Assembly: GCA_024275315.1 (NCBI GenBank)
Contig: JAJRZK010000027.1
Span: 68,714-132,713 of the forward strand
Direction: 5' to 3'
From: Nitrospirota bacterium
GTDB lineage: Bacteria > Nitrospinota_A > UBA7883
Length of the DNA stretch: 64,000 bases
In this document: positions 1 to 64,000 of the stretch, piece after piece
How positions within the stretch are numbered: the stretch's first letter is position 1
Layout of the letters: every line of letters begins with the position of its first letter
Made by a program: the position numbers and the translations under genes
The notes under the pieces: model-generated
What the model was told of the DNA's origin: nothing
The model's input: only the letters and a program-made list of their open reading frames with translations
Database searches by the model: none

Positions 1-297
1 TTGGGCTGAAACTCTAACATACAGGGCCAAAAAGTCAAGCGTGGATGGGTTGTGAAAAAGAACCTTTTATGTTATGGTAAAATATAGATATAAATAAGTT
101 TATTATATTGAAATCCCTTGCGAATACACACACTGTGTGTGGCTTGGCAATTGTAATTTTTATATTACCGTTGTCATACATGACATGCAATCCACAAAAC
201 CTACTGGGGGGGGATATATGCCGAACAGAAGCGCCAAACCATACTACAACAACGATCCAATGCATATCCTGGTACAGGCGGAGTCATAAAACTGAAA

Positions 298-912
298 GTG
301 AGAAATTTTACTGCCTCGGTAAAAGATGACAAATACGACACGGAAGAGGATTCACATTATAGTTATGACGTGTTGGAGTACGAGCTTGACCATATGGCGC
401 TCATGCTTGTCGATGTGTGGGAGAGCCATCCGAACAACGGTTGGACAGAACGGGCCAGGCGACATATTAAAAGCAAAATCGTTCCCCTGCTCAAACTGGC
501 TCGTAAACATAATTTAAAGGTTATCCACGCCCATCACACGTATTAAGGCTGGACAATCAATAAATTGATCAAACCTATGAGTGGTGAATTCATTTTGGGG
601 AATGACATATCGACATCAACTGATTTATTCAATGATTTTTTGCAGCGGAATGGTATAAAAACGCTATTGTACGCAGGCTATGCCTTGAATTATTGCGTAT
701 TGAACCGGCCCATAGGGATCGTTCCTGTTTCCCAATTACACAAATACAATATTATCCTTTTAAGGGACTGCTCGATCGCCTTTGAAACGCCTGAGACGCT
801 CGCGGGAAAATGGACACGCAAGGTTATTACCAATCTTATTGAAACACAATTTGGCCGCTCTACAACTACCGATGAACTGAGAACATCCTTTGAAAGCATC
901 AATACGCGGTAA
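298..912 (+). pseudogene. isochorismatase-family cysteine hydrolase interrupted by an in-frame TAA (544-546); track ORFs 298..546 and 565..912 are in the same frame
   Basis: N-part has the LVDVW...VIHAHH motif (catalytic Asp), C-part has the catalytic Lys (LIKPMSGE) and Cys (LNYCV). Codons run HTY-TAA-GWTINKLIKPM in one frame. The segment lies in AT-rich DNA (~40% GC). Confidence 0.5.
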
Positions 913-923
913 CCAGCGAGGTT

Positions 924-2507
924 TTATCCGTCCAGGTGGGCCCTGAGCTTTTCCACCGCGCGGTCGATACCGATCAACGTTATGAAACTTCCCATTTTAG
1001 GCCCCGAAGATTGGCCAAGAAACAGGCGGTACAGCGTGGCGAACCAATCTTTCATTTTCACATCATGTTTTTTGGCTACCTGAAACGCCATGTTCTGCGC
1101 CATTTCGACCGTTATTTCCTCACCGGCGTCACGTAGCCTTTCCAGCTCCGCCAAATAATCGCGTATGGCTTCGTCATACTCGGAACCGGCCGCCTCTTCG
1201 ACCCTGTTGGGCAGGTAAACCTCCCTGTAATAGGTCATCACTTTTTCAATCAGCTCGTCGTAATAGCCGATATTGTCCGCCACTTCCGGCTGGTACTTCA
1301 CCAGGTATTCCCGGACAATAGCGGGGTCCGTCGCCGACAGGGCGATGACCAGGTTGTATATCAGCGAGTAGGTGATAATATTATCACCATACAGGACCGC
1401 CGCGTGCGATCCCTTGGAAAGACGGGCGACGAACGGGACGGGGCTGTCCACCGACTCGCCGTCATACCTGGCCACCAGTTCCAGGTATCCATCAATGATC
1501 TTAGGCAACAGCGGCAACCCCATCTTCTTGGTCTGCTGCGGTTTTATATACATGAAGTAAAGTAGCGAATCGACAGGCCCGTAAGAGAGCCATTGCTCGA
1601 TGGAGACACCGTTGCCGATCTTTTTCGATATCTTCCTGCCGGTTTCGTCCAGGAAAAGCTCGTATTTGAAAAGCTCCGGCGGCTTGCCGCCGATCTCCCG
1701 GACGATTTTCGACGACAGCCTGCCAGACTCTACCAGGTCCTCGCCGTGCATCTCGTAATCAATCCCCAGGGCGAACCACCGCAACGCCCAGTCCACCTTC
1801 CACCCTACCTTGCAATGGCCGTCAAGGACGCTGGTCTCACCCGAGTGACCGCACGCCTGATATTTTCCATCGACGGATATGTCACACACGTATGATACGG
1901 ATCCGTTTTCAATGTCATAACCTGTCGGGCGTGTCGAGTATATCTTGCCGCAATTTTCGCAAACCGGAAAAAACGGGCTCCACGCCGCTCTTTTCTCCTC
2001 GCTTATGGTTTTTACGAACAGCTCCTTGATCTTTTCGTGTTTGCGCAAAATACGGATCAGGGGTTCGTTGAAAGCCCCGGAGCGGTATTGGTCCGTGGAA
2101 GAGGCGAACTCGTATTCAAACTCGAAAGAATCGAGAAACTCGCGCAGTCTCCTGTTCATGTTGTGGGCGTAAGACTCCTCCTCGCCGAAAGGGTCCGGAA
2201 TGGAGGTGAGCGGCTTGCCCAGATGCTGTTTGACCATGTCCCTGTTGGGGATGTTCGAGGGAGCCTCCCGCAAGCCATCCATATCGTCGGAAAAACATAT
2301 AAGGCGCGTATCGGTTTGCGGAGAAATGATCTTGAGCGCCTGGAGGACGAACGACGTCCGGGCTACTTCACCAAAAGTGCCGATATGAGGCATCCCGGAG
2401 GGGCCATACCCGGTTTGGGCGGTTATGGAGGTTTTGCCGAGTCTCTTGCAACGAGCGACGATGCGCCTGGCCTCCACGAAGGGCCATTGCTTGTAATCCA
2501 TTATCAT
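924..2507 (-). CDS. lysK: class I lysyl-tRNA synthetase
   Basis: 527 aa. HIGT (HIGH-like) motif in GYGPSGMPHIGTFGE, zinc-finger-like CENCGK, and overall archaeal/spirochete-type LysRS-I architecture. Confidence 0.88.
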   Translation of the reverse strand: MIMDYKQWPFVEARRIVARCKRLGKTSITAQTGYGPSGMPHIGTFGEVARTSFVLQALKIISPQTDTRLICFSDDMDGLREAPSNIPNRDMVKQHLGKPLTSIPDPFGEEESYAHNMNRRLREFLDSFEFEYEFASSTDQYRSGAFNEPLIRILRKHEKIKELFVKTISEEKRAAWSPFFPVCENCGKIYSTRPTGYDIENGSVSYVCDISVDGKYQACGHSGETSVLDGHCKVGWKVDWALRWFALGIDYEMHGEDLVESGRLSSKIVREIGGKPPELFKYELFLDETGRKISKKIGNGVSIEQWLSYGPVDSLLYFMYIKPQQTKKMGLPLLPKIIDGYLELVARYDGESVDSPVPFVARLSKGSHAAVLYGDNIITYSLIYNLVIALSATDPAIVREYLVKYQPEVADNIGYYDELIEKVMTYYREVYLPNRVEEAAGSEYDEAIRDYLAELERLRDAGEEITVEMAQNMAFQVAKKHDVKMKDWFATLYRLFLGQSSGPKMGSFITLIGIDRAVEKLRAHLDG

Positions 2508-2648
2508 TTATCCCATGCTTTAACAAAAGGGTGCGATTGTACCACGACAGGCGATTAACTCACGCCCAAAACCGAGCCCACAGCATGGCTGGTTGTCCCG
2601 GACGAGCCAAAACCGATAAGCGGGGCGCGTCACACCTACCCGGGCGTA

Positions 2649-2969
2649 TCACTTCGGCGAGGTCATCTCCTCCGGGAAGCTGGTCGAAAAAGTGTAGCTT
2701 TTCACTTTCATGGTTTTGTCGAATACCAGATACAAGGTTTTGGACATCGTCTGGCCGGAGGCCGATTTGAGATAACTGTATGTCCACGCCTCGTCCCCGT
2801 TATCCAACCCTGTCGAATATGGAGGGCCGAACCATTCCATTATTTCAACGGAGGTTGTAACGTTTTTTTGTATCGATCTTACTTTGGAAACGTCGAAATT
2901 GGCGCCGGTGGTGATGCTGACACATCCCGCGAAAACCAACACGCAGACCAGGAAGATTGCATGTTTCAC
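2649..2969 (-). CDS. BamE/SmpA-OmlA-like outer-membrane lipoprotein
   Basis: Lipoprotein signal MKHAIFLVCVLVFAGC, ~85 aa mature beta-rich domain, translationally coupled (ATGA-type overlap) to the upstream gene. Confidence 0.55.
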   Translation of the reverse strand: MKHAIFLVCVLVFAGCVSITTGANFDVSKVRSIQKNVTTSVEIMEWFGPPYSTGLDNGDEAWTYSYLKSASGQTMSKTLYLVFDKTMKVKSYTFSTSFPEEMTSPK

Positions 2970-3757
2970 GCCGCTCCCTCCAATCCTGTTCCGTTATCAT
3001 ATATACGCCAGGCTAGTTGATTTTCCCACTGGCTCATCCGCCCCTCCTTAAAATCAATGTCGAACAGCCGCTCAAAAGATTTTATGATGGCTTCACGCAA
3101 CCGTCCCGGATCCATTGGTGTTTTTCTGAAGTCGTTCACCGCGCCCATGCGCCCTCTGGCGTTTTCCCGGGCAGCCCGATCCTTCCATTTAAAACATGAC
3201 AGGTACCTGTCTGCGTCAATAGACAAAACTATCGACCCGTGCTGCAAAGCAGCCCCCCTGAGCCGACGCTGGGCGCTTCCGGCTATCTTGCGCCCGCCGG
3301 CTGTGATCTCGTGCCTTGTCTTCGATGCGAAACAGCACGCAGTGGACAGACCACCGCCTGAACCACTCTCAACCGGGTCCATCTTCACACCGCATTCCGA
3401 CAGAGCCATTCTCATGGCGGCGCTTATCCTGCCATGGATTTCCCTTAACGAACCGAAAATGGCGCTCGATACCGGAACCACGACTGAATACGTCACCTCT
3501 TCGTCATGCAACACAGCCCTCCCCCCGGTGGGGCGGCGCGCCAAGGACACCCCGTTTTTCTCCATAAAAGCCAAATCCGCCCATTCCCTGGGGCGCTGGG
3601 CGTATCCATACGATAAGGTAGGCCGGGTCCAGCCATAAAAACGTAAGGTAGGAAGCGGGTTTTGCTCTTGCGCGGATTGAACCAGCGCCATGTCCACCGC
3701 CATGTTCCAGGCTCCTGCGCCTGGTGGGTTTTCGATAAGACGCCAGGTTTCAGCCAT
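2966..3757 (-). CDS. lipoate-protein ligase / octanoyltransferase (BPL/LPL catalytic domain) family protein
   Basis: 263 aa, LplA/LipM-like catalytic domain (RRPTGGRAVLHD, GRKIAGSAQRR lysine motif). Confidence 0.78.
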   Translation of the reverse strand: MAETWRLIENPPGAGAWNMAVDMALVQSAQEQNPLPTLRFYGWTRPTLSYGYAQRPREWADLAFMEKNGVSLARRPTGGRAVLHDEEVTYSVVVPVSSAIFGSLREIHGRISAAMRMALSECGVKMDPVESGSGGGLSTACCFASKTRHEITAGGRKIAGSAQRRLRGAALQHGSIVLSIDADRYLSCFKWKDRAARENARGRMGAVNDFRKTPMDPGRLREAIIKSFERLFDIDFKEGRMSQWENQLAWRIYDNGTGLEGAA

Positions 3758-4104
3758 CAGTAAAGAGATTTTATACCCCGTTCACCCGTCCTGACACGAA
3801 TAGCGTCGTCTACCGGAATTATGAAAATTTTACCGTCGCCCAAAGAGCCTGTCCGGCAAATCGCCGCAAGAGCGTCGGAAAACTCCGCCAGGCTTTCATC
3901 GTCCACAACAATTTCTATGCAAATCCGATCCCGAAACTGTGGTATGGATCTATTCTCCTCCCCGTCCTTAGAGGCGATCTGGCTCATTGGTTTTCCTATC
4001 CCCTTGGCTTCGGTTACCGACATCCCCGGCGCGCCCAGCTCAAACAGCTTATGCCGGATCGGCTCCAGGTTTTCTTTTCGTGTGTAGCAACGGATCAGCT
4101 TCAT
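3757..4104 (-). CDS. P-II (GlnB-like) signal-transduction protein with a divergent T-loop
   Basis: 115 aa. GM.VTE.KG.G, IEIVVDD and GDGKIFIIPV...RVRTGE motifs of P-II. The T-loop lacks the canonical Tyr51 GAEY segment. Confidence 0.72.
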   Translation of the reverse strand: MKLIRCYTRKENLEPIRHKLFELGAPGMSVTEAKGIGKPMSQIASKDGEENRSIPQFRDRICIEIVVDDESLAEFSDALAAICRTGSLGDGKIFIIPVDDAIRVRTGERGIKSLY

Positions 4105-4222
4105 GGATAACCTTTGAACTGGTTTATATAATATGATCGATATTAGAAAAAATACGCTCCCGGGTCAAACTTTTCGACATCTCCCCCGGTCCGCTGTCCT
4201 TGCCTGGACCCGTGTGGCGCGA

Positions 4223-5479
4223 TCAATTCTTCCGTTTTCCGCTGTCTTGTGTTTTCACAGGGAGTTCGATTACGAAACGGCTCCCCTCGCCGGGGGCGCT
4301 TTCCACCCGGATCCTGCCTTTATGCGCTTTTACAGCCATATGGCAAAAGGCAAGCCCCAGCCCAGAGCCCCCTCGAGCTTTTTTCTCTCCCACCTGGTGG
4401 AATTTTTTGAAAATGCTTTTCTGAAGCTCTTTGGGAATACCGGAGCCCTGATCCGTTACGAGGATTTCCACGCAACCCCTGTCCGGCCGGTTTAAAGCTG
4501 TCAGCGTCACCTCGCTATTCTCGGGCGAATGTTCCGACGCGTTTATCAGCAGATTGGCCAGCACCCGCTCCATCAGGGGCCGGTCGGCGAAAAAGACAAC
4601 CTCATCCCCGGGCATGTCGGCTCTCGTTCTTATCTCATTTAGCTTGAACACATTCCTGAGCTTTCCCAGCGCGGTGTCCACAAGCTGTTTCGCATCGATT
4701 CTCTCCGGCTTGAGCTCTATCCTCCCCTCTTCCATCCTGCTGATGTCCAGGAGGTTGCCGATCATGCGCGACAGATCGCTGGTCCCGATTTCCGCAGATT
4801 CCAGGCAGGAAAGGGAAAATTTATCCAGGTCGCTCGACTTTATCATATCTATGTTCGCCCCGATTTCCTGGAGCGGCCCTTTCATGTCGTGTATGACCAT
4901 GTGTATCAGGTCCTGCTTCAGCTTTTCGAGCTTGCGAAGCTTTGAATTGGCTTTTTTGAGCTTGTTCCTTTCCCGCCTGATATCCTCGGTAAGTTTGGCG
5001 TTTTCCACCACCGGGCTTATTCTGCGCACCCATTTGTCCAGTATGACGGCTTCTTTTTTAGTGTACGGCCCCGAATCGATCTTGTCTGAAATGTTGAATA
5101 TCCCCACAACGCCCCCCTGGGTCTCGATAGGGGAGCTGATGAACATATTTTCCCCATTGCCACCAGGCCTTCGCATAAGACGCGCCAGCTCCGGCTGATC
5201 TTTTTTCGAGTCGCCTGTGCGGATGATTTTTCCGTGTCGATAAGCGCGAAGAGAGATCGAATCCTCACTGAGCTTTTGATGTTTACCGGTCAGGTCAAGG
5301 TTGGTCGAGGCTCTGACAACCAGGGTTTCATCCTCGATTATCATGATAGATCCGGAGCGCGAATTCATTTTCCCGAGAATAAACTTCAACAGGTCGCTCA
5401 GTTTCATATCGAAACTTCGTGACGTATCCATCATTATGTTCATCGCCCTTACAAGGGCTCTGGCTTCTGTGGAATCCAT
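4223..5479 (-). CDS. GAF-domain sensor histidine kinase
   Basis: N-terminal GAF, coiled coil, HisKA H-box (HDMKGPLQEI), HATPase_c (N, G1 and G2 boxes: NLLINASEHS, DQGSGIP, GGSGLGL). Confidence 0.82.
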   Translation of the reverse strand: MDSTEARALVRAMNIMMDTSRSFDMKLSDLLKFILGKMNSRSGSIMIIEDETLVVRASTNLDLTGKHQKLSEDSISLRAYRHGKIIRTGDSKKDQPELARLMRRPGGNGENMFISSPIETQGGVVGIFNISDKIDSGPYTKKEAVILDKWVRRISPVVENAKLTEDIRRERNKLKKANSKLRKLEKLKQDLIHMVIHDMKGPLQEIGANIDMIKSSDLDKFSLSCLESAEIGTSDLSRMIGNLLDISRMEEGRIELKPERIDAKQLVDTALGKLRNVFKLNEIRTRADMPGDEVVFFADRPLMERVLANLLINASEHSPENSEVTLTALNRPDRGCVEILVTDQGSGIPKELQKSIFKKFHQVGEKKARGGSGLGLAFCHMAVKAHKGRIRVESAPGEGSRFVIELPVKTQDSGKRKN

Positions 5480-5663
5480 ACTCCGCCTGAAATGAAATCG
5501 CCTTATTGTCCGCCAGCCATCAATAATACCATCTGCCAGATCGATTAATACCTGAAATATGCAATTTCATGACCTGTTTTTCAAAACGCCGATACCGGAA
5601 TTCCGGTTCACGGTCCGTACAAATAACCTTACAAAAGCAAGCGGATCAGCTAAGGAGAAGATC

Positions 5664-5909
5664 ATGAAACTTTCAGCTATGATTATCGCATGCGCCATGG
5701 TTATGGCGTTTTCGGCCGGATGCGCCTCTACCAACCAGCCCAAATCGGCCGCCACGGGCGCGGCTGTCGGGGCTCTTGCCGGCGCCATAATCGGCCACCA
5801 GTATGGAGAAGGCGGGCGTGACAAAGGCGCCTTGATCGGCGCAGCGCTTGGCGGTGGGGCGGGCCTGTTGTATGGCCAGCGGGAAGATCGTATCCACACA
5901 CGAAATTAG
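5664..5909 (+). CDS. glycine-zipper (YMGG/17 kDa-antigen-like) lipoprotein
   Basis: Internal ATG start at 5664 gives MKLSAMIIACAMVMAFSAGC lipobox, then GAAVGALAGAIIGH...GALIGAALGGGAGLL glycine-zipper repeats. The 5559 start of the track ORF lacks a signal peptide. Confidence 0.6.
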   Translation: MKLSAMIIACAMVMAFSAGCASTNQPKSAATGAAVGALAGAIIGHQYGEGGRDKGALIGAALGGGAGLLYGQREDRIHTRN

Positions 5910-5928
5910 AGCCATTAAACCTGCAAGC

Positions 5929-5957
5929 CCCATGGTCCCCACCGCGGGGACCATGGG
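5929..5957. terminator. perfect 12-bp-stem GC-rich palindromic hairpin (CCCATGGTCCCC-ACCGC-GGGGACCATGGG) downstream of the lipoprotein gene
   Basis: Seen directly in the sequence. There is no U-tract, so this is a terminator-like or protein-binding palindrome rather than a canonical intrinsic terminator. Confidence 0.35.
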
Positions 5958-6026
5958 CGCCGGGTGGGACGCGTTTATCCGCCAGCGAGGTTGACCATTA
6001 AATAACGGCAAGTCTATAATTGCCGG

Positions 6027-6440
6027 ATGTGTCCACAACCATCCAAGCAAGACAAGCTTTCGCATGACAAGGAACTTGTCGCGCAAATCATCCGGAACAA
6101 CGACGAGTCATGGTCGGTGTTCGTGGAAAAATACACGGATTGGGTTCTGTACAAATCAAAGGAATGGTGCACAGCTCACTGCCATTACACCGCAGGACAA
6201 CACTTTTGCGGGTTGACCAGCCTGTCCCTGCAACGGTCGGGGCGCCATGTCCACACGGAAATCCAGGAGTGCGACGAAGGTATGGACACGTATATCTGGA
6301 TTTTCGAACAACTGCGCAGGAGGATAAAAAAATATTCGGGGAAAAACAATTGTCTCCTGTCCACGTTCGTGTGGACCATCCTGAACTCCCGGGAACTGCA
6401 CATCGACTGGTTGAGATGGAAATATGGAAGAATTTTTTAG
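6027..6440 (+). CDS. ECF-type sigma-70 family factor, N-terminal part (region 2), separated from region 4 by a +1 frameshift in a T6 tract
   Basis: ELVAQIIRNNDESWSVFVEKYTDWVLY (region 2.1/2.2-like) and FVWTILNSRELHIDWLRWKYGR (region 2.3/2.4-like). The ORF ends in the TTTTTT tract at 6433-6438. Confidence 0.6.
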   Translation: MCPQPSKQDKLSHDKELVAQIIRNNDESWSVFVEKYTDWVLYKSKEWCTAHCHYTAGQHFCGLTSLSLQRSGRHVHTEIQECDEGMDTYIWIFEQLRRRIKKYSGKNNCLLSTFVWTILNSRELHIDWLRWKYGRIF

Positions 6441-7050
6441 CGCGTCGGCGTCCAAACGTCTGCCGGTGGCGATTCAGAAATTACCCGCGCCGGAGCAAAA
6501 GGCTTTCGTATTGCTCCGGATGAGGCGGGGTGAATCTGAAATTTCCAGGGAGCTGTCCATCCCGCTTGACGAGGCCAGGGCTGTCGTCAGGAGGGTGCAG
6601 GAGGCGTTGATCAGGAGCGGGTCGCTTGACCTGATCAAAAGCCCTCTCTTTTTCCAGATAGACCACCCTGCAAAGGAGGAAGACAGCCCCGGACGGCCTG
6701 TGCAGTTGGCCAAAGAGCAGATCGATATGGAGGATCGGATCGCACTGGACAGATTCTATGACGCGCTGAAAATCTCACTGGACCAGCTTCCCAAACAAAG
6801 CAGAAGACTGCTGGACCTTTGGTTTAACAAAGAGATGAAAGCAAAGGATATTATCATATTTTACAAAAACATAGGCGTTGATATTTCAAGTAAAAAATCA
6901 ATAGATGAAACTGCCGTTAACGATGTTTTTTACGCTCTGGAAAAAAATATCAAGGAATTGCTGGAGCTTGTCCGTACAAATATGAAACATGACAGGATAG
7001 AGCTTACACACAGCGGCCTGAAGACAATATTGAACGAAACCGGAGTTTAG
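6424..7050 (+). CDS. sigma-70 region-4 (HTH) part of the same sigma factor, with a C-terminal extension
   Basis: LPAPEQKAFVLLRMRRGESEISRELSIPLDEARAVVRRVQ is a typical ECF region 4.2. Removing one T from the T6 tract fuses it in frame to 6027..6440. Confidence 0.6.
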   Translation: MEEFFSASASKRLPVAIQKLPAPEQKAFVLLRMRRGESEISRELSIPLDEARAVVRRVQEALIRSGSLDLIKSPLFFQIDHPAKEEDSPGRPVQLAKEQIDMEDRIALDRFYDALKISLDQLPKQSRRLLDLWFNKEMKAKDIIIFYKNIGVDISSKKSIDETAVNDVFYALEKNIKELLELVRTNMKHDRIELTHSGLKTILNETGV

Positions 7051-7084
7051 TGGATGATTTTTCGATATTGGCGGGATTAACGAC

Positions 7085-8002
7085 ATGATGCACCCGAAGC
7101 TTTCCGAGTTGATCGCATATACCGATCCCGGCATGGAAGACGACGCGCGCGAGCGTGTCCGGGCTCATCTGGGGTTCTGCGCCCAGTGCATGGACCGGCT
7201 CATCTCGTTGCAGACTTTCAGGACAGCCGTGCGGACAGACGGGGAATCTGTAATTAGACCTTTCGAGTTGACACAAGAATGTGTCCCGACCGAAATAATG
7301 GGAGATTTTCTCGGAAACCGCCTCCCCCGGGCCGAACGTGATAGTTACTCCGAGCATGTAGTTGATTGCGACATATGTTTTGAAAGAGCCGCCTATTTCA
7401 CCCGCTCATCGGAGAAAATGGCAGAGGGTACGCTTCATATGGAAAAAACGCCGCAACGATACATAAAAGCGGTGGACAAAACATTCGAGGAGACAAAACC
7501 GAATCCGCGCAAAACAACCACCGTGGATTTGTTGCGAAGTTTTATGTCCAGGCCCATCACCGCATACGCACTTGCGGCCAGCTTCGTTTTCTTCCTGGCC
7601 TACACCAACATTTATAATCGCGCCCACATCGTAAAGCTCGATTCGAGCCAGGTATTCACCCTTTATGAAGCCCCGAAACAATCAGGCCCATCGTTCGGCT
7701 TTTCGGACGCGGGCCGCAAGCTTGGCGTGATCGAGGCCGGGCTTTATGTAAAGCTGACCGGCGACGGACAGGTGGTGTTCGGATGGAAACATGTCAAGGG
7801 CTCCGATGAATATCATTTCTCGCTGGTGGAGCTTCGGCCCACAACTCCCCTGGAAATCCACAATGTCAAAACCTCCTACCCTGGCGTTACCATCGGGAAA
7901 TCTTTTTTACAGTCCGGCAAAGCCTATCGATGGAGAGTCACCGGGGAAAAGGGGCCTGGTAAAATATTTGTCGCCACTGGACAATTCGTTTTTATTAACT
8001 AA
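7085..8002 (+). CDS. anti-sigma factor (zf-HC2 putative zinc finger, single TM helix, periplasmic domain)
   Basis: HLGFCAQCMDRL HxxxCxxC motif at the N-terminus, TM helix ITAYALAASFVFFLAYT, and a position immediately after the sigma factor gene. Confidence 0.7.
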   Translation: MMHPKLSELIAYTDPGMEDDARERVRAHLGFCAQCMDRLISLQTFRTAVRTDGESVIRPFELTQECVPTEIMGDFLGNRLPRAERDSYSEHVVDCDICFERAAYFTRSSEKMAEGTLHMEKTPQRYIKAVDKTFEETKPNPRKTTTVDLLRSFMSRPITAYALAASFVFFLAYTNIYNRAHIVKLDSSQVFTLYEAPKQSGPSFGFSDAGRKLGVIEAGLYVKLTGDGQVVFGWKHVKGSDEYHFSLVELRPTTPLEIHNVKTSYPGVTIGKSFLQSGKAYRWRVTGEKGPGKIFVATGQFVFIN

Positions 8003-8017
8003 CCTTACGAGGCTCAC

Positions 8018-9463
8018 ATGAAAAGCCCGTATGCCCTGTCGACCTCTCTTGTTGCGGCGCTACTGGTCATCATGGATCCCGCTGCCGGCCTGGCGCAAAT
8101 CACCCCCCCTGACGCAGGAAAACAATATTGGTTGCAAGGCTCTACAAAACTCGCCGACGACGATCCAAGATCGGTGCGCGCCCACCAGATTTTCGACAGG
8201 ACGCTGGCCGCCGCCGACAAGCGCCCGGGGCCTTCTCCGGAGCTGATAATACTGGATGAAGAAGGATTCCCCTGGGCGAGGTCGTTGCCCGATGGATCGA
8301 TCATCGTCACCCGGGGCGCGCTCGACATATGTTTCAGGGCGAAGACCGTCTCCGATGGAGACGCCAGGCTGGCTTTCGTGATCGGGCACGAGCTGAGCCA
8401 CCAGGTAAATGGCGATTTCTGGCATTTCTTTTTCTACCAGGGGGTTCATCCCGATTCCGCGAAAGACGAACAAACCAGAAAAACGCTGGAGCAGGTGATA
8501 AAAATCGCAAAAAGGTCGGATTCCGTCTCCGCAAAGGAGTTGCAGGCGGACCAGTACGGCCTGCTTTACGCGTCCCAGGCCGGGTATGACGTGAAAAGAA
8601 TCGTCGATATCGACACCAATTTTTTCCGGGAATGGACCGCGGCTACCAGCCCCGACCTGCTCGAAGGAATCGTGATGCAGGTAAACCATCCGAAAATAGA
8701 AGAGCGCTCCGCGGTGGCGCTGTCGACCTTGCGAAGGGTGGTCGAAAAAATCGAGGTGTTCGAAAAGGGTGTCGAGGCGTATAAAAAAGCAAGCTACACC
8801 GCCGCCATGTATTACTTCAAGGATTTTCTTTCCGTATACCAAAGCAGGGAAGGCTTTAACAACCTGGGGCTTGTCCATTACCAGATGGCGGCGGAGGAAT
8901 ACGCCAAATGGAAATCCGAAACGCCAATGTTCCGGCTGTCGCTGATAATAGACCCGACAACCCGCGCGCGCAACGCCTACAGACGCAGAAGATCGCCGGG
9001 ATCTTCCCTCACACGCAGGATGCGGCCGGAAAACGCGCATGAATCGCAGTTCCTCAAACACGCCGCCGCCGCCGCCGGTTATTTCCGAGAGGCGTGGCAA
9101 AGAGACCATACCTACGCCATGGCGCACAACAACCTGGCCTGTGTGCATTTTCTGAAATCAGAATACGCCAGCGCCGTCGGCGAGCTCGACAAGGCCATCT
9201 CGATCGACCCCGGCGTCCCGGAGGCTTTCAACAATCGCGCCGTAGCCTACCTCAAAATGGGCGAGCAACTGCGGGTGAACCTGGACAAAAAAGTGGAATC
9301 AAACCTTCTGGCGGCGTTGAAACTAAGATCCGATTACGAATACGCGCTGTTTAACATGGCGTATTTTCTTATGCAAAAAGGCAGGAACCGGGAAAAACAG
9401 GCGTATAAGAACCGCCTGGCAAAGCTCCACCCCGGATCGGAGCTACTTGCGCTGATACACTAG
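8018..9463 (+). CDS. secreted M48-family zinc metallopeptidase with C-terminal TPR repeats
   Basis: Signal peptide, HEXXH (VIGHELSHQ), and TPR-like helical repeats in the C-terminal half. Apparently co-operonic with the sigma/anti-sigma pair. Confidence 0.8.
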   Translation: MKSPYALSTSLVAALLVIMDPAAGLAQITPPDAGKQYWLQGSTKLADDDPRSVRAHQIFDRTLAAADKRPGPSPELIILDEEGFPWARSLPDGSIIVTRGALDICFRAKTVSDGDARLAFVIGHELSHQVNGDFWHFFFYQGVHPDSAKDEQTRKTLEQVIKIAKRSDSVSAKELQADQYGLLYASQAGYDVKRIVDIDTNFFREWTAATSPDLLEGIVMQVNHPKIEERSAVALSTLRRVVEKIEVFEKGVEAYKKASYTAAMYYFKDFLSVYQSREGFNNLGLVHYQMAAEEYAKWKSETPMFRLSLIIDPTTRARNAYRRRRSPGSSLTRRMRPENAHESQFLKHAAAAAGYFREAWQRDHTYAMAHNNLACVHFLKSEYASAVGELDKAISIDPGVPEAFNNRAVAYLKMGEQLRVNLDKKVESNLLAALKLRSDYEYALFNMAYFLMQKGRNREKQAYKNRLAKLHPGSELLALIH

Positions 9464-9509
9464 GATATTCGAGATATCGTTGAAGCCGGCGTCAGGCCAG
9501 GCGCAACGT

Positions 9510-10526
9510 TCACTCCCCGTCGGCGGAATGCTGTATATCGCTAAGCGAGTATTGTTCCATCCACAGAAACACCAGGCCGGGGATTATCATCATCATGAAC
9601 ATGACAATATGGATCACCAGCGCCACGGAAAGCGCCAGCTCGCTATCAACACCGTAAAACATAAGCCCCGCGATGGTGGCGGCGTGGAACACACCGATAA
9701 AACCGGGGGCTGAAGGGATCATCACGCCTATCACCTGGCTTACGTTGACCAGGTAGCCGGAGCTGAACGGCAGATCGATGTCAAACGCCATGAAGATCAT
9801 GTAATTGTAAATCCCGGCTGTCCCCCATATGATCGCACTCCAGATAATAACCCGGCGCAGGCGATGACCATGATCGAGAGAATCCAGGCCTTTCCTCAGC
9901 GACTCCAGTATCTCCCTGGTTTTTTCCCCGCTTTTTCCCGGCATCAAGCCGGTCAATGTGTCGACAAGCCACACCATGACTCTGAACTGTTTGTGAAAAA
10001 GGTACATCCCCGCAAAAAACGCGATAAAGAACATCGAAGCCGAAACTCCCGCCACCCGCAAGGTTTTCCAGAACTCCAACTGTGATTCCGGCGGCTCTAT
10101 GAACGCGAAGATCAGCATGATCATCACCACGATAGACAACCCGTCGAAGGAGCGCTCTATCACCACAGTCCCGAACGCGGAGCTTTTTGGTATCGACTCT
10201 CTCCTGGCGATCACATACGCCCTCGCCAGCTCGCCTATCCTGGCAGGCAGAACCATGTTCGCCATGAACCCGATGCAAAGAGCGGTAAACGAGCTCCATC
10301 GCGAAATTTCCTTGATGGGCGCGATAAAATGCCTCCACCTGGCCCCGCGCATCCAGAGGAATGAAAAATTGAAAACCGCCGCCGCAACCACCCACCGGTA
10401 GTCGGCCATTTTCATCGACGCCCACACCTTGCCCATGTCCATTTTCATCACCGCCCACGCGATAAAGAAAAGACTGACGCCCCACCCTATCCAGATGATG
10501 ATGTTTTTTCCGGTCGATTTCATCAT
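9510..10526 (-). CDS. UPF0104/lysylphosphatidylglycerol-synthase-TM-domain (flippase-like) membrane protein
   Basis: 338 aa with ~8 TM helices. YbhN/MprF-TM-like pattern (ARIGELARAYV, SAFGTVVIER). Confidence 0.72.
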   Translation of the reverse strand: MMKSTGKNIIIWIGWGVSLFFIAWAVMKMDMGKVWASMKMADYRWVVAAAVFNFSFLWMRGARWRHFIAPIKEISRWSSFTALCIGFMANMVLPARIGELARAYVIARRESIPKSSAFGTVVIERSFDGLSIVVMIMLIFAFIEPPESQLEFWKTLRVAGVSASMFFIAFFAGMYLFHKQFRVMVWLVDTLTGLMPGKSGEKTREILESLRKGLDSLDHGHRLRRVIIWSAIIWGTAGIYNYMIFMAFDIDLPFSSGYLVNVSQVIGVMIPSAPGFIGVFHAATIAGLMFYGVDSELALSVALVIHIVMFMMMIIPGLVFLWMEQYSLSDIQHSADGE

Positions 10527-10527
10527 C

Positions 10528-11490
10528 TCAGCCCAGCCTCGGGTCTATCCCGCATCCGCCGGGACCCAGGTTGGCCAGGACATGCCTCGTCTTTTCTATA
10601 TCCGCCTCTATCTGGGCCTGCAACTCCCTGACCGAACCGAAGCTCTTCTCGTTGCGTAATCTTTCCACGAAAAACACCTCTATTTCCGAGCCGTATATGT
10701 CGTCCCCGTAATCGAGCAGGTGAACTTCCACAATAAAGTCATCCCGGTCGAACGTGGGATTATAGCCGATGTTAACCACGCCGTCCAACAGCTCGCCATC
10801 CCCGAGGCTCACTATCACGGCGTAAACCCCCACAGCCGGAATAACCTCGTAGGGCGTGTCCAGGTTAGCGGTGGGAAACCCGATGGCCCTTCCCCGCTTG
10901 TAGCCGGAGACGACTTTGCCTTCGATAGAGTAGCACCGGTCCAGCATCTTCCTGGCCTTGCCCAGGTCGCCGTCGTTGAGATATTGACGGATACGGGTGG
11001 AGGATACGCGCTCGTTATCGACTGTAACCGGGTCCACTATCTCCACGTTGAACCCCAGTTCTTTCCCCATTTTTTTCAAATACTCTATGCTACCCGCTTT
11101 CCCCTGTCCGAACGAATAGTCATGCCCCACCATCACGGTGTCCATGTTCAGCCCGGCCATGAGCTTCTTGGCGAAGTCCCTGGGATGCATCCTTGCAAAC
11201 GCCCGTGTAAAATCGGCCATTATGCAGATGTCAATACCATACGCCGCGATAAGCTCCATTTTCTTCTTGAAAGTGCAAAGCAGGCTCAGGTTTTGATCCG
11301 GAGCCAGGATTTTCAGCGGATGAGGATCGAAAGTGTATACGACAGAAGCGCCGCCTATCTTTTTCGCCAGCTCGATAACGCGTCGGAATATCAACTGGTG
11401 ACCGATATGAACTCCGTCGAAATTGCCAAGGGTGACCACCAGCCTGGCGGGCTTGTCATGGAAATTGCGAAGGCCGCGGATTATCTTCAC
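10528..11490 (-). CDS. ribF: bifunctional riboflavin kinase / FMN adenylyltransferase
   Basis: GNFDGVHIGHQ nucleotidyltransferase motif at the N-terminus and a riboflavin-kinase C-terminal domain (GFPTANL). 320 aa. Confidence 0.9.
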   Translation of the reverse strand: MKIIRGLRNFHDKPARLVVTLGNFDGVHIGHQLIFRRVIELAKKIGGASVVYTFDPHPLKILAPDQNLSLLCTFKKKMELIAAYGIDICIMADFTRAFARMHPRDFAKKLMAGLNMDTVMVGHDYSFGQGKAGSIEYLKKMGKELGFNVEIVDPVTVDNERVSSTRIRQYLNDGDLGKARKMLDRCYSIEGKVVSGYKRGRAIGFPTANLDTPYEVIPAVGVYAVIVSLGDGELLDGVVNIGYNPTFDRDDFIVEVHLLDYGDDIYGSEIEVFFVERLRNEKSFGSVRELQAQIEADIEKTRHVLANLGPGGCGIDPRLG

Positions 11491-11523
11491 GTTACTGCAA
11501 GCCTAATCCAGCGACGGATCCGT

Positions 11524-12603
11524 CTAGTCGCCAAAACTTATACCCACATTGCGCGAGGTGACAATATGGCTCCCGTCCGGACTGACTCGTTTCATCTGGT
11601 GCAACGCTTCTTCCAGGGGCACAGACACAATGTCCGGCGTGCGTAACGCGGCCATATGGTCAAACTTGCCCTCATGGGCGAAAACCACAGCCGCCGCGCC
11701 ATAACGGGTGGCGAGAATCCTGTCGAAAGCGGAGGGAGTGCCACCACGCTGGATATGACCGAGCACGGTTGTGCGCACCTCGATATGCGTCTGGCGTTCA
11801 AGCTCGGCGGCGACATATTCCCCCACACCACCCAGGCGGACAGTTTCAGACGATCCTTCGACGATGCGCTTGATGGTCCTTTCGCCGCTGATCGGATACG
11901 CCCCTTCTGCAACGACGATCACGGTAAAATGTTTGCCCCTGCCCTTTCGTTCGTATATTTTCCGGGCGATCTTCTCGATTTCGAAGGGAATTTCGGGGAT
12001 CAGGATAATGTGCGCCCCTCCCGCGATACCGGCGGCGGTGGCGATCCACCCCGCGTCGCTACCCATGACCTCGACCACCATGACGCGGTGATGCGATTCC
12101 GCTGTCGTATGTATCTTGTCCAGCGCCTCCATCACCGTGGTTACGGCGGTGTCGTATCCGAAAGTGATGTCCGTGGCGTAGAGGTCGTTGTCTATGGTTT
12201 TGGGAATGCCTATAACGTTCAGCCCCTTTTGGGAAAACTTGTGGGCGATGTCCAGCGTCCCGTCTCCGCCTACCACGATAAGACAATCCAATCCGTTCTT
12301 TTTATAGTTCTCGACGGCGGTGTCAGACACGTCGCTCTGAACCATTTTCCCGCCTATATATTCGGCGAATTTAAAGGGGTTGTCCCTGTTGGAAGAACCA
12401 AGAATCGTTCCGCCCCGAGGCATGATGCCCGACACCCTGGCCAGGTCGAGAGGATGCGTCTTGTTCCGGATAAGCCCGGAAAACCCGTCCCGTATGCCTA
12501 TAACCTCATCGTGATACTTGTGTTCGGCGGTTTTTACCACCGCCCTGATGACGGCGTTAAGACCGGGACAATCTCCACCTCCTGTCAATACCCCTATTCG
12601 CAT
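11524..12603 (-). CDS. pfkA: 6-phosphofructokinase
   Basis: MRIGVLTGGGDCPGLNAVIR, GGDGT and MGR motifs of PFK. 359 aa. Confidence 0.9.
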   Translation of the reverse strand: MRIGVLTGGGDCPGLNAVIRAVVKTAEHKYHDEVIGIRDGFSGLIRNKTHPLDLARVSGIMPRGGTILGSSNRDNPFKFAEYIGGKMVQSDVSDTAVENYKKNGLDCLIVVGGDGTLDIAHKFSQKGLNVIGIPKTIDNDLYATDITFGYDTAVTTVMEALDKIHTTAESHHRVMVVEVMGSDAGWIATAAGIAGGAHIILIPEIPFEIEKIARKIYERKGRGKHFTVIVVAEGAYPISGERTIKRIVEGSSETVRLGGVGEYVAAELERQTHIEVRTTVLGHIQRGGTPSAFDRILATRYGAAAVVFAHEGKFDHMAALRTPDIVSVPLEEALHQMKRVSPDGSHIVTSRNVGISFGD

Positions 12604-12795
12604 TTTCGATTCCTCAATATTAAGTATTCACCGCCCAGTAATTATAACAGGTTGCTGTAACATATCGTGTTGAAAACATATAGTATTGAAAACCTGGAGC
12701 AGATGGAAACAGATGGCGGCTATTTACATCCGGCCCCGACATTGTTACCATCAGTAACAGACAGTCATTACAGGTACTATCATAGTTGGTGATCC

Positions 12796-13659
12796 ATGCG
12801 TAATCATTTGTTCTTTTTGTCCACAGACCCGCACGCCAGCCCTTTTGACGTCAACATAGCCCTCGATTCCGGGTTTGACGTTGTTATTCCCTATCCCATG
12901 GTCACACCCGAAAACACCGAATCGCTCACTCACGACATTATTTTTTCCCGCGGCCCGAAAGGGACCTCGCGCTCCGGTATTTTCATAGGAGGGTCTGATG
13001 TCGCGTTGACGGAAAAAATAGCCGGAACAGTCCGCAAATCCATGTTCGCCCCATTTACGGTATCGACATTTTCGGATCCGAAAGGGGCGTACACCACCGC
13101 CGCCGCGCTCACCGCGAAAACCGGCAAAGCGGCTGGGGGATTGAAAGACAAGCGAGCCATGATACTCGGCGGAACTGGTCCGGTGGGGAGCCTAACCGCC
13201 GTCCTGTGCGCCCGCGAAGGAGCCATAGTGACCATAGTGACCTCCAGAGACCAGGTGGCTGGCGACCGGGTGGCGGCGGAGCTTGAGAAAAATTACTCGG
13301 TGAAAATCGGAGCGGCGTCCGCCAGTACTGAGGATGAAAGGCTCGCCCTGATGAAGAAATCGGACATCGCCATCGCGGCGGTAAAGGCGGGTGTAAAACT
13401 AATGAGCAAAGAAGCTCTTGAAAAAATCGAATCACCCCTGCTTATCGCCGACGTGAACGCGACTCCTCCATACGGGTTCGAAGGGTTGGAACCGAACGAC
13501 GACGAGAAACAGATATCCGGCCACGTGCGCGGCATCGGAGCCCTTGCGACCGGAGCCATCAAGCACAAGGTGGAAACGGGTATTTTCAAATCAATGCTCC
13601 AACAAAAAATCACAGCCGGGCTGGACACAGCGTATGAACTCGCCAAAACCCTGGTCTGA
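12796..13659 (+). CDS. mtdA: NAD(P)-dependent methylene-tetrahydromethanopterin/tetrahydrofolate dehydrogenase (MtdA family)
   Basis: 287 aa. FDVN...GFDVV N-terminal Mpt_N-like motif, TTAAA...KTGKAAGG and GTGPVGSLTAVLCAREGA Rossmann segment, matching the MtdA layout. Confidence 0.7.
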   Translation: MRNHLFFLSTDPHASPFDVNIALDSGFDVVIPYPMVTPENTESLTHDIIFSRGPKGTSRSGIFIGGSDVALTEKIAGTVRKSMFAPFTVSTFSDPKGAYTTAAALTAKTGKAAGGLKDKRAMILGGTGPVGSLTAVLCAREGAIVTIVTSRDQVAGDRVAAELEKNYSVKIGAASASTEDERLALMKKSDIAIAAVKAGVKLMSKEALEKIESPLLIADVNATPPYGFEGLEPNDDEKQISGHVRGIGALATGAIKHKVETGIFKSMLQQKITAGLDTAYELAKTLV

Positions 13660-14374
13660 CCCCACCCCCGTCGACACGGAACTGCTATCGGAACTGAAGC
13701 GCGGTGTGGTCGAATATGACGAGGCGGTTGTAAGATCTGTCTGCCAGACGATAATAGACCGGCGGATGGACGCCTACATGGCTATATTCGAGGGGCTCGT
13801 CCCCGGCATGGAGCAGGTTGGGCGCTTGTATGACGAGCAGGAATATTTTGTGCCGGAGCTGTTGATGTGCGCGGACACTCTATACGCGGGACTGGGCCTG
13901 TTGCAACCCCACGTAATCAGCGGCGGCGGAACTGGAGGAAGCAAAGGGAACGTAATACTGGGAGCCATAGAAGGAGACATTCACGACATAGGAAAAAACC
14001 TGGTGAAAATGGTTTTCAAGATAGCCGGGTTCGATGTGGAAGACCTTGGGAGCGACGTGCCCATCTCCAGGTTTGTAAAAAAAGCCGCCGCCCTGGACAG
14101 GCCCCTGGTCTGCGTTTCGATGATGATGTCGACCTGTTTTTCCCGCGCGAAAGAACTCGTCGAGAGGATAAGGGAAGCCGCGCCGGAAGCCAGGGTGATG
14201 ATCGGCGGATCGATTGTGACAGAGCAAACCGTTGAACAGCTGGGATGCGATGGCACCGCCGACGACGCGCACCACGCGTTGCGCGAAGCGCTTGCGATAA
14301 TGACCTCCGTCGGCAAGCTAGACAAGCTTGGGGAGCCGGACAATGAGCGTGGCAGGCCCGCCCTCGCGGGATAA
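13634..14374 (+). CDS. cobalamin-binding corrinoid protein (B12-binding_2 cap + B12-binding Rossmann domain)
   Basis: DxHxxG motif (GDIHDIGKN), SxL (VSMMMS), GG (MIGGS), and an FVPELLMCAD cap-helix motif. The internal ATG at 13634 overlaps the mtdA end, while the track ORF starts at 13544. Confidence 0.75.
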   Translation: MNSPKPWSDPTPVDTELLSELKRGVVEYDEAVVRSVCQTIIDRRMDAYMAIFEGLVPGMEQVGRLYDEQEYFVPELLMCADTLYAGLGLLQPHVISGGGTGGSKGNVILGAIEGDIHDIGKNLVKMVFKIAGFDVEDLGSDVPISRFVKKAAALDRPLVCVSMMMSTCFSRAKELVERIREAAPEARVMIGGSIVTEQTVEQLGCDGTADDAHHALREALAIMTSVGKLDKLGEPDNERGRPALAG

Positions 14375-15722
14375 GCTGGTGAAAACGCTTGGCGAATTCA
14401 TCGGGACCGGCGAAGCGTCAAAGGAGATAGACCGCGTATACTCCACCCTTGGGATTGACGCCCGATCGCCATTGTCATCGGAGGATTTTGAAAAGATCAG
14501 GGAGGCTCTGGAAAAATCGCTGGGCCGCGAAGTGGGTGGGGCCATGGCCCGGGTCATGACAACCGGCAGGCTGGAGATAAAGCCCGAAGATGTCGGCCGG
14601 TTTTACGAGTCGTTTCACAGGATGCGAAACCAGCTCCTCAACCGCCAGCGCCGCGCCGACAACCTTAACGAGGAGTTGGCCAGGCTCAAGGAGTTGTATG
14701 AAAACGTGAGCTTGTCCATCCCCATAGGCCTATGCTCGGTGGACATGAATTTCGTGATAACCACCTGGAACAGGGAGATGGAAGCGCTGACAGGAAGAAT
14801 GGCCTCGGACACCGTCGGCGCCAAGGTGCCTGATATCCTTCGCGAATACGAACCGATGATGGTAAAAGCCATCCAGCTACGTGAAGTTGTGCGAGAGAAC
14901 AGGTTTCCCGCTGCCGGCCGTGACGGACGCAAAAGAATCGAAAACCTGACGTTGAGCCCGCTGGTGGACAGGTACGATGTTCTGCGTGGTCTGGTGATCC
15001 TTGTCCAGGATATAACCGACCATGTGGAAATGGAGCGAAACATCCTCCAGGCGGAAAAGCTGGCGTCCGTGGGCAGGCTGGCGGCGGGCGTGGCGCACGA
15101 GGTGGGTAACCCGCTCACATCCATATACGCCCTTGTACAGGAGCTGATGGGAGAAGACGGGGAAAACAAAAAGTTCAGAAACGAATCCCTCACGCTGGTA
15201 GCCCAGCATATAGGAAGGATCAACAACATAGTAAACTCCCTGGTGGAGTATTCCAGGCAAAAATCCGTGAAGTTCACACCCTCGTCCGTAAAGGAGATTG
15301 TCGACAAGGCGACACCCCTGCTCAAACTCGACAACAGGGGCCAGCTCATAGACATCGAGATAGACATACAAGAGGACCTGCCCCCCGTGTTGTGTGACCC
15401 GGACCAGATTCAGCAGGTGCTCATAAACCTGCTTTTAAACGCCGCAGACGCGATCAATGGCAAGGGAACCGTCATTGTCAAAGCCGAAAAATCATCCCCG
15501 TCGAGCGTTGCGATTTCCGTGAAAGATCATGGGCAGGGCATGACAGGGGATGTGGCCAAACACGCGATCGCGCCTTTTTTCACCACCAAACCCGTTGGAA
15601 AAGGCGCCGGGCTGGGGCTCTACGTCTGCTACAACATCCTGGAAAACCACAACTCCAGCCTGAAGATACAAAGCGCCCCGGGCAAAGGCGCCAGGATCGA
15701 ATTTGAACTGGAGACCGCCTGA
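14328..15722 (+). CDS. PAS-domain sensor histidine kinase (NtrB/AtoS-like)
   Basis: PAS segment, H-box (AAGVAHEVGNPLTSI), N/G1/G2 boxes (NLLLNAADA, DHGQGM, GKGAGLGL). The start may be the ATG at 14343. Confidence 0.8.
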   Translation: MGSRTMSVAGPPSRDKLVKTLGEFIGTGEASKEIDRVYSTLGIDARSPLSSEDFEKIREALEKSLGREVGGAMARVMTTGRLEIKPEDVGRFYESFHRMRNQLLNRQRRADNLNEELARLKELYENVSLSIPIGLCSVDMNFVITTWNREMEALTGRMASDTVGAKVPDILREYEPMMVKAIQLREVVRENRFPAAGRDGRKRIENLTLSPLVDRYDVLRGLVILVQDITDHVEMERNILQAEKLASVGRLAAGVAHEVGNPLTSIYALVQELMGEDGENKKFRNESLTLVAQHIGRINNIVNSLVEYSRQKSVKFTPSSVKEIVDKATPLLKLDNRGQLIDIEIDIQEDLPPVLCDPDQIQQVLINLLLNAADAINGKGTVIVKAEKSSPSSVAISVKDHGQGMTGDVAKHAIAPFFTTKPVGKGAGLGLYVCYNILENHNSSLKIQSAPGKGARIEFELETA

Positions 15723-16759
15723 TGTACGCACCCCGAATACTCATAGCGGACGATGAAGAGACCATCTGCGCCGTGTTGCAAAGAGTGCTGGAAAAAGATG
15801 GCTATCGTGTGGACATTTGCCACGATGGCGACACGGCCATAAAGATGGCCTCCCAGACCGTGTACGACCTCGTGCTGACCGACCTGAAAATGCCCGGAAG
15901 CGACGGGCTGGAAGTTCTGAGAAAAGTGGCGGGGGGAACCACCGGAGCCGCCGTAATGCTCATGACGAATTATTCCACCGTGGAGACCGCCGTGGAAGCC
16001 ATGCGCCAGGGAGCGCGGGATTACATCATAAAACCGTTCGTTCACGACGATATCAGGATATCCGTCGCCAACACCCTGCGCGACACGCGGCTGGCGCGGG
16101 AAAACAAGCTTTTAAAAGAGGAGCTCAACAGGTCGATCAACCTGGAGGAGTTTATCGGGTCGTGCCCGAAAATAATGGACGTGTTCAAGTTGGTGAACAA
16201 AGTGGCTCCCACAGATTCGAGCGTCCTGGTCATCGGGGAGAGCGGCGTCGGCAAGGAACTGATTGCAAGAGCCATACACCGCCATTCCCAAAGAGCAAAC
16301 GAGCCTTTCGTTCCGGTAAACTGTGGAGCCCTGCCTGCAGAGCTTATGGAGTCGGAACTGTTCGGCCACGTAAAGGGAGCCTTCAGCGGCGCGGTGTCCA
16401 GCAAGCCGGGCCTGTTCCAGGAGGCCCGGGGAGGAGCCATTTTCTTCGATGAAATCGGAGAGCTTCCACCGGCGTTGCAGGTGAAGTTGTTACGAGTGTT
16501 ACAGGACCAGGTGATCCGGCCAGTCGGGTCCAGCAAATCCTTCAAGTGCGACGTAAGGATCATCACCGCCACGAACAAAAAGCTCGATATCGAAGTCGAA
16601 AACAAGACATTCCGCGAAGACCTGTATTACAGGATCAACGTGCTTACGATAGAGTTGCCCCCTTTAAGAGAGCGCGGCCAGGACATAGAGGAGCTGGCCG
16701 TACATTTCCTGAAAAAGCACGCTTCCAGGCTGAACCGGAACGTGGAAAGCATCCAGTAG
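15722..16759 (+). CDS. sigma-54-dependent response regulator (REC + AAA+), N-terminal 345 aa ending at an in-frame TAG
   Basis: REC (ILIADDEE...LVLTDLKMPG), Walker A GESGVGKE, GAFSGA, ESELFGH, Walker B. The TAG at 16757-16759 is in frame with the downstream HTH ORF. Confidence 0.8.
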   Translation: MYAPRILIADDEETICAVLQRVLEKDGYRVDICHDGDTAIKMASQTVYDLVLTDLKMPGSDGLEVLRKVAGGTTGAAVMLMTNYSTVETAVEAMRQGARDYIIKPFVHDDIRISVANTLRDTRLARENKLLKEELNRSINLEEFIGSCPKIMDVFKLVNKVAPTDSSVLVIGESGVGKELIARAIHRHSQRANEPFVPVNCGALPAELMESELFGHVKGAFSGAVSSKPGLFQEARGGAIFFDEIGELPPALQVKLLRVLQDQVIRPVGSSKSFKCDVRIITATNKKLDIEVENKTFREDLYYRINVLTIELPPLRERGQDIEELAVHFLKKHASRLNRNVESIQ

Positions 16760-16765
16760 GAAACG

Positions 16766-17095
16766 ATGAGGTTGATAAAATCATATCACTGGCCCGGAAA
16801 CGTTCGGGAGCTGGAAAACGTCATGGAGCGAGCGTTGATACTGGAGGAGTCAACCAGCGTTACGCCCGCGTCTCTGCCGGACAAGATCATCCGTCCAAGT
16901 GACGACACACAGGCCGAATCGATAGAGCACAGGCTCTCTATCGACGAGTATATTAAAAGCTTCATAAAAAGGTACGAAAACGTCTACCGCGAAAAGGAAA
17001 TCGCCAACATGCTCGGTATCAGCCGCAAATCGCTGTGGGAAAGGCGTAAAAAATGGGGAATGGAAAGAACTAACGCAAAGCGGGAGAACGTGTGA
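16766..17095 (+). CDS. C-terminal part ([10 protein letters not shown] + Fis-type HTH) of the same sigma-54 regulator, downstream of the in-frame stop
   Basis: [23 protein letters not shown] and [20 protein letters not shown], in the same reading frame as 15722..16759 (codons read IQ-TAG-ETMRLIK). Confidence 0.65.
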
Positions 17096-17838
17096 GGGCA
17101 AACAACACCAAGGTCGCCCTGGTGACAGGCGCCGCGCGCCGCCTGGGGGCGTGTGTCGTCCGGACCCTGGCGGAGCATGGGTACAAGGTGGCCATACATC
17201 ACCGCAACGCAAAGCAGGAGGCGGACGAGCTGGCGCAGGTTGTCAATGTAAAACAGGGAGAAAACATGGCGGCCGTTTTCATGGCCGACCTGTCGGAAAG
17301 AACCGCCTGCCAGAAGCTGGTGCGATCGGTCGTAAACACATTCGGAAGGCTCGACCTGCTGGTCAACAACGCCTCGTTTTTCGCAAAAACGCCATTGGAC
17401 ACCATCACCGCCGAGGATATCGAAAAGAGCCATTCCATCCACGTGATGGCTCCTGCGATGATGTCTCTGGCGGCGATTGAAAGCTTGAGAAACAGCGAGC
17501 CCGGACACATAATAAACATGCTGGATATATACGCCGATTATCCGAGGAAGGATTTTATGGCGTACACGATTGCCAAGGCGGGACTGAAATCATTAACAAA
17601 ACAACTGGCGCTGGAGCTGGCTCCGGATATACTTGTAAACGCCGTCGCGCCAGGGGCGATACTTAAGCCTGCGCAAACGGAGGACGCGAGCGGTTTCAAC
17701 AAAGCCCTGGACCGGATTCCGCTCAAACGATTCGGAACGGCCGGTGATATCAGCGCGGCTGTAATGTTTCTTTCGCAGGCGGAATATATAACGGGCCACA
17801 CCATCGTGGTGGACGGCGGCCGGTCACTATACATTTAA
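17092..17838 (+). CDS. SDR-family oxidoreductase, pteridine-reductase (PTR1/FolM)-like
   Basis: GTG start overlapping the upstream stop (GTGA). [16 protein letters not shown] and YxxxK motifs. 248 aa. Confidence 0.78.
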
Positions 17839-17853
17839 CAGCAGGACGGAACT

Positions 17854-19860
17854 TTGGCGGGATTGCTTCCTTTATATTCACGGCGACCGGTCGTGTTTGG
17901 ATTTCTTTTGTCTGTGTCGGTGATTGTCGGATCCCTGCTCGGTCTTAGTTTCGCCATGTACCACGACCTTCCGGGCATAAACGACCTGGAGCGATATAAA
18001 CCAAACGTCGTCACCCGCGTCCTGGCCGAAGATGGCAGGCTGATATCGGAACTATACCTGGAAAAACGGATCTGGGCGCCCTACAGGAACATACCCAACC
18101 TTTTAAAAAACGCCATTCTGGACACGGAAGACGACCAGTTTTTCAGCCATCAGGGGGTAAGGTTGCTTAGCATCCTGCGCGCCCTGGTAGTGGATATCCG
18201 GCTGGGCAGGATGGCGCAGGGAGGGTCCACCATCACGCAACAGCTCGCCAAACAGCTTTTTCTCACACCGGAAAAAAGCATAATCAGAAAAATCAAGGAA
18301 GCGCTGCTGGCGATTCAAATTGAAAAAAAATACACGAAAAGAGAAATCCTGGAGCTTTACCTGAACCAGATTTACCTGGGATCCGGGGCGTACGGGGTGG
18401 AATCGGCGTCACAGATATATTTCGGCAAATCCGTCGCGGACCTTTCACTGGCGGAAACCGCCCTGCTGGCGGGGTTGCCACGGGCTCCGAGCCGTTATTC
18501 TCCTTTCAACAACATCGAGCTGGCCAAACAACGCCGGGCGACCGTGCTCAGCCGGATGAGAGCTGAAAATCACATCTCGCACGAAGAGGAAATCGCCGCC
18601 AGGGCTGAACCGATCACTTTGGCGAAAAAAGAGGGGAACGGGGGCGGAGCTTTGCATTTCGTCGAAACGGTCCGGCAATACCTGGAAAAAAAATATGGAA
18701 AGGACCGATTGTACCGCGAGGGGCTGGTTGTCACCACCACGCTGAACCTGGACATGCAAAAAGCCGCGGAAGACGCCGTGGCCAGGGGGTCGCAGACCAT
18801 AAACGAAAGGATTCGCCGGGCGAGAGTCCTCACGGACAAAGCCAAAGCGCAGGCCGCCCTGGTGGCGGTCCGTCCGGGTGACGGGGCCGTGCTTGCCATG
18901 GTTGGAGGGGCGGACTTTTCCAGCTCCCAGTTCAACCGGGCCATAAGCTCCCACAGGCAACCGGGATCGGCTTTTAAACCGTTTGTGTTCCTGGCGGCCA
19001 TCGACAAGGGGTTGTCTCCGGCCGACACGATAATAGACTCGCCGGTGTCCTACAAAGATCCGGAGCACAAGGGAAATTGGAAACCGACGAACTTTTCCAA
19101 CAAGTTCTATGGTCCCGTGACACTGCGCACAATGTTGGAAAACTCCATCAACGTAGCCTCCATAAAACTTCTGGACAAAGTGGGAATCGACCACGTCGTC
19201 GCTCTGGCGAAAAGATGCGGCATCCAGTCACCCCTGACGCCAACCCTGTCCCTGGCCCTGGGATCGTCGGAGGTGACACCCCTAGAGCTTACATCGGCTT
19301 TCGCCACCCTGGCCAACAACGGGCTTCGGGCGGAGCCGTTTTTCATCGTCTCCATAAAAAACGCCGATAACGAAATACTCGAAGAGCGCGTCCCCTCCTT
19401 CCATGACGCTATCCGCCCCGAGGTGGCGTATGTCATCACCAACATGCTCAAGGGCGTGGTGCAAAACGGAACCGGCAGAGCCGCCAAGGCGCTTAACCGG
19501 CCGGTGGCGGGAAAAACAGGCACCACCAACGACTATCGCGACGCGTGGTTCGTGGGCTACACACCCGATCTGGCGGCTGGTGTATGGGTCGGATTCGACG
19601 ACAACAGATCCATGGGACGGGGAGAGACAGGTGGCAGAACCGCCGCGCCCATATGGGTGGAGTTCATGATCCAGGCGCTCAGGAACCATCCGGTTCTCGA
19701 TTTCACACCGCCAGACAGCGTCGTTATCCGCACTATCGACCGGGAATCGGGTAAACTGGCCACCAAGCTGTGCCGAGACACTTTTGAGGAGGTGTTCGTG
19801 GCGGGATCGGAGCCTGTGGATTACTGCACCCTGGAGAGGGAGAAGGATATGCGGCTTTAA
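17854..19860 (+). CDS. mrcA: class A penicillin-binding protein 1A (transglycosylase + transpeptidase)
   Basis: N-terminal TM helix, GT51 motifs (EDxxFxxHxG, GGSTITQQ), transpeptidase SxxK (SAFKP), SxN and KTG (KTGTT). TTG start assumed. Confidence 0.9.
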   Translation: MAGLLPLYSRRPVVFGFLLSVSVIVGSLLGLSFAMYHDLPGINDLERYKPNVVTRVLAEDGRLISELYLEKRIWAPYRNIPNLLKNAILDTEDDQFFSHQGVRLLSILRALVVDIRLGRMAQGGSTITQQLAKQLFLTPEKSIIRKIKEALLAIQIEKKYTKREILELYLNQIYLGSGAYGVESASQIYFGKSVADLSLAETALLAGLPRAPSRYSPFNNIELAKQRRATVLSRMRAENHISHEEEIAARAEPITLAKKEGNGGGALHFVETVRQYLEKKYGKDRLYREGLVVTTTLNLDMQKAAEDAVARGSQTINERIRRARVLTDKAKAQAALVAVRPGDGAVLAMVGGADFSSSQFNRAISSHRQPGSAFKPFVFLAAIDKGLSPADTIIDSPVSYKDPEHKGNWKPTNFSNKFYGPVTLRTMLENSINVASIKLLDKVGIDHVVALAKRCGIQSPLTPTLSLALGSSEVTPLELTSAFATLANNGLRAEPFFIVSIKNADNEILEERVPSFHDAIRPEVAYVITNMLKGVVQNGTGRAAKALNRPVAGKTGTTNDYRDAWFVGYTPDLAAGVWVGFDDNRSMGRGETGGRTAAPIWVEFMIQALRNHPVLDFTPPDSVVIRTIDRESGKLATKLCRDTFEEVFVAGSEPVDYCTLEREKDMRL

Positions 19861-19886
19861 CCGTCGTTTCATATCATCTGACAATC

Positions 19887-20069
19887 ATGAGCATAGACTA
19901 TCAAAAACTGCGCGAGGCCACCGGGCAGAGCGAGGTGGATTTCGCCAGGGAGCTTGGGGTGACGCCGGAGCTTGTCATAGCCTGGGAAACCCAGATGGCG
20001 TTTCCCACCCCTATGGAGCAAAAGAAAATTTTCGCTCTTGTAAAAAAGATTACGGAACGGGGACAATGA
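19887..20069 (+). CDS. small XRE-type helix-turn-helix protein
   Basis: 60 aa. QSEVDFARELGVTPELVIAWE HTH pattern. Its stop overlaps the ispF start (ATGA), suggesting translational coupling. Confidence 0.5.
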   Translation: MSIDYQKLREATGQSEVDFARELGVTPELVIAWETQMAFPTPMEQKKIFALVKKITERGQ

Positions 20070-20557
20070 ACCGGTCGATTCGCGTAGGTAACGGGTTTGA
20101 TACGCACCGTCTTGTGGAAGGCCGTCCATTGATTCTCGGAGGCGTCAGGATCGATCATCCACTGGGGCTCAAAGGACATTCGGACGCAGACGTACTCACC
20201 CACGCCGTGTGCGACGCGTTGCTCGGGGCGGCCTGTCTCGGCGACCTGGGGCAAATGTTTCCGGACACGGATGAGCGATACAGGAACATATCCAGCTTGA
20301 AACTGCTGGCCATGGCAAACGACCGCATTACCAGCGACGGATGGGGTGTGATCAACATAGACGTGACAGTTGTAGCGCAGGCGCCCAGGATCGCGCCTCA
20401 TTCAGGCTCCATGCGCGACAACATAGCGCAAGCCACCGGAACCAGCCCCAGACAGGTCTCCATAAAAGCCACCACAACGGAAAAGCTGGGGTTTACAGGC
20501 CGGGGCGAAGGGATCGGGGCGTGGGCCGTGGCGCTTATAGGAAAAATCGAGCCTTGA
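20066..20557 (+). CDS. ispF: 2-C-methyl-D-erythritol 2,4-cyclodiphosphate synthase
   Basis: MNRSIRVGNGFDTHRL...GHSDADV...DVTVVAQAP are canonical IspF motifs. The real start is the internal ATG at 20066 of track ORF 19784..20557. Confidence 0.9.
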   Translation: MNRSIRVGNGFDTHRLVEGRPLILGGVRIDHPLGLKGHSDADVLTHAVCDALLGAACLGDLGQMFPDTDERYRNISSLKLLAMANDRITSDGWGVINIDVTVVAQAPRIAPHSGSMRDNIAQATGTSPRQVSIKATTTEKLGFTGRGEGIGAWAVALIGKIEP

Positions 20558-21999
20558 ACAATCCAAGAGTACGATTCGCCCCCAGCCCATCCGGAGCGGC
20601 GCACATAGGGAACGGAAGAACGGCGCTGTTCAACTGGCTGTACGCCAGGGCCAACAGCGGCAAGTTCATCGTGCGCATAGAAGACACCGACCAGGCAAGA
20701 TCATCCGAAACATCGGAGCGGCTGGTTTTAGATACGCTGTCCAGGCTTGGGCTCCGCTGGGACGAGGGGCCGGATATCGGTGGTCCGTACGGCCCGTACA
20801 GGCAATCGGAGCGCCAACACCTGTACGCCAGGGCTGTGCGGGAGCTGATTGAAACGAACGACGCGTACCCGTGCTACTGCTCCCCCCGGGAGCTGGAAAT
20901 GGAGCGCAAGGCGTCGATCGCGGCGCGTAAACCGCCCCGTTACTCCGGCAAGTGCAGGAAATTGACAGTCGCCGAACGGTCCGCCATGGAAAAAGGTGGC
21001 ATCAGGCCCGCCATCCGCTTCAAGATAAAAGGCGGATCAGTCGAGTTCGACGACGCGGTGCGGGGCGGGGTTTCTTTCGATACGGCCGATTTCGGGGATT
21101 TTATCATAATGCGTTCAGACGCCACGGCGTCGTATCTTCTGGCCTCCGCTGTCGACGATATGGAGATGCGGATAACGGACGTGATCCGCGGCGAGGATCA
21201 CCTGTCCAACACGCCGATGCAGATACTGATCATGCGCGCGCTGGGGCACGAACCGCCACGCTACGCGCACCTGCCGATGATACTCGGGCCCGACGGAAGT
21301 AAACTTTCAAAACGTCATGGATCGGCCGATATCCACGAGTTGCTCGAAGCCGGATACCTGCCGGACGCCATCAATACCGCCATGGCGATGCTGGGATGGT
21401 CGGGAGTGGATGGGAATGAGGTGGAAACGCTGGAGGCGATAGCGGCTAAATTCGACCTGGGCGGGGTATCGCGTTCCCCGTCGCGATACGATAAAAAACG
21501 GCTGGATAACCTCAATTCCAGGGCGTTGCGCTCGATGGATACTGGCGAATTGCTCTCCCTCGTCAGTCCGGCCCTGGAGCGGTCGGGGTTTCCGATCGAC
21601 AGGTTCGGTGAGGAGCATATGCGCGCGATGATCGAAACGGCGCGGGAGGGCGCCAACACGCCAGCGGACGTCGTGTCGCATATGGGCCAGTTCGCCGGCG
21701 CTGTAAAACCTGATGACGCCACGTTGACGATACTCAAAGCGCCGGAAACATCGCAAGTCGCCGACGCGCTGAAAAAGGCGTTGTCGGGACTGTCCACTAT
21801 CGATACGGAGAAATACAAGTCTGTGATAGAATCGGTCTCTTTGCAAACCGGGCTGAAAGGCAAACGCCTGTATCAACCTGTCCGGGCCGTCATCACCGGA
21901 GCCGCCAGCGGGCCAAAGCTTGCGGATATATTCACCATACTCGGCCCGGAGGAATTATTGAAACGGATAGACAAACTAGAAGCGCTGGAGAGAGCTTGA
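20554..21999 (+). CDS. gltX: glutamyl-tRNA synthetase (paralog 1)
   Basis: TTG start overlapping the ispF stop (TTGA). RVRFAPSPSGAAHIGNGRTALFNWLYA (HIGH), KLSKR (KMSKS-like). ~481 aa. The track ORF starts far upstream inside ispF. Confidence 0.85.
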   Translation: MNNPRVRFAPSPSGAAHIGNGRTALFNWLYARANSGKFIVRIEDTDQARSSETSERLVLDTLSRLGLRWDEGPDIGGPYGPYRQSERQHLYARAVRELIETNDAYPCYCSPRELEMERKASIAARKPPRYSGKCRKLTVAERSAMEKGGIRPAIRFKIKGGSVEFDDAVRGGVSFDTADFGDFIIMRSDATASYLLASAVDDMEMRITDVIRGEDHLSNTPMQILIMRALGHEPPRYAHLPMILGPDGSKLSKRHGSADIHELLEAGYLPDAINTAMAMLGWSGVDGNEVETLEAIAAKFDLGGVSRSPSRYDKKRLDNLNSRALRSMDTGELLSLVSPALERSGFPIDRFGEEHMRAMIETAREGANTPADVVSHMGQFAGAVKPDDATLTILKAPETSQVADALKKALSGLSTIDTEKYKSVIESVSLQTGLKGKRLYQPVRAVITGAASGPKLADIFTILGPEELLKRIDKLEALERA

Positions 22000-23456
22000 T
22001 GAGCCTGAAAATATATAACACCATCACCCGCCGCAAGGAAAAGTTTGTTCCCATAAATCCTCCAAAAGTGGGAATGTACGTCTGCGGCGTGACAGTATAC
22101 GACCTTTGTCACATCGGCTACGCCCGCTCCGCCATAGTGTTCGACATCATATACCGGTACATGAAGTTCCGCGGATACGACATAACCTATGTCCGCAATT
22201 TCACCGACGTAGACGACAAGATTATAAACAGGGCGGGCGAAAGCGGGCTCCAATGGAACGAGGTGGCCGAAAGGTATATAGAAGAGTTCAACGCAGATAT
22301 GGCCGCCCTGGGCGTGCTGACCCCGGACGTGGAGCCCAAGGCGACAGATCATATCGCCGAAATGCTGGAGATGATAGAAGCTCTTGTCGACAAAGGCATG
22401 GCGTACGAGCTCGATGGTTCCGTCTACTTTTCCGTGAAGAGTTTTGCCGGGTATGGAAAGCTTTCGGGAAAAAATATTGACGACCTTTTATCCGGAGCGC
22501 GGGTGGACGTGGACGAGTCGAAACACGATCCCCTGGATTTCGCGCTGTGGAAAGCCTCGAAACCGGGCGAACCGGCCTGGGAGTCACCATGGGGCATGGG
22601 TCGGCCCGGTTGGCATATAGAGTGCTCCGCCATGGGAAGAAAATATCTTGGAGACACGTTCGATATTCACGGCGGAGGAAAAGACCTCGTGTTCCCCCAT
22701 CACGAAAACGAGATCGCCCAGTCAGAGGGAAGCTCCGGCAAGGCGCCTGTGAACGTATGGATTCACAACGGATTCGTCAATATCAACTCCGAAAAAATGT
22801 CGAAATCGCTGAACAACTTTTCCACCATAAAAGATATCCTGAAGACGTACCACCCCGAAGCGGTGCGGTTTTTCCTGTTGACGAGCCATTACAGGAGCCC
22901 GATTGATTTTAACACCCAGGCCATAACCAGCGCCGGAAAGAACCTGTACAGGTTCTATGACCTTTTTTCCGAAGAAAAAAAACTGGTCCCGGAAGCCCCC
23001 CCCGGTCCGGAAACGGACACTTCTCCAACAGAAAAATTCACCGAGCTTATGAATGACGATTTTAACACCGCGACCGCCCTGGCTTTTCTCATGGAAGAGC
23101 TTAGAAGAATCAACCATCTTCGCAACGAAATGAGCCGGATGAAAAAAAAATCGGACCGCTATAAAAACGCCCGCACCCAGTTTGCGCTCGGCGTGAGAAC
23201 CATGAAAAAACTGGGCGGCGTCCTGGGCCTGTTCCAGCGTGATCCCTCGGATTTTATCGACAGCTTTAAAGTCGCAAAACTCAACGAGGTCGGCGTAACC
23301 CTGGATTGGATCCAAAAGCTTATCGACACCAGGGCCGCAGCCCGCGCCGAAAAGAATTTCGCCGAGTCCGACAGAATCCGGGACGAGCTAGAGGGCAAGG
23401 GGATACTTTTGCGCGACACTCCCGAGGGAACCACCTGGTCCATCAGCCTGGATTGA
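21996..23456 (+). CDS. cysS: cysteinyl-tRNA synthetase
   Basis: CGVTVYDLCHIGYARS (HIGH), KMSKS (KMSKSLNN), zinc-binding Cys/His. ATGA overlap with gltX. Confidence 0.9.
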   Translation: MMSLKIYNTITRRKEKFVPINPPKVGMYVCGVTVYDLCHIGYARSAIVFDIIYRYMKFRGYDITYVRNFTDVDDKIINRAGESGLQWNEVAERYIEEFNADMAALGVLTPDVEPKATDHIAEMLEMIEALVDKGMAYELDGSVYFSVKSFAGYGKLSGKNIDDLLSGARVDVDESKHDPLDFALWKASKPGEPAWESPWGMGRPGWHIECSAMGRKYLGDTFDIHGGGKDLVFPHHENEIAQSEGSSGKAPVNVWIHNGFVNINSEKMSKSLNNFSTIKDILKTYHPEAVRFFLLTSHYRSPIDFNTQAITSAGKNLYRFYDLFSEEKKLVPEAPPGPETDTSPTEKFTELMNDDFNTATALAFLMEELRRINHLRNEMSRMKKKSDRYKNARTQFALGVRTMKKLGGVLGLFQRDPSDFIDSFKVAKLNEVGVTLDWIQKLIDTRAAARAEKNFAESDRIRDELEGKGILLRDTPEGTTWSISLD

Positions 23457-23465
23457 GTTTAACGG

Positions 23466-24218
23466 ATGAAAAAGAGGCGGCGGCCGGAACGTAACCGTGA
23501 GATCATTTTCGGGGTAAACCCGATCGCTGAAGCCTTGAAGGCGGATAAACGGAAATTTTTACGGATTACGATTAAAAAAGGAGTGAACCCAAGCGGAGCC
23601 ATCCGGCGAATAATCGACACGGCGCGAAGGAGAAAAATCGTCATTGAATACGCCGACATGGATCATGTGGCCAAGCTCGCCGGAGCCGAAGGCCACCAGG
23701 GGATTGCGGCGCTGGTCTCCTGCCTTTCCATGATATCGCTCGACAAGTTGATCGATTACTCCAAAAACAGACCAAACCCGTCGTTGGCCCTCCTTGATGG
23801 TATCCAGGACCCGGGAAACTTCGGCGCGATTATCAGGTACGCCGAAGCGTTCGGCTTTGACGGGGTGATATTCCCGGCCAAACGGGCGGCGGGTTATACA
23901 CCTGTAGCCGCGAAATCCTCTGCGGGCGCCGGGGAACTGCTTCGATTGTGCAGGGTTACCAACATAGCCGAAACTGTCAGGCGACTGAAAGACGAGGGCT
24001 ATGAATGTATTGCACTCGACAGCGAAGCCGCCGCAGAGTTCACTACCCCCGCCCCTGGTTCCGTGGCCGTGGTGCTCGGCGGCGAGGGAGAGGGAGTGCG
24101 GCCTCTTGTAAAAAAACGCTGCAAAGCGGCCGGAAGAATACCCATGAAAGGAAAAGTAGGGTCGCTCAACGTATCGGCCGCGGCGGCTATAGTTTTTCAT
24201 ATCGTATCAGCCAGATAA
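23466..24218 (+). CDS. rlmB: SpoU/TrmH-family 23S rRNA (Gm2251) 2'-O-methyltransferase
   Basis: 250 aa. SpoU substrate-binding N-terminal domain plus SPOUT methylase motifs (LLDGIQDPGNFGAIIR, VVLGGEGEGV, GSLNVSAAAAI). Confidence 0.8.
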   Translation: MKKRRRPERNREIIFGVNPIAEALKADKRKFLRITIKKGVNPSGAIRRIIDTARRRKIVIEYADMDHVAKLAGAEGHQGIAALVSCLSMISLDKLIDYSKNRPNPSLALLDGIQDPGNFGAIIRYAEAFGFDGVIFPAKRAAGYTPVAAKSSAGAGELLRLCRVTNIAETVRRLKDEGYECIALDSEAAAEFTTPAPGSVAVVLGGEGEGVRPLVKKRCKAAGRIPMKGKVGSLNVSAAAAIVFHIVSAR

Positions 24219-24322
24219 ACGTGGCCTCATTGCTTCACGATTGGTTTAGAGATAAAATAAGCGGATAAACCGCACGCGCGGCAGGTGTGAAAGTAGTATC
24301 TTTTCAGTACGGTTAACAGGAC

Positions 24323-25252
24323 ATGAGCACAGCGACAAGAGCTAAGGAGTTGCAAAGCCAGGTCAGGCGCATGGTGAAGGAACGTCGCGCTCTTATGCTG
24401 GCCCACAACTATCAGCGAGACGAAATACAGGAGATAGCCGATATCGGGGGGGACTCCCTGGCGTTGGCGCAAAAGGCCGCGCAGACCGACGCGGAGGTCA
24501 TCCTGTTCTGCGGTGTCCATTTCATGGCGGAGTCCGCCGCCATACTCTCCCCGCAAAAGACGGTGCTGTTACCGATGCTGGAGGCGGGCTGTCCCATGGC
24601 GGACATGATAACCGCGGAGAAACTAAGAGAGAAAAAAGCCGAACTGGGGCCGGACGTGCCAATAGTAACTTACGTGAACTCCTCCGCCGAAGTAAAGGCG
24701 GAATCGGATATCTGCTGTACCTCCGCCAACGCGGTTGCGGTGGTGAACTCGCTCGAAGCGGATAGGGTTTTCATGACGCCTGACATGAACCTGGCAAAAT
24801 ATGTTCAACGTCACACGGCAAAAAAAATCGAATGGTGGAAAGGGTTTTGTCCCACTCATCACCTCCTCAGGGCCGAAACAATCATCGACCTGAAAAGCAA
24901 ATACCCCGAAGCCAGGGTTGTGGCCCATCCGGAGTGCACACCGGATATCCTGGACCTTGCGGACCATGTATGCTCCACTTCCGGGATGTACGCCTACGCC
25001 AAAACCGAAAATGCCCGGCGTTTCATCATCGCCACGGAAAGCGGCATATTGTACCGGTTGCGAAAGGAAAACCCGGACAAGGAGTTTATCATCGCCACGG
25101 AGGAGATGATTTGCCCGAACATGAAGGTCACCACGCTCGAAGATGTTTACGACGCACTGGTGGATATGAAAGAAGTGATCACCGTTCCGGAAAATATCCG
25201 TGTTAAAGCCAAACAGGCGCTCGACAGGATGCTTGCGATCCCCAGAGATTGA
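24323..25252 (+). CDS. nadA: quinolinate synthase
   Basis: 309 aa. [15 protein letters not shown] and HPEC motifs, with the three Cys ligands for the 4Fe-4S cluster. Confidence 0.9.
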
Positions 25253-25265
25253 CCGGCAGGTGGCG

Positions 25266-25598
25266 CTACGAAAAGCCTATCGAGCCGGAGCTGACAAACT
25301 CGCACCCCAGCCTTGCGCCCCGATCATCTTTTTTTATCCATATTATTTCCGTCACCTGATCCGGCTCGGGCGTATATTCTCTTTCTGACGTCCTGATGAC
25401 AAGCCTCTGTCCCACGCTGACGTCTTGCCCTTTGCCCCTTAGCTGGACACCATACGGGGAATAATCGACGATACGCGCCTCCATGGGATGGGATGGGGGG
25501 TTGTCCCGGGCAAACACCTTCACCAAAACCGGAGGATCAAGAACGCTCCTGACCGCCCTGCGTCTATCCTCCATGCCGGGCGTGTCATCGATGTCCAT
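25266..25598 (-). CDS. PilZ-domain (c-di-GMP-binding) protein
   Basis: 110 aa. RRxxxR-like N-terminal motif (DRRRAVR) and D.S.YG (VDYSPYGVQL) characteristic of PilZ. Confidence 0.65.
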   Translation of the reverse strand: MDIDDTPGMEDRRRAVRSVLDPPVLVKVFARDNPPSHPMEARIVDYSPYGVQLRGKGQDVSVGQRLVIRTSEREYTPEPDQVTEIIWIKKDDRGARLGCEFVSSGSIGFS

Positions 25599-25650
25599 GT
25601 ATAGTCCCCGTTAATCAGCGCGTTTGCGCCGACGGTTTTTCCAGCCTGCT

Positions 25651-26076
25651 TTATAGAAGCCCGGCATTGAAAAGCACCATAAGAAGCCCGATGAACAGCA
25701 TCATCAGGATAACCTCGTTATGGTACCTTTTCTGGATATCCTTTCCGTCAATAGCGGTTTTCAACGCATCGGCGACATATTCGTCCACGGAAACATTATT
25801 AAGGCGGGCCTGGGTGGCGGTGGCTCTGTGAAGTTTCTCACCGATATTTATGTTCAGGCTCCCCCGGAACACAGCTTCCGGTTTCTGCCCAAGGGATTTG
25901 CATGTCGCAAGGTAGTCGTCAACGGCTTTTTCGAACTCTTTTCGAAGCTCCGGCAGGCTTTGCGCCTCGTAGGTCACCACATCCTGGATATATAATATTT
26001 CACCAGAGAGGCAATCATCGGCGATATGCACTTCGGCCGATCCGTAATAGTCCTTATATTCAAAAAAGCCGTCCAT
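25651..26076 (-). CDS. HicB-family antitoxin-like protein (UPF0150 + RHH) with a hydrophobic C-terminal tail, no adjacent HicA
   Basis: FEYKDYYGSAEVHIADDCLSGEILYIQ...DDYL HicB N-domain pattern. RHH-like GSLNINIGEKLHRATATQARLNNVSVDEYV. C-terminal VILMMLFIGLLMVLFNAGLL predicted TM segment. Confidence 0.55.
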   Translation of the reverse strand: MDGFFEYKDYYGSAEVHIADDCLSGEILYIQDVVTYEAQSLPELRKEFEKAVDDYLATCKSLGQKPEAVFRGSLNINIGEKLHRATATQARLNNVSVDEYVADALKTAIDGKDIQKRYHNEVILMMLFIGLLMVLFNAGLL

Positions 26077-26269
26077 AAACCACCGCTGTTAAATGGAGAA
26101 CCTCAAAAGGCTTGACGGTGATTATACACCAGAAACCATGAGGAAAAAAACCGTGCGGCGGGGTGGGTGGATATGGACAGGGGCGCGCCTTATATTCCCG
26201 CAGACGCCTGTCATGACAACAGGCTTTGACTGCTGGCGCCGCAGATGGCGCAGGCTGGCCTGGCGCAGG

Positions 26270-27376
26270 CTAGCTGATCAGCTTCTCGAAGAATCCTTTG
26301 TAATGAGGCCGCACGTTCGACTTTTCGAGCTCCGCGAGTTTGCGATAAAGCTCCTCCTGTTCTTTCGTTATTTTTTCGGGGGTCTTGATCACCAGCCGGA
26401 CGATCATGTCTCCCCTGCCATACGAGCCGAGGTGGGCGATCCCCATGCCGGGCATCCTGTGAAGCGAATCGGACTGGGAACCGGCCTTGACGGAAAAATC
26501 GGCCTCCCCGTCCAGCGTGGGGATTTTTATATCCGCCCCCAGCACCGCCTGGGGAAAAGTTATAGGAACGGTGATTACCACGTCGTCATTGTGCCGTTTG
26601 AACACCTCGTGCTCCCTGACATGGATGACGATGTAAAGGTGCCCCGGCGGACCCCCGTTGCGCCCCGGTTCTCCCTCGCCATTGAGCCGAAGTTTCGATC
26701 CGGTGTCGACCCCGGCGGGAGCTTTTATCATGAGCTTCTTCTTCTGCACGACCTGCCCCATCCCTTTGCAGTTTTTGCATGGATGTGTGATTCTCACACC
26801 GTCGCCCTGGCATTGCGGGCAAGTGGAGGAGATGGCGAAAAAACCTTGCGACCGCGTGACCTTGCCGGATCCCTGGCACATGGAGCACACCACCGGTTCC
26901 CTGCCCCTTTCGCTCCTGGAGCCGTTACATTTTTCGCACACCACGTGCTTGGCTATCTCTATCTCCTTCTCAACGCCATGGGCGGCTTCGAAAAAATCGA
27001 GCGTCATGTCATATCGCAGGTCGGCTCCACGGTACGCCTGGTCCGGACCTCCGCCTCTCCTGCTACCGCCGAACCCGAAAAAATCCTCGAAAATATCTCC
27101 AAAACTGGAAAAAATATCGTCGAACCCCTGAAATCCGCCGAACCCGCTTCGCCGAAGCCCTTCATGGCCATACCTGTCGTACAGCGCCCGTTTCTCCCTG
27201 TCGCGCAACACCTCGTAGGCCTCTGCGGCTTCCTTGAACTTTTCCTCGGCCTCGGGGTTGTCTTTGTTCTGGTCGGGGTGGAATTCGTACGCTTTCTTCC
27301 TGTACGCCTTTTTAATCGTGGTGTCGTCGGCGCTCCTGTCCACGCCCAATATCTCGTAATAATCCCTTTTTGTCAT
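26270..27376 (-). CDS. dnaJ: molecular chaperone DnaJ
   Basis: J-domain (DYYEILGV...HPD), Gly-rich region, four CxxCxGxG zinc-finger repeats, C-terminal domains. Confidence 0.92.
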
Positions 27377-27397
27377 CGTGTATCCATGTCATTGAGA

Positions 27398-28027
27398 TTA
27401 GCTCTTCTGCCCAACCCGAACCAAGGCGTGCCGCAACACCCTGGGGCCAAAACGGTATCCTGGAACCAGCTGTTCTAAAACAACGTTATCCTTCGTTTCG
27501 TCGTCAACTGGTATCGTGGACAGGGCGCGAGCCAACTCCGGATCGAACTTCTTACCCACACAGTCTATCACTTCCAACCCCTGCCCGGTCAACACTTCAA
27601 GGAGGTTGGACCGCACCATCGCAACACCGTCCAGCATCGGGTTTTGCGCGTCGTCTTTCGATGCGGCTTCAATGGCTCGATCCAGGTCGTCGATAATCGG
27701 GAGCAGAGACGCTATCATCTCGCCAAAACGATTCAGCGAGCGGTGCTCCACGTCTTCTTCCAGACGCTTGCGGACCTTGTCCATCTCGGCCATTTTTTCC
27801 TTGTGGGCGGATATGTATTCTTTGAGCTGACTCTCCTTCTCGTCCATCCTTGTCTGTATCTGCTCCACGTATGTGGGGATACGGTCAAGATCCGCCTCTT
27901 CCGGGCTGTCGATCGTGTCATCGGGAGACTTTATCCTGCGCCGGTCGACAAACTCTATCTTTCTGTCATGTTCTTCGTTTCGATCCATATCCTCTATCGC
28001 TTTCTCGCGGTTATGTTTGGTTGTCAT
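27398..28027 (-). CDS. grpE: nucleotide exchange factor GrpE
   Basis: 209 aa. Coiled-coil N-terminus and GrpE signature region (DNVVLEQLVPGYRFGPRVLRHALVRV). Confidence 0.85.
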   Translation of the reverse strand: MTTKHNREKAIEDMDRNEEHDRKIEFVDRRRIKSPDDTIDSPEEADLDRIPTYVEQIQTRMDEKESQLKEYISAHKEKMAEMDKVRKRLEEDVEHRSLNRFGEMIASLLPIIDDLDRAIEAASKDDAQNPMLDGVAMVRSNLLEVLTGQGLEVIDCVGKKFDPELARALSTIPVDDETKDNVVLEQLVPGYRFGPRVLRHALVRVGQKS

Positions 28028-28057
28028 ATCAATATTCTCACTATCGCCACGCTCCTC

Positions 28058-29839
28058 TCACCGGCCAGTGGCTTCCCACAAATTGTCCAGTGAGTTTACC
28101 ATGGTCGTGGTAACAAATTGCTTATCTATGATATAAACAGTGTCGCCACTTGCCGATCGGACGTAATAGCCATCCCCGCCCGGGGTTTTACGTCCTATTG
28201 CGATATCGTTTATCACCAGGCCGGATTTCCCGTACACCGTTATCTCAAGCTCCGGTTTGTCAAAACCGTATTTCGCGTCTTCCACATCTTTTGCGCTATC
28301 GGTGCGCTCATATTCAAGGCTCTTCACGGCCCAAACCAGCCGGTTCCACTGGTCATGGGTCACCCTGGCCTCATGCGGAGACAACAACCGGTAGTCGTCC
28401 CCCGATTTCGTGACGTCGAACACCTGGCCGACCCGGTTTATATTTATCCTTTCGATCTCTTCGGATTTGACTGCGAACAGGCGCTTGTCGAGCAGATCGT
28501 CATATTTCAGGGCAAGGCTGTCGTATACCGATTTTTCAACACTCATAACCAGGGGAAGGCCACCAGGGATCACATAAAACCTCGACACACCCCCTTTATC
28601 CACCGAGGCGGCCTTTATGGTGTATTCATCCGAGTCCGTCACAACCTTTATCGAAAGCCCCGGGTTGTCCAATCCATACTCGGAAAGATCGACCTCACCC
28701 TCCGCTACGATATCCACTCCCGTAGCCTCAGCGAGGTCGTACAGCAACCCGGACACAACAGCCCCGTCGGCCCTGGCGGGTTGCGGGCTTGTTATACGCC
28801 AAGCCCCGTCTGCGCCACCTGTCCCGCCGGTGTCATCCTTCTCAAGTTCCACGGCCTCACCAGAAACTACAAGTGATATTTTTTTTACGGAATCCGTTTC
28901 CAGAGAGACTAAGGACCGGTCCCTGAGTTTCATGACTGACTCCGGAAGGTCCGACACGATATCCCCAGACACCATTACAACCTGGCCGGAATCGGTCATT
29001 CTGGCGTACCGGTCGCCATCTTTTGACACAGCCCCCAGCAGGAGAGTACGGGAGCCTTTATCGCCGAAGGTGGCGGTAAATTCATACTCCGGATTGTCGA
29101 ACCCGTAGCGGCCCGGGTTTGCGTCCGTATCGTCCACAAACCCCGCGGCTTCCGCTGTCATGAATTTTCTTATAAAAGCTTCAACGCCAACGTCATCCGC
29201 ATCGGCCTCGACCGGAGATGTCAGCTTCCATGACTTGTCCGCACCCCTGACCGCAGAAACGCTGAAACTTTTCGATTTGTATTGAAACCCGGTGACATCC
29301 AACACAGATTTGCGGAACATTTTTCGGTCACGCACATCGAACAGGGTTGGTAACACAGCGTTGACATCACTTCCGTTCGCCATCGCCACATCTCCGGCCA
29401 CCATCACGTACCGCATCGACCCGGTCGGGTTCCGGCAGCCAATCTCCAGCGATTGTGTTTTTCCTCCATCACCCTGATCAAATGTAACCGTCACCGGTTC
29501 ATCCAGGCCGTAATCAGCCAGGTTGGAGACTTTTCCAAAATTCCTGGCCGCCTTGAGCAACCCGGCCTTGTAAAGAATGTATCGGACCTTGCCCGGATCC
29601 GCGTCCGCCTCAAGTGGCTCGACTATCGTCCAGCCCGATTTTTTCCGCGCCAATACCATATTTTCATCCGGCCTGCGGATGGTGATTTTCGTAACTTTGT
29701 CTTGATCGATATCAAGCAACAGCCCCGCGACACGCTCCCGCTCCGCCCGTTTTTCCACAATCCTGGTGTCATAAAAATAATACCCGGCCTCCAGCGCCAC
29801 CAATATCAACAAGGCGACGGCTATCCTGGAAGGTTTCAA
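28058..29839 (-). CDS. DUF4340-family protein (GldG-associated), N-terminal TM anchor
   Basis: Follows the GldG-like gene. A proposed TTG start at 29839 overlaps the gldG stop (TTGA), giving MKPSRIAVALLILVALEAG. The track ORF (start 30010) would overlap gldG by 175 nt. Confidence 0.65.
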   Translation of the reverse strand: MKPSRIAVALLILVALEAGYYFYDTRIVEKRAERERVAGLLLDIDQDKVTKITIRRPDENMVLARKKSGWTIVEPLEADADPGKVRYILYKAGLLKAARNFGKVSNLADYGLDEPVTVTFDQGDGGKTQSLEIGCRNPTGSMRYVMVAGDVAMANGSDVNAVLPTLFDVRDRKMFRKSVLDVTGFQYKSKSFSVSAVRGADKSWKLTSPVEADADDVGVEAFIRKFMTAEAAGFVDDTDANPGRYGFDNPEYEFTATFGDKGSRTLLLGAVSKDGDRYARMTDSGQVVMVSGDIVSDLPESVMKLRDRSLVSLETDSVKKISLVVSGEAVELEKDDTGGTGGADGAWRITSPQPARADGAVVSGLLYDLAEATGVDIVAEGEVDLSEYGLDNPGLSIKVVTDSDEYTIKAASVDKGGVSRFYVIPGGLPLVMSVEKSVYDSLALKYDDLLDKRLFAVKSEEIERININRVGQVFDVTKSGDDYRLLSPHEARVTHDQWNRLVWAVKSLEYERTDSAKDVEDAKYGFDKPELEITVYGKSGLVINDIAIGRKTPGGDGYYVRSASGDTVYIIDKQFVTTTMVNSLDNLWEATGR

Positions 29840-31212
29840 CTTTTTCGTCTCCGGATTCTTACGATAACACCGGCGACGACCACTATCATGGGAATCGCCA
29901 CCACGACCACCCAGAATATTACGCCGAGCTGAAAATCCGTGAACAGCACAGGGTGGAATCCGCGGGTTTTCGGACGGATGAAAATCCGGTTCTCCTCTTC
30001 GAGAAGCCATCCGGCCATGTTAAGGAAAAGGTCCCGGTTCCCGGTGAAATTCAACGTGGAGTTGGACGCGAAATCCGAATCGCCCACCACTATCATCCTG
30101 GCTTTCTCCGGTTTTTCGCCGATTTTCCGGACGGCTCCCTCCGGGTTCGTTTCCCATTGCGCCGAAGCGGCCACGGTCAACGGGCCGGGATGATCGTCCG
30201 ATTTTGAAAAAACCGGAGCGCCGGAGTCTATGGATTTCAGGTCGGTCTCTCCCCAGCTCTGAACGTCCGTTTTGGCGATCGGCAAAAGCTCCGCCTTCTT
30301 CTCGTTGGTTTTTTCCAGTGTGACAGACCTCGCCACAGGGAAAAATGTGACCGTCGTAAAATCCCGGACCACCGGATGGTCCGGATACGACGCAACCGTG
30401 GCCACCAACGGCTCGAACCCCAGCCTCTGGCTCAACGGGTCGAGGATCATGTCGTCGTTTAACCGCAACCCGTATTTCAACAACAGCTTCTCCAGGTTGG
30501 GCAGGTCGACAGGATCAAGGGTAATCAGAAGTTTACGCCCGGCCTCCAGATATTCGGCCAGACGTTTTATCTCCGCATCCCGCATATCCACCCGGGGCCC
30601 CGGGATGATAAGCAAATCCGCGTCATCCGGGATCTGGCCCGTATCAAACCAGTTAAGCTCGGCGACGTCATACATGGCCGATTCCAGCGCCGCCTTCGCC
30701 CCGGACCAGCCGACGGGTTTTGTCTGCGCCAGTGATCTTTCGTCGTGCCCCGTAAGGACGTATACTTTTTTCTGGCCGGATGTCGTCGCTTTATATATGG
30801 CGTTGGTTATCTCCTCTTCCTCGAACTTTTTACCCGATTCGCGTCGGCCCGATTTTGTCTCGACGACGAACGTTCCGTATTCTTCCACATTATACTTTTT
30901 CGCCAATCCCGGCTGTTTGTCCGGATCCAGAATCGTGTGGCTCAGCATTTCCGATCTGCGTGAATACCTTTCGAGGATCTCTTTGACCTCCACGTTGCGC
31001 CTGGGCCGGACAAAGGCGTATATGGTTATGGGCTCTTTCAGCGACTCGAGGATTTTCACCGTTTGCGGCGCCAGGGTGCGCAACCCTTCCCCGGTCATGT
31101 CATACACCTGGTAATGCCTGAAGGATATTATGTTAATGACGATCACTATAAGAAGCGTCACCAGCGTATAGATCGCCATACCGGCGCCATATTTAAACCT
31201 GCCCAGCAGCAT
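29836..31212 (-). CDS. GldG-like ABC-transporter auxiliary component
   Basis: 458 aa. N- and C-terminal TM helices flanking a large periplasmic domain, in a COG3225/GldG-like arrangement. Confidence 0.78.
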   Translation of the reverse strand: MLLGRFKYGAGMAIYTLVTLLIVIVINIISFRHYQVYDMTGEGLRTLAPQTVKILESLKEPITIYAFVRPRRNVEVKEILERYSRRSEMLSHTILDPDKQPGLAKKYNVEEYGTFVVETKSGRRESGKKFEEEEITNAIYKATTSGQKKVYVLTGHDERSLAQTKPVGWSGAKAALESAMYDVAELNWFDTGQIPDDADLLIIPGPRVDMRDAEIKRLAEYLEAGRKLLITLDPVDLPNLEKLLLKYGLRLNDDMILDPLSQRLGFEPLVATVASYPDHPVVRDFTTVTFFPVARSVTLEKTNEKKAELLPIAKTDVQSWGETDLKSIDSGAPVFSKSDDHPGPLTVAASAQWETNPEGAVRKIGEKPEKARMIVVGDSDFASNSTLNFTGNRDLFLNMAGWLLEEENRIFIRPKTRGFHPVLFTDFQLGVIFWVVVVAIPMIVVVAGVIVRIRRRKS

Positions 31213-31215
31213 CTT

Positions 31216-31998
31216 TTACCCTCTCCACTTTCCCGATTCGAGCGATCTGAAGGTGAAAAACAGGAATGTGAATATAAATGTCAGGTAATAGACCACGTCC
31301 CTGGTATCTACACTTCCCCTGGCGAACTGGTAAAAGTGTTTGAGTATGGAAAGATAGTTCAGCGTCTGCGACAAGGTGTCCGTTTTCTCCTCCACCGCCC
31401 ATCCGATAACCCAAAACACCAGTAGCGCGCCAAAGCTCAACGCGGCGGAGATGATCTGGTTTTCGGTCAGGGTGGAGACAAAAATCCCCAACGCCAGAAA
31501 AGAAGCCCCCAGAAGGACAAGGCCCAGGTAGCCCGCCAATATAGCCTGCCAATGGGGGGTGGAGTACCAGTACACGAACCCGAGGTAAGACGCGGTCGAG
31601 GCGAGCATGATGAAAAACACCGATAGCGCCGCCAGGTACTTGCCCATGACCAGATCGAAATCCCGAATGGGCCATGTGAACAGAAGCTCCGCCGATCCGT
31701 TTTTTCTCTCCTCGGAAAAAAGACGCATCGTGATGAGAGGCATCATGAGAAGCATCACGATCGACAGGTTGCCAAATAACTGGCCCATCACCATATCTGT
31801 CATGTCCAGCTCCTGGGGGCCGGTGACCTGCGCAGTCCGGCTCAATTCAAAACTGACAAGGCCATACAGGCTCATGGCGGAATAGAAGAAAAACCCGGAT
31901 ATCAGCACAAACATGCAGATCACCGCGTAAGCCACTGGCGAATGGAAATACGATTTGAATTCGCGTTTCATCACTACCAGAAGATTGCCCATCATGTC
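31216..31998 (-). CDS. ABC-2 type permease (GldF/NosY-like)
   Basis: Six TM helices. The start MMGNLLVVMKREF at 31998/31995 overlaps the ATPase stop (ATGA). The track ORF start at 32124 would overlap the ATPase gene. Confidence 0.75.
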   Translation of the reverse strand, partial: DMMGNLLVVMKREFKSYFHSPVAYAVICMFVLISGFFFYSAMSLYGLVSFELSRTAQVTGPQELDMTDMVMGQLFGNLSIVMLLMMPLITMRLFSEERKNGSAELLFTWPIRDFDLVMGKYLAALSVFFIMLASTASYLGFVYWYSTPHWQAILAGYLGLVLLGASFLALGIFVSTLTENQIISAALSFGALLVFWVIGWAVEEKTDTLSQTLNYLSILKHFYQFARGSVDTRDVVYYLTFIFTFLFFTFRSLESGKWRG

Positions 31999-32996
31999 AC
32001 ATCCCCCGGATCTGTCCCGGGCAAAGATTTCTCCTCTTCCGATGTCCCGGCGTCTTGCGTGATAATTTTTATATAGATATCCTCCAGCGACACCGACCCC
32101 TTGCCAAGCTCGATCAGGTCCCACCCTTTCGAAGCCACCAGCCGGACAAGATCGCCCCTGGGGTTTGTATCGTCTTTGTGATGTATCTCTATAGTCATGG
32201 TTCGGGTTTGGTCCCTGGTTCCGGGCCGATCCTGCCTGACCAATACCTCCGTAACTCCGGGCAGGAGCCTCAGCTCGCTTCTGATCTGCTCCCCGGGACC
32301 GTCCAGCGTCACCAGAACCGTGTTTACCGCATCACCGGAAAGCCGATCCATGGCGTTGGAATCGACCAGTTTACCCTTGTTTATAATCATCGCCCTTGTG
32401 CACACCATCTGCACCTCGGACAGCAGGTGGCTCGACAGTATCACGGTGCGCCTTCCTCCCAGGTCTTTTATAAGCGAGCGCATCTCCATTATCTGTTTTG
32501 GATCCAGGCCTATGGTGGGCTCGTCCAGGATGAGAACCTGCGGGTCGCCGATCAACGCCTGCGCCAACCCGACCCTCTGCCGAAGCCCCTTGGACAGCGC
32601 TCCTATAAGCGAATTCCGGCGGGATATGACGCCGGTCAACTCCATGATGTCACCAACTTTTCTCATCCGGTCCGAACGGGCCGCGCATCCCTTAAGTTCG
32701 GCGACGTAATCGATATATTCCCATACCCTCATGTCCGGATACAGGGGTGTCGATTCCGGCAGATACCCGACACGTTTTTTCACCTCCATCGCGTGGGTGA
32801 ACACGTTGAACCCCGCGACAGTGGCCGTTCCCGCCGTAGGTGGCATGAAACCGGCGAGAATACGCATCGTGGATGTTTTACCGGCCCCGTTCGGACCCAG
32901 GAAACCGCAGATTTCCCCAGGTTCGATGGAAAATGACAGGTTGTCAACGGCGGTATGGTCGCCGTATTTCTTAGTAAGACTGTCCGCCTGGATCAA
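31992..32996 (-). CDS. ABC transporter ATP-binding protein (GldA-like)
   Basis: Walker A GPNGAGKTS, ABC signature LSKGLRQRV, Walker B ILILDEPT. Confidence 0.88.
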   Translation of the reverse strand: MIQADSLTKKYGDHTAVDNLSFSIEPGEICGFLGPNGAGKTSTMRILAGFMPPTAGTATVAGFNVFTHAMEVKKRVGYLPESTPLYPDMRVWEYIDYVAELKGCAARSDRMRKVGDIMELTGVISRRNSLIGALSKGLRQRVGLAQALIGDPQVLILDEPTIGLDPKQIMEMRSLIKDLGGRRTVILSSHLLSEVQMVCTRAMIINKGKLVDSNAMDRLSGDAVNTVLVTLDGPGEQIRSELRLLPGVTEVLVRQDRPGTRDQTRTMTIEIHHKDDTNPRGDLVRLVASKGWDLIELGKGSVSLEDIYIKIITQDAGTSEEEKSLPGTDPGDVT

Positions 32997-33174
32997 GAGA
33001 TAAACTCAAGCTAGGTCAAATCGGTTATAAACAGACCGGGTATCCGGTTCATCAGAGGTTGAGATAAGACCGGGGCGCCGGATTGTCAAGCTCTGGTGGT
33101 GAAGAATTCCGCTATGGGCCCCGGTTTATCACCGATTTCGCCTGTCGTCTGGAAATGTCCATGAAAGGCGTTTT

Positions 33175-33468
33175 CTACCTCGACCATTTGTACTTCGCCA
33201 CTTTCTCCTCGTCATCGTAAAGTATCCACAAAGAGCCAAGGTTAACATCCTTGAAAAAATACCCCACACCATCGGGTGTGGGCACTTCCATTTCAGGCGC
33301 GCCGAAGAGCCGCTCCACCTCCTGCCGCGTGGTCACACCCTTTTGCAACTGCGCTATTTTATCTCTTGTGATGGCGGACGGCGAATCAATCTCAAGCGAT
33401 GGCGTGGCGCACGCCCCGAAAAATGTGAGCGTAGCGAGAAGGATCGCCGATTTGAACGCACGTGTCAT
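33175..33468 (-). CDS. BamE/SmpA-OmlA-like lipoprotein (second copy)
   Basis: Internal start MTRAFKSAILLATLTFFGAC (lipobox). TRQEVERLFGAP motif typical of BamE. ATGA-type overlap with the upstream DUF192 gene. Confidence 0.55.
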   Translation of the reverse strand: MTRAFKSAILLATLTFFGACATPSLEIDSPSAITRDKIAQLQKGVTTRQEVERLFGAPEMEVPTPDGVGYFFKDVNLGSLWILYDDEEKVAKYKWSR

Positions 33469-33923
33469 GGTCGAAATATTATCCTCTGTTTTTCCCGGAT
33501 ACCGTTGCGTTGACAAAACTCCGACTGAACCTCTATGACATATCTCACTTTTGCGCCGGAATCGTAATGGTCGCACGGCTCCGTTTGGCACGGTGGAACC
33601 GAGCTCCATATTTTACGGATATAAAAGCCGCTGTCGACAAAAATAATATCTATCGGGAATATAACGTTTTTCATCCAGAAAGCCAGGAACCGATCTTCGG
33701 AAAAATCAAACCACATCCCGCGACCGTCCGGCAACGACCTGCGGTACATCAGACCGGTCATACGTTTTGCAGGCGTATCGGCAATTTCCACCTGTATTGT
33801 CTTATGCCCGGCTTCTACAAACGTTACAGACGCCGCCGGAGCGGAGACGGAAAAAGCAACTACAACTACGACGAACAGAACCAGCGACCACACAACCGCC
33901 AGCCGCTGGTTTAGTTTGGGCAT
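33465..33923 (-). CDS. DUF192 (COG1430) secreted protein
   Basis: Signal peptide plus conserved DUF192-like core (MWFDFSEDRFLAFWMKNVIFPIDIIFVDS). Confidence 0.65.
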   Translation of the reverse strand: MPKLNQRLAVVWSLVLFVVVVVAFSVSAPAASVTFVEAGHKTIQVEIADTPAKRMTGLMYRRSLPDGRGMWFDFSEDRFLAFWMKNVIFPIDIIFVDSGFYIRKIWSSVPPCQTEPCDHYDSGAKVRYVIEVQSEFCQRNGIREKQRIIFRP

Positions 33924-33975
33924 TTGGCGTAGCTTGGATAATTAATAATAAAGGTGCTCTTCTTACGGGAGCCGA

Positions 33976-34212
33976 TCAACTGAATTTAGCCAAACGCTTT
34001 TGCTTTCGATTTTGCGATTCTTCATATCTCTTTTCAAGCGCTTCGCGTAGCCCCTCTAAAATCTCGCTCTGCTGTTTGGCCAATAACCTGATCTCCTGAT
34101 CCATCAGGGCCAGTTTCACGGCGCTGGCGGCGCCGGCTACAGCCACATACGCAAAACAAAGCGTCACAACGCCCCTTAAAACCAGATCAACAATCGCAAG
34201 ATCCATAGTCAA
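33976..34212 (-). CDS. hypothetical small membrane protein (N-terminal TM helix + charged coiled-coil tail)
   Basis: 78 aa with a strong N-terminal hydrophobic helix. Lies between the ferredoxin and DUF192 genes on the same strand. Confidence 0.4.
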   Translation of the reverse strand: MTMDLAIVDLVLRGVVTLCFAYVAVAGAASAVKLALMDQEIRLLAKQQSEILEGLREALEKRYEESQNRKQKRLAKFS

Positions 34213-34398
34213 GCTCCAATCCCCTATAACAGGTTATCGGAAAAGCCATGTGTCCACTTGAGCTTTTAACACAAACTCCCGGCGCCCGAACCGCCGCCAT
34301 CACCCCATACAGAATCGGGAAGCTACGAGGCCCGTCCCGTTCATCAAAGGCTGGGCCCTCCGCAGGTCCCAGCCCCGTAAACAACAGCGTCCACGCCG

Positions 34399-34662
<264 letters not shown>

Positions 34663-37600
34663 TCAATAGTTTTCAAATACGCGTTCTTTGCCGCGGTATT
34701 GCTCCGCCTGGTACATGAACGCCTCTAGACGTGTCTGAGAGTTAGTCTCCTCGACACCGTCATAGTCAAGGTTGAGCCAGGGTATGTTGTCATGGTCTTC
34801 CCGAAGTTTTTTCGAGATAGCGGCGACTATAGTGCCTGGCATACAGGAAAAAGGCATAATGTTTACAACGCCATCCAAACCCTTCCGCGCAAAATCCACC
34901 GCTTTGCCCAGGCTCAATATCGCCTCGCCCTCGATCGTGTCGCGCATGTAAGGGCTTGCGTATTCGAGCACCTGGCCGATCATCGGATCTTCGGCGCTCG
35001 CCAGGGTCTCCTTGAATGGCTCCAGCAGTTTTCGCTCATCCTTTTTCTGGATTCTATCCTGCATGTAACCTTTAATGAGGTCAAGATATTTTTTGTCGAT
35101 CCTGGACTTGTTAATATACCGGTCCGTGCAGTACATTATCCATTCCCCGATAGGCGCAAGCCACACTTTGCCACCCAGATTCTCTATACGCTTTATGATC
35201 TCCTGGTTGCCAAACGAATGGCTCCGCATGAATATTTCGCCGACAACGCCTATGCGCGGCCTGGTTTTTCCATCCACCTGTATAGCCTGAAACCTGTCTT
35301 GTATCTCCCATACGTAATCAAATAACAGCGAGCTGTCTTTTTCCACCAGTTCGGCCGTTTTTTGTAGGCATTGCTCATACACCCTGTCCGTTTCGCCCGG
35401 TCGCAACTCGTGCGGGCGGGTCTCGTGCAACAGCTTCGCGAGAATATCCACCACAACGACACCACGCCAAGCGGACCTGCGAAACCGCATCCCAAAATCC
35501 ACACTGTTACCATAGCCACTGTCCGCGTCTGGAGAAAGGAGCGGAACATTGCCAAACCCCAGCTCGTCTAGAATGATCCTCTGCACCCTTTGATACTGGC
35601 CAAACCGGCAGGGACCCTGGGTGGTGGGCATGAAAAAGGCTGACCTGTCCGGATCGAACCCTGTCTCCCGCGCTTTTTTGATTATGTCTCCGGTGGTGAT
35701 GGCAAACGGGACACATTCCTTGCCGGAGGAGAATTTCAGGCCGATATCCAGGGACTCCCGATCCGACTTGGGCAAAAGCACAGCCGGCACACCGGTTCCC
35801 CGCAGAGCGGCCGCGATAATGTGACCATGGTCGCACATATATGGGAGATAAAGAGTCCTGCAACGACCCTTGACGATATCTCCCCTAACGACCCCGGCGC
35901 CGACGCCGTTCCCGTTGTATCCGCCGGAACCGGCGCCATTGACGCCGGTTTTCCCCAGGATATTCCGGACGACCACGGACGCGGTTTCACAGTTCTCAAG
36001 GCTGTCGAAAAACGCCTCCAGCCTGGTAATCGCCCCGGCGTCGGCTGCGTGCTCGTCTATCTCCAGGCGCAGGCATGGTTTCCCCCCCAGGGCTTGCGTC
36101 AAAATATGCTCGATAAACGAATCCGGTCCGCACTTGAAGCTGTATATAAAAATGGCGTCCAGACGGTTGTTTTTGCCCACCTGCTGCGCGGCGGAGATTA
36201 TCCTTTGGCCCGATCGCCAGTACATGTCCGGATACTTGTCCCAAGCGGGTCCCTCGGCAAGATCGAGAAAATCGATGGGTACAGCAATTTTACCCATCTC
36301 CCGCAGTTTGCGAGGCAGGTCCAGGTTTATCCCGGAATCACAGCCATTGTAGGGTCTGCTTAGTATCACCACAGGCTTTTCCCCACGGTCCTGGGCTTGC
36401 CTGAGAACTTCCCTTCCCCGGTCCCGCATGGACATGTAAAACGCGTCCTGCGCTTTTCTGGCCTTGGCGACGGCTCTTCTTATGTCTTTCAACGGTATCC
36501 CGAACTTGTCGCCCAAAACGGTCTTCAGCTCCCTGGCGACATCCTGGTCACCGCGTTGAAAAAAAATGGAAGGCGCAAGCAAATCCACGCCGGCGCCGGC
36601 GAGGTCTATCGCGGACTGGATGATGTGCGATATCGACTGCACCAGCGGGCACGTGTAACTTTGCACAAACATGCTCTTCACGGAATTCATGGTGATGACG
36701 GATGGGAGAAAAATAAAATCGACACCCTTTTCTATCAGGTCGATTACGTGCCCGTGCATGATCTTTATGGGGAAACACGTCTCCGCCTTTACATGCTGTA
36801 TAGAATCCCGAATCACCGCCGGTGACGTCTTGCCGGACAGCACCACCTCAAACCCCAAATCTTCCAGGAGAGTCTTCCAGAAGGGGAACAGTTCGTAAGA
36901 CATAAGGCTCCTGGGCACACCCACCGCGGCCCTGGTCCCCGATGGCCGTTTTACCTTCGTCGACACGGAACCGAACATCATCTTCTCCCGTTCGACGAAA
37001 AGATCGACGGGACGATCGGCCTTTTTCTTCTTTTTCTTGTCTCCCTCGAACAGCTCGCAACGGGCGCCATAGTAATGTGCGTCCTCGCCTTCAAACTTGA
37101 TCCGGCTGACATTGCACACATTGTCGCAAGCCTTGCACTCGAACGTGGTGACCTTGTATTTCCTGTTCTGCAAGTCAAACCCCAGGAACCTGGAAGGCTC
37201 TGAAGGGCCATCCCGCAAACGCTTTTTCATGGCGATAAGAGCCGCTCCTATCGCTCCTGTTACGTCGTGGTGAGGCGGGACGGTGATTTTCTTCCCGGTG
37301 ACGTTTTGAAAAGCCGCAACCACCGCCCTGTTCCACGCCACCCCTCCCTGGAACAGGATGTTGGAGCCGATCTTCCTGTCTCCCACCACCTTGTTGAGGT
37401 AGTTCGATACAATCGAATAGGCCAGCCCCGCGGCCAGATCCTGCTTGTTCATCCCTTTCTGCTGGTTCGACACCAGGTCCGACTCGATGAAGACCGTGCA
37501 TCTGTCGCCGAATTTGCCCGGCGCTTTCGCATCAAAAGCCGTATTGGCGAAATCCTTTTCGATATCAAGGTCTATCTTCTCCGCCTGCTCCTCGATAAAC

Positions 37601-38964
37601 GACCCGGTGCCCGCGGCGCATACCTTGTTCATTTCAAAATCAACCACGGCGCCTTTGTCGATGGAGACGTATTTGCTGTCCTGCCCGCCGATCTCGAAAA
37701 TCGTATCCACTTCCGGATGAAAATGTATCGCCGCCGTCGCCTGGGCGGTTATTTCATTGCGGACGGTGTCGGCGCCGATAAAGTCGCCGATCATATACCG
37801 GCCCGATCCGGTGGTTCCCACCCCGAGTACGTTGACCTTATCCCCTATTTCCGACCCTATCTCCATCAGGCCCCTGGTGACCGCCTCGATGGGGCGGCTC
37901 CTAGTCCTGATGTATCGTCTCGCGATAACTCTCATGCTCTCGTCGATGGCGACCACGTTTGTGCTCAGCGACCCTATATCCACACCGATAAAACATCCGA
38001 TGTTTTTGTGGCCGTTCAATCTGTTCGTATGTGTGTCATACATCTCGTCATTCATCTCGCCGGTCAGGGGGCTCATGGAGCTTCTGGCGGCGTTGCGCAC
38101 GGCTCGATAGTTCTCAAGCCCACCGGTCCCCTTGAACCTGAAGCCGTTCTGGTTCTCCATGGAAATCAGCGCCGCGCCTATGGCGCCCATTACCGCCCGC
38201 TCCGGCGGGATGAATAACTCCTCTGCCGGCAATTCGAACTGTTCCGCCATGGCCTGCACCACGCCCTGGTTCCAGGAGACCCCACCGAAAAACGCGACTG
38301 GTTTGTTAATCTCCCTGCCCATGCACACGTTGCTCTTGTATGACCTCGCCACCGCGTGGCACAGCCCCGCCACTATATCCCACACCGGAGTTCCGATCTG
38401 TTGCAGGTGGATCATGTCGGATTTTGCGAAGACGGAGCACCGCCCCGCGATCCGCGGCGGGTTCTTGGATTTCAGCGCCAACTGGCCAAACTCGCCTTCT
38501 ATATCCACCCCGATTCGCTTGGCCTGCTGGTCCAGAAAACTGCCTGTGCCGGCGGCGCACAGATTGTTCATGGAAAAATCGGCGAGAACCGTCTTTCCCT
38601 CGACCTCCTTGAACATGAGCATCTTGGAGTCTTCTCCGCCCATCTCTATGAGTGTCCTGATGTTTGGGTACAAAGAGGATACGGCCCTGGAAAATGATAC
38701 GATCTCGTTGGCGAACTCCCCCCCCACCAGAGAAGCGACCAGTTCACCCGCGCTACCGGTGACGCCGATGTTCATGACGCGGGAGCCTTCGGCTTTTCCC
38801 AGCAGTTCGCTAATCGTTTTTACCGTGGCCGGAATAGGCTCGCCATACGATCGTCTGTAGGAATGGGATAAAACAGAGCCACTAGAATCGACAATGGCTC
38901 CTTTAACCGAAACAGAGCCAATATCAAGACCAATCCATACACCACCGGTTTTGTCCAAGCCCAT
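34663..38964 (-). CDS. fused 2x BadF/BadG/BcrA/BcrD-type ATPase (CoA-substrate-specific enzyme activase) + 2-hydroxyacyl-CoA-dehydratase-like domains (1433 aa)
   Basis: Two acetate/sugar-kinase-fold ATPase repeats (IGLDIGSVSVKG... and IGVDIGSLSTNV...), each with cluster-ligand CAAGTGSF motifs, followed by HgdB/HgdC-like dehydratase domains. YjiL/YjiM-type fusion architecture. Confidence 0.85.
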   Translation of the reverse strand: MGLDKTGGVWIGLDIGSVSVKGAIVDSSGSVLSHSYRRSYGEPIPATVKTISELLGKAEGSRVMNIGVTGSAGELVASLVGGEFANEIVSFSRAVSSLYPNIRTLIEMGGEDSKMLMFKEVEGKTVLADFSMNNLCAAGTGSFLDQQAKRIGVDIEGEFGQLALKSKNPPRIAGRCSVFAKSDMIHLQQIGTPVWDIVAGLCHAVARSYKSNVCMGREINKPVAFFGGVSWNQGVVQAMAEQFELPAEELFIPPERAVMGAIGAALISMENQNGFRFKGTGGLENYRAVRNAARSSMSPLTGEMNDEMYDTHTNRLNGHKNIGCFIGVDIGSLSTNVVAIDESMRVIARRYIRTRSRPIEAVTRGLMEIGSEIGDKVNVLGVGTTGSGRYMIGDFIGADTVRNEITAQATAAIHFHPEVDTIFEIGGQDSKYVSIDKGAVVDFEMNKVCAAGTGSFIEEQAEKIDLDIEKDFANTAFDAKAPGKFGDRCTVFIESDLVSNQQKGMNKQDLAAGLAYSIVSNYLNKVVGDRKIGSNILFQGGVAWNRAVVAAFQNVTGKKITVPPHHDVTGAIGAALIAMKKRLRDGPSEPSRFLGFDLQNRKYKVTTFECKACDNVCNVSRIKFEGEDAHYYGARCELFEGDKKKKKKADRPVDLFVEREKMMFGSVSTKVKRPSGTRAAVGVPRSLMSYELFPFWKTLLEDLGFEVVLSGKTSPAVIRDSIQHVKAETCFPIKIMHGHVIDLIEKGVDFIFLPSVITMNSVKSMFVQSYTCPLVQSISHIIQSAIDLAGAGVDLLAPSIFFQRGDQDVARELKTVLGDKFGIPLKDIRRAVAKARKAQDAFYMSMRDRGREVLRQAQDRGEKPVVILSRPYNGCDSGINLDLPRKLREMGKIAVPIDFLDLAEGPAWDKYPDMYWRSGQRIISAAQQVGKNNRLDAIFIYSFKCGPDSFIEHILTQALGGKPCLRLEIDEHAADAGAITRLEAFFDSLENCETASVVVRNILGKTGVNGAGSGGYNGNGVGAGVVRGDIVKGRCRTLYLPYMCDHGHIIAAALRGTGVPAVLLPKSDRESLDIGLKFSSGKECVPFAITTGDIIKKARETGFDPDRSAFFMPTTQGPCRFGQYQRVQRIILDELGFGNVPLLSPDADSGYGNSVDFGMRFRRSAWRGVVVVDILAKLLHETRPHELRPGETDRVYEQCLQKTAELVEKDSSLLFDYVWEIQDRFQAIQVDGKTRPRIGVVGEIFMRSHSFGNQEIIKRIENLGGKVWLAPIGEWIMYCTDRYINKSRIDKKYLDLIKGYMQDRIQKKDERKLLEPFKETLASAEDPMIGQVLEYASPYMRDTIEGEAILSLGKAVDFARKGLDGVVNIMPFSCMPGTIVAAISKKLREDHDNIPWLNLDYDGVEETNSQTRLEAFMYQAEQYRGKERVFENY

Positions 38965-39110
38965 TGTATCCCCTCAACTTAAGCGTATACTCTTAAAAAT
39001 CGACCAGACCATCCCACCAGCGAAAGATGAGTGATAAAAGACAGCGCCGACGCGCAAGTAAAAGTTAAACTCTTTTCAAGGTTAATGTCAACCTGTCCGC
39101 GAACGGGATC

Positions 39111-39713
39111 TCATTCGACGCCGTCCGGTTCCAGTGCGTCATACAGCTCTTCTTCGCCACCGCACACCCGCCACAGCTTCTCCAACCCTCCGCCCATCAA
39201 CCCCTCGTCCCGGCACTTTGCGAAATGGGCCAGCAAATGATCGTAATATCCGTCCTGGTTGAGAATGATAACAGGACGGATATGGATACCCAGGTATTTC
39301 CAGGTGATAATCTCCAGAGTCTCCTCCAGGGTGCCAATCCCGCCCGGCAGGGTGACGAACACGTCCGAAAGCTCGAACATCGTCTTTTTACGTTCATGCA
39401 TATCCCTGGTGACGATCAGCCTTGTCAACCCTGTGTGGACGACTTCCTTTATTTTCAGGTTTTCCGGAATCACGCCCGTCACCTTTCCGCCTGCCCCAAG
39501 GGCGGCGTCGGCCAACTCTCCCATCATACCGATCGAGGCTCCGCCGTATATAATCCGCTTTCCATCAGCGGCCAACCTGGCCCCAACGCGCCGGGCCAGG
39601 CTCCTCATTTTCTCCGGCGTTCCCCTGCTCGAAGCGCAATAAACGCATACCGACCTGATGTCCATCTGATCGATTATAGTCATTCCCGACCGGTGGGGCA
39701 TATTTTTTTGCAA
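39111..39713 (-). CDS. LOG-family cytokinin riboside 5'-monophosphate phosphoribohydrolase (TIGR00730)
   Basis: VCVYCASS, GGASIGMMG and PGGIGTLEE motifs. The start may be the internal ATG at 39683. Confidence 0.8.
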   Translation of the reverse strand: MQKNMPHRSGMTIIDQMDIRSVCVYCASSRGTPEKMRSLARRVGARLAADGKRIIYGGASIGMMGELADAALGAGGKVTGVIPENLKIKEVVHTGLTRLIVTRDMHERKKTMFELSDVFVTLPGGIGTLEETLEIITWKYLGIHIRPVIILNQDGYYDHLLAHFAKCRDEGLMGGGLEKLWRVCGGEEELYDALEPDGVE

Positions 39714-39784
39714 ACTAAACCTTATTACTTGCCGGGTTTTGTATTAAACTTCTATCCCTGTATATTTAATTAAACAGGGTTATT

Positions 39785-41608
39785 GTGACGGAAACATTCA
39801 AACAAGCGCTGGAAAAACGCCTGCTGGTATGTGACGGCGCTTTCGGCGCCATGCTCTATTCCAAGGGTGTGACAATCAACCGGTGCTACGAAGAGCTGAA
39901 CCTGACCCAGCCCGACCTGGTGCGCGAACTCCACCGGGACTATATAAAAGCCGGCGCCGACATTATCGAGGCCAATACTTTCGGCGCCAACAGGTTCAAG
40001 CTCCGCCATTTCGGCCTGGAAGACAAGGTAAAACAGATCAACAGCACCGGGCTGGCGCTGGCGCTGGAGGAGGCGCGGGGTTCCGCGTTTGTCGCCGGGT
40101 CGATCGGCCCGCTGGGGTTGAGTGTGGAGCCATACGGTAAAATCACCATCTCCGAGGCGAGCGACGCTTTTCGCGAGCATGGCGCAGAGCTTGTGGAAAA
40201 CGGGGCGGACCTGATTATATTCGAAACATTCCATGATCTTAACGAGCTCAAGGCCGCCATAAAAGCCATCAGGTCGTTGTCGTCGGACATTCCCATAGTC
40301 GCCCAAATGGCGTTTGAAACCGACGGTAAAACCGTGCATGGCGCCACACCTTTCCAGGTGGTCAATGCGTTGGAGCGTCTGAATATAGACGCGGTCGGGG
40401 CGAACTGTTCCGTTGGTCCCGCCGACATGCTCGACGTGGTAAAAGCCATGGCCTCGTCGACGCGCCTTCCCGTGTTCGCCCAGCCGAACGCCGGCATGCC
40501 CAGGGTTGTGGACGACCGGCTGATATATCTAACCACACCCGAATACCTGCTGACGTATGGCAAACGGTTTATCCGCGCCGGGGCGCGGGTTGTGGGGGGG
40601 TGTTGCGGAACCACCCCTGCGCATACGGCCGCGCTGAAGGGGGCCGTGATGGCGTTGTCCCCTTCCAGGGTCGAGGTGAGCGAGACACCTCAAACAAAAG
40701 GCCGGGAGGAGATAAAGGAAACCCCACGAAAAGATAAAACCCCGATGTCCAAAAAATTGTGCGAGGGGAAATGGGTCCAGTCGGTGGAGCTTCTGCCCCC
40801 GAAAGGCCCGGACGCCACCCGTGTGCTGGGGCACGCGAAAAAGCTCAAGGAAGCCGGGATAGACTGCCTGAACATACCGGACGGTCCCCGGGCGATGGCG
40901 CGGATGAGCCCCATGTCGCTGGCGCTCCTGTTCAAAAACGAAATTGGTGTGGAGCCTATATTGCACTATACCTGCCGCGACAGGAACCTGTTGGGAATGC
41001 AATCGGACATCCTTGGAGCCCACGCTGTTGGTATTAAAAACATCCTTGCAATCACGGGCGACCCGCCGAAACTCGGCAATTATCCCAACGCGACCGCGGT
41101 ATACGACGTGGACGCCATTGGGCTGGTCAAAATGATCCGCAACCTTAACCGTGGGCTGGACATTGTCGGCAATGCGATCAACGGCCAGACGGCGATCCAT
41201 ATTGGTGTGGGAGTAAACCCGGGAGCCTCCAATATAGAGGAAGAGATCAGAAGGTTTGAATTGAAGGTGGAATCCGGGGCGGAGTTTTGCATGACCCAGC
41301 CCATTTTCGAGACAGAGAAGCTTTTCAGTTTTCTGGACAAGATCGAGCGATTCCGCATCCCGGTGCTGGTGGGTATTCTTCCGCTGGCCTCGCTTCGGTC
41401 CGCCGAGTTTCTGCACAACGAAGTCCCCGGAATGCAGGTACCGAAGAAAATTCGTGAAAGCCTGAAACGCGCCGGGGATGATGCTTTGGAAACGGGTGTG
41501 ATGATAGCCCGGGAGGCGTTGGAAGAGGCCAGGGGGCGTGTGCAGGGTGTGTATGTGATGGCGCCGGTGGGAGGCGCCGACACGGCGCTTAGGCTGCTTG
41601 GGGGATAA
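39785..41608 (+). CDS. bifunctional homocysteine S-methyltransferase (MetH N-terminal Hcy-binding domain) / 5,10-methylenetetrahydrofolate reductase
   Basis: Hcy-binding barrel with zinc-ligand Cys (GANCS...GGCCGTTP), a linker, then a MetF TIM-barrel (ILHYTCRDRN, ILAITGDPP). No B12-binding domain. Confidence 0.85.
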   Translation: MTETFKQALEKRLLVCDGAFGAMLYSKGVTINRCYEELNLTQPDLVRELHRDYIKAGADIIEANTFGANRFKLRHFGLEDKVKQINSTGLALALEEARGSAFVAGSIGPLGLSVEPYGKITISEASDAFREHGAELVENGADLIIFETFHDLNELKAAIKAIRSLSSDIPIVAQMAFETDGKTVHGATPFQVVNALERLNIDAVGANCSVGPADMLDVVKAMASSTRLPVFAQPNAGMPRVVDDRLIYLTTPEYLLTYGKRFIRAGARVVGGCCGTTPAHTAALKGAVMALSPSRVEVSETPQTKGREEIKETPRKDKTPMSKKLCEGKWVQSVELLPPKGPDATRVLGHAKKLKEAGIDCLNIPDGPRAMARMSPMSLALLFKNEIGVEPILHYTCRDRNLLGMQSDILGAHAVGIKNILAITGDPPKLGNYPNATAVYDVDAIGLVKMIRNLNRGLDIVGNAINGQTAIHIGVGVNPGASNIEEEIRRFELKVESGAEFCMTQPIFETEKLFSFLDKIERFRIPVLVGILPLASLRSAEFLHNEVPGMQVPKKIRESLKRAGDDALETGVMIAREALEEARGRVQGVYVMAPVGGADTALRLLGG

Positions 41609-41769
41609 TTGTGACCATTCCGTTTTTTTTGCGAAATCGATGTTTTTCTCTTTGTTTGAGCGGCGAAGTGGGAGGCGCCGACACGGCGCTTAGGCTGCTT
41701 GGGGGATAATTGTGACCATTCCGTTTTTTTTTGCGAAATCGACGTTTTTCTCTTTGTTTGAGCGGCGAA
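41567..41769. repeat. tandem direct duplication, 2 copies of ~101 bp (41567-41667 and 41668-41769), first copy spanning the last 42 nt of the metF-fusion gene
   Basis: The copies are near-identical. Differences are T8 vs T9 in a homopolymer and gatg vs gacg. The junction carries GTG microhomology. Confidence 0.8.
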
Positions 41770-41987
41770 TGTGTTATAGTTACTGGGCGAATGTCGGTTC
41801 GCCTGAATCTATCAGTTCCGGACGCTTGGCAGGGGGACAGCTCGCGTCGCCTGTGGTAATCAATAATTATTATTTCCCGATGCGTGCTCGAGTTGAGAAA
41901 ATCGTCCCTCTGCGCATTTTAAGAACGCTGTAAGACCAGAAGTAACCATAACTTTCTTGATCTCTATACATTTTGTGCGCTTAACAC

Positions 41988-43109
41988 ATGGCTAAACCAG
42001 AACAAGTCTCCGGAGTGCTGGACATCACCGACAAAGGTTTCGGTTTTTTGCGATCCATTGATAATGGCTACGCCATAAACCCGAAAGACCCGTACGTGGG
42101 GCAGAACGTGATCCGCAAATACTCTTTAAAGCCGGGTATGTTCATTAACGGCGTCGGGTCCAAGAAAAGCTCGAACCAGGCCAACCTCGCGCTGGACAGG
42201 ATCAACACGGTCGACGGGGGCCCCCTCGCGTCTGTGTCGAAACGGATACCGTTCCACAAGCTCACAGTCATCGACCCAACGGATAAACTGGTTCTGGAAA
42301 CCGGAGCCAAGCCTCTCACCACCCGTGTGCTGGACCTTTTTACACCGATTGGCAAAGGTCAGCGGGCGCTTATGGTATCACCGCCGAAAGCCGGCAAAAC
42401 CGTGTTCATAGAAGATATCGCCCACGGGGTGAAAAAAAACAATCCCGAAGCGATTGTAATAGTGTTCCTGGTGGATGAAAGGCCGGAGGAAGTCACACAG
42501 TTCAAGCGCAGTGTGGGTGGCGAAGTGGTGGCGACCAGTTTCGACGCTCCTCTCAACGAGCAGATCCGCCTGTCGGAGCTTCTTTTGGAACGGGTCATGC
42601 GCCTGGTGGAAGTCGGCAAGGACGTTGTGCTGATCGTCGATTCCCTCACTCGTATGGGCAGGGCCTTTAACAAGGCCACCGACACACGAGGCAAAACCCT
42701 GTCCGGAGGCGTTGGCGCGAACGCGCTGCAATTTCCCAGAAAGTTTTTCGGCGCGGCCCGCAACATAGAAAACGGAGGTAGCCTTACAATAGTGGCCACC
42801 TGCCTTGTGGACACCGGTAGCAGGATGGACGAAGTGATTTTCCAGGAGTTCAAGGGCACCGGCAACACGGAGGTGGTGCTGGACAGGAGCCTGGCGGAAA
42901 GCCGGGTGTTTCCCGCTGTCAACCTTGGTCTTTCCGGCACAAGAAAAGAAGAAAAGCTCCAGAGCGGCGAAGACCTGAATAAAATATGGACGTTGATGCG
43001 TGTGCTTTCGAGGGACAAAGGGTTTGAAAAGTACAAAGCGATGCTCAAGAAAATGAGCCAGACCAAATCCAACTACGAATTTCTCGACACCATACCTGCG
43101 ACAAGGTAA
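41988..43109 (+). CDS. rho: transcription termination factor Rho (short N-terminus)
   Basis: CSD-like RNA-binding (GVLDITDKGFGFLR), Walker A PPKAGKT, Q- and R-loops, Walker B VVLIVDSLTR. 373 aa with a long 380-nt leader upstream. Confidence 0.85.
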   Translation: MAKPEQVSGVLDITDKGFGFLRSIDNGYAINPKDPYVGQNVIRKYSLKPGMFINGVGSKKSSNQANLALDRINTVDGGPLASVSKRIPFHKLTVIDPTDKLVLETGAKPLTTRVLDLFTPIGKGQRALMVSPPKAGKTVFIEDIAHGVKKNNPEAIVIVFLVDERPEEVTQFKRSVGGEVVATSFDAPLNEQIRLSELLLERVMRLVEVGKDVVLIVDSLTRMGRAFNKATDTRGKTLSGGVGANALQFPRKFFGAARNIENGGSLTIVATCLVDTGSRMDEVIFQEFKGTGNTEVVLDRSLAESRVFPAVNLGLSGTRKEEKLQSGEDLNKIWTLMRVLSRDKGFEKYKAMLKKMSQTKSNYEFLDTIPATR

Positions 43110-43148
43110 CCGTTCCCCCTTTTTTCTGTTTTGGCAGGAGCCGACACG

Positions 43149-44636
43149 ATGACGTTGGCCGATGAATTGGCCGGAAAGCTTTCCGCCGCCCTATCGAAAA
43201 CAACCCACGCGGAAAATTTGCGCCGTCATTTCACCGAATCGGGGTTTGACATCTGGCTGGTTGGAGGCGCCACGAGAAACGTGTCGCTGGGCAGACGGCT
43301 TGCCGATGTCGATCTTGTGGTCAACGGTGACCCGGTTCCCGCGGCCAGTGGTTTTGCCAGGGATAACGGGCTGAGTTACGTCACCCTGGACGAAAAGCGG
43401 AGGATCGCCCGCATTGTCCTGAAGCCACCAGACCCGGTCATGTTCGATATCTCCCGAATGAACGGGGAGTCGATAGAAGCCGACCTTTCGCGGCGTGACT
43501 TTACCATAAACGCGATCGCGGCGAAATGGAACAGTGACCGCATCGAGATCACCGACCCCCTGGGCGGGCTGGCGGACCTGGATTCCGGCGTGTTGCGTCC
43601 GGCCTCTCCGAGCGCGTTTGCGGACGATCCGGTCAGGATAGTCCGGGCCTATCGTTTCGCCTGCGTCTGTAAAATGAAAATGGAAAAAGGGCTTCGGAAC
43701 CTGATGCGCCGGTCGCTTGGCAGGCTTCCGCCTATGCCCCAGGAAAGAGTTTCAAGGGAGATTTTCCATATTCTCAACGAACCCGATTGTCACACGGCGA
43801 TAGCTGATATGGCGCAGGACAATGCGCTGGAAACCGTTTTCCCGGAGATGGGCCCCATGCGAGGTGTTTTACAGAACAGGTGGCATCACCTGGATGTGTT
43901 CGACCATACACTGGCGACTTTGGCGCGGCTGGACGATATCGCCATGAACCCTCCGCAATGGGCTGGCGGCTACCTGCGCGAGAGGGTCTCTTACGACGCC
44001 AACAGGCTGGCTGTGACCAGGCTGGCGGCGCTTTACCATGACGCCGGCAAGCCACACTGCGCCGGGGTTTCCGCCCGGGGCGAAGTCTGTTTCATCGGGC
44101 ACGAAAACACAAGCGCGAAGCTGGCCTTAACAGCCGCCAGGCGGTTGCGGGTTCCACGGGAAATAGCCAGGGGATGGAGAGTGCTCGTGAAAAATCACCT
44201 GCGCCCGTTAAACGCGGCGGCTGGGCAGGGATTGTCGCGCAGGGGGATGTACCGGTTCTGCAGGGACCTGGGACAATGGGACATCGCGGCGCTGGTCCAC
44301 GCCATGGCCGATTCCGGGGCCACCTGCGGCCCTGCCGTCACGATGGATATCCGGTCAAATGAAAAAAGGCTGATTAAAAATATAATCGAGTTTAAAAATT
44401 CGATGAAAGTCTCCGCCCAACATGCCAGACCACCGGTTGACGGGAACGATCTGATGCGCGAGCTTGGTGTGGAACCGGGACCTGTCGTGGGAATGATACT
44501 GGAGAAGCTGGCGGAGGCCGCGGCCACGGAAAATATAAGGGACAGGAACGACGCTTTCAGGCTCGCCAGCGACATCCTGAAAAACCTGGAGCGACCATAC
44601 AAACCGGAGATGAACCGCGGCGAATATCCCGGATAA
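43149..44636 (+). CDS. cca: CCA-adding tRNA nucleotidyltransferase with HD domain
   Basis: PolyA-polymerase head domain (WLVGGATRN...DVDLVV) plus HD domain (HHLDVFDH...YHDAGK). The ATG at 43149 with an AGGAG RBS is preferred over the TTG at 43131. Confidence 0.8.
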   Translation: MTLADELAGKLSAALSKTTHAENLRRHFTESGFDIWLVGGATRNVSLGRRLADVDLVVNGDPVPAASGFARDNGLSYVTLDEKRRIARIVLKPPDPVMFDISRMNGESIEADLSRRDFTINAIAAKWNSDRIEITDPLGGLADLDSGVLRPASPSAFADDPVRIVRAYRFACVCKMKMEKGLRNLMRRSLGRLPPMPQERVSREIFHILNEPDCHTAIADMAQDNALETVFPEMGPMRGVLQNRWHHLDVFDHTLATLARLDDIAMNPPQWAGGYLRERVSYDANRLAVTRLAALYHDAGKPHCAGVSARGEVCFIGHENTSAKLALTAARRLRVPREIARGWRVLVKNHLRPLNAAAGQGLSRRGMYRFCRDLGQWDIAALVHAMADSGATCGPAVTMDIRSNEKRLIKNIIEFKNSMKVSAQHARPPVDGNDLMRELGVEPGPVVGMILEKLAEAAATENIRDRNDAFRLASDILKNLERPYKPEMNRGEYPG

Positions 44637-44641
44637 CACGA

Positions 44642-45580
44642 TCAGATATGCGCGACATCCTCGGCGGATCGTTTCTTGACGTGTGTGGCGGCGGCCACCT
44701 TTATCTTGCTGGACAGAATCCTGCGGACCGTATCCAACCCCTGGTACAGCTTCAGCTCCTCCTTGTCCACCACGTCCACGGCGCCTATTTCATTCGCCCG
44801 GAGCCTCATTTTGCTCCCTTTCTGAGCGACGGAGCTGACTATGATCACAGGCTTGGGAAAATGGATCATCAGTTTTTTCAGAAACGAGACACCATCGAGC
44901 TTGGGCATGATAATGTCCAGCGTTATCACATCCGGGTTGAGCTCTAATATTTTCGACCGGGCGTCGTACGCGTCCTCGGCCTGGCCGACAACATGGATTT
45001 CATCATCCGTCGAAAGGGCTTTTTGAATGATGCCACGAACGGTGTAGGAATCGTCCACGATTAGCACCTGGATTTTGCGGCCCGCCAGGTCTTTTTTCTT
45101 CGCCTCAAGCTGTAATGTAAGCTCCGATTTCTGTATCATCCGAACTTCCACTTCGCCCGTATGGTTATCGAAGAAAATCTTCATGCCAGAGTCGCCCCCG
45201 GTCCTGTTTCTCTTTATGGCGATCCCGTGAGATTTGAGCAACTCCAGGGCTATGGCTATGTTTCGCTGGCCTATCTCGAACCCCGTGTTCAGGTGCCCGA
45301 CAACGGCGCCTCCTCCATAAACGCTCGCCTCCAGGTTTCTTTTGTTCGGGTCAACCTTGAGCATGGAGGAGATGAGCTTGTTGGTGGAATAATCACCGTA
45401 TTTACCCACCATGCTCTGGTTCCCGCCCGTGGGGAGCATAAAATGGTTCATGCCGCCGAATTTCCCGCTTTTGTTATAAAGACACACCGCGACACACGAC
45501 CCGAGCAGGGTCGATATGATGGCAGGTTGTTTGGTCAAGGCGATTTCACCCGGAAGAACAAACAGCTTCTTTTTTTCCAT
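44642..45580 (-). CDS. CheD (chemoreceptor glutamine deamidase) fused to a C-terminal CheB-type receiver domain
   Basis: N-terminus matches CheD with catalytic Cys/His context (LLGSCVAVCLY, MNHFMLP). C-terminus has KIQVLIVDDS...DVITLDIIMPKLDG...VIIVSS, closely matching the CheB N-terminal REC domain. Confidence 0.75.
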   Translation of the reverse strand: MEKKKLFVLPGEIALTKQPAIISTLLGSCVAVCLYNKSGKFGGMNHFMLPTGGNQSMVGKYGDYSTNKLISSMLKVDPNKRNLEASVYGGGAVVGHLNTGFEIGQRNIAIALELLKSHGIAIKRNRTGGDSGMKIFFDNHTGEVEVRMIQKSELTLQLEAKKKDLAGRKIQVLIVDDSYTVRGIIQKALSTDDEIHVVGQAEDAYDARSKILELNPDVITLDIIMPKLDGVSFLKKLMIHFPKPVIIVSSVAQKGSKMRLRANEIGAVDVVDKEELKLYQGLDTVRRILSSKIKVAAATHVKKRSAEDVAHI

Positions 45581-45681
45581 TGTCTATATTTCCCGTATTT
45601 ATGATAAACAGATTTCAGCGATATGTTTATTGTATCCCAAGGACGAATCGCTCCGCTCCGGGCCGAATAACGGTTTTTGTA

Positions 45682-47841
45682 TCATTGTCCCAGAAACTGC
45701 TTGAGTATCCCTTCCACGCTCAATATCAGCGCCATCCTTGTTCCGTCCAGTATCGACACCCCCTCGAATGCACTGGGCTCTTTTGTCTGGACGGTAAGTT
45801 GCTTGTATACTATCTGGCGCTGGCCCATCATCTCGTCCACCACGAGACAGACCGTCATGCCACGCGATTCGATCAATACGCATATCGCATCCCATATATT
45901 TTCGTACCTCGGTTTCGTCTTGAAAAGAGCGTGAAGCCGGACGACCGGGTATATCTTGCCCCATCTCTGGACGACCTCGCCCTTGCCTTCCACGGTGCTT
46001 ACATCCTCGCGTTTGGCCCTGAAAGACTCTCGCACGCTCTCTGCGGGAATCAGAAACATGCTCGACCCCACCGCCAGAGTCAACCCCAGCTTGATCCTGG
46101 TTGTGTACGCCAGCGGCGTTACTATCTTCACCCGCAACCCTTCGCCGGGGGAGTTGTCCAACAGCAGTGTCCCACCCATTTCATGAACACCCGCCGACAG
46201 CACGTCCATCCCCACTCCCCTGCCGGAGGTTTCGGTGATCGATTGCGCGGTGGAAAAGCCCGGTTTTAGTATCAGGTTCAACGCTTCACTATCAGACATC
46301 TTCGCGGCCGCGTCTTGCGACACAAACCCCTTGTCTACGGCCACCTGGCGGATTTTGGCGGTATCCACACCACTTCCGTTGTCAGATATTTCTATTATCA
46401 GGTTCGCCTTGTCCGAACTGACATCGATGCAGATGCGCCCCTCCTCCTCTTTACCCGCCGCGGCGCGCTCTTTTGGTGTTTCTATTCCATGATCGGCGCT
46501 GTTTCTCACCAGATGCACAAGGATGGTTTCAATTTTTTCCAGCAGGCTTTTGTCAATCTCCGTGTCGCCACCTCTACACTCGAGCCGGATATTTTTCTTC
46601 CTTTCCCTGGCGATATTTCGCACCAGCCTGGGCAACTTGGCCAATGCCCTTTCCACGGGGGTTTTCCTGATGACGTACAGGCTTTTCTGGAGCTGGTTCG
46701 AAAGTTCACGAAACGACTGGTTGGTGTTCTTGAAATTAAGGGCGATCCCATTGAGCTCGTTATCTTCAGGCCTGCGCTGGATATAGTTGAACAGCTCGCT
46801 TAGCGTAATCAGCTCTCCCACATAGTCGATAAAAACATCCAGAAGCGATTCCTCCACCCGGACAAAACCCACCCTCCGCTCTCCCCTCCTTTGCTGGTAC
46901 CCCTTGCCATCTTGCGGCTCGGCGGCCGAGGGGGCTTTTGTCCGCTCCGGTTTTTGTTGTGTAAGTCCCTTGGCGTATTCATCCAGAACGGCGGATATGG
47001 AGCCGGCGAGCATCTCGTCGATCCCGATGGCGTCCTGGTAAAACATTTCGAAATCTTCCTTCAGAGTGTTAAGCTCGCCCAAGGGCCCGGTCACTTCCGC
47101 CTTGACGTGTTTTTCTATGAGCGCATCAAGAGCCTTGGTGAAAGTCGCATACGCGGTTTCGTCCTGGGAGCTGTTTTCCATGGCGTTGTTTATCAGAGCG
47201 CGCAAATCCAGATATTCCCGGGTAACGTCGATGTCGCCATACATCCATTTTGTTCCATCTTCCATGGATGTTTTTCTTTTGTCTTTCAACAAAAACGGGG
47301 CGTTTTTGGATATAATCTCGAACATTTCAGACACCGGACTATCTTCATATTGTCCATCATCGTAACTGGAGAAAAACACCAGCAGGCTCTTCCTCAAATT
47401 TTCAAGCTGGTTTTCCTCTGAGCCCTCTCCCAGGCTGGCGTCTATCTGCGACAAATAGGCCGCTTCATCTTCGGTAAGAGTTACATCAACTCCCTTGTTG
47501 GCGTTCAGACGGTTGAAGATATTTTTCAGGTAATCCGCGCCTTCAAGAATGAATTTCACTATCTCCCTGTCGATCTCTATTTCCTTGCTGCGGATAAGGT
47601 CAAGATAGTTTTCGAGTGTATGACAAAATGTCTGCACGTTTGTGAAATTGAAAAACGAGCTGTTTCCCTTCAGGGAATGGACAGCGCGGAAAATGCCGTG
47701 GATATGGCTTTCATCGGTCAAATCGGCGTCGAGCCCCTGGGAATGCTCCTCTATCTCCTGGAGCATCTCATCGGCCTCTTCCAAAAACGACTGGAAAAGA
47801 CTCTCCTCTATTTCCCCGCTACTCTGGTCTGTCATAAGCAC
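45682..47841 (-). CDS. cheA: chemotaxis histidine kinase CheA
   Basis: HPt (IFRAVHSLKGNS), dimerization and HATPase domains (HLVRNSADHGIE, DNGSGV, GRGVGMD), C-terminal CheW-like domain. A ~250-aa insert sits between HPt and the dimerization domain. Confidence 0.9.
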   Translation of the reverse strand: MLMTDQSSGEIEESLFQSFLEEADEMLQEIEEHSQGLDADLTDESHIHGIFRAVHSLKGNSSFFNFTNVQTFCHTLENYLDLIRSKEIEIDREIVKFILEGADYLKNIFNRLNANKGVDVTLTEDEAAYLSQIDASLGEGSEENQLENLRKSLLVFFSSYDDGQYEDSPVSEMFEIISKNAPFLLKDKRKTSMEDGTKWMYGDIDVTREYLDLRALINNAMENSSQDETAYATFTKALDALIEKHVKAEVTGPLGELNTLKEDFEMFYQDAIGIDEMLAGSISAVLDEYAKGLTQQKPERTKAPSAAEPQDGKGYQQRRGERRVGFVRVEESLLDVFIDYVGELITLSELFNYIQRRPEDNELNGIALNFKNTNQSFRELSNQLQKSLYVIRKTPVERALAKLPRLVRNIARERKKNIRLECRGGDTEIDKSLLEKIETILVHLVRNSADHGIETPKERAAAGKEEEGRICIDVSSDKANLIIEISDNGSGVDTAKIRQVAVDKGFVSQDAAAKMSDSEALNLILKPGFSTAQSITETSGRGVGMDVLSAGVHEMGGTLLLDNSPGEGLRVKIVTPLAYTTRIKLGLTLAVGSSMFLIPAESVRESFRAKREDVSTVEGKGEVVQRWGKIYPVVRLHALFKTKPRYENIWDAICVLIESRGMTVCLVVDEMMGQRQIVYKQLTVQTKEPSAFEGVSILDGTRMALILSVEGILKQFLGQ

Positions 47842-48008
47842 AAAGTCTCACAAACACCAGCAGTAAGATTGCGCATTATATATTTTGCGACCAATGATGT
47901 ATAATCATGTCCAGGCGTATTTTGATTATTTTAACACATATGTTTCAACAATTTTGAAATAATTACTTGTATTTCCTTGATTTTAACCCGATTTTCCTCT
48001 AGAGCGCC

Positions 48009-48509
48009 ATGGACAACAAACAGGTAATCACACTGGAAACATCTCTTGGGTTCGCCGCTGTCGGGTTCATCGATGGTGTTATCGCCAGATTGTGGTTGCC
48101 GGAGTATGACAGGCAAAGCCTTGAAAGCAGGGTACGCCTATGGTCTCCCCGCGCCATCCGGGTAAAAAACCGCGATGTGGAAAACAGGGTCAGAGATTAT
48201 TTCAACAGGAAACAAGTAACGTTCGCCGACCGTGTGGACCTAAGTTGCGCAAACGATTTTGCAAAGAGGGTATACACAACACTGCGAAAAATTAAAAGAG
48301 GCCAGACCATAACCTACAGCGCCGTCGCCGCTCTTGCAGGAAGCCCCGGAGCCGCCCGGGCGGTGGGCTATGTCATGGGCCGCAACCCGATACCCCTGAT
48401 AATACCGTGTCATCGCGTAGTCCGATCGGACGGGTCTTTGGGAGGGTTCACCACCGCCGGCGGTGTCGCTCTGAAAAAGAAAATGCTGGAGCTTGAATCG
48501 GGCGGTTAA
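48009..48509 (+). CDS. ogt: methylated-DNA-[protein]-cysteine S-methyltransferase
   Basis: PCHRVV active-site motif and a C-terminal DNA-binding HTH. 166 aa. Confidence 0.8.
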   Translation: MDNKQVITLETSLGFAAVGFIDGVIARLWLPEYDRQSLESRVRLWSPRAIRVKNRDVENRVRDYFNRKQVTFADRVDLSCANDFAKRVYTTLRKIKRGQTITYSAVAALAGSPGAARAVGYVMGRNPIPLIIPCHRVVRSDGSLGGFTTAGGVALKKKMLELESGG

Positions 48510-48543
48510 GGCCCGAACAGTCCGGTTTCGCCTGTCCGGAAGG

Positions 48544-49275
48544 TCATGGCGCGGGACGGGTGGATTCAAACGCCTCCCATACCATCGGCCAGCCTTTCTT
48601 CGCAATCCGGGCCATTATCACGGCATAGTCCCTGATCTCTTTTTGCGCGTCCGGAGCCAGCCGCAACGAAAAATAGTGAAGCAGGTTACGCATGTCGATG
48701 CTCCAAACGATCTGGGTATACGCCGAAACCGGCAACACTACCCTGGCCTGCTCCCTGGCCACGCCAAGCTCCATCAGCTGGCCATACACGCTGTACGCAT
48801 GATGGTTGAGCCCCTCAATCAGCGTCCTGGCCCTGCTGGAAACATCGTCGGGAAGCGTATCGCCGCTCATCTGCTTGTTGGTGGAGTGCTGTGACCGTAC
48901 GTCATCCTGGCCTGGAACATAAAACAGGTCGGGGCATTCGGTATATCTGAAAGACCACTCGTTGAGCGACGCCGTGCGGTGCCGCACATGCTGGCGCATG
49001 ACGAAAATGGGGAGCCGGATGCGAAACGTAAGCTGGATCATCTCGAACGGGGATGTGTGCCGATCCCGCCACAGCCTCAGTATGAGCCTCCTGTCCGCTT
49101 CCTCGGACTTGCCATTGTCCCGCTGGTACGATGTCCTGGCGGCCCTGGCTACGGTGTTGTCCGACCCAAGGTAATCGACAAGCTCCACCTCGCCGGCTTC
49201 ATGCACCTTGTATACCTTGTTAAGCTCCTCCTCGGCGCCAGGGCTTATCGGACGGCTCGTCTCAGACATTGTCAT
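48544..49275 (-). CDS. thyX: FAD-dependent thymidylate synthase
   Basis: ThyX motif RHRTASLNEWSFRY (RHRxxSxxxxSxRY). 243 aa. Confidence 0.9.
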   Translation of the reverse strand: MTMSETSRPISPGAEEELNKVYKVHEAGEVELVDYLGSDNTVARAARTSYQRDNGKSEEADRRLILRLWRDRHTSPFEMIQLTFRIRLPIFVMRQHVRHRTASLNEWSFRYTECPDLFYVPGQDDVRSQHSTNKQMSGDTLPDDVSSRARTLIEGLNHHAYSVYGQLMELGVAREQARVVLPVSAYTQIVWSIDMRNLLHYFSLRLAPDAQKEIRDYAVIMARIAKKGWPMVWEAFESTRPAP

Positions 49276-49369
49276 AATCCCCCATTTTTCCTGATATCAG
49301 GCCAACACTTCCCGCCAGATCAGCGTATTCGGCTTGAGCGTTCCCTGCCTATAACGATTATCACGGTTG

Positions 49370-50785
49370 TCAATCCGGCGTTTGGGCGTACTTTGCGGCG
49401 GCGCGTATTCTCTTTACGCATTTCGATTTGCCCAACGCCGCCATGACATCGAACAAACCGGGGCTGACAGTCCCGCCGGTAAGAGCCACCCGCACCGGCT
49501 GAGCCAGGTTTTTAAGCTTCATATCCTTTTCATCAACCATGCCCCGGAAGTTTTCCTCGATATTGCTCTGAACAGAAAAATCAATATTCTCAAGCCGCTC
49601 CGCCAACTCCAATAAAACCGGCGCAATCTCGCGCGTCAAGAATTTTTTCGCCGCTTTCGGGTCAAACTCGATCGTGTCGGCGAAGAAATATTCCATGCTG
49701 TCGGCAATCTCCACGACAGTTCTGGACCTTGGCCTCAACAGAGGCGACAATTTTTCAATTTCTCCAGGTGGGGCGTCGACACCCCTGGCGCTTAATATAC
49801 CACCAACCAGCGGGGTAAGGACGCTGGCCGGAACAATCTTCATATGCTCGGAGTTGATCCAGATCAACTTGTCCTCGTCGAACCTGGCGGCTGATTTTGT
49901 TATCGCGTCAAGATCGAAAAGGCGCTTTAGCTCGTCGAGGGTGAAAACCTCCCTGTCGCCGTGGCTCCATCCGAGCCGCACAAGATAGTTTACAAGCGCG
50001 TCGGGTAGCACCCCCCTGTCCCGATACTCCATGACAGACAGCGCCCCGTGCCGTTTGGACAGGCGTTTGCCATCCTTGCCCAGGATCATCGACACATGCG
50101 CGAACTTCGGCAGGCTGTACCCCAACGCATTATATATCACGGCCTGCCTCGGCGTGTTGGCCAGGTGGTCGTCACCCCGGATCACGTGGCTGATTCCCAT
50201 CTGGGCGTCGTCCACCACCACGCAGAAATTATAGGTCGGCGTACTGTCCGATCGAAGGATTATGATATCGTCCAGCTCGTCGTTTTTGAAGCTGACATAA
50301 CCCCTCAACAGATCCTCGACTTTCGTCTCGCCATCTTTTGGGGTGGCGAACCGGACGACAAACGGCTTCCCGCAATCGGCGGCGATATCCTTGCCCCGGC
50401 ACGCGCCGTCGTATTTCGGCTTTTTGCCCGACTTCATCATCGCGTCACGTTTTGTGTCCAGATCCTCTTTGGAGCATACGCAACGGTACGCCTTGCCCTC
50501 GTCCAGAAGACGGTCCACATGGCTTATATAAATGTCCCGCCGGTCTGTCTGGCGAAACGGACCTTCGTCAAAATCGAGGTTCATCCATTCCATCGACTCC
50601 ATAATCTGGCTGATGGAATCATCAGTGGAACGTTCCCGGTCGGTGTCTTCAATGCGCAAGATGAACTTGCCGCCATGACGCCGGGCGAACAGCCAGTTGA
50701 ATATGGCCGTGCGCGCCCCTCCTATATGCAGATATCCTGTCGGGCTCGGCGCGAAACGGGTTCTTATTTCATTAGTATCGGTCAT
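49370..50785 (-). CDS. gltX: glutamyl-tRNA synthetase (paralog 2)
   Basis: RTRFAPSPTGYLHIGGARTAIFNWLFA (HIGH), zinc-binding CVCS...C motif, KLSKR. 471 aa. Clearly diverged from paralog 1 at 20554. Confidence 0.85.
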   Translation of the reverse strand: MTDTNEIRTRFAPSPTGYLHIGGARTAIFNWLFARRHGGKFILRIEDTDRERSTDDSISQIMESMEWMNLDFDEGPFRQTDRRDIYISHVDRLLDEGKAYRCVCSKEDLDTKRDAMMKSGKKPKYDGACRGKDIAADCGKPFVVRFATPKDGETKVEDLLRGYVSFKNDELDDIIILRSDSTPTYNFCVVVDDAQMGISHVIRGDDHLANTPRQAVIYNALGYSLPKFAHVSMILGKDGKRLSKRHGALSVMEYRDRGVLPDALVNYLVRLGWSHGDREVFTLDELKRLFDLDAITKSAARFDEDKLIWINSEHMKIVPASVLTPLVGGILSARGVDAPPGEIEKLSPLLRPRSRTVVEIADSMEYFFADTIEFDPKAAKKFLTREIAPVLLELAERLENIDFSVQSNIEENFRGMVDEKDMKLKNLAQPVRVALTGGTVSPGLFDVMAALGKSKCVKRIRAAAKYAQTPD

Positions 50786-50854
50786 ATTTCATTAATCATC
50801 CGAGCAGTAATAAATCCTTCAGCAGTCATCCAGAACCGGTCTTTCGCCCTGAGC

Positions 50855-52633
50855 CTAGCTCAAATCCCGCTTCAGCCCCAGTTCCCTGAGCTGTTTGGCG
50901 TCCACTCCCGACGGGGCGTCGGTCAGCACGCAGACGGCTTTCTGGGTTTTGGGAAACGCGATGACCTCCCTGATCGATTCGGCTCCCGTTAATATCGCAA
51001 CCAGCCGGTCCAGCCCGAAAGCGATGCCCCCGTGGGGCGGAGCTCCATATTCCAGCGCTTCGAGCAAAAACCCGAACTTTTCCATCGCCTCGTCCGGGCC
51101 GATTGAAAGGGCCTTGAACATGGCGCTCTGGGTCTGCCTGTCATGGATACGGATCGAGCCCCCCCCGATCTCCATGCCGTTCAACACCAGGTCGTACGCC
51201 CTCGCCCGCATCTTCAGCGGTTCGGTTTCGAACAGGCCCTTGTCCTCCTCGACCGGCGCGGTAAAGGGGTGATGCAGGGCGACATGGCGTTTGGCTTCCT
51301 CGTCATATTCAAACAGCGGAAAGTCGACAATCCACACGAAGTTGTATTCCGACCCATCGAAAAGGTTCAACCGCTTGGCAAGGCTGAGCCGCAACGCGCC
51401 CAGCACCTCGAAACCTATCCGCTCCTTGTCCGCCACGAACACCATCAGGTCGCCCGGTTTCGCCCCGGTGGCCTGTTTGAACCCGTCTATGGTTTCCGGT
51501 TTGAAAAACTTCGTTATGGGGCTGACAAATCCTTCATCGGTCACTTTTATCCACGCCAGCCCCTTGGCGCCAAAACCTATGGCTTCACCGGTGAGGTCGT
51601 CGAGCTCTTTACGTGAATAGGCCGCGCATCCGGGGGCGGCCATGGCGCGCACCGCTCCTCCTTTTTTTATCGCGTCTTTAAACACCTTGAAATCGGACTG
51701 GCCAGCAAGCTCCGAAACGTCGGCAAGCTCCATCCCGAACCGGGTGTCGGGCCTGTCGACCCCGTATCTTCGCATCGATTCCGCGAAGGTCATCACGGTA
51801 AACGGAGTATTGATTTTCATCCCTTTTACCTTGTCGAAGATATCGGCGATCATCCCTTCGCATATGGAGCGCACATTGTTCTCGTCCACAAACGACATCT
51901 CTATGTCAATCTGTGTGAACTCCGGTTGCCTGTCCGACCGCAAATCCTCGTCGCGAAAACATCGCACCACCTGGTAATAGCGATCCATCCCCGCCACCAT
52001 AAGCAATTGCTTGAAAAGCTGGGGGGATTGGGGCAACGCGAAGAAACTGCCGGGGTTGGTCCTGCTGGGCACCAGGTAATCCCTCGCCCCTTCATGGGTG
52101 GACTTGGTGAGCATGGGTGTTTCCACCTCCACGAAACCATGTTCGTCCAGATAATTTCGCACCACAGAAGACACTTTGTGCCGTGTTTCGAGACGTTTCA
52201 TCAGCGGACCGCGGCGTATTTCCAGGTAGCGGTGTTTCAGTTTCATCGCCTCGCCCGGTGTGTCGTCCTCGTCTATGACGAACGGAGGCGTTTTCGAGGC
52301 GCTCGCTATTTCCGCTTCATCGGCGTATATCTCCACTTCGCCGGTGGCCAGCTTTTGGTTTACCGTTCCCTCCGGCCGCGCGGAAACCTTCCCCCGTATC
52401 TTAAGGACGAACTCCGCCCGAACCTTGTGCGCCAGCTCATGCGCGGATTCGTCAATCTGGGGGTTTAAGGCCACCTGGGTCACCCCGTACCGGTCACGAA
52501 GATCAACAAAAACCAGCCCTCCGTGATCGCGACGTTTATGTACCCATCCGACCAGTGTAACGGTCTGACCTATATGCGACGAGCGAAGCTCTCCGCAGGT
52601 GTGTGTGCGCATCGATGTGGCAAAATCGGACAT
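50855..52633 (-). CDS. aspS: aspartyl-tRNA synthetase
   Basis: N-terminal OB anticodon-binding domain, class II motifs 1-3, bacterial GAD insertion. 592 aa. Confidence 0.9.
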   Translation of the reverse strand: MSDFATSMRTHTCGELRSSHIGQTVTLVGWVHKRRDHGGLVFVDLRDRYGVTQVALNPQIDESAHELAHKVRAEFVLKIRGKVSARPEGTVNQKLATGEVEIYADEAEIASASKTPPFVIDEDDTPGEAMKLKHRYLEIRRGPLMKRLETRHKVSSVVRNYLDEHGFVEVETPMLTKSTHEGARDYLVPSRTNPGSFFALPQSPQLFKQLLMVAGMDRYYQVVRCFRDEDLRSDRQPEFTQIDIEMSFVDENNVRSICEGMIADIFDKVKGMKINTPFTVMTFAESMRRYGVDRPDTRFGMELADVSELAGQSDFKVFKDAIKKGGAVRAMAAPGCAAYSRKELDDLTGEAIGFGAKGLAWIKVTDEGFVSPITKFFKPETIDGFKQATGAKPGDLMVFVADKERIGFEVLGALRLSLAKRLNLFDGSEYNFVWIVDFPLFEYDEEAKRHVALHHPFTAPVEEDKGLFETEPLKMRARAYDLVLNGMEIGGGSIRIHDRQTQSAMFKALSIGPDEAMEKFGFLLEALEYGAPPHGGIAFGLDRLVAILTGAESIREVIAFPKTQKAVCVLTDAPSGVDAKQLRELGLKRDLS

Positions 52634-52722
52634 GGTCTCCTCTTTGTATCGAAAAAGGTGGGTATTATAGTCGAAGTAGGTTTCGAATGAAATGATAACC
52701 GAATCGGAGAGGGACCGGAGAA

Positions 52723-55173
52723 TTGAATAATTCCACAGGATCGTCCCTGACCAGGCGCCCGGAACTGGTTGCGGTGTTCACCCTGGCGGCCGGGATAGTG
52801 GCTGGTCGCCAGTTCGCAGAACCGGCCTTGTCCGCAAACCCGCTAATCGGGCTGGTTGTTATTGCGATCGCCGTTACAGCGCTTGTCAGCTCCGAGCGGC
52901 GGTTCAGGCTTGTCCTGGCGACATTGTTCATCCTTGGCGCCGGGTTGATAACACGTCACGATCACGCTGTTCCCCCTGACAACCATGTGTCGCTGGTTGT
53001 TACGGGCGAACCGGTGGATATAACCGGACAGATAATCAGCCTTAATTCCGTCCGGATCAGAAGCGACCGGTACCTTGTCTCCATACATACGGTGGACGGC
53101 GAACCTGTGCGGGGAACCGGCGGGATGTACGTTTCGCGCCCGTCTCTCCCGGAACGCGCCTTGCCTGGCGACATGTTGCGCCTTGAAAAGGTCACACTCC
53201 GGAAAATACGAGGGTTTCACAATATCGGCGGATGGAGCTACGAAAATTTCATGAGAGACAGGGGTGTAGACGTTCTCATAAAAATTTCCAGATCATCCAA
53301 ACTGACCGTCACAGGATCACGCTGGACGTGGCGGCGCCCATTTGAAAAGATGAAAAACGACGCGCGAAAATTGATCACGGCGGACAAACCCGATGTCCGG
53401 GCGGCGCTGGAAGCCATGCTCACCGGTGACCAGGGACATGTCACACCGGAGTTGCGGGACACGTTCGCCAAGGCGGGGACGTCGCACCTGCTGGCCGTAT
53501 CCGGGTTGCATGTAGGGTTCGTGGCGGCCGCGAGCTATTTCGTGTTGCGTGTCCTGATGTTCATCATCATCTACCCGATCGGTTACAGGTGGGCCTCGTT
53601 CGGCCTCCCGATGCGGTTGGCGGCGGGCGGGGCGCTGGTGGTTGTGATCGGTTTTACCCTTTTTACCGGGCCGCGTCTGCCGGCGTTAAGGGCCGGGATC
53701 ATGATAGGGGTCTACCTGGTTGCGGTAATCTTTGGAAGGGGGCGGGATTTTTACGGAGCTTTCTCACTGGCGATGGCCATAATTTTACTGACCATGCCAT
53801 GGTCACTTTTTACGGCCGGTTTCAATCTATCGTTTTCCGCTGTTTTCTTCATCACCGTGTTCTTGGAAAAATGGTGGAAGCCGATGGGCGGGCCGGAGGC
53901 GGAACTGGACCGTCTGGCCCCTTCCTGGTGGAGACGGGTCCTGTCCAGATATCCGGTGACAGGGTCGTACGCGGCCGTATCCCTGTTCGCCATGATAGGA
54001 TCCGCCCCGATAGCCGCGCTTTATTTCAACACGGTTCCGTTGTACTCTGTGGTTGTAAACTCGTTCCTGGTTCCCATTACTTCTGTAACCGTACCCATCG
54101 GCCTGCTGGGCTTGGCCTTGCACAGTGGAACGTTTATCGCCATCGCCGCGTCCCTGGCCAACGTCATCGTCACCGTTTCCCGTTCCGCCGCCGCGCTTCC
54201 TTTTTCGTTTGTACACGTCGCCAGCGTCACCCCGATGTTCATGGTCTCCTATTACGCCGCGATAGCCATCTTGCTGATCATGCCAAGAGGGCCGGTTCGA
54301 AGGGGGTGTTTTATCGGCGTATCGGCGGCGGCCCTTATATCTCTGGCCATACCGTCGGCCCTCTCGACGCTCGACAAAACCCTCACAGTACGGTTCCTGG
54401 ACGTGGGACAGGGTGACTGCACCCTGGCGATATGGCCGAAGGGGGGAGCCCTGGCGATCGACGGGGGGAACAGGTATCCGAACTTCGACGTGGGGCGCTC
54501 TGTGATAGCTCCGGTGTTGTGGAGCTCTGGCCGGCTGCGGTTCAACGCGATTTTCGTCACCCACGGCGACGCGGACCACATTGGCGGAATACCGGGACTC
54601 GCCGACAAGGCTCCTGCGGATTTAATCGCCGATCACGGTCTGCCATCAAGGCATCCGTTGTTCGCCTCGCTACGGTCCCGGGCGCAGACGGCGGGTGTAT
54701 ATCGAAAACTCAAAGCAGGCGACCGGTTGACTTTCCCCGGCGGGCTTGTGGTGGATGTTCTAAATCCGCCGCCAGGCCCGCTTCCATACGCAGACAAGGT
54801 GAACAACCGCTCTCTTGCGCTGAAGCTTACATATGGCGCGATCAAAATCCTGACGGTGGGTGATATTGGCAGGGAGACGGAACGGTGGCTTGTCGAATCG
54901 GGCGCGGATTTGCAGGCTGATATTTTGAAAGTGGCTCATCACGGATCCAACAGCTCTTCATCGGAAGGGTTTCTCCGGGCGGTTGGGGCACGATACGCGG
55001 TTATAAGCGTAGGATACAACAACCATCACGGCCACCCGCATCCAAAAACCCTGGAGCGGCTCAGAAACGCGGGGATGACAATCTATAGAACCGACCGGAA
55101 TGGCGAAGTGATGGTCAGCACCGATGGCGTTAATATCGAAATCAAAACCTACGAGTCCACAGCGGGGAAATAG
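52723..55173 (+). CDS. comEC: DNA-internalization competence protein ComEC/Rec2 (with C-terminal metallo-beta-lactamase domain)
   Basis: DUF4131 N-terminal TM region, competence domain (HLLAVSGLHVGF), C-terminal MBL fold (HGDADHIGG, VAHHGS). TTG start assumed. Confidence 0.85.
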   Translation: MNNSTGSSLTRRPELVAVFTLAAGIVAGRQFAEPALSANPLIGLVVIAIAVTALVSSERRFRLVLATLFILGAGLITRHDHAVPPDNHVSLVVTGEPVDITGQIISLNSVRIRSDRYLVSIHTVDGEPVRGTGGMYVSRPSLPERALPGDMLRLEKVTLRKIRGFHNIGGWSYENFMRDRGVDVLIKISRSSKLTVTGSRWTWRRPFEKMKNDARKLITADKPDVRAALEAMLTGDQGHVTPELRDTFAKAGTSHLLAVSGLHVGFVAAASYFVLRVLMFIIIYPIGYRWASFGLPMRLAAGGALVVVIGFTLFTGPRLPALRAGIMIGVYLVAVIFGRGRDFYGAFSLAMAIILLTMPWSLFTAGFNLSFSAVFFITVFLEKWWKPMGGPEAELDRLAPSWWRRVLSRYPVTGSYAAVSLFAMIGSAPIAALYFNTVPLYSVVVNSFLVPITSVTVPIGLLGLALHSGTFIAIAASLANVIVTVSRSAAALPFSFVHVASVTPMFMVSYYAAIAILLIMPRGPVRRGCFIGVSAAALISLAIPSALSTLDKTLTVRFLDVGQGDCTLAIWPKGGALAIDGGNRYPNFDVGRSVIAPVLWSSGRLRFNAIFVTHGDADHIGGIPGLADKAPADLIADHGLPSRHPLFASLRSRAQTAGVYRKLKAGDRLTFPGGLVVDVLNPPPGPLPYADKVNNRSLALKLTYGAIKILTVGDIGRETERWLVESGADLQADILKVAHHGSNSSSSEGFLRAVGARYAVISVGYNNHHGHPHPKTLERLRNAGMTIYRTDRNGEVMVSTDGVNIEIKTYESTAGK

Positions 55174-55251
55174 ACAGGTTGATCGCTCGAACACCTGCGC
55201 AAAACGGCGCATGGCTCTCACACGGCGCCGACGGCGGGGTCGTGTTTCAGT

Positions 55252-55785
55252 CTATTCCTCCAGAACAGCGATGTATGGCAGGCATCTGTACTTGTTCCCA
55301 GCGTCGAGCCCGTACCCCACGACAAAAACATCGTCTATGGTAAAACCTGTGTAATCGGGACTGATATTCTCGACCCTCCTGGACGGCTTGTCCAGCAGAG
55401 CGCAGGTTATAACGTCCATTGCGCCTTTGGCGTATATGTGGTTGCGCACTTCCGCAAGGGTCCGGCCTGTGTCCACGATATCATCTACAAGCAGTACCGT
55501 TCTGGATTTCAAATCGATACGGACATCCTGCTCTATATCCACCTTGCCTGAAGAGCCGGTTGCGTCTTTGTAGCTGGAAACTATCATGAAATCGACAAGG
55601 GGACATAACCCGTGCCGGCTGAGACTTCGCATCATGTCCGACAAAAAAACGACGCTCCCGTTTAGCAACCCAACCATAATTGTTGATGAACCATCCAGAC
55701 GAGACGCGATCAAAGCGGCCATATGGTCCACTTTTACCGCTATATCCCCCTGTGATATCAATAACTTACCTACGCCCACGGTCAA
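55252..55785 (-). CDS. hpt: hypoxanthine-guanine phosphoribosyltransferase
   Basis: PRPP-binding motif VLLVDDIVDTGRTL. 177 aa. Confidence 0.85.
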   Translation of the reverse strand: MTVGVGKLLISQGDIAVKVDHMAALIASRLDGSSTIMVGLLNGSVVFLSDMMRSLSRHGLCPLVDFMIVSSYKDATGSSGKVDIEQDVRIDLKSRTVLLVDDIVDTGRTLAEVRNHIYAKGAMDVITCALLDKPSRRVENISPDYTGFTIDDVFVVGYGLDAGNKYRCLPYIAVLEE

Positions 55786-55974
55786 ATTCCCGATTCGTCA
55801 ATATTTTGGTACTGAATTTGAAACGATATGGAATTGTACAAGAAATTGACGGTTATCACCATAGGGAGCATTTGGGAAACCGGTTTCGCGGCTAAAACAG
55901 ATACAGATATAGAAGCTTCCTATAGCTATCGCACGATTGCAGGTGGTCGTGCGATAGCCGTGGTGATATGCGAA

Positions 55975-56000
55975 AGATTTGAAGCATTGTGGTATAACGA
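55975..56000 (+). promoter_or_regulatory. candidate sigma-70 extended -10 promoter (TGGTATAAC) and AGGAGG RBS upstream of the sigma-54 activator gene
   Basis: Sequence ...ttgaagcattgtggtataacgacaag... lies 40 nt upstream of the ATG at 56032, with an AGGAGG RBS 8 nt upstream of the start. Confidence 0.3.
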
Positions 56001-56031
56001 CAAGTAAAACAAGCATACAGGAGGAGTAAAG

Positions 56032-57228
56032 ATGGTAACCGAGCTTGCTGAAGCTCCCGGGACTGAAACGGTTTGCGCGCCCGATTTTTCGATTTTCGTA
56101 GGTAAAAGTCCTGCGTTGCAATCGGTGCTTGACACCATCTCCAACCTGTTGGATAACGACTCGACAGTCCTGGTTTTAGGCGAGAGCGGCACCGGCAAGG
56201 AACTGATCGCAAGAGCCATACATTACAATTCAAACCGAAACCAATACCCCCTGGTGACCGTCAACTGCGGCGCGATACCCGAGGAATTGCTGGAATCGGA
56301 GCTGTTCGGTCATGAAAAGGGAGCGTTTACAGGCGCCATCCGCACCCGAATCGGCAAGTTCGAGCTGGCCGACAAGGGGACAATATTCCTTGACGAGATC
56401 GGAGACATGAGCCCCACGCTTCAGATAAAGCTGTTGCGGGTGCTCCAGGAGCATGAATTCGATCGAGTGGGCGGAAACAGGACCATGAAAGTATCTGTCC
56501 GCATCATAGCGGCGACAAACCAGAACCTGGAAAAAGCCATAGAGGAAGGCAGGTTCCGTGAAGACCTCTATTACCGGCTCAACGTCATCCCGATAGAAGT
56601 CCCAGCGCTGCGTTTCCGGGGCGATGATATCTCCCTGCTGGTGACGCATTTCATAAAAAACTTCAACGCGTTGAAAAACAGAAACATCTCCGGGATGAGC
56701 CAGGAGGCGATCAACCTGCTTCGGGCGTATACATGGCCAGGCAACATACGCGAACTCGAACACATGATCGAACGGCTTGTCGTGCTCAAGGCGAGCGGTG
56801 TCATAGAAAAGCAGGATCTGCCGCCTAAACTTCAAAATCTCGAATTACCACCGGACGACCAGCTATCCAAAGACATGCTTCTCGTTGGCGATCCGGATGA
56901 ATTGGCAGAAGAGCGTCTGTCCGCCCCGGCGATCAAAATCGCGCAACCTCCAAACGGGTCACCCGACAATGTCGGCGCCCGGAGCAACATCATTGAAAAC
57001 CATCCGGGGCGGACGGACGCTGATTTTCAGATTGAAGACTCGCCCACACTTCCGGAAGAAGGGATAAACCTCAAAGAAGCGGTAGACCGTTATGAAACCG
57101 CCCTGATCCTCGCCGCGCTCGACAGATGCGGCTGGGTGAAAAACAAGGCGGCCAACCTGCTGGGGCTTAACCGCACCACCCTGGTGGAAAAACTGAAAAA
57201 GAAAAAGCTGGTCAGAACAGAGGGATAA
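56032..57228 (+). CDS. sigma-54-dependent transcriptional activator lacking any N-terminal regulatory domain (AAA+ + long linker + Fis-type HTH)
   Basis: Walker [31 protein letters not shown]-finger. C-terminal HTH ([18 protein letters not shown]). Only ~30 aa precede the AAA+ domain. Confidence 0.85.
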
Positions 57229-57536
57229 AGCCGGGCTCGCTGACAAAATCTTTTGTGCCGCCAACCAACGCCCCGCAGGTGTCGCGAATCTCGCTTCTTT
57301 GCACATACCGAGCTTTTTGCGCGGCCCTCCCTAACCTTCATTATGGAATCCGCCGATACCTCAAATGACAGCCCCAAGCCCGACCAGCCCTGTTATGGTT
57401 GCGGGCGGAGGGACACTTTTGCATGGCGGCCGGCAGGTTATGAAGGCTATTGAATGATTTACAACATGGTCTGGCCGACTTTATAATAAGGTTTTCTTGA
57501 AACGCAACTTATAACAGAAAATATCAGGACCTTTTC

Positions 57537-58916
57537 ATGGGCGATCATATCGAAACCATAGCGCTTGTCGCGGATAAGTTCATGGTGGATATGAAAATAG
57601 AGGAGCAGCTCAAAAAGGAGGGATTTAACGCCGTCATGGTCAAAAAAGCGCCTGATCTTATAAAGGCGCTGGTAAAGCTGAGCCCCGCGATCATAATCAT
57701 CGACCTGGATCACCAAAACCAGGACAATCCCCTCGCCGTAATTTCCGCCATAAAAAAAGAAGCCCAACTCAAGGAATCCGAGGTGTTCATATATACCGAA
57801 GGAATCGATGTCAGAACTGAAGTGGCCCTGAGAAAGCTAAAGGTGCAATCCTATTTCACCAAATCGAAAAACACGGAACTATTGATAAATGGAGTGCGGA
57901 ACCATTTTTCATGGGACGAAATGACGCAGGAGTATAACCCGTGGGAAGACGAGGAGGAAAACGATGACGATTACATCTATGATTTGAGAGAAGAAGAGCA
58001 AATCATAGAAAAACAGCTGGTAAAACGTCCCCGCCATCGCCCGCCGGACCGGCCGTCCCGGCCAGCGGCGACTGATGGAGCCCCCACCGCGACCCCGGCA
58101 CAGCAACGTCGTCCCGCGCCTCCACCGCAAGAGGCCGCGCCTCCACCGCAAGAGGCCGCGCCTCCAGCGCGGGAAGAACCAGCCCCGGCGGCCAAGACGC
58201 CATCCGATATCGAGGAATCATCCATAAATCTTCCGGGAATGCTCCCTGAAGATCAAAAGGAAAGCGACACCAACGAGTTCATGGAAATGCTGACCGATTT
58301 TCAAAATGGCATCAGCAAAAAGCTCGACGATGTGGAAAAAGCGCCTGGACACGGACAGGCCGCCGAGGTTGAGAACCAGATAATACAAGACGGTCCGTTC
58401 AAGGCCGAAAACCTTACATCGGAAGGGGAAGCGCTATTGACCCAGCCGGAAAATTTCACCAACACCGACGAGTTCCAGGACCTTTTGAACGAGTTTCACG
58501 CCGGGTTGGACAACAAACTTGCAAACATGGAAAAAGGTCATGAATCTCACTACAACCTGGGCATCTCGTATTTTGAAATGGGGCTGTTCGAGCAGGCCCT
58601 GGAGCAGTTCGAAAAATGCGTTGGAACCCAGGAATACAAGCTGAGAAGCATGAACATGATAGGCGCCATTCACAGAAAGCTAGGCGCCTATGATAAAGCC
58701 GTGGAGTCTTTTAAGGCATGCCACATGAACGCGCCTGATGAATATTCCAAGCTCAGCTTCCGTTATGAAATCGCGGACACTTTTATGACCCAGGGGAAAA
58801 TGCGCGACGCTTACAAAATGTTCGCCACAGTCTACAAGGTGGACAAGGGGTTTAAGGACACCAGAGCCAAGTTGATAAAAATCAAATCGGCTCTTGAAGC
58901 GAACAACCAACCCTGA
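57537..58916 (+). CDS. pseudo-receiver-like N-domain / Pro-rich linker / C-terminal TPR protein (candidate MglA partner)
   Basis: N-terminal REC-like fold with degenerate acidic pocket (ALVADKFM, IIIIDLD). Pro/Ala-rich linker including tandem APPPQEA. C-terminal TPR-like repeats (YNLGISYFEMGLFEQALEQFEKC...). The stop overlaps the mglA-like start (TGATG). Confidence 0.7.
   Translation: MGDHIETIALVADKFMVDMKIEEQLKKEGFNAVMVKKAPDLIKALVKLSPAIIIIDLDHQNQDNPLAVISAIKKEAQLKESEVFIYTEGIDVRTEVALRKLKVQSYFTKSKNTELLINGVRNHFSWDEMTQEYNPWEDEEENDDDYIYDLREEEQIIEKQLVKRPRHRPPDRPSRPAATDGAPTATPAQQRRPAPPPQEAAPPPQEAAPPAREEPAPAAKTPSDIEESSINLPGMLPEDQKESDTNEFMEMLTDFQNGISKKLDDVEKAPGHGQAAEVENQIIQDGPFKAENLTSEGEALLTQPENFTNTDEFQDLLNEFHAGLDNKLANMEKGHESHYNLGISYFEMGLFEQALEQFEKCVGTQEYKLRSMNMIGAIHRKLGAYDKAVESFKACHMNAPDEYSKLSFRYEIADTFMTQGKMRDAYKMFATVYKVDKGFKDTRAKLIKIKSALEANNQP
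58116..58166 (+). repeat. 21-nt tandem repeat (gcgcctccaccgcaagaggcc x ~2.4) encoding APPPQEA repeats in the Pro-rich linker
   Basis: Direct tandem copies at 58116-58136 and 58137-58157, plus a partial third copy. Confidence 0.6.
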
Positions 58917-59890
58917 TGGTAGTCTTCAATTACGCCAATCGTGAATTGACGGCGAAAATCGTCTATTACGGCCCGGGGCTGTGCGGGAAAACCACGAACC
59001 TTGAATTCATCCACCAGAAAATCTCCCCCGGCAAAAGAGGCCAGCTTCTAAGCCTGGCCACCGAAACCGACAGGACCCTGTTTTTCGACCTGCTACCGGT
59101 GGATCTGGGTACCATATCGGGGTTCCACGTCCGGCTACAGCTTTTTACCGTGCCCGGCCAGACGTATTATAACTCCACACGCAAACTGGTGTTGCGCGGC
59201 GCTGACGGTGTCGTATTTGTGGCCGACAGCAGGCGAGATCTGCTTGACGCCAATATCGAAAGCCTTCATAACCTTTTTGAAAACCTGAAGGAAAACAACA
59301 TCGATCCCGACTCCCTGGCGTTGGTGTTGCAATATAACAAACAGGATCTAAAACCGCTTATACCGGTGGAGGAATTGAACAAAGCCCTTAACCCCAAAGG
59401 AGCGCCATGGACAAAAGCCGTGGCGCTACGGGGTGTAGGCGTCATAGAAACTTTCAAGCTCATCTCCAAGGATGTGATCACACTGCTGAAAAACAAAGTC
59501 GGCGCGGTCCAGGTCCCGCCGGGTCCAGCCACGCCTCCGCAAAAGGCGCCACCGGCGGATATCGATGGCCAGCAGATAAAAATCAAATCGGAAAAAACCC
59601 ATATTCCGAAAGGCTCCAGGGCTACCAGGGAACAGATCCGCAAAGAAACCAGCCTTTCGGAACATGGGATAAAGTCACCGGCCCAAACAATCGAAACATG
59701 GCTAAGCTTGATGGAGGAGGGTAAAATAGACATGAGCGCAAAAGAAACACTGCCCCTGATCAACCATATAAAGAAAAACCTCGTGGGCATCATAGAAAGC
59801 AACAAGAAAACAAACGTCCAGCATGAAGACCTGTTCCGCCTTCTCGACAAGCTGGCGATGACGCTGAAAAAAGAGCCTGGTAACAAGTAA
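58916..59890 (+). CDS. mglA: MglA/SofG-family Ras-like GTPase with ~130-aa C-terminal extension
   Basis: First ~195 aa align closely with Myxococcus MglA (KIVYYGPGLCGKTTNL P-loop, TETDRTLFFD switch I with intrinsic Arg, TVPGQ, NKQD, GVGV). A Pro-rich linker and a ~90-aa helical C-domain follow. Confidence 0.8.
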   Translation: MVVFNYANRELTAKIVYYGPGLCGKTTNLEFIHQKISPGKRGQLLSLATETDRTLFFDLLPVDLGTISGFHVRLQLFTVPGQTYYNSTRKLVLRGADGVVFVADSRRDLLDANIESLHNLFENLKENNIDPDSLALVLQYNKQDLKPLIPVEELNKALNPKGAPWTKAVALRGVGVIETFKLISKDVITLLKNKVGAVQVPPGPATPPQKAPPADIDGQQIKIKSEKTHIPKGSRATREQIRKETSLSEHGIKSPAQTIETWLSLMEEGKIDMSAKETLPLINHIKKNLVGIIESNKKTNVQHEDLFRLLDKLAMTLKKEPGNK

Positions 59891-60101
59891 TAATATCCAT
59901 CCGGAACTCGGCCGGGGCTCGCCGCTGTCAACAATTTGACACAAGCGCCCATACCCGTCGCCCTGACCTGAGATATAACTCCATTAATATTAAATTGTTA
60001 ACTCGATCGCACGTCTTTCCGGAGTCGCGGCGCAAAACCGGCCACTCCGGCACGGGACTTGCTCACTTTACAGTCAGGAACAGTTGACTTTGGACAGGTA
60101 A

Positions 60102-62723
60102 GTGAGAATAGACAGCTTGGCGTTTAAAACGGTCTCCGCGCTTGTTGCGGTGGGGTTTTTCACTTTTGGCTTTCAGTTTGCCATAGGAGCCCCCGCCCGC
60201 ATCATCGATTTGAGCCTGAGCGAGCAGGAGGATCACAGCACACTCTCGATCACGACAGACATCACCCCCGACTTGGCTATGTCTTTCGACACGAAGACAT
60301 CCACCCTGACCGCCAGGCTTGTTTCAGTGACAGGGGAGAACATACTGGACGATCTCAAATACTCTGACAAGCTCATAAAATCGGTTTCGGCCGTAAAGGA
60401 AGAAAAAACCGGTGACGTGCTGATAAAGATAGCGTTCCACAAGCCAAACATCACCTTTAACCGCGCAAGCCTCCCCGGCGAGCCCGGGATCACGCTAAAC
60501 TTCCGCTCGACAGAAAAACCATTGAGAATAACCGGCGTCACCCCGGAAAAACTGATGGCCGCCATTGCCCGGCCTGCCGGGGAAAAACCTTCCAAAGAAA
60601 AAACCGTCGAACCCACCGCCCCGAAAACCGAACAACCCGCCGGCGAAACTATGGAAAAAAAGCCGGCCTCCATCGAGCCCGTAGCGGCAAAAGCGCCGGT
60701 GAAAAAGCCGGTCCGGTCAGAGCGGGAACTAGCCGAGTTGGCCGAACTGGACAAGGAATACAAGAAAATCGAGAACAATTCAGGCCGTGAACAGTATATC
60801 GAGTTGATGAAAAAGATACAGAAAGGAGAATTCGCAGAAGCCGTCGACGACGCCAACAGGTTCATGAAATATTTTCCGCTGTCGATTTACAGGGAACGGG
60901 TGTTGTACAGCAAGGCCGAAGCGCTGTACCGGATCGCAAAAAAGGACATGACCACGTTCAACACCGCCATCACAGCCGCAAACGAGGCTATCGCCTCGGC
61001 CCCGGACTCGTACCTGGCGCAACCGGCGCTGATGCACAAGGCGAGCCTGCTGGCCGACCAGGAGCTTTACACCGAAGCGCTGGCGGAATACGGCGGATTG
61101 CTTCGCCTCGCCCCGAAAGGGAAATATATTGTCACAGCCATGCTTTCCAGGGCGCAGATTTATATGAAGCAGGAGAAATTTCAGAAAGCGTACAACGAAC
61201 TGGAAAAAATCCTGATCCTTTTTCCGGCGCACAGGAAAGTGCGCGACGCAAAATATCTCATAGCAGAATCGCATTATCACAGGGGAAACTATAAGATCGC
61301 GGGAACCATATTTAACGAAGCCCTGAAACAATGGCCGACATACCCTAAAACCCACCCGGCCACATATATCAGAATCGCAGAAACGAACTATCGCCTGGGC
61401 AAAAAAAAACAGGCCATTGAAGATTGGTATTCGATCGTCAACCTCTTTCCCAAATCGTTTGAAGCGAGAAAATCGATGCTGTGGATCGGGGACACTCTTG
61501 TGGACATGAACAAGAAGCTCGACGCGGCCAAGATATTCGAGCGAACCGCGCGGCGTTATCCCAAGAACGACGAAGCTGTCATGGCCAGTATGAGACTGGC
61601 CACCTTGGGAGCCGAAAACCCGAAACTGTTGAAGCACAGCGAGATTTTCGATTACCACGCTTTTGAGCGTCCTTTTGAAACTTTCAATGAAATAATAAAG
61701 CGTTATCCCGACAAGCAGATAGGCCAGGACGCCCTCGTGCGCAAGGGCAAGGCGTTTTCCGACATCAAAAGATCCCTCTCGGCCATAATGGCGTTCAAAG
61801 AGCTCCTGAGGACATATCCGGGCTATCGCATGTCCGAAGAGGTGTTCGGGCTCGTAAGGAGCAACTTCCTGGAAATGATCAACACATATTACGAACAGGA
61901 CGGCTTTTTTATCGTGCTGATGACATATTACAACAACTTCGACCCCTTTCTGCGTGGAATAGAAAATCCCGAAATCCTGGTAAAAATAGCCGACAGCTAC
62001 TCGCATATGACACTGTACGACAGGGCCATAGAGTATTTCAGGCTCGCCAACAAGTTTGATCCGGACAAAAAACTGCTACCCAAAACGGCTTTCAACATCG
62101 CCATGATAACGCTGAAAAAGAAAAACTACGAAGAAGCGAAATCCATGTTGCGCCTTTACCTGAGGCAGTTCCCCCGATCCTCATACACCACGTCGGCCCG
62201 TCACCTGCTCGGTGACGCCTTTTATAAAACAGGTGAAGCGACGCAGGCCGTCACGGAATGGCGCATGGCCGTGGAAACAAACCCGGGACATCCCCGCACC
62301 TCGCGATCCCTGTACAATATGGGGCTGGTATACAAGGGCAAAAAGCAATACGCAATGGCCATAGACTCCTTTAACCGCGCCATAGACACTTTCTCGCCGA
62401 CCGTGAATACCGGAGAAGACCCGATCCACATTAAAAACAGCGTATATCTCGTCGCCGAAACCTATTATCTGGACCGAGACTTTCCCAACGCCATCCGGGA
62501 GGCCAACGCGGCGAAACGAAGATATAATGACGATAAACGCAATATCTGGATGGATTACCTGATATCATCCAGCCTGGAGCGGATCAACAAAGATGAGCAA
62601 GCCATAGCCAGGTTGAAAGACATGTCTGAACAGGACAAGGACCTTGCGGTGGCCAAAGTGGCCATGGCCAAGCTCAAAGCCTTCGAATGGAGAAGGAAAA
62701 ACGAGAGTCTTTTCGTAGACTAG
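60102..62723 (+). CDS. secreted multi-TPR protein with a possible N-terminal AMIN-like beta domain
   Basis: Signal peptide. A ~100-aa beta-rich segment (RIIDLSL...VLIKIAF...ITLNFRS) resembling AMIN domains. Lys/Glu/Pro-rich linker, then >=12 TPR-like repeats. GTG (60102) or TTG (60117) start. Confidence 0.7.
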   Translation: MRIDSLAFKTVSALVAVGFFTFGFQFAIGAPARIIDLSLSEQEDHSTLSITTDITPDLAMSFDTKTSTLTARLVSVTGENILDDLKYSDKLIKSVSAVKEEKTGDVLIKIAFHKPNITFNRASLPGEPGITLNFRSTEKPLRITGVTPEKLMAAIARPAGEKPSKEKTVEPTAPKTEQPAGETMEKKPASIEPVAAKAPVKKPVRSERELAELAELDKEYKKIENNSGREQYIELMKKIQKGEFAEAVDDANRFMKYFPLSIYRERVLYSKAEALYRIAKKDMTTFNTAITAANEAIASAPDSYLAQPALMHKASLLADQELYTEALAEYGGLLRLAPKGKYIVTAMLSRAQIYMKQEKFQKAYNELEKILILFPAHRKVRDAKYLIAESHYHRGNYKIAGTIFNEALKQWPTYPKTHPATYIRIAETNYRLGKKKQAIEDWYSIVNLFPKSFEARKSMLWIGDTLVDMNKKLDAAKIFERTARRYPKNDEAVMASMRLATLGAENPKLLKHSEIFDYHAFERPFETFNEIIKRYPDKQIGQDALVRKGKAFSDIKRSLSAIMAFKELLRTYPGYRMSEEVFGLVRSNFLEMINTYYEQDGFFIVLMTYYNNFDPFLRGIENPEILVKIADSYSHMTLYDRAIEYFRLANKFDPDKKLLPKTAFNIAMITLKKKNYEEAKSMLRLYLRQFPRSSYTTSARHLLGDAFYKTGEATQAVTEWRMAVETNPGHPRTSRSLYNMGLVYKGKKQYAMAIDSFNRAIDTFSPTVNTGEDPIHIKNSVYLVAETYYLDRDFPNAIREANAAKRRYNDDKRNIWMDYLISSSLERINKDEQAIARLKDMSEQDKDLAVAKVAMAKLKAFEWRRKNESLFVD

Positions 62724-62735
62724 CCGTATTCCGGA

Positions 62736-63866
62736 ATGAACAACAGGGCAAAAGAACTCGAAAAGCTCCGGGAGGCTTTTGACGCGCTCAACCTTTCGAC
62801 AGGCAAGCTAAAATCCGCCTACGACGAGCTAAAGTCCGAAGCGGCCCGGGTCAACAGGGACCTGGAGGAGAACCGGGGATTTCTGAGCGATATCCTGGAC
62901 AACCTCAACTGCGCCGTGGTGGTCACGGGCCTGGACGGTGCGGTACGCCTGTCCAACCCTGAAGCCCGCAGGCTCGGGGTGGACACCGGGCGAATGATCA
63001 AGGCGCTTCATAACAAGATGGTCAGCATCGCCGACAGGACCGAAATCCTCCAGCCGAAAATCGAGTGTGACACGGAAAACGGCGTCAAGCTCGCTGTCTC
63101 CGTTTCATGCCTGCACGCCAAAAAAAAGGGAAACGCGGGATTTATCTTCGTCATCGAAGACCAGACCGAGCTCGGCCGCCTGCGTAAACAAACCCAGAGA
63201 GCCGACAGGCTGGCGGCGATAGGGAAAATGGCGGCGGACATGGCCCACGAGGTGCGAAACCCGCTGGGGGGGATGGAAATCTTCGCTTCCCTGCTCGGGC
63301 GGGAGCTCGAGGGGGATGACGAGAAACTAAGGCTGTTAAATCACGTCACGACAGGCATCCATTCGATAAACAACGTAATCTCCAACTTCCTCCTGTTTAC
63401 AACCGACCCCAAACCTGTTAGAAAAGAGTTTGATCTTCGCAAGCTCGTCCTGAACGTAATTGAATTCACCGGGCACGTGTTCGAACAAAACAATATATTA
63501 GCCAAAACGGACATCCAGGAGTATCCGATGCCCGTCACAGCGGATGAAAACCTGATCCGGCAGGTGTTGTTGAACATGATACAAAACGCCATCAACGCAA
63601 TGCCGGATGGGGGAGAGTTTACAATCACCGCAAAAGACATAAAATCGGACGGACGGGTGGAGATCACCTGCTCTGACACGGGGCCCGGAGTGCCGGAAAA
63701 CATCAGGGAAAAAATATTCGACCCGTTTTTCACCACGAAAGAGACTGGAGCGGGACTGGGGCTCAGCATAGTGAGCCAGGTGCTCCAGGCGCATGGGGGT
63801 TACGCGGATATTCTGGAAACGGGCGCAGGCGGGACAAAATTCATCCTGGCTATTCCATACAGTTAG
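62736..63866 (+). CDS. PAS-domain sensor histidine kinase
   Basis: H-box AADMAHEVRNPLGG, N box NMIQNAINA, G1 DTGPGV, G2 GAGLGL. Confidence 0.8.
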   Translation: MNNRAKELEKLREAFDALNLSTGKLKSAYDELKSEAARVNRDLEENRGFLSDILDNLNCAVVVTGLDGAVRLSNPEARRLGVDTGRMIKALHNKMVSIADRTEILQPKIECDTENGVKLAVSVSCLHAKKKGNAGFIFVIEDQTELGRLRKQTQRADRLAAIGKMAADMAHEVRNPLGGMEIFASLLGRELEGDDEKLRLLNHVTTGIHSINNVISNFLLFTTDPKPVRKEFDLRKLVLNVIEFTGHVFEQNNILAKTDIQEYPMPVTADENLIRQVLLNMIQNAINAMPDGGEFTITAKDIKSDGRVEITCSDTGPGVPENIREKIFDPFFTTKETGAGLGLSIVSQVLQAHGGYADILETGAGGTKFILAIPYS

Positions 63867-63875
63867 AGCGGACAA

Positions 63876-64000
63876 ATGGAGCCTAAAAACATCCTGGTCG
63901 TCGACGACGAAGAAGAGATGCGTATAGCGCTGAAAGAAGCGCTCCACCGCGCCGGATACCAGGTCACCCTGGCAGGCGATGGCGAGGAGGGATACCGCCT
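63876..64000 (+). CDS. response regulator receiver (5' partial, runs off the window)
   Basis: MEPKNILVVDDEEEMRIALKEAL..., a typical REC N-terminus. Likely the cognate regulator of the kinase at 62736. Confidence 0.6.
   Translation, partial: MEPKNILVVDDEEEMRIALKEALHRAGYQVTLAGDGEEGYR

Follow-up and report, generated by a model that had tools for sequence, protein, structure and literature searches.

An apparent frameshift in a sigma factor gene of Nitrospinota is probably the conserved boundary between two overlapping genes for a split sigma factor

The window, by which we mean the whole 64,000-nucleotide (nt) stretch of DNA that was analyzed, contains two open reading frames, ORF1 and ORF2, that lie in different frames and meet at a run of six T's (T6). 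The original prediction was that these are the pieces of a single sigma factor gene broken by an insertion or deletion in the run. As a description of the sequence this was accurate. The frames do meet at T6, and when one T is removed, the window sequence reads ...WKYGRIFSASASKRLP..., which is a continuous sigma-like frame. The features of the locus, all on the forward (+) strand, are as follows.

5664 to 5909, + strand: glycine-zipper lipoprotein gene (Pfam Gly-zipper_YMGG, E = 2e-10; lipobox FSAGC)
5991 to 6020, + strand: sigma-70-type promoter found by a scan; TTGACC, 18-nt spacer, TATAAT, matching 11 of 12 consensus positions
6027 to 6440, + strand: ORF1, ATG at 6027 to TAG at 6438 to 6440, 137 amino acids (aa); predicted sigma-2 domain subunit (regions 2.1 to 2.4)
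6165 to 6281, + strand: Cys/His-rich insert in the sigma-2 domain of ORF1, aa 47 to 85, WCTAHCHYTAGQHFCGL...ECDEG, between regions 2.1 and 2.2
6424 to 6440, + strand: 17-nt overlap of ORF1 and ORF2; the ORF2 ATG sits inside the Tyr-Gly codons TAT GG of ORF1
6433 to 6438, + strand: T6 run (TTTTTT), read as Phe plus the stop codon TAG in ORF1 and as Phe-Phe-Ser in ORF2
6424 to 7050, + strand: ORF2, ATG at 6424 to TAG at 7048 to 7050, 208 aa; predicted sigma-4-type subunit, with helix-turn-helix 1 at aa 7 to 65, an acidic disordered linker at aa 66 to 100, and helix-turn-helix 2 plus a C-terminal helix at aa 101 to 206
7085 to 8002, + strand: membrane anti-sigma factor, 305 aa, with two H-x3-C-x2-C motifs (aa 28 to 35 and 91 to 98) and one transmembrane segment (aa 158 to 176, the hydropathy maximum)
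8018 to 9463, + strand: exported M48 metallopeptidase with C-terminal TPR repeats, 481 aa; HELSH motif (HExxH) from aa 124 and a hydrophobic, signal-like N-terminal segment

Relative to ORF1, ORF2 is in the +1 frame. The ATG at 6424 is the sole start codon in the ORF2 frame between an upstream TGA (6409 to 6411) and a conserved KRLP motif, and ORF1 ends with ...WLRWKYGRIF just before its stop codon. The element ahead of the ORF2 ATG that resembles a Shine-Dalgarno sequence is a weak GAGATGG in the window, which leaves some doubt about how efficiently ORF2 is translated; in 9 of 13 loci with the overlap, Arg-Trp codons give the stronger AGGTGG five bases upstream of this ATG. The T6 run itself is unremarkable, since the window contains 43 runs of at least six T's and 62 of at least six A's, and its presence at the junction is explained by dual coding, in that the same letters encode the end of ORF1 and the Phe-Phe-Ser of ORF2.

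The −10 element of the promoter ends 6 nt before the ORF1 ATG, and thus a leaderless transcript is predicted. The layout TTGAC(C)-N17/18-TATAAT-N6-ATG recurs in most of the Nitrospinota loci described below. Judged from these sequences, the genes are apparently transcribed by the housekeeping holoenzyme into a leaderless mRNA from the predicted start site. A scan of the full window against Rfam gave no matches.

A zf-HC2 anti-sigma factor and an M48/TPR peptidase had been expected downstream, and Pfam matches bear this out. The anti-sigma gene matches zf-HC2 (PF13490) with an E value of 1.6e-5 and 25.3 bits (cutoff, 22.2), and it also matches the NCBIfam RsrA and anti-sigma models; the peptidase gene matches Peptidase_M48 (E = 6e-9) and TPR_11 (E = 2e-10). 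The anti-sigma gene comes next after ORF2 in all 18 Nitrospinota loci, and 15 of 16 split loci, as well as the fused locus L012, keep both of its H-x3-C-x2-C motifs. The peptidase gene is downstream in most Nitrospinota loci.

On the other side of the pair, the glycine-zipper lipoprotein gene is a frequent upstream neighbor (L002, L003, L006, L008, L014, and L018). A candidate ECF-type target promoter upstream of this gene (GGAAT-N14-CGTA, 5597 to 5619) was dropped because it is shared only with a locus that is 90% identical.

In a sigma factor, the sigma-2 domain binds to the clamp helices of beta-prime and melts the −10 element. Identifying ORF1 as such a domain from its sequence alone failed. 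ORF1 matched no Pfam family at an E value of ≤1, and thus gave no significant Sigma70_r2 match; a profile search of the PDB gave nothing at an E value of ≤10; and an hhalign comparison with Escherichia coli RpoE gave a probability of 4% over only 27 N-terminal residues. The assignment rests instead on structure by way of fused homologues, which are single proteins whose N termini are colinear with ORF1 and, where modeled, 44 to 48% identical to it. The AlphaFold model of one of these, P0028, has a pLDDT of 81, and its top Foldseek matches are sigma factors only: the alignments cover 309 to 331 columns for SigD and SigB, about 300 for FliA and WhiG, and about 190 for SigW, AlgU, and RpoE. The model of a fused relative also matches isolated sigma-2 structures. 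The fold of regions 2.1 to 2.4 was thus found through the modeled fused relatives, and by homology to these models ORF1 is assigned as a sigma-2 domain.

Within this domain, the Cys/His-rich insert has three Cys residues, C52, C61, and C82, that do not vary across 17 split and fused sequences. The fourth ligand varies: it is C48/H51 in Nitrospinota and CDEC in L020 and L021. This pattern suggests that the insert may be a metal or redox site.

ORF2 had been described as the region-4 part of the sigma factor with an unusual C-terminal extension of about 120 aa. The supposed extension turns out to be another helix-turn-helix domain of the sigma-4-like kind. In their sequence, both domains of ORF2 resemble helix-turn-helix domains of the sigma-4/LuxR type (LuxR/GerE), and the C-terminal one is the better match to region 4. 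A model of ORF2 matches sigma-4 domains, and a fused relative exceeds the Pfam Sigma70_r4 cutoff (29.3 versus 24.1 bits). On its sequence match, the C-terminal helix-turn-helix is arguably the principal sigma-4-like domain. The first occupies the place that sigma-3 has in group 3 sigma factors. That the two ORFs are jointly sigma-like, as the original prediction had it, is upheld by their colinearity with a sigma-family protein.

We then compared the locus with orthologous DNA from 11 species-representative genomes and nine further contigs. A search with the hypothetical fused protein as the query returned about 25 proteins of 207 to 212 aa, most of them exactly 208 aa, with 48 to 100% identity to ORF2; those with a named source came from Nitrospinota metagenome-assembled genomes. 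The same search gave two ORF1 homologues ending with ...WKYGRVF and three distant proteins of 329 to 337 aa with 91% query coverage. At the DNA level, an ORF1 homologue (58 to 70% identity) lies directly upstream of the ORF2 homologue in all 18 Nitrospinota loci and also in two loci that are more distant, which makes 20 of 20. In every one of these 20 loci ORF1 stops at the identical codon, right after ...W(K/R)YGRx(F/Y), and in all loci ORF2 begins with a conserved start codon (ATG, or TTG with GGGAGG).

Around this fixed point the junctions vary. The 17-nt overlap is present in 14 of 21 loci, with the window counted. In nine of these it contains T6-TAG (the window, L002, L003, L005, L006, L008, L018, L019, and the P0002 contig), always with exactly six T's and the same frame relation; L018, an independent assembly with 90% DNA identity to the window, has an identical T6-TAG junction. 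The other five have the same overlap without T6: L014 (ATTTATTAG), L015 (GTCTATTAG), L017 (GCCTTCTAA), L020 (GCATATTAG), and L021 (GTCTTTTAG). In the remaining seven loci the genes do not overlap but are 2 to 60 nt apart, in all three frame relations, as follows.

L001: TAA, 4 nt, ATG; stop codon in the +1 frame
L004: 60-nt spacer
L007: both genes in one frame across the stop, TAA CAG ATG
L009: TAA, GGGAGG (an own Shine-Dalgarno sequence), 8 nt, TTG start; stop codon in the +1 frame
L010: TTC TGATGATG; nonoverlapping
L011 and L016: TGA, 8 nt, ATG

Because the +1 frame runs into a stop codon in L001 and L009, no frameshift could fuse the genes at these loci. In L004 the spacer consists of a tandem copy of the junction, which matches it at 30 of 42 positions in register and at 14 or fewer in other registers, and this sequence suggests that such a duplication can be one route from overlap to spacer.

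Both genes diverge mainly at third codon positions. The mean pairwise nucleotide identities across loci at codon positions 1, 2, and 3 are 0.73, 0.80, and 0.46 for ORF1 and 0.65, 0.76, and 0.41 for ORF2. Between the window and L018 the corresponding numbers of differences are 12, 5, and 23 in ORF1 and 11, 13, and 43 in ORF2. This bias in both frames indicates that ORF1 and ORF2 are both under purifying selection, and thus neither is a remnant.

We searched 1.84 billion cluster representatives exhaustively with a profile of the family, and 602 clusters matched with an E value of ≤1e-3. The best 150 of these together with earlier matches, 191 proteins in all, were classified. Among them, 104 are fused, single proteins of about 300 to 350 aa that span the whole profile; 53 are split C-terminal subunits of about 200 aa that start at about profile position 123; and eight are ORF1-type proteins that end at or before position 125. 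The fused proteins are colinear with ORF1 plus ORF2, with the break falling between GR(V/L) and DExN-KRLP. None of the 191 has YGRx(F/Y)S, the junction that read-through would give. The start MxxFF(S/N), which is the only N terminus compatible with T6, occurs in 15 of the 53 split C-terminal subunits.

The fused proteins of about 320 to 340 aa (e.g., P0028, labeled "sigma24 family protein" by JGI) are true homologues of the pair, with 33 to 36% identity over 91% of ORF1 plus ORF2. They share with it the three invariant Cys residues, the KRLP motif, both helix-turn-helix domains, and a double zf-HC2 anti-sigma gene next downstream. They differ in being single polypeptides in which the junction Tyr is encoded by TAC, so that there is no internal ATG, and in having a caspase-like Peptidase_C14 as the downstream protease in place of the M48/TPR peptidase of the window. 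Fused and distant split relatives alike keep a sigma gene with a protease nearby, but the neighboring genes are those for Peptidase_C14 or FGE-sulfatase. In a crude neighbor-joining tree of the C-terminal region, the split forms gather at one end with a few fused sequences among them, and nearly all of them start with M-x-x-x-(F/I)-S, which marks the 17-nt overlap. Tentatively, this distribution of sequences suggests one or a few old fissions, with the 17-nt overlap ancestral.

In our view, these results make it probable that the apparent frameshift is the conserved boundary of two overlapping genes, and that a sigma-70-family factor was split by an ancient gene fission into a two-subunit sigma. 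The split falls immediately after region 2.4, within the short connector. Four other explanations were weighed.

The first accepts the two genes but not a joint sigma: ORF2 would be a lone helix-turn-helix regulator and ORF1 a modulator that binds RNA polymerase or the anti-sigma factor, or one of them would be a decaying remnant. The resemblance of the ORF2 domains to LuxR/GerE-type DNA-binding domains and the missing Sigma70_r2 sequence match of ORF1 fit this explanation. We nevertheless consider it unlikely, given that the two genes are neighbors in all 20 loci and in most of them are linked in translation, that selection acts on both, that most members of the family are single proteins joining the same domains in the same order, and that an anti-sigma gene of the type that serves sigma factors adjoins them.

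The second is programmed +1 frameshifting of the prfB type, by which the P-site UUU would slip with UAG in the A site and the T6 lineages would make some fused sigma beside the separate products. UUU-stop sites of this kind are shift prone, as RF2 frameshifting has made clear; UUU-UAG-C allows perfect +1 re-pairing with the stop in the A site, and the product would be colinear with the fused relatives. But the slippery site is not conserved, being TAT-TAG in L014, L015, and L020, TTC-TAA in L017, and TTC-TGA in L010. The +1 frame hits a stop in L001 and L009, the genes are in one frame in L007, and seven loci have no overlap at all. Nor is there a conserved Shine-Dalgarno-like stimulator 3 nt upstream (the sequences there include GGAAGAA, GGCCGGG, GGCAGAG, and GGGCGGA), and ORF2 has a conserved start codon of its own. 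The family does not depend on +1 frameshifting, and as an account of the locus this explanation is quite improbable, although low-level frameshifting at UUU-UAG is possible in the members that bear T6.

The third explanation, raised in the original prediction, is that T6 is a slipped-strand phase-variation tract, by which the sigma factor would be fused in its ON form and truncated in its OFF form. T6 does lie exactly at the domain junction, where a −1 change would fuse the frames. However, the tract is short and is one of 43 T runs of at least six in the window; it has exactly six T's in nine of nine loci; neither a T5 or T7 allele nor such a fused product was found among the loci and family proteins retrieved; lineages that lack the tract keep the same split; and dual coding fully accounts for it. 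We regard phase variation as very improbable.

The last and weakest explanation, that a sequencing or assembly error in T6 made an artificial frameshift in a single sigma gene of about 340 aa, draws on the facts that homopolymer indels are a common class of error and that removing one T gives a continuous frame with spacing like that of the fused relatives, but it is scarcely credible when the identical T6-TAG recurs in eight other independent assemblies, five loci have the split without the homopolymer and seven have it with spacers, the read-through junction is absent from the 191 family proteins, and divergence is biased to third positions in both frames.

Thus, conserved but varied junctions, the lack of a read-through junction, and selection in both frames lead us to reject both error and phase variation. 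The original prediction had itself named the finding that would speak against a frameshift lesion, namely orthologues with two genuinely separate genes, each with its own ribosome binding site; the orthologues have just such genes (in L009, GGGAGG-N8-TTG), and the idea of a lesion is refuted.

If the two genes do encode one split sigma factor, its working can be outlined as follows. ORF1 and ORF2 would be cotranscribed from the housekeeping-type promoter as a leaderless mRNA. Translation of ORF2 would begin at its own ATG, which precedes the ORF1 stop by 17 nt; termination-reinitiation coupling is the likeliest way, and in many relatives AGGTGG would aid this initiation. The sigma-2 and helix-turn-helix subunits would then assemble on core RNA polymerase into one promoter-recognition activity. 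The membrane anti-sigma factor, with its two zf-HC2 motifs, would hold one or both subunits until an envelope signal arrived, and this signal may involve the exported M48/TPR peptidase. A more far-reaching version is conceivable but doubtful. In it, the pair would represent a second, independent, and ancient two-subunit sigma family, in which metal or redox sensing by Cys3 (+1) in the sigma-2 subunit and the hold of the membrane double-ZAS protein on the helix-turn-helix subunit would form an AND gate; a minor +1-frameshifted fused isoform in the T6 lineages could add a third species.

The family is of use for studies of the evolution and engineering of sigma factors. Since the best 150 of 602 clusters plus earlier matches include about 50 split clusters and over 100 fused relatives, the fission point, the overlap architecture, and the later remodeling can be read directly; the remodeling includes loss of the overlap by junction duplication and gain of a separate Shine-Dalgarno sequence. 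Nature has also provided here a test of whether a holoenzyme can work without the connector that follows sigma-2, and the pair is a candidate orthogonal AND-gate part for synthetic biology. For annotation it carries a caveat: conserved overlapping pairs such as this one may be flagged as frameshifted pseudogenes by pipelines or readers.

The pair can be compared with three known systems. With the prfB (RF2) +1 site, the window shares a shift-prone codon followed by a stop and a downstream frame that is +1 (UUU UAG C versus CUU UGA C). The differences are that the site is not conserved among the orthologues, that the downstream frame has its own conserved start, and that several orthologues could not be fused by any +1 shift.

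The label "ECF-like" in the original prediction holds only loosely. Like the ECF (group 4) factors, of which RpoE and SigW are examples, the pair has the N-terminal motif D..LV..I..GD..AW..FV and an adjacent zf-HC2 (ZAS) anti-sigma partner. With the group 3 factors SigD and SigB, the full-length model gives an alignment of about 300 columns. The proteins fall below every curated cutoff (TIGR02937, 15.4 to 17.2 bits versus 42.9), and the pair has three domains instead of the two of the ECF architecture, the second helix-turn-helix being the additional one. From both the ECF and the group 3 factors (RpoE, SigW, FliA, and SigB) it differs in the extra helix-turn-helix where sigma-3 would sit, in the Cys-rich insert in sigma-2, and in being split.

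The closest parallel is SigO-RsoA (YvrI-YvrHa) of Bacillus subtilis. As described in PMC7826278, PMC8103513, and PMC10028694, sigma-4 and sigma-2 are on separate polypeptides encoded by adjacent, cotranscribed genes, and both are needed for activity; a table in PMC10141391 assigns the SigO and RsoA domains differently from the other papers. The likeness is that sigma-2-like and sigma-4-like regions are on separate polypeptides from adjacent genes, an arrangement that in our family is conserved in 20 of 20 loci. No family named for SigO or RsoA was among the Pfam and NCBIfam matches at an E value of ≤1, the existence of such models being unconfirmed, and we take the two pairs to be analogous, with no detectable relationship. 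They also differ in several respects. Here the sigma-2 gene comes first, colinear with the fused relatives, whereas those papers give the Bacillus operon as yvrI-yvrHa, in which the sigma-4 gene precedes. In our pair, the small subunit amounts to a whole predicted sigma-2 domain of 137 aa that contains a Cys-rich insert, and the large one has two helix-turn-helix domains; the neighboring gene encodes a membrane zf-HC2 anti-sigma factor, and fused relatives are abundant. Joint activity is known for the Bacillus pair from the same papers, whereas the pair described here is known from its genes. Split sigma factors are listed as unexplored in a 2021 reclassification of the ECFs (PMC7826278), and our searches of the literature for a split sigma factor in Nitrospinota, or for split, bipartite, or heterodimeric sigma factors, returned only SigO-RsoA and synthetic intein-split ECFs. 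SigO-RsoA is thus the sole natural split sigma factor in the literature searched, to which the family described here probably adds another natural case.

The following features of the window lie in or near the genes for the sigma-2 subunit ORF1 and its companion ORF2, which carries two helix-turn-helix domains.

4223-5479, - strand: divergent gene for a predicted 418-aa protein, upstream of the sigma module
5597-5619: GGAAT-N14-CGTA motif resembling an ECF-type promoter, upstream of a glycine-zipper lipoprotein gene (5664-5909)
5991-6027: near-consensus housekeeping promoter, TTGACC-N18-TATAAT, ending 6 nt before the ORF1 ATG
6165-6281: Cys/His-rich insert within the ORF1 sigma-2 domain (aa 47-85)
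7166-7189 and 7355-7378: two tandem H-x3-C-x2-C (zf-HC2/ZAS) motifs of the anti-sigma factor (aa 28-35 and 91-98)

Three Cys residues of the ORF1 insert are invariant in split and fused (single-polypeptide) relatives alike, and the fourth ligand varies by lineage. The insert may bind metal or act as a redox site within the sigma-2 domain. Of 16 split loci, 15 keep both anti-sigma motifs, as does the fused-family locus L012; there may be one for each sigma subunit, or one for each helix-turn-helix domain.

The housekeeping promoter layout before ORF1 is kept in most orthologous Nitrospinota loci. Because this promoter ends so close to the ATG, the ORF1 mRNA is predicted to be leaderless. The GGAAT-N14-CGTA motif is common only to the window and L018, a locus 90% identical to it in DNA. 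Judging from its sequence, the divergent 418-aa protein is a putative GAF-type sensor histidine kinase, and a homologue also adjoins the sigma locus in the split loci L005 and L008.

In fused and distant split relatives, other genes take the place of the M48/TPR peptidase gene.

L012:5685-6998, L013:7384-8808, L020:3745-5640 and L021:1405-4213: genes for caspase-like Peptidase_C14 and FGE-sulfatase-domain proteins, 3′ of sigma

A sigma gene with an adjoining protease is a recurrent theme, and the type of protease changes between relatives.

The ORF1/ORF2 junction itself has been rearranged in the split locus L004.

L004:3921-4045: tandem duplication of the junction, ∼77 nt, with in-register identity at 30 of 42 bases

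Through this duplication, the ancestral 17-nt overlap became a 60-nt spacer, and L004 is a clear case of gene overlap resolved via duplication.

Follow-up and report, generated by a model that had tools for sequence, protein, structure and literature searches.

We read four adjacent genes (g1 to g4) as a signalling operon specific to the Nitrospinota, in which a B12 protein together with a dehydrogenase would form the input to a histidine kinase, and the response regulator would act elsewhere in the genome and repress its own operon. We give this reading a probability of about 0.45. The core is defined by the predicted combination of an Mpt_N dehydrogenase, a stand-alone B12 protein, a soluble PAS kinase and an NtrC-type activator and, judged by genome comparison only, probably senses B12 or one-carbon status in a manner that has not been described. 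The initial annotation had left the choice between a sensing accessory of the kinase and a C1/pterin metabolic unit under two-component control. Our data favour the sensing accessory, based on the survival of the unit after relocation to different surroundings, a kinase N-terminal domain exclusive to the unit, the loss in g2 of residues invariant in methyltransferase-cognate relatives and an operon without a sigma-54 promoter of its own; the role assigned to the SDR (g5) has to be revised.

Gene order and conservation within the Nitrospinota

The window, i.e. the whole 64 kb stretch of DNA that was analysed, contains the following genes:

12796..13659, + strand: g1, homolog of MtdA/MtdB-type NAD(P)-dependent methylene-H4MPT/H4F dehydrogenases, 287 aa (Pfam, PDB)
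13634..14374, + strand: g2, stand-alone corrinoid (B12-binding) protein, 246 aa, starting 26 nt inside g1 (Pfam)
14343..15722, + strand: g3, soluble PAS-HisKA-HATPase_c histidine kinase, 459 aa (Pfam)
15722..17095, + strand: g4, NtrC-type sigma-54 response regulator, interrupted by an in-frame TAG at 16757-16759 (Pfam, NCBIfam)
17092..17838, + strand: g5, FolM/PTR1-type pteridine-reductase-like SDR, 248 aa, GTGA overlap with g4

All five genes are co-directional and lie at or very near the positions initially annotated, and gene calls on an NCBI contig of 154,690 nt give the same boundaries for g2, g3, g5 and the split g4. The described overlaps of g2 with g3 (32 nt) and of g4 with g5 (GTGA, read from the sequence) are real; g1 and g2, which had been described as abutting, overlap by 26 nt instead, and g3 and g4 share 1 nt. 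The kinase gene had been recognised correctly, but its start had to be moved to 14343, a position that was set by ortholog alignment and agrees with the NCBI gene call. Likewise, the sigma-54 regulator is present, with REC, Sigma54_activat, AAA_lid_14 and HTH_8 domains (Pfam), but its in-frame TAG had been overlooked. Orthologs of g4 are uninterrupted (456-457 aa) and have Pro or Ala at the position of the TAG, with CCG in the closest relative (94% identical). In this genome, the premature stop counts against a signalling function.

Nitrospinota are marine and groundwater bacteria, and the phylum includes nitrite oxidisers. The four-gene unit is limited to this phylum, where about ten distinct lineages, at 50-71% protein identity, share the gene order g1-g2-g3-g4; carriers include marine water column (Tara samples), groundwater and hydrothermal-vent genomes. 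The 26-nt overlap of g1 and g2 is kept in five lineages. At the other two junctions, g2/g3 and g3/g4, the genes mostly overlap by 1 to 32 nt; short gaps occur in two lineages, L005 (1 nt between g2 and g3) and L001 (38 nt between g3 and g4). In the neighbourhood check suggested by the initial annotation, the corrinoid gene was found between dehydrogenase and kinase in every ortholog and never adjoining a methyltransferase.

In most lineages, synteny spans the whole RibF-to-CysS region, beyond the five genes, which together with the confinement of the carriers to one phylum would suit an inherited adjacency, with genes that are neighbours owing to conserved Nitrospinota synteny and have no functional coupling. 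We consider this explanation very unlikely. The four-gene block is retained in L005/L010, where the SDR is missing and both flanks differ. Across lineages the start of g2 keeps its overlap with the end of g1, and the other junctions are overlaps or short gaps. Three components, namely the clades of g1 and g2 and the N-terminal domain of the kinase, are unseen outside the unit, and a dedicated promoter-operator is conserved before g1. All lineages belong to one phylum, and the relocation in L005/L010 is the only case that separates functional linkage from inherited synteny.

Dehydrogenase, corrinoid protein and the metabolic alternative

The proposed assignment of g1 to the Mpt_N/MtdA family, rather than to a different dehydrogenase family, is borne out by matches to Pfam Mpt_N (4e-30) and to the MtdA crystal-structure sequences 1lu9/6tge (1e-42, full-length alignment of residues 4-284). 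All family-invariant residues are retained, including GTGPVG and K256, and the dehydrogenase looks catalytically intact. A plain metabolic enzyme would equally show this full conservation and apparent activity. As in the MtdA/MtdB enzymes of methylotrophs and NC10, a full-length Mpt_N is combined with a Rossmann domain, and the NC10 enzymes, which are located in fae-mtd-fwdDBA clusters, are 43-52% identical to g1. In contrast to these systems, g1 has no fae, fwd/fhc or mch neighbours, is overlapped by a corrinoid gene and has a two-component system after it, and its cofactor may be H4F or H4MPT. Wherever the flank is long enough, all Mpt_N homologs with 54% identity or more have the same partners as g1, whereas these partners are absent beside all of the ~35 more distant homologs.

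The corrinoid protein g2 has the two-domain architecture (B12-binding_2, 2e-18; B12-binding, 3e-21; Pfam) of MttC, MtgC, MtaC, TIGR02370 and Moorella 1y80, and its best PDB matches are MttC 7xcn (5e-34) and 1y80. The cobalamin-binding motifs are kept: with the bacterial methyltransferase-cognate corrinoid proteins, to which it is 45-53% identical, g2 shares the DxHxxG motif (EGDIHDIGK), the serine at the SxL position, the GG motifs and an EYF(V/L)PELL-type cap, and direct reading of this cap (DEQEYFVPELL) confirms the EY type without Wx9EH noted initially. Unlike these proteins, g2 has an N-terminal extension, and in its clade the residues P194, N183, G171 and T168, all invariant in the methyltransferase-cognate outgroup, are replaced (C168, R171, loss of P194 and N183). 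Every clade member has a cysteine (Cys168) in the alignment column of the MetH triad serine, i.e. Thr has changed to Cys at the position equivalent to MetH Ser810. The NCBIfam scores of g2 stay below the cutoffs of both MtgC and TIGR02370. The nearest outgroup (~50% identity) is found in URO-D/MtrH/RACo methyltransferase clusters, one of which also encodes FolD, and its members have an MT1/MT2 methyltransferase or the RACo activase nearby. Such partners are missing for g2, as neither the 64 kb window nor the flanks of related loci contain URO-D, MtrH, MttB/MtaB-like proteins, RACo, FolD, Fae or Fwd, which extends the initial remark that a cognate methyltransferase is lacking.

The SDR g5 shares the TGX3RXG motif (TGAARRLG by direct reading) with the FolM/PTR1 pteridine reductases, which are alternative dihydrofolate reductases and also SDR proteins. 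Its top PDB matches are PTR1 2c7v and FolM 5tgd, and its best NCBIfam match, the pteridine reductase PRK09135, falls slightly under the equivalog cutoff (263 versus 288 bits). In contrast to those enzymes, the translation of g5 is coupled to that of a response regulator in all lineages but one, and this coupling lends the operon a folate/pterin metabolic flavour. Also present in the window are genes for ThyX and for a YitJ-type homocysteine methyltransferase/MTHFR fusion, and therefore folate one-carbon metabolism is unconventionally organised here. ThyX nearby is the usual genomic setting for a FolM/PTR1-type enzyme, and given this ThyX, a simpler reading of the SDR is that it provides the FolM-type dihydrofolate/pterin reductase of the organism. 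Initially regarded as a component of the unit, it is rather peripheral: usually attached, but absent after the regulator gene in the L005/L010 lineage.

In this context, a regulated metabolic unit has to be weighed, in which dehydrogenase, corrinoid protein and SDR are working folate/pterin one-carbon enzymes and the two-component system rides in or controls the operon. For example, g1 might stand in for FolD and g5 might act as a dihydrofolate reductase of the FolM type, while g2 might work for a split methionine synthase or for methyltransferases encoded at other loci. Such a unit would fit the invariant residues kept by the dehydrogenase, the FolM/PTR1 signature of the SDR and its overlap with the regulator gene in most lineages, ThyX and the YitJ-type fusion in the window, and FolD in one outgroup corrinoid cluster. 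Nevertheless, we regard this reading, including these examples, as doubtful: methyltransferase, activase and pterin-binding partner are absent from the 64 kb window and all related loci, g2 is without the methyltransferase-cognate invariant residues and below the cutoffs of those families, the unit of L005/L010 does without the SDR, the private kinase domain is found only alongside these partners, and the sigma-70-type promoter of the operon cannot be driven by a sigma-54 activator.

Kinase, promoter and putative operator

The N-terminus of g3 consists of a helical domain of ~75 aa and a coiled coil (nt 14343-14714) and is restricted to this clade: it has no Pfam match, forms one representative cluster among 1.84 billion proteins and gave one match in a search of 5.8 billion sequences. 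A single-sequence AlphaFold model of g3 was too poor to use (pLDDT 41). The HTH segment of g4 is nearly invariant among orthologs; no regulon targets of g4 were found. Upstream of g1, two elements were identified:

12723..12751, + strand: sigma-70-type promoter (TTTACA, 17 bp spacer, TACCAT, TG before the -10; promoter scan)
12744..12758, no strand: perfect dyad GTTACCATCAGTAAC (GTTAC-N5-GTAAC), putative operator covering the -10 element

Conservation upstream of the operon is confined to the promoter and the dyad that covers its -10, with TTTAC and the -10 invariant at equal spacing in 10 aligned upstream regions (mean identity otherwise 48%). The dyad has a single perfect match in the 64 kb window, and the scan of clade loci gave exactly one perfect copy per locus, in every case 40-55 nt ahead of g1. 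A sigma-54 promoter was found neither within nor before the operon, and the window and seven related loci contain no cobalamin riboswitch or other Rfam RNA. The g4 regulator is the only DNA-binding protein accompanying the dyad in all contexts, and we infer that the dyad belongs to it. The dyad could instead serve a regulator encoded elsewhere.

Proposed mechanism and comparison with known systems

In the proposed signalling operon, g2 would descend from methyltransferase-cognate corrinoid proteins whose methyltransferase partner has since been lost, and would act as a cofactor-bearing kinase input, probably docking on the private N-terminal domain of g3. The co-translated g1 might be a “trigger enzyme” that ties the signal to NADP(H) and the one-carbon-pterin pool. 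With a B12-protein input and a dehydrogenase link, the system would accordingly signal B12 and one-carbon-folate status, which would matter because cultured Nitrospinae are B12 auxotrophs (PMC8026999). Phosphorylated g4 would activate sigma-54 promoters elsewhere in the genome, and g4 may repress its own sigma-70-type promoter via the GTTAC-N5-GTAAC dyad over the -10, with the FolM/PTR1-like SDR usually co-transcribed, outside the core. Every protein-protein contact in this scheme is one that we infer.

B12-binding domains are known light sensors, and their association with histidine kinases has been predicted earlier (PMC8717448). Modelled on CarH/LitR, AerR or the predicted photoglobin-B12 bundles in two-component systems, a photolabile alkyl-cobalamin on g2 could report light to the kinase, and marine water-column samples, those of Tara among them, are the source of some carriers. 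We regard this as the least probable explanation, as the g2 cap is of the methyltransferase-partner type without the CarH Wx9EH, g2 matches the CarH model with just 1e-5 compared to 6e-46 for MtgC, MerR domain and photoglobin are absent, groundwater and hydrothermal-vent genomes are among the carriers, and the dehydrogenase is left without a role. The signalling operon would share with CarH/LitR, AerR/PpaA and photoglobin-B12 bundles the use of a cobalamin module as regulatory input, in contrast to which g2 is of methyltransferase-partner ancestry and paired with a dehydrogenase, and the output is a sigma-54 activator. It would be an undescribed variant of B12-coupled signalling, with a mechanism that we offer as a proposal, at slightly less than even odds.

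NtrC represses the sigma-70 promoters glnAp1 and glnLp by binding dyads over them. Since g4 is likewise NtrC-type (REC, AAA+, HTH_8), an NtrC-like negative autoregulation would fit the position of the dyad, which covers the -10 of the sigma-70-type promoter of this operon, whereas GTTAC-N5-GTAAC is unrelated to the NtrC site and its binding by g4 is putative. The pairing of g2 and g3 may be comparable to H-NOX with HnoK/HahK, where a stand-alone cofactor sensor controls an adjacent histidine kinase. The cofactor there is haem instead of a corrinoid, and the present system would have a second enzyme partner; in both cases a small cofactor-binding protein is encoded beside a soluble kinase, which g2 is proposed to gate.

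Gene layout and conservation of the unit

Five genes running in the same direction fill the interval 12796-17838, and the boundaries set here for g2, g3, g5 and the split g4 are those of the gene calls of an NCBI contig (154,690 nt):

12796-13659 (+), g1: MtdA/MtdB-type dehydrogenase, Mpt_N then Rossmann domain
13634-14374 (+), g2: stand-alone corrinoid protein, B12-binding_2 cap plus B12-binding domain
14343-15722 (+), g3: soluble PAS-HisKA-HATPase_c histidine kinase
15722-17095 (+), g4: NtrC-type response regulator, REC, sigma-54 AAA+ and HTH_8 (Pfam, NCBIfam)
17092-17838 (+), g5: SDR, best family pteridine reductase PRK09135

The successive junctions g1/g2, g2/g3, g3/g4 and g4/g5 overlap by 26, 32, 1 and 4 nt, respectively. 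Related loci were gathered by exact-protein look-ups, a one-genome-per-species scan and a metagenome scan with the N-domain of the kinase, and the window proteins were compared with all collected loci by tblastn. The g1 protein is present in NCBI as an exact match, and among its named relatives the closest come from metagenome-assembled genomes of Nitrospinota. With the exception of one locus labelled Nitrospirae (L008), all Mpt_N homologs of at least 54% identity lie on Nitrospinota-labelled contigs, and wherever the flank suffices the corrinoid, kinase and regulator genes follow in the same order. Neighbourhood conservation, suggested as a check in the initial annotation, thus covers some ten distinct lineages, with identities of 50-71%; we refer to these loci as the clade. 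None of about 35 more distant Mpt_N homologs (35-52% identity; NC10/Methylomirabilota, Asgard archaea, methanotrophs and Betaproteobacteria) has the corrinoid, kinase or regulator partners. The longer Mpt_N proteins P0077, P0079, P0089 and P0115, inspected as possible Rosetta-stone fusions, are free of B12 and kinase domains.

In most lineages the wider synteny runs from RibF and an LPG-synthase-like gene through PBP1A, IspF, GltX and CysS. On the 752 kb Nitrospinota contig of loci L005/L010, the four genes g1 to g4 instead have a type II secretion/PilZ/MacB block on one side and a convergent TerC gene on the other, and the SDR is missing. The core therefore comprises four genes, with the SDR as a usual but dispensable passenger. 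This relocation, the conserved gene overlaps and the dedicated putative operator described below all speak against mere synteny as the reason for the association, an explanation that we consider highly unlikely. In a groundwater Nitrospinota genome (L009, 10767-11508) the corrinoid gene is read as two overlapping frames, and this apparent frameshift is either an assembly error or the sign of a decaying copy.

The rest of the window includes a class I lysyl-tRNA synthetase (924-2507, -), two genes of the glutamyl/glutaminyl-tRNA synthetase family (tRNA-synt_1c; 20341-21999, +, and 49370-50785, -) and a chemotaxis-like pair (44642-47841, -) of a CheD-receiver fusion (312 aa) beside a CheA-type kinase (719 aa). 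A 1433-aa fusion (34663-38964, -) combines two BcrAD/BadFG ATPase domains with DUF2229, as in CoA-enzyme activases; the genome holding it is most likely Nitrospinota.

Dehydrogenase, corrinoid protein and folate genes

The assignment of the first gene to the MtdA family, made in the initial annotation from sequence alone, holds up: g1 matches Mpt_N at 4e-30 over profile positions 1-80 of 81 (Pfam), and residues 4-284 align with the MtdA structure sequences 1lu9/6tge at 1e-42. In a comparison of the clade with 101 outgroup sequences (more distant homologs) plus MtdA, all family-invariant residues are identical in the clade (R52, GG65-66, PF86-87, D94, TT100-101, GTGPVG, D219, N221, GA248-249, K256). 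Judged by these residues, g1 looks like an active enzyme, with NAD(P)-dependent oxidation of methylene-H4MPT or methylene-H4F as its predicted reaction. Its NC10 relatives occupy fae-mtd-SDR-fwdDBA clusters and thus have H4MPT-linked C1 neighbours, whereas no homologs of fae, fwd/fhc, mch or FolD were found within the window or the roughly ten clade loci. The SDR could be ruled out as an ancestral mtd partner, as the NC10 SDR following mtd is only 27-30% identical and does not contain TGX3RXG. One Nitrospinota-labelled contig (L022, 1930-3294) has fae and, behind it, an mtd of 43% identity, in nearly the arrangement of the NC10 locus L015. Mis-binning of an NC10 contig is a likely reason, the alternative being a second gene set of the canonical H4MPT type.

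Among solved structures, MttC (7xcn, 5e-34) and 1y80, a corrinoid protein from Moorella, come closest to g2. The cobalamin motifs are invariant in the clade, namely D115, H117 and G120 of DxHxxG, S162 at the serine position of SxL, and GG191-192. Direct reading gives EGDIHDIGK for the DxHxxG motif and DEQEYFVPELL for the cap, which is of the methyltransferase-partner type; the EY-type cap without the Wx9EH of CarH was described correctly in the initial annotation (DEQEYF). All the same, g2 stays below the curated NCBIfam cutoffs of every methyltransferase-cognate corrinoid family, among them TIGR02370 (153 vs 215 bits), MtgC (156 vs 310) and MtbC (121 vs 350). Identity within the clade is 55-90%; the homologs that come next (about 50%) belong to URO-D/MtrH/RACo methyltransferase clusters, one of which also holds FolD. 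The absence of a cognate methyltransferase, pointed out from the window alone, applies to the whole clade: neither URO-D nor MtrH nor RACo occurs in the window or beside any clade member, and in no ortholog is the corrinoid gene a methyltransferase neighbour. Moreover, four positions with 87-100% conservation in the outgroup are altered in the clade (T168 to C, G171 to R, N183 to A, and P194 to variable residues). C168 aligns without gaps with the serine of the His-Asp-Ser ligand triad in a MetH fragment. The protein also bears a clade-specific N-terminal extension, but conservation of its first residues is no independent evidence because they are encoded within the g1 overlap.

The SDR g5 scores 263 bits against PRK09135 (cutoff 288), with the next NCBIfam family at 219, and its top PDB matches are PTR1 (2c7v) and FolM (5tgd). 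It contains TGAARRLG (direct reading), that is TGX3RXG, the FolM/PTR1 signature. Two further folate genes lie in the window:

39785-41608 (+): YitJ-type homocysteine S-methyltransferase/methylenetetrahydrofolate reductase fusion (NF006396, 728 bits vs cutoff 453), 22 kb from the corrinoid gene
48544-49275 (-): ThyX, flavin-dependent thymidylate synthase (Pfam Thy1, 4e-53)

Organisms with ThyX often have no FolA and use a FolM-type reductase, so that the SDR could simply perform this housekeeping task. A regulated metabolic unit would be in keeping with an intact dehydrogenase, a coupled FolM-like SDR and unconventional folate genes, and the stand-alone B12 protein might conceivably serve a split methionine synthase in it. 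Nitrospinota would then possess an unconventional folate toolkit of MtdA-like dehydrogenase, FolM-like reductase, ThyX and YitJ-type fusion. We regard this explanation as rather unlikely, as it accounts neither for the missing methyltransferases nor for the altered corrinoid residues, nor for the private kinase domain described in the following section.

Kinase, regulator and control region

The kinase and regulator carry the NtrC-type domain set (HisKA and HATPase_c; REC, sigma-54 AAA+ and HTH_8; Pfam). The first ~75 residues of g3 are conserved in the clade together with a coiled coil. This N-domain has no Pfam match; a profile search of a 5.8-billion-sequence database gave one partial match, and a full HMMER scan of 1.84 billion representative proteins gave one cluster. 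A single-sequence AlphaFold2 model reached a pLDDT of 41, too poor for a fold search.

The sigma-54 regulator recognized in the initial annotation is indeed present, with a GAFTGA-type loop (GAFSGA in the window, GAFTGA in L053, the closest relative), but its frame is not intact: an in-frame TAG at 16757-16759, overlooked at that stage, splits g4 into pieces of 345 and 109 aa. L053, with a 94% identical regulator, has CCG (Pro) in place of the TAG, and the g4 orthologs are uninterrupted with Pro or Ala at this position. Synonymous to non-synonymous differences between the window and L053 amount to 61:19 before and 25:10 after the stop, hence are alike with no downstream decay. The similar substitution patterns on either side and the CCG of L053 indicate that the TAG either is an error of sequencing or assembly or arose very recently by nonsense mutation. 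If it is real, g4 of this genome would be without the lid end and the DNA-binding domain. Insertion of pyrrolysine is unlikely given the Pro/Ala of the orthologs and the absence of a Pyl-type methyltransferase.

Across ten loci, the ~100 nt preceding g1 align with a mean identity of 48%, TTTAC and GTTAC..AT..GTAAC being the only invariant blocks. These correspond to a sigma-70-type promoter (TTTACA, 17 bp, TAC(N)AT; 12723-12751 in the window), whose -10 element is located within a perfect dyad, GTTAC-N5-GTAAC (12744-12758). This dyad, which has only 10 specified bases, occurs as a perfect copy just once in the 64 kb window and once in each related locus, and a search for further copies as an indication of a regulon found none outside the operon promoter in the window and ~130 kb of related loci. 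Its position suggests that the operon is probably repressed at the dyad. In all contexts g4 is the only DNA-binding protein accompanying the dyad, and its HTH segment is almost invariant; we infer that g4 may negatively autoregulate the operon via this putative operator. Negative autoregulation by NtrC at sigma-70 promoters is known. Just upstream of the promoter (12660-12705), a direct repeat GTTGAAAACATAT / TATTGAAAAC is kept in the 90%-identical locus L053 and not conserved in more distant lineages. Neither the window nor seven related loci gave an Rfam match, and hence no nearby cobalamin riboswitch.

A sigma-54 promoter for the operon could be rejected, as none of nine loci has a TGGCAC-N5-TTGC-like site ahead of g1, nor was one found within the operon; the targets of the activator should therefore lie elsewhere. 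Sigma-54-like matches in the window are below chance (19 vs 27 expected), and the only good promoter candidate adjoins another activator gene. This second sigma-54 activator (56032-57228, +) is devoid of a receiver domain. The candidate itself (CGGCACGGGACTTGCT, 60048-60063, +), the best in the window, lies ~2.8 kb beyond it and 39 nt ahead of the gene of an 873-aa TPR protein (60102-62723), with no GTTAC dyad nearby. Activator and promoter probably form a separate regulon.

A possible sensory role and comparison with known systems

Taken together, our data are best accommodated by a sensory unit, in which the B12 protein and the dehydrogenase would act as the cytoplasmic input of the kinase and report B12 and one-carbon status, while the regulator would act at distant sigma-54 promoters. 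Three components are exclusive to the clade (the clades of g1 and g2 and the N-domain of the kinase), and we favour a sensory function because these always travel and are translated together, because the B12 protein no longer has its methyltransferase context, nor several residues of the partner family, and because the operon is not a sigma-54 target. Since each contact and the signal itself are deduced from sequence, we put the probability of this interpretation at only about 0.45.

In the ocean, nitrite is oxidised mainly by Nitrospinota, whose cultured strains need B12 from other microbes (PMC8026999), so that sensing of B12 makes physiological sense in this group. More tentatively, the unit could represent a new class of cytoplasmic input, in which a corrinoid protein derived from methyl transfer and carrying an invariant cysteine at the Ser/Thr position of the ligand triad couples, with an MtdA-type dehydrogenase, the cobalamin state to sigma-54 transcription in B12-auxotrophic Nitrospinota; this we hold to be possible, albeit doubtful. 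What is sensed could be the supply of B12, the redox state of the cobalt or an upper ligand (nitrite or NO, for example), the latter being relevant as the phylum includes nitrite oxidisers. If the sensory function is true, it would provide a protein-based route for sensing B12 or the B12-dependent one-carbon pool, distinct from cobalamin riboswitches and light-sensing CarH-type regulators, and a clear case in which a corrinoid protein from methyl transfer, along with a C1 dehydrogenase, was re-used for signalling. The defined four-gene unit and its conserved promoter-operator make direct experiments possible.

In the literature, we found no paper on the four-gene unit, on Nitrospinota together with a g1-type dehydrogenase, or on a corrinoid protein with a sigma-54 two-component system. 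B12-dependent regulators as such are already known. An association of B12-binding modules with two-component systems has also been predicted earlier, in the form of the photoglobin-B12 architecture (PMC8717448).

Among established families, g1 shares with MtdA/MtdB the Mpt_N and Rossmann architecture and all invariant residues, and g5 has the TGX3RXG of the FolM/PTR1 pteridine reductases and is most similar to them, but scores below the PRK09135 cutoff. The methyltransferase-cognate corrinoid proteins (TIGR02370/MtgC/MttC) have the cap, the B12 architecture and the motifs in common with g2, which differs by its sub-cutoff scores, missing partners and replaced T168, G171, N183 and P194. In CarH/LitR, a MerR-type DNA-binding domain is fused to the B12 module and the cap carries Wx9EH, whereas g2 consists of only the two B12 domains (Pfam), does not have this motif and matches the CarH model at 1e-5 with 24.6 bits (cutoff 400). 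As these hallmarks are missing and groundwater and vent genomes also carry the unit, there is very little probability that it acts as a light sensor. Compared with known B12 signalling, the unit is distinguished by the methyltransferase-type ancestry of its corrinoid protein, the triad cysteine, the obligatory dehydrogenase partner and the sigma-54 output.

Follow-up and report, generated by a model that had tools for sequence, protein, structure and literature searches.

In the stretch of DNA analysed here (64,000 nucleotides, hereafter the window), the reading frame of a putative two-component regulator is interrupted by an in-frame stop codon. Specifically, the ORF list and the sequence both give an ORF at 15722-16759 on the forward strand, which starts at ATG 15722, comprises 345 codons and ends in a TAG at 16757-16759. 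The frame of this ATG carries on past the TAG for a further 111 codons (16760-17092), followed by a TGA at 17093-17095. An earlier note on this DNA had described two ORFs sharing a frame and separated by this single TAG, a description borne out by the sequence and by a gap-free alignment to the orthologues. In the downstream part, annotators call an ORF of 109 amino acids from the ATG at 16766. The features of the locus and of its neighbours are the following.

12808-13659, forward strand: Mpt_N-like dehydrogenase, a cassette gene conserved alongside the kinase-regulator pair
13634-14374, forward strand: B12-binding-domain protein, likewise a cassette gene conserved alongside the kinase-regulator pair
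14343-15722, forward strand: cognate PAS histidine kinase, whose TGA overlaps the ATG of the regulator (TGATG)
15722-16756, forward strand: upstream ORF of 345 codons, with REC, coiled linker, sigma-54 AAA+ alpha/beta subdomain and only lid helix 1
15737-16060, forward strand: REC domain (Pfam), with the Asp54 codon at 15881-15883
16154-16654, forward strand: sigma-54 AAA+ alpha/beta subdomain, with Walker A at 16235-16258 and the GAFSGA loop at 16376-16393
16757-16759, forward strand: in-frame TAG, codon 346, with the Pro codons CCG, CCC, CCC and CCA at orthologous loci
16760-17095, forward strand: in-frame continuation of 111 codons plus TGA, with lid helices 2 and 3, a variable linker and a Fis-type HTH
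16766-16768, forward strand: ATG of Met349, ancestral, in frame, 6 nt past the TAG and the sole plausible restart codon
16805-16807, forward strand: codon of the sensor-II Arg362, by alignment to NtrC1 R357
about 16940-17056, forward strand: Fis-type HTH, within the continuation 3' of the TAG
17092-17838, forward strand: short-chain dehydrogenase, whose GTG start overlaps the TGA of the regulator (GTGA)

When the two parts are joined through the TAG, a reading of 457 residues is obtained, in which Pfam recognises Response_reg (PF00072) at residues 6-113 (E 2.6e-26), Sigma54_activat (PF00158) at residues 145-311 (E 1.3e-68) and AAA_lid_14 (PF25601) at residues 316-398. The match to HTH_8 at residues 425-445 is weak (20.9 bits against a cut-off of 22 bits); despite this score, a stretch of 14 residues in the HTH region is conserved in the family, as the ortholog alignment shows. 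The best PDB matches of the joined reading are 4L4U (E 3e-97) and 1NY5 (E 1e-94). The phospho-acceptor D54 of the receiver domain is invariant in the alignments, and the Walker A motif GESGVGKE, R304 and N285 align to catalytic residues of NtrC1. In particular, R304, N285 and R362 correspond to R299, N280 and R357, which are the arginine finger, sensor 1 and sensor 2 of NtrC1, respectively (PMC3841738). Orthologues with 61-74% identity, nearly all of them 456-457 amino acids long, align with the joined reading from end to end and without a gap at the junction. Judged from these alignments, the continuity across the TAG reflects homology rather than the chance succession of two ORFs. The earlier note had also pointed to a paralogue at 56032 that reads through the equivalent position in a stretch of 29 residues, and this is confirmed for the paralogue at 56032-57228. 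As for the L1 loop of the AAA+ domain, the sequence GAFSGA, which 3 out of some 120 intact homologues share, is a natural, rare variant. It was considered as a sign of decay and ruled out, both because intact homologues carry it and because the PspF T86S variant still binds sigma-54 elements (PMC3467059). The locus is an ordinary disrupted gene of a conventional NtrC-family regulator, and the ORFs of 345 and 109 amino acids, which stand as separate proteins in public collections, should be merged in annotation into one disrupted NtrC-family gene.

The regulator is part of a four-gene cassette, made up of the Mpt_N-like dehydrogenase, the B12-binding protein, the PAS kinase and the regulator itself, that is conserved down to 69% identity. 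The overlap between the regulator and the short-chain dehydrogenase downstream is also kept, as GTGA in the closest relative (L001, a JGI metagenome contig) and as ATGA in a second orthologous locus (L082). Since this overlap is conserved, translation of the dehydrogenase probably depends, through coupling, on the regulator being translated in full. A scan of the window for the sigma-54 (-24/-12) promoter consensus returned 19 matches, where chance alone would give 27, and not one near the cassette; rpoN and the target promoters lie outside the window.

The position of the stop within the fold determines what the shortened product retains. According to the earlier note, the TAG marks the connection of the AAA+ domain to the HTH module; its place is instead inside the AAA+ lid (PF25601, residues 316-398), ahead of the sensor-II motif of 10 residues. 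Aligned by HMMER to NtrC1 of A. aeolicus (1NY5 and 4L4U), the TAG falls at about NtrC1 residue 341, and the sensor-II residue R362 lies 16 residues C-terminal of the stop. In the AlphaFold model of the orthologue P0001, which is 74% identical, of equal length and modelled with a mean pLDDT of 83, lid helix 1 spans residues 321-337 and is followed by a loop (338-345), by helix 2 (346-354), by the sensor-II helix (361-374) and by the HTH helices (407-445). According to this model, the TAG takes the place of the first residue of the second AAA+ lid helix, where a surface loop ends. As the stop is located at lid helix 2 and before sensor II, the product of 345 amino acids misses part of the ATPase as well as the DNA-binding domain. 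Specifically, a complete lid and the sensor-II arginine on one polypeptide are found only in the hypothetical joined reading, and the C-terminal Fis-type HTH, whose helices 407-445 are coded 3' of the stop, is absent from the 345-residue product. The truncation had been described as giving a regulator without its DNA-binding domain; this is correct as far as the loss of that domain is concerned, but not if it is taken as the only loss, the ATPase module being incomplete too.

The codon in question was then compared among relatives. A protein cluster at 90% identity contains three sequences, namely the two fragments of the window (345 and 109 amino acids) and one protein of 457 amino acids encoded by L001, the only other contig found at an identity of at least 90% among about 15 billion proteins. 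L001 is syntenic with the window over 21 genes, its regulator gene is 90.6% identical at the DNA level, and its codon 346 is CCG (Pro). At the loci L082, L085 and L084, with protein identities of 74, 73 and 69%, the same codon is CCC, CCC and CCA, respectively. The ancestral codon 346 is reconstructed from these sequences as a proline codon (CCN). Examination of this codon in orthologues had been proposed as a check in the earlier note, and it returns a sense codon at four of four loci and a stop at none; the single-base sense ancestors that had been envisaged (TCG, CAG or TAC), however, occur in none of these relatives. Given CCN at all four orthologous loci, the TAG requires two adjacent changes (CC to TA). 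Ordinary point mutation seldom alters two neighbouring bases of one codon, and this weighs against a nonsense allele. In the family alignment, columns 339-348 are the most variable of all and residue 346 is P, A, R, E or D among more distant relatives, which makes a tolerated Ser or Gln intermediate plausible; a single tandem mutation is a plausible route from CC to TA likewise. The region of the stop holds the densest first- and second-position differences of the gene (5 in 30 nt, uncorrected P = 0.002). A local misassembly patch, considered in this connection, is unsupported, as the dense differences lie in the very loop that varies most within the family. Neither a metagenome scan with a pattern leaving codon 346 free nor one with a fully codon-degenerate pattern for a stretch of 18 residues found a further copy of the locus, and a scan of genome contigs with P0122 returned generic NtrC motifs, with a best match of 50% identity and no close relative.

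The segment 3' of the stop shows no decay. Compared with L001, the window has a dN/dS ratio of 0.073 over codons 1-345 and of 0.093 over codons 347-457, with dS of about 0.36-0.47. When amino-acid changes are polarised with the three more distant loci as outgroups, the branch of the window has five before the stop and none after it, and the branch of L001 has eight upstream and four downstream of the corresponding position. This lack of decay implies that the stop is far younger than the split from L001, or that it is not real, or that the segment is still translated. To the extent that an undecayed downstream segment is equally expected of an artefact or of a segment still translated, it counts against a nonsense allele. 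At the same time, the internal stop is absent from relatives and the homologous frame is kept on both sides of it, which is the pattern by which recent nonsense pseudogenes are recognised.

On balance, the TAG is probably real, a nonsense mutation of very recent date by which a conserved NtrC-type regulator of group 1 has been knocked out. The earlier note had listed a nonsense mutation, a sequencing error and stop-codon readthrough as options; the nonsense mutation is favoured, the sequencing error keeps its place as a less likely option, and readthrough is disfavoured by the evidence on recoding. Were the TAG read as a sense codon, by means of pyrrolysine, a suppressor tRNA or programmed readthrough, a full-length protein would be made by design, and the frame and its conservation do run on across the TAG. 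Yet the TAG behaves as a normal terminator in this DNA. The roughly 50 gene-sized ORFs of the window end in TGA (23), TAA (15) or TAG (13, the internal TAG included), and, in keeping with the remark in the earlier note that TAG is an ordinary stop elsewhere, 12 other genes of the window end in TAG, dnaJ among them. These genes stop where their L001 orthologues stop, and two of them, with ends at 7050 and 9463, have TGA in L001. Moreover, searches of the 64-kb window returned no tRNA and no Rfam family, a scan of its approximately 50 genes no protein resembling PylS, PylB, PylC or PylD, and a full-text literature search no link of pyrrolysine use to Nitrospinae-like bacteria. In addition, every orthologue has a sense codon at this position, that is, the TAG is not conserved. 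The view that genome-wide recoding is unlikely agrees with the 12 normal TAG stops, with a window free of tRNA and Pyl genes and with a stop found in no relative; decoding of the TAG as sense is scarcely credible.

An artefact of sequencing, assembly or polishing, in which case the true gene would be intact, with 457 codons and with Pro, Ser or Gln encoded at position 346, is unlikely but has to be taken seriously. It would fit the 111 downstream codons being as well kept as those upstream, with no derived amino-acid change on the branch of the window, the membership of the gene in a conserved cassette, and the occurrence of the TAG allele on one public contig only. The quality of the consensus looks good, however: of 21 genes common to the window and L001, 20 are collinear and without frameshift or internal stop, the regulator being the sole exception, no N occurs in the window, and no cluster of anomalies is seen outside the naturally variable loop. 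If the contig was built from short reads, substitution errors in its finished consensus would be rare, and it would be rarer still for two neighbouring bases to be wrong together or for an error to coincide with a real change. A different possibility is that the stop is real and that the regulator is made as two polypeptides, translation restarting at ATG 16766 to give a fragment of 109 amino acids that reassembles with the fragment of 345 amino acids. The gap between TAG and ATG is only 6 nt, a distance over which reinitiation can still work; for E. coli, it has been found substantial even at +2 nt and dependent on the gene pair at +14 nt (PMC10666635). The P0001 model puts the break between two helices, where the surface loop that joins them ends, the segment 3' of the stop is undecayed, and the change from CCGGA to TAGGA makes for a marginally better SD pairing (-4.2 kcal/mol, against -3.5 kcal/mol for the L001 allele). 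This pairing is nevertheless ordinary, the median of genes being -4.0 kcal/mol and 34% of random internal in-frame ATGs pairing equally well or better; the ATG is ancestral, as Met349 is present in most close orthologues, and was not made for a restart; no relative carries a split gene; and a recent origin of the stop accounts for the missing decay just as well. An evolved restart site at ATG 16766 is thus ruled out by the ordinary SD pairing and the ancestral ATG. No split-lid bEBP is known to us, and none appears in the bEBP review PMC7175178 or in PMC10696123 and PMC3841738. Production of the regulator as two reassembling polypeptides is therefore improbable, and it is distinctly improbable that a REC-AAA+ part of 345 amino acids and a part of 109 amino acids with lid helices and HTH, linked by reinitiation over 6 nt, form a working sigma-54 activator with downstream coupling kept. 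Such a restart, if true, would also preserve the translational coupling of the dehydrogenase, and the locus would be of mechanistic interest only under this unlikely reading.

The favoured explanation, a recent nonsense allele, can be worked out as follows. A proline codon (CCN) at position 346 would have become TAG by two adjacent changes, in tandem or by way of Ser or Gln as an intermediate that a variable surface loop would tolerate. With translation ending after residue 345, the product would retain the receiver, the alpha/beta subdomain of the ATPase and a single lid helix. Without lid helices 2 and 3, the sensor-II arginine and the HTH, it would be capable neither of productive ATP hydrolysis nor of enhancer binding. 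The ATPase cycle of bEBPs requires the alpha-helical subdomain and sensor II (PMC10696123, PMC3841738), and group 1 members need the HTH for enhancer binding (PMC7175178); for these reasons, the product of 345 amino acids is expected to be inactive and to serve, at most, as a phosphate sink for its kinase. The regulator would be effectively knocked out, save for traces of full-length protein arising from basal misreading of UAG. As regards the downstream gene, ribosomes would halt 332 nt short of the GTG of the dehydrogenase, and its coupled translation would probably be reduced; a polar effect is expected over such a gap, since termination-reinitiation fails, or is largely lost, over tens of nucleotides (PMC10666635). 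If the allele is real, a two-component system encoded in a conserved cassette has probably ceased to give any output in this strain, which would offer a natural knockout for the study of this four-gene sensory cassette.

The comparison with known systems places the locus more precisely. The joined reading has the same REC, clade-6 AAA+ and HTH architecture as group 1 bEBPs such as NtrC, A. aeolicus NtrC1 and NtrC4, ZraR and DctD (PMC7175178). It shares with them Walker A, the arginine finger, sensor I and sensor II, as well as an adjacent and overlapping kinase gene, and differs from them in the TAG at codon 346, in GAFSGA instead of GAFTGA and in the weak HTH_8 match. The product of 345 amino acids resembles the group 5 bEBPs, FlgR of Helicobacter and CtcC of Chlamydia, in being a REC-AAA+ protein without HTH (PMC7175178). 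Group 5 members, however, keep the AAA+ C domain and lack the D domain only (domain table of PMC7175178), whereas the product considered here stops after lid helix 1, lacks sensor II and has orthologues that are all full length with an HTH; as group 5 retains the AAA+ C domain, it provides no precedent for this truncation. In pyrrolysine and amber-suppression systems, TAG is rare as a terminator, pylTSBCD or a CUA tRNA is present and the TAG is conserved, a combination at variance with what is found in the window. With termination-reinitiation coupling (PMC6728339, PMC10666635) the locus has in common a TAG and an ATG at a workable distance of 6 nt, and the TGATG and GTGA of the operon are classical coupling overlaps; in contrast to those systems, the TAG/ATG junction arose here within a single gene, and nothing indicates that it was selected. 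The locus also resembles young bacterial pseudogenes that owe their origin to a single nonsense mutation: apart from the two adjacent changes that separate the TAG from the ancestral codon, it shows, as they do, one internal stop in a gene under purifying selection, absent from relatives and accompanied by no secondary lesions.

The NtrC-type sigma-54 response regulator lies in a four-gene cassette together with an Mpt_N-like protein (resembling the methylene-H4MPT dehydrogenase N-terminal domain), a B12-binding-domain protein and a PAS histidine kinase. The same cassette is found on the contig of a syntenic relative (L001) and at three further orthologous loci:

12808-17095, window, four-gene cassette
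7096-11374, L001, four-gene cassette
2040-6374, L082, four-gene cassette
2041-6374, L085, four-gene cassette
2085-6374, L084, four-gene cassette

The cassette is kept in relatives whose regulator identity is as low as 69%, including where the flanking genes are different, and the overlaps between its genes (about 26-32 nt) are also conserved. These findings suggest that the cassette may be a sensory unit, linked to cobalamin, light or redox state.

In the sigma-54 contact loop of the regulator (window 16376-16393), GAFSGA replaces GAFTGA. This substitution, T222S, is derived on the window's branch, and the GAFSGA form is rare, being present in just 3 of about 120 intact homologues.

A scan of the whole window for sigma-54 promoters returned 19 matches versus 27 expected, a total not above chance. 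The top promoter-like site, at 60048-60063 (+), CGGCACGGGACTTGCT, has one mismatch to the consensus TGGCAC-N5-TTGCW and is located 39 nt 5′ of the GTG start (60102) of a gene for an 873-aa TPR protein. The paralogous enhancer-binding protein lacking the receiver domain (56032-57228) is encoded upstream of this site.

Three other proteins encoded in the window are as follows:

34663-38964 (-), very large protein, 1433 aa
39785-41608 (+), homocysteine S-methyltransferase (PF02574)-methylenetetrahydrofolate reductase (PF02219) fusion
41988-43109 (+), short Rho homologue, 373 aa

The first contains two BcrAD/BadFG-type ATPase (activase) domains and DUF2229, with a weak match to the 2-hydroxyglutaryl-CoA dehydratase D-component. 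The fusion is encoded by a single ORF of 607 aa. The Rho homologue possesses RNA-binding and ATPase domains but gives no Pfam match to an N-terminal Rho_N domain.

Neither tRNA genes nor Rfam families at the gathering threshold were found across window positions 1-64000. The window encodes the following aminoacyl-tRNA synthetases:

924-2507 (-), class I lysyl-tRNA synthetase (PF01921)
20554-21999 (+), glutamyl-tRNA synthetase paralogue
49370-50785 (-), glutamyl-tRNA synthetase paralogue

A single 64-kb window holds the class I lysyl-tRNA synthetase and both glutamyl-tRNA synthetase paralogues; the two paralogues share about 37% identity.

Follow-up and report, generated by a model that had tools for sequence, protein, structure and literature searches.

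Between a homocysteine S-methyltransferase–methylenetetrahydrofolate reductase (MTHFR) fusion gene, hereafter the metF fusion, and the gene for the termination factor Rho, this Nitrospirota bacterium probably carries a young, lineage-specific tandem duplication, two copies of a 101-bp unit, which would have arisen by illegitimate recombination or template switching, would lie upstream of the start of rho transcription, and would be neutral or nearly so. The repeat, its absence from relatives, the intact ORF and the conserved -10 motif are directly shown, whereas we infer where rho transcription begins, that the change is neutral and how it arose; the evidence, and the competing alternatives, are considered in turn below.

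First, the repeat itself is readily described. The window, that is, the whole stretch of 64,000 nucleotides of contig JAJRZK010000027.1 that was analysed, contains two copies that abut head to tail with nothing between them, as judged from the sequence, a repeat search and pairwise alignment (Table 1). The search and the alignment recovered, to the base, the boundaries that an earlier, sequence-only reading had assigned to the two copies. In the pairwise alignment, the copies are completely identical over the first 64 nt, carry one mismatch in the last 45 nt, and lose their identity abruptly at the outer edges on both sides; the chance expectation for an exact 64-nt repeat in 64 kb is none. 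The complete list of differences comprises a homopolymer length (a T8 versus a T9 run) and one transition (T41641 versus C41743), just as the reading had noticed. Because the sister genome, L161, carries C, the T41641 of copy 1 is the derived state and C the ancestral one. The reading had further counted 14 codons plus stop in the unit, a number that needs correction: counted from 41567, which begins a codon of the ORF 39785-41608, the unit has 13 codons (VGGADTALRLLGG) plus TAA, whose second occurrence, in copy 2, is indeed an orphan gene end. Tandem Repeats Finder, applied to the region and to the whole window, left the repeat unreported, which is a miss of the tool and does not count against the repeat.

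Table 1. Features of the metF fusion–rho region, in coordinates of the window
Feature	Coordinates	Strand	Remarks
Homocysteine S-methyltransferase + MTHFR fusion (metF fusion)	39785..41608	+	Pfam PF02574 3.1e-71, PF02219 2.5e-39
Copy 1	41567..41667	+	101 nt; genuine last 13 codons + TAA of upstream gene, then 59 nt T-rich non-coding
T8 run, copy 1	41623..41630	+	counterpart T9 at 41724-41732 in copy 2; T7 in sister genome L161
Single substitution	41641	+	T in copy 1; C at 41743 in copy 2; C in L161
Copy 2	41668..41769	+	102 nt; orphan 13 codons + TAA at 41668-41709, then native upstream half of putative rho promoter
T-tract	41745..41749	+	inside copy 2; ends 25 nt 5' of -10 hexamer, about -42 to -38
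Extended -10 element TGTTATAGT (TGnTAnAnT)	41772..41780	+	TG 41772-41773, hexamer 41775-41780; putative rho promoter
Putative rho leader, ~200 nt	41787..41987	+	start predicted from -10 element
rho, 373 aa	41988..43109	+	Pfam: Rho RNA-binding + ATPase domains

The unit does not resemble a mobile element. A dispersed repeat or miniature mobile element was rejected on the grounds that the repeat search found neither a third copy elsewhere in the 64-kb window nor inverted-repeat ends on the unit; a DNA pattern search of metagenome contigs for a 22-nt core of its sequence had 0 matches. An orphan 3' gene end downstream of an intact gene does recall the attL/attR gene-end duplications left by phages and integrative elements, but here there is no insert between the copies, the repeat reaches 59 nt past the gene into the promoter, and no integrase lies nearby. 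An integration-site (att) reading was likewise rejected, since the copies enclose nothing.

Second, the duplication appears to be derived, young and confined to one lineage, considering that the relatives are single-copy and that a copy divergence of about 1% (1 substitution in 101 nt) stands against a silent-site divergence of about 20% from L161 (the share of third codon positions that differ). Outside its coding portion, the unit differs between the window and L161 at 11 of 58 positions. The latter is the nearest genome found, with a Rho that is 98% identical and an identical gene order, and it has one copy and a spacer of 270 nt; the syntenic but more distant L002 and L083 also have one copy each, with spacers of 282 and 264 nt. 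In the window, the spacer from the fusion gene to rho measures 379 nt, or 278 + 101. Thus, the comparison with relatives that the sequence-only reading had proposed, with all three syntenic relatives single-copy, agrees with its view of a recent event, and the two-copy state is found in one genome only among those compared. Protein-guided scans of genome and metagenome contigs yielded best relatives of 74-79% Rho identity, and L161 came from a cluster listing alone, not from these contig scans.

It is conceivable, though unlikely, that the genome is single-copy and that the second copy was introduced during assembly, scaffolding or polishing, for example by an unmerged contig overlap or by two strain variants placed in series. 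The source looks metagenome-derived, the identical Rho is on record from one NCBI contig only, and the relatives are all MAGs; moreover, the two differences between the copies, one in homopolymer length and one a transition, resemble those seen among co-occurring strains. Common read and k-mer lengths lie close to 101 nt, the period of the repeat. However, the joining of a contig overlap would yield identical copies, whereas these differ at two positions and have lengths of 101 and 102 nt. The new junction, GAGCGGCGAA/GTGGGAGGCG, has no base in common with the flank on either side; to judge from the alignment, a k-mer graph would therefore need reads that truly contain the junction in order to cross it. 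The variant sites are also placed asymmetrically, the left edge being 56-64 nt away and the right edge 26 nt, unlike a linearised strain bubble; elsewhere, the window is clean and holds no comparable repeat. The window is free of N, and homopolymer calling looks reliable because homopolymers of at least 8 nt occur in long intact ORFs.

Third, if the duplication is genuine, a homology-free recombination or template-switch event would have copied the segment from codon 595 of the fusion gene, which forms its left edge, to about -18 of the rho promoter. The breakpoints share no base: when the final 20 nt of the unit are set against the 20 nt that precede copy 1, only 8/20 positions match. At the equivalent places in L161, microhomology is likewise absent. 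A slipped-strand or microhomology-mediated subtype was set aside, given that there is no short direct repeat at the breakpoints. Like spontaneous short bacterial tandem duplications, this one is head-to-tail, near-identical and derived, and it keeps each flanking functional context once; it differs from them in having no junction microhomology, whereas slippage and alternative end-joining usually leave a few shared bases. Such short homology at junctions has been reported for deletions (PMC6054270). Zero junction microhomology is uncommon among slippage-type duplications.

Each boundary context would have survived such an event intact, because a tandem duplication retains one copy of each. Copy 1 would stay attached to the fusion gene, leaving its protein and stop codon unchanged, and the C-terminus of the fusion protein does appear unaltered, its ...MAPVGGADTALRLLGG aligning with ...MAPVGGARTALKVLAE in L002 and ...MAPVGGADTALKVLA in L083. 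Copy 2 would stay attached to the extended -10 element, so that the rho promoter would remain native to about -119, the unit ending at about -18 and copy 2 supplying the native sequence beyond. The net change would therefore be a gain of 101 bases between the fusion stop and the rho promoter, among them an orphan gene end that is not translated. Pfam supports the identities that the sequence-only reading had given to both flanking genes, the metF fusion and rho, and detects no Rho_N domain in the 373-aa Rho. Two small ORFs were rejected: one of 32 codons from a GTG at 41611, running into the orphan gene end, and one of 73 aa from a GTG at 41712 in copy 2, which has no Pfam match. Neither is conserved, the GTG being GCG in L161. 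As a caution for annotation, neither the orphan gene end nor the 73-aa ORF of copy 2 should be called a gene.

Fourth, the position of the duplication relative to rho depends on the extended -10 element, which begins 2 nt past the right edge of the duplication. Of 11 related loci, 9 have the motif TGnTAnAnT once each at a distance of 172-264 nt 5' of the rho ATG, the probability of a chance occurrence being 0.4-4.7% per locus. It is conserved in five upstream gene contexts (co-directional metF fusion, divergent MTHFR, divergent LOG, kinase and LuxR-type), stands out in alignment A4 as a block of invariant columns, and has the same sequence in L161; in those relatives whose upstream gene is divergent, rho evidently has its own promoter. 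The T-tract inside copy 2, which may play a functional role in the promoter, keeps a distance to the -10 of 25 nt in the window, L161, L002 and L001 and of 26 nt in L003. Within the window as a whole, the motif is not significantly enriched (4 matches versus 2.6 expected), and a consensus promoter scan of the spacer reported no promoter because a good -35 is absent. The TGnTAnAnT motif, the poor -35 region, and the position relative to rho kept in relatives all liken it to the extended -10 (TGn) promoters of the sigma-70 type, from which it differs in that the rho element is known here from conservation alone.

Because this conserved element falls downstream of the unit, the duplication is probably outside the rho leader, upstream of the presumed transcription start; as the duplication would precede that start, the leader available for Rho-dependent attenuation would be unaltered. 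The putative leader is 91.5-94% identical to that of L161, as compared to 78-81% at third codon positions, and, within the spacer, conservation exceeds the silent-site level over 41791-41987 but not over the unit. A C>G skew is seen in the 3' part of the leader only. The leaders of eight loci do not align beyond the promoter block, and folding of the putative leader gave z = -1.0.

Alternatively, the extra copy may be adaptive and alter expression, whether by insulating rho from read-through, by changing the far-upstream promoter context, or by tuning rho through a variable T-run or copy number, a proposal that we regard as more doubtful than an assembly artefact. With its right breakpoint 2 nt from the extended -10, the duplication has doubled the entire upstream half of the promoter; the promoter-proximal copy retains the ancestral C41743 while the distal copy has the derived T; and the T-run lengths vary, with 8 in copy 1, 9 in copy 2 and 7 in the sister genome. 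Yet the unit has no terminator-like structure, the junction of copies 1 and 2 has no -10-like element and thus makes no second promoter, the native promoter context to about -119 is intact, two copies occur in one genome only, and one substitution is too few for inferring selection. That the duplication represents a selected regulatory change to a master termination factor, in which the doubled segment between the fusion stop and the rho core promoter would let fewer read-through transcripts or ribosomes reach the promoter or would act as a switch variable in copy number or T-run, is very unlikely; were it true, Rho dosage would have been reset in the lineage bearing the duplication. The duplication most likely has no, or almost no, selective effect.

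An intrinsic terminator was rejected, since no G+C-rich hairpin directly precedes the U-tract in the unit: a terminator scan of 41400-42000 returned no site but one inside rho, an 8-bp hairpin at 41572-41590 is followed by the T run only after a gap of over 30 nt, and shuffled versions of 41595-41670 give stronger folds than the native sequence (z = +1.96). In RNA structure prediction, each unit (z = -0.15 and -0.71), the gene-end/T-run segment and the whole spacer fold no differently from shuffles. An Rfam search of the unit produced a best match of 19.6 bits to a eukaryotic snoRNA model (E = 0.46), the gathering score being 100. Across 41580-41780, the GC skew is +0.17 to +0.32 and the unit is T-rich; a Rho-loading (rut) region, which calls for C-rich, G-poor RNA with little structure, was rejected, because the G>C skew of the unit is the opposite of a Rho-loading site.

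Least credible of all is the proposal of the sequence-only reading that the duplication sits in a 380-nt rho leader and changes Rho-dependent autoregulatory attenuation, given that the conserved promoter element is 3' of the duplication, that rho has its own apparent promoter where the upstream gene of relatives is divergent, that the unit is G>C and T-rich rather than C-rich, that conservation above the silent-site level covers 41791-41987 and not the unit, and that the 379 nt between the two genes form an intergenic spacer. In enterobacteria, the rho leader is an established site of attenuation; premature termination of rho mRNA is the subject of Silva et al. 2019, an entry in the reference list of one review (PMC12360218). 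Like the autoregulated rho genes of E. coli/Salmonella and Caulobacter, where Rho-dependent termination is premature, this rho would have a long untranslated leader of ~200 nt, one that is conserved above the silent-site level and has C>G skew in its 3' part; the duplication differs in lying upstream of the -10, in having the wrong skew for Rho loading and in being missing in relatives. Read-through transcripts from the fusion gene would nonetheless include both copies, and through them the duplication may have some effect on rho expression.

As a young tandem duplication that is probably neutral, it looks like an ordinary mutation and has little importance alone, but it offers a clean natural case of a very young intergenic duplication that would have spared both a gene end and a promoter. 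As a by-product, the extended -10 and the ~200-nt conserved leader mark a probable rho transcription start in a little-studied Nitrospinota-like group, and with promoter and leader so defined, the regulation of rho in this group becomes testable.

Upstream of rho, a unit of about 101 nt stands twice, head to tail, and repeat search and alignment both place the two copies where the sequence-only reading had put them (see table). As that reading also held, the copies differ only by a homopolymer length and one transition: T8 at 41623-41630 has one T more in copy 2 (T9, 41724-41732), and T41641 is matched by C41743. Similarity stops sharply at the outer edges of both copies, and since the breakpoints have zero bases in common across them in the alignment, the unit boundaries are unambiguous. 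Because 41567 is in frame with the upstream ORF, the unit holds 13 codons (VGGADTALRLLGG) plus TAA; the gene end and its stop had been rightly located inside the unit, and only the count of 14 codons falls. The repeat search found no third copy within the 64-kb window, and a 22-nt core of the unit matches nothing exactly in the metagenome collection. Tandem Repeats Finder left this two-copy repeat of 101-nt period at 41567-41769 unreported at any threshold tried, and scans resting on it alone, as wrapped here, would miss such duplications. The tandem duplication is confirmed and the interpretation first attached to it is partly supported; we consider it probable that this is an ordinary young duplication, neutral or nearly so.

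Features of the duplicated region and of the predicted rho promoter (window coordinates)
Feature	Position	Length or sequence	Basis or content
Fusion gene (+)	39785-41608		homocysteine S-methyltransferase + MTHFR
Copy 1	41567-41667	101 nt	alignment of copies with 20 nt flank each
Copy 2	41668-41769	102 nt	alignment of copies with 20 nt flank each
Exact pair	41567-41630 / 41668-41731	64 nt	repeat search, spacing 101
Pair with one mismatch	41623-41667 / 41725-41769	45 nt	repeat search, spacing 102
Predicted extended -10 of rho	41772-41780	TGTTATAGT	motif conservation
Predicted rho leader	~41787-41987	~200 nt	predicted start site
rho	41988-43109		RNA-binding and ATPase domains

The gene directly upstream, earlier called a metF fusion, does match, in this order, a homocysteine S-methyltransferase domain (PF02574, 3.1e-71) and an MTHFR domain (PF02219, 2.5e-39). 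A 379-nt spacer separates it from rho, and a LOG-family gene and a CCA-adding/poly(A) polymerase-family gene are further neighbours. Among GTDB genomes and JGI metagenomes, Rho-guided scans returned relatives at most 79% identical, labelled Nitrospinota or 'Nitrospirae' MAGs. The Rho protein P0121, 98% identical to the window's (P0001) and in the same 90% cluster of a large protein database, is encoded on JGI contig Ga0172420_10000499 (locus L161), where the gene order is the same (BcrAD/HGD fusion, LOG, S-methyltransferase-MTHFR fusion, rho, CCA enzyme, CheD-response regulator). The comparison with sister strains that had been proposed gives a consistent answer: the unit is single-copy in L161, facing in the alignment a clean gap roughly a unit in length (spacer 270 nt), and in the more distant syntenic loci L002 and L083 (spacers 282 and 264 nt). 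As the window's spacer is moreover 278 + 101 nt, the two-copy state is, on these alignments, derived and confined to the window's lineage as far as the data go.

That the second copy is an assembly artefact, not present in the real genome, is unlikely: an unmerged contig overlap would give identical copies, whereas these are not; the junction has no sequence in common with either flank and so needs reads truly containing it; the variant sites are asymmetrically placed within the unit; and the rest of the window is clean, free of N, its long ORFs unbroken by homopolymers of at least 8 nt. The event had been called recent, and the divergence agrees. Across the 11 kb that they have in common, identity between the window and L161 is about 90%; it is 78-81% at third codon positions and 47/58 in the unit's non-coding part. 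Between the two copies, one base in 101 is substituted. Assuming neutral evolution of the copies and no gene conversion, the age of the duplication would be roughly one-twentieth that of the divergence from L161, with a very wide error because a single event underlies the estimate. The variable site is C in L161, so T41641 in copy 1 is derived and the promoter-proximal copy 2 kept the ancestral base.

We searched for TGnTAnAnT in the 400-450 nt upstream of rho at 11 loci (the window, L161 and the related loci L001-L004, L083 and L162-L165); nine (the window, L161, L001-L003, L083, L162, L164 and L165) hold exactly one match, ending 172-264 nt before the rho ATG, and shuffled sequence gives a match in the 170-240 range with a probability of 0.4-4.7% per locus. 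The gene upstream of rho is the co-directional fusion gene in the window, L161, L002 and L083, a divergent stand-alone MTHFR in L162 (motif present) and similarly in L163 (motif absent), a divergent LOG gene in L165, a protein kinase gene in L164 and a LuxR-type gene in L001. In the multiple alignment a T.TG.TATA.T block is invariant while the remainder hardly aligns, and the window, L161, L002, L001 and L003 share a T-tract whose end is 25-26 nt upstream of the hexamer. About 50 nt past the stop codon, the spacer carries TGCTATACT in L002 and TGCTATAAT in L083. We conclude from this conservation that rho has its own predicted extended -10 promoter. The -10 element and predicted leader together span 41772-41987 in the window and 4791-5000 in L161. 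Between these two loci the leader has 91.5-94% identity, above the silent-site level of about 80%, which together with the conserved -10 points to a functional rho leader in the Nitrospinota-like group.

The unit ends 2 nt before the TG of this element, so the duplication would lie upstream of the predicted start (copy 2 at about -18 to -119, copy 1 at -120 to -220) and outside the leader, not within a 380-nt leader as first supposed. Its left end falls within the fusion gene and its right end within the predicted rho promoter; the tandem arrangement leaves both unbroken. Copy 1 supplies the fusion gene's native C-terminus, which L002 and L083 also conserve, and copy 2 provides the native upstream half of the predicted promoter. 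The net change is 101 nt more between stop codon and predicted promoter, plus the orphan gene end already noticed in copy 2, untranslated. The junction (…GAGCGGCGAA|GTGGGAGGCGCC…) puts nothing resembling a -10 at promoter spacing, and therefore no second promoter was made. Slippage and end joining commonly yield short indels and duplications in bacteria (PMC6054270), of which this would be one more instance, differing only in having no junction homology; because the junction lacks microhomology, classical slippage appears to fit the event less well than template switching or homology-free illegitimate recombination.

An adaptive regulatory change is somewhat less likely still than an artefact: read-through transcripts would include both copies and the breakpoint is strikingly near the -10, but the unit contains nothing terminator-like and the duplication occurs in one genome only. 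A consensus scan found no terminator-like or consensus promoter-like site in the unit, Rfam offers no family for it (best match 19.6 bits against a threshold of 100), its two copies fold no better than shuffles (z = -0.15 and -0.71), and the segment with stop codon and T-run is less structured than shuffles (z = +1.96). The proposal that the duplication alters Rho attenuation is very improbable, failing both by its position upstream of the predicted start and by composition, since GC skew is positive across the whole unit, unlike a Rho-loading site. The C>G skew is limited to the 3' part of the predicted leader. In enterobacteria, rho is known to regulate itself by premature termination within its leader, and growth-dependent Rho levels are reported outside them (Silva et al. 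2019; Italiani et al. 2002; both as cited in the review PMC12360218). By analogy the window's leader may work likewise, but the duplication would not be part of it.

GGGGGATAATTGTG at the gene end resembles an SD motif followed by GTG. This GTG, after the stop, opens a 32-codon ORF in copy 1 (41611-41709) that continues in frame into the orphan gene end; its copy 2 counterpart opens a 73-aa ORF (41712-41933), the frames differing because of T8/T9. We rejected both as genes, likely spurious calls, since the GTG is GCG in L161 and Pfam matches nothing in the 73-aa product. The window's Rho (373 aa) starts directly at the RNA-binding domain, without Rho_N (PF07498), as do all relatives of 369-381 aa (Nitrospinota, Acidobacteriota, Planctomycetota); Campylobacter-type matches have PF07498. 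The stand-alone MTHFR genes of L162 (1256-2128) and L163 (1214-2083) encode 289-290 aa on the opposite strand, in an otherwise similar gene order. Elsewhere in the window, a 21-bp tandem repeat at 58114-58170 (2.7 copies, 97% matching, CCGCGCCTCCACCGCAAGAGG) lies within a long ORF, and a 179-nt direct repeat of 70% identity (16214-16392 / 56158-56336), with 40 kb between its copies, probably represents paralogous gene segments.
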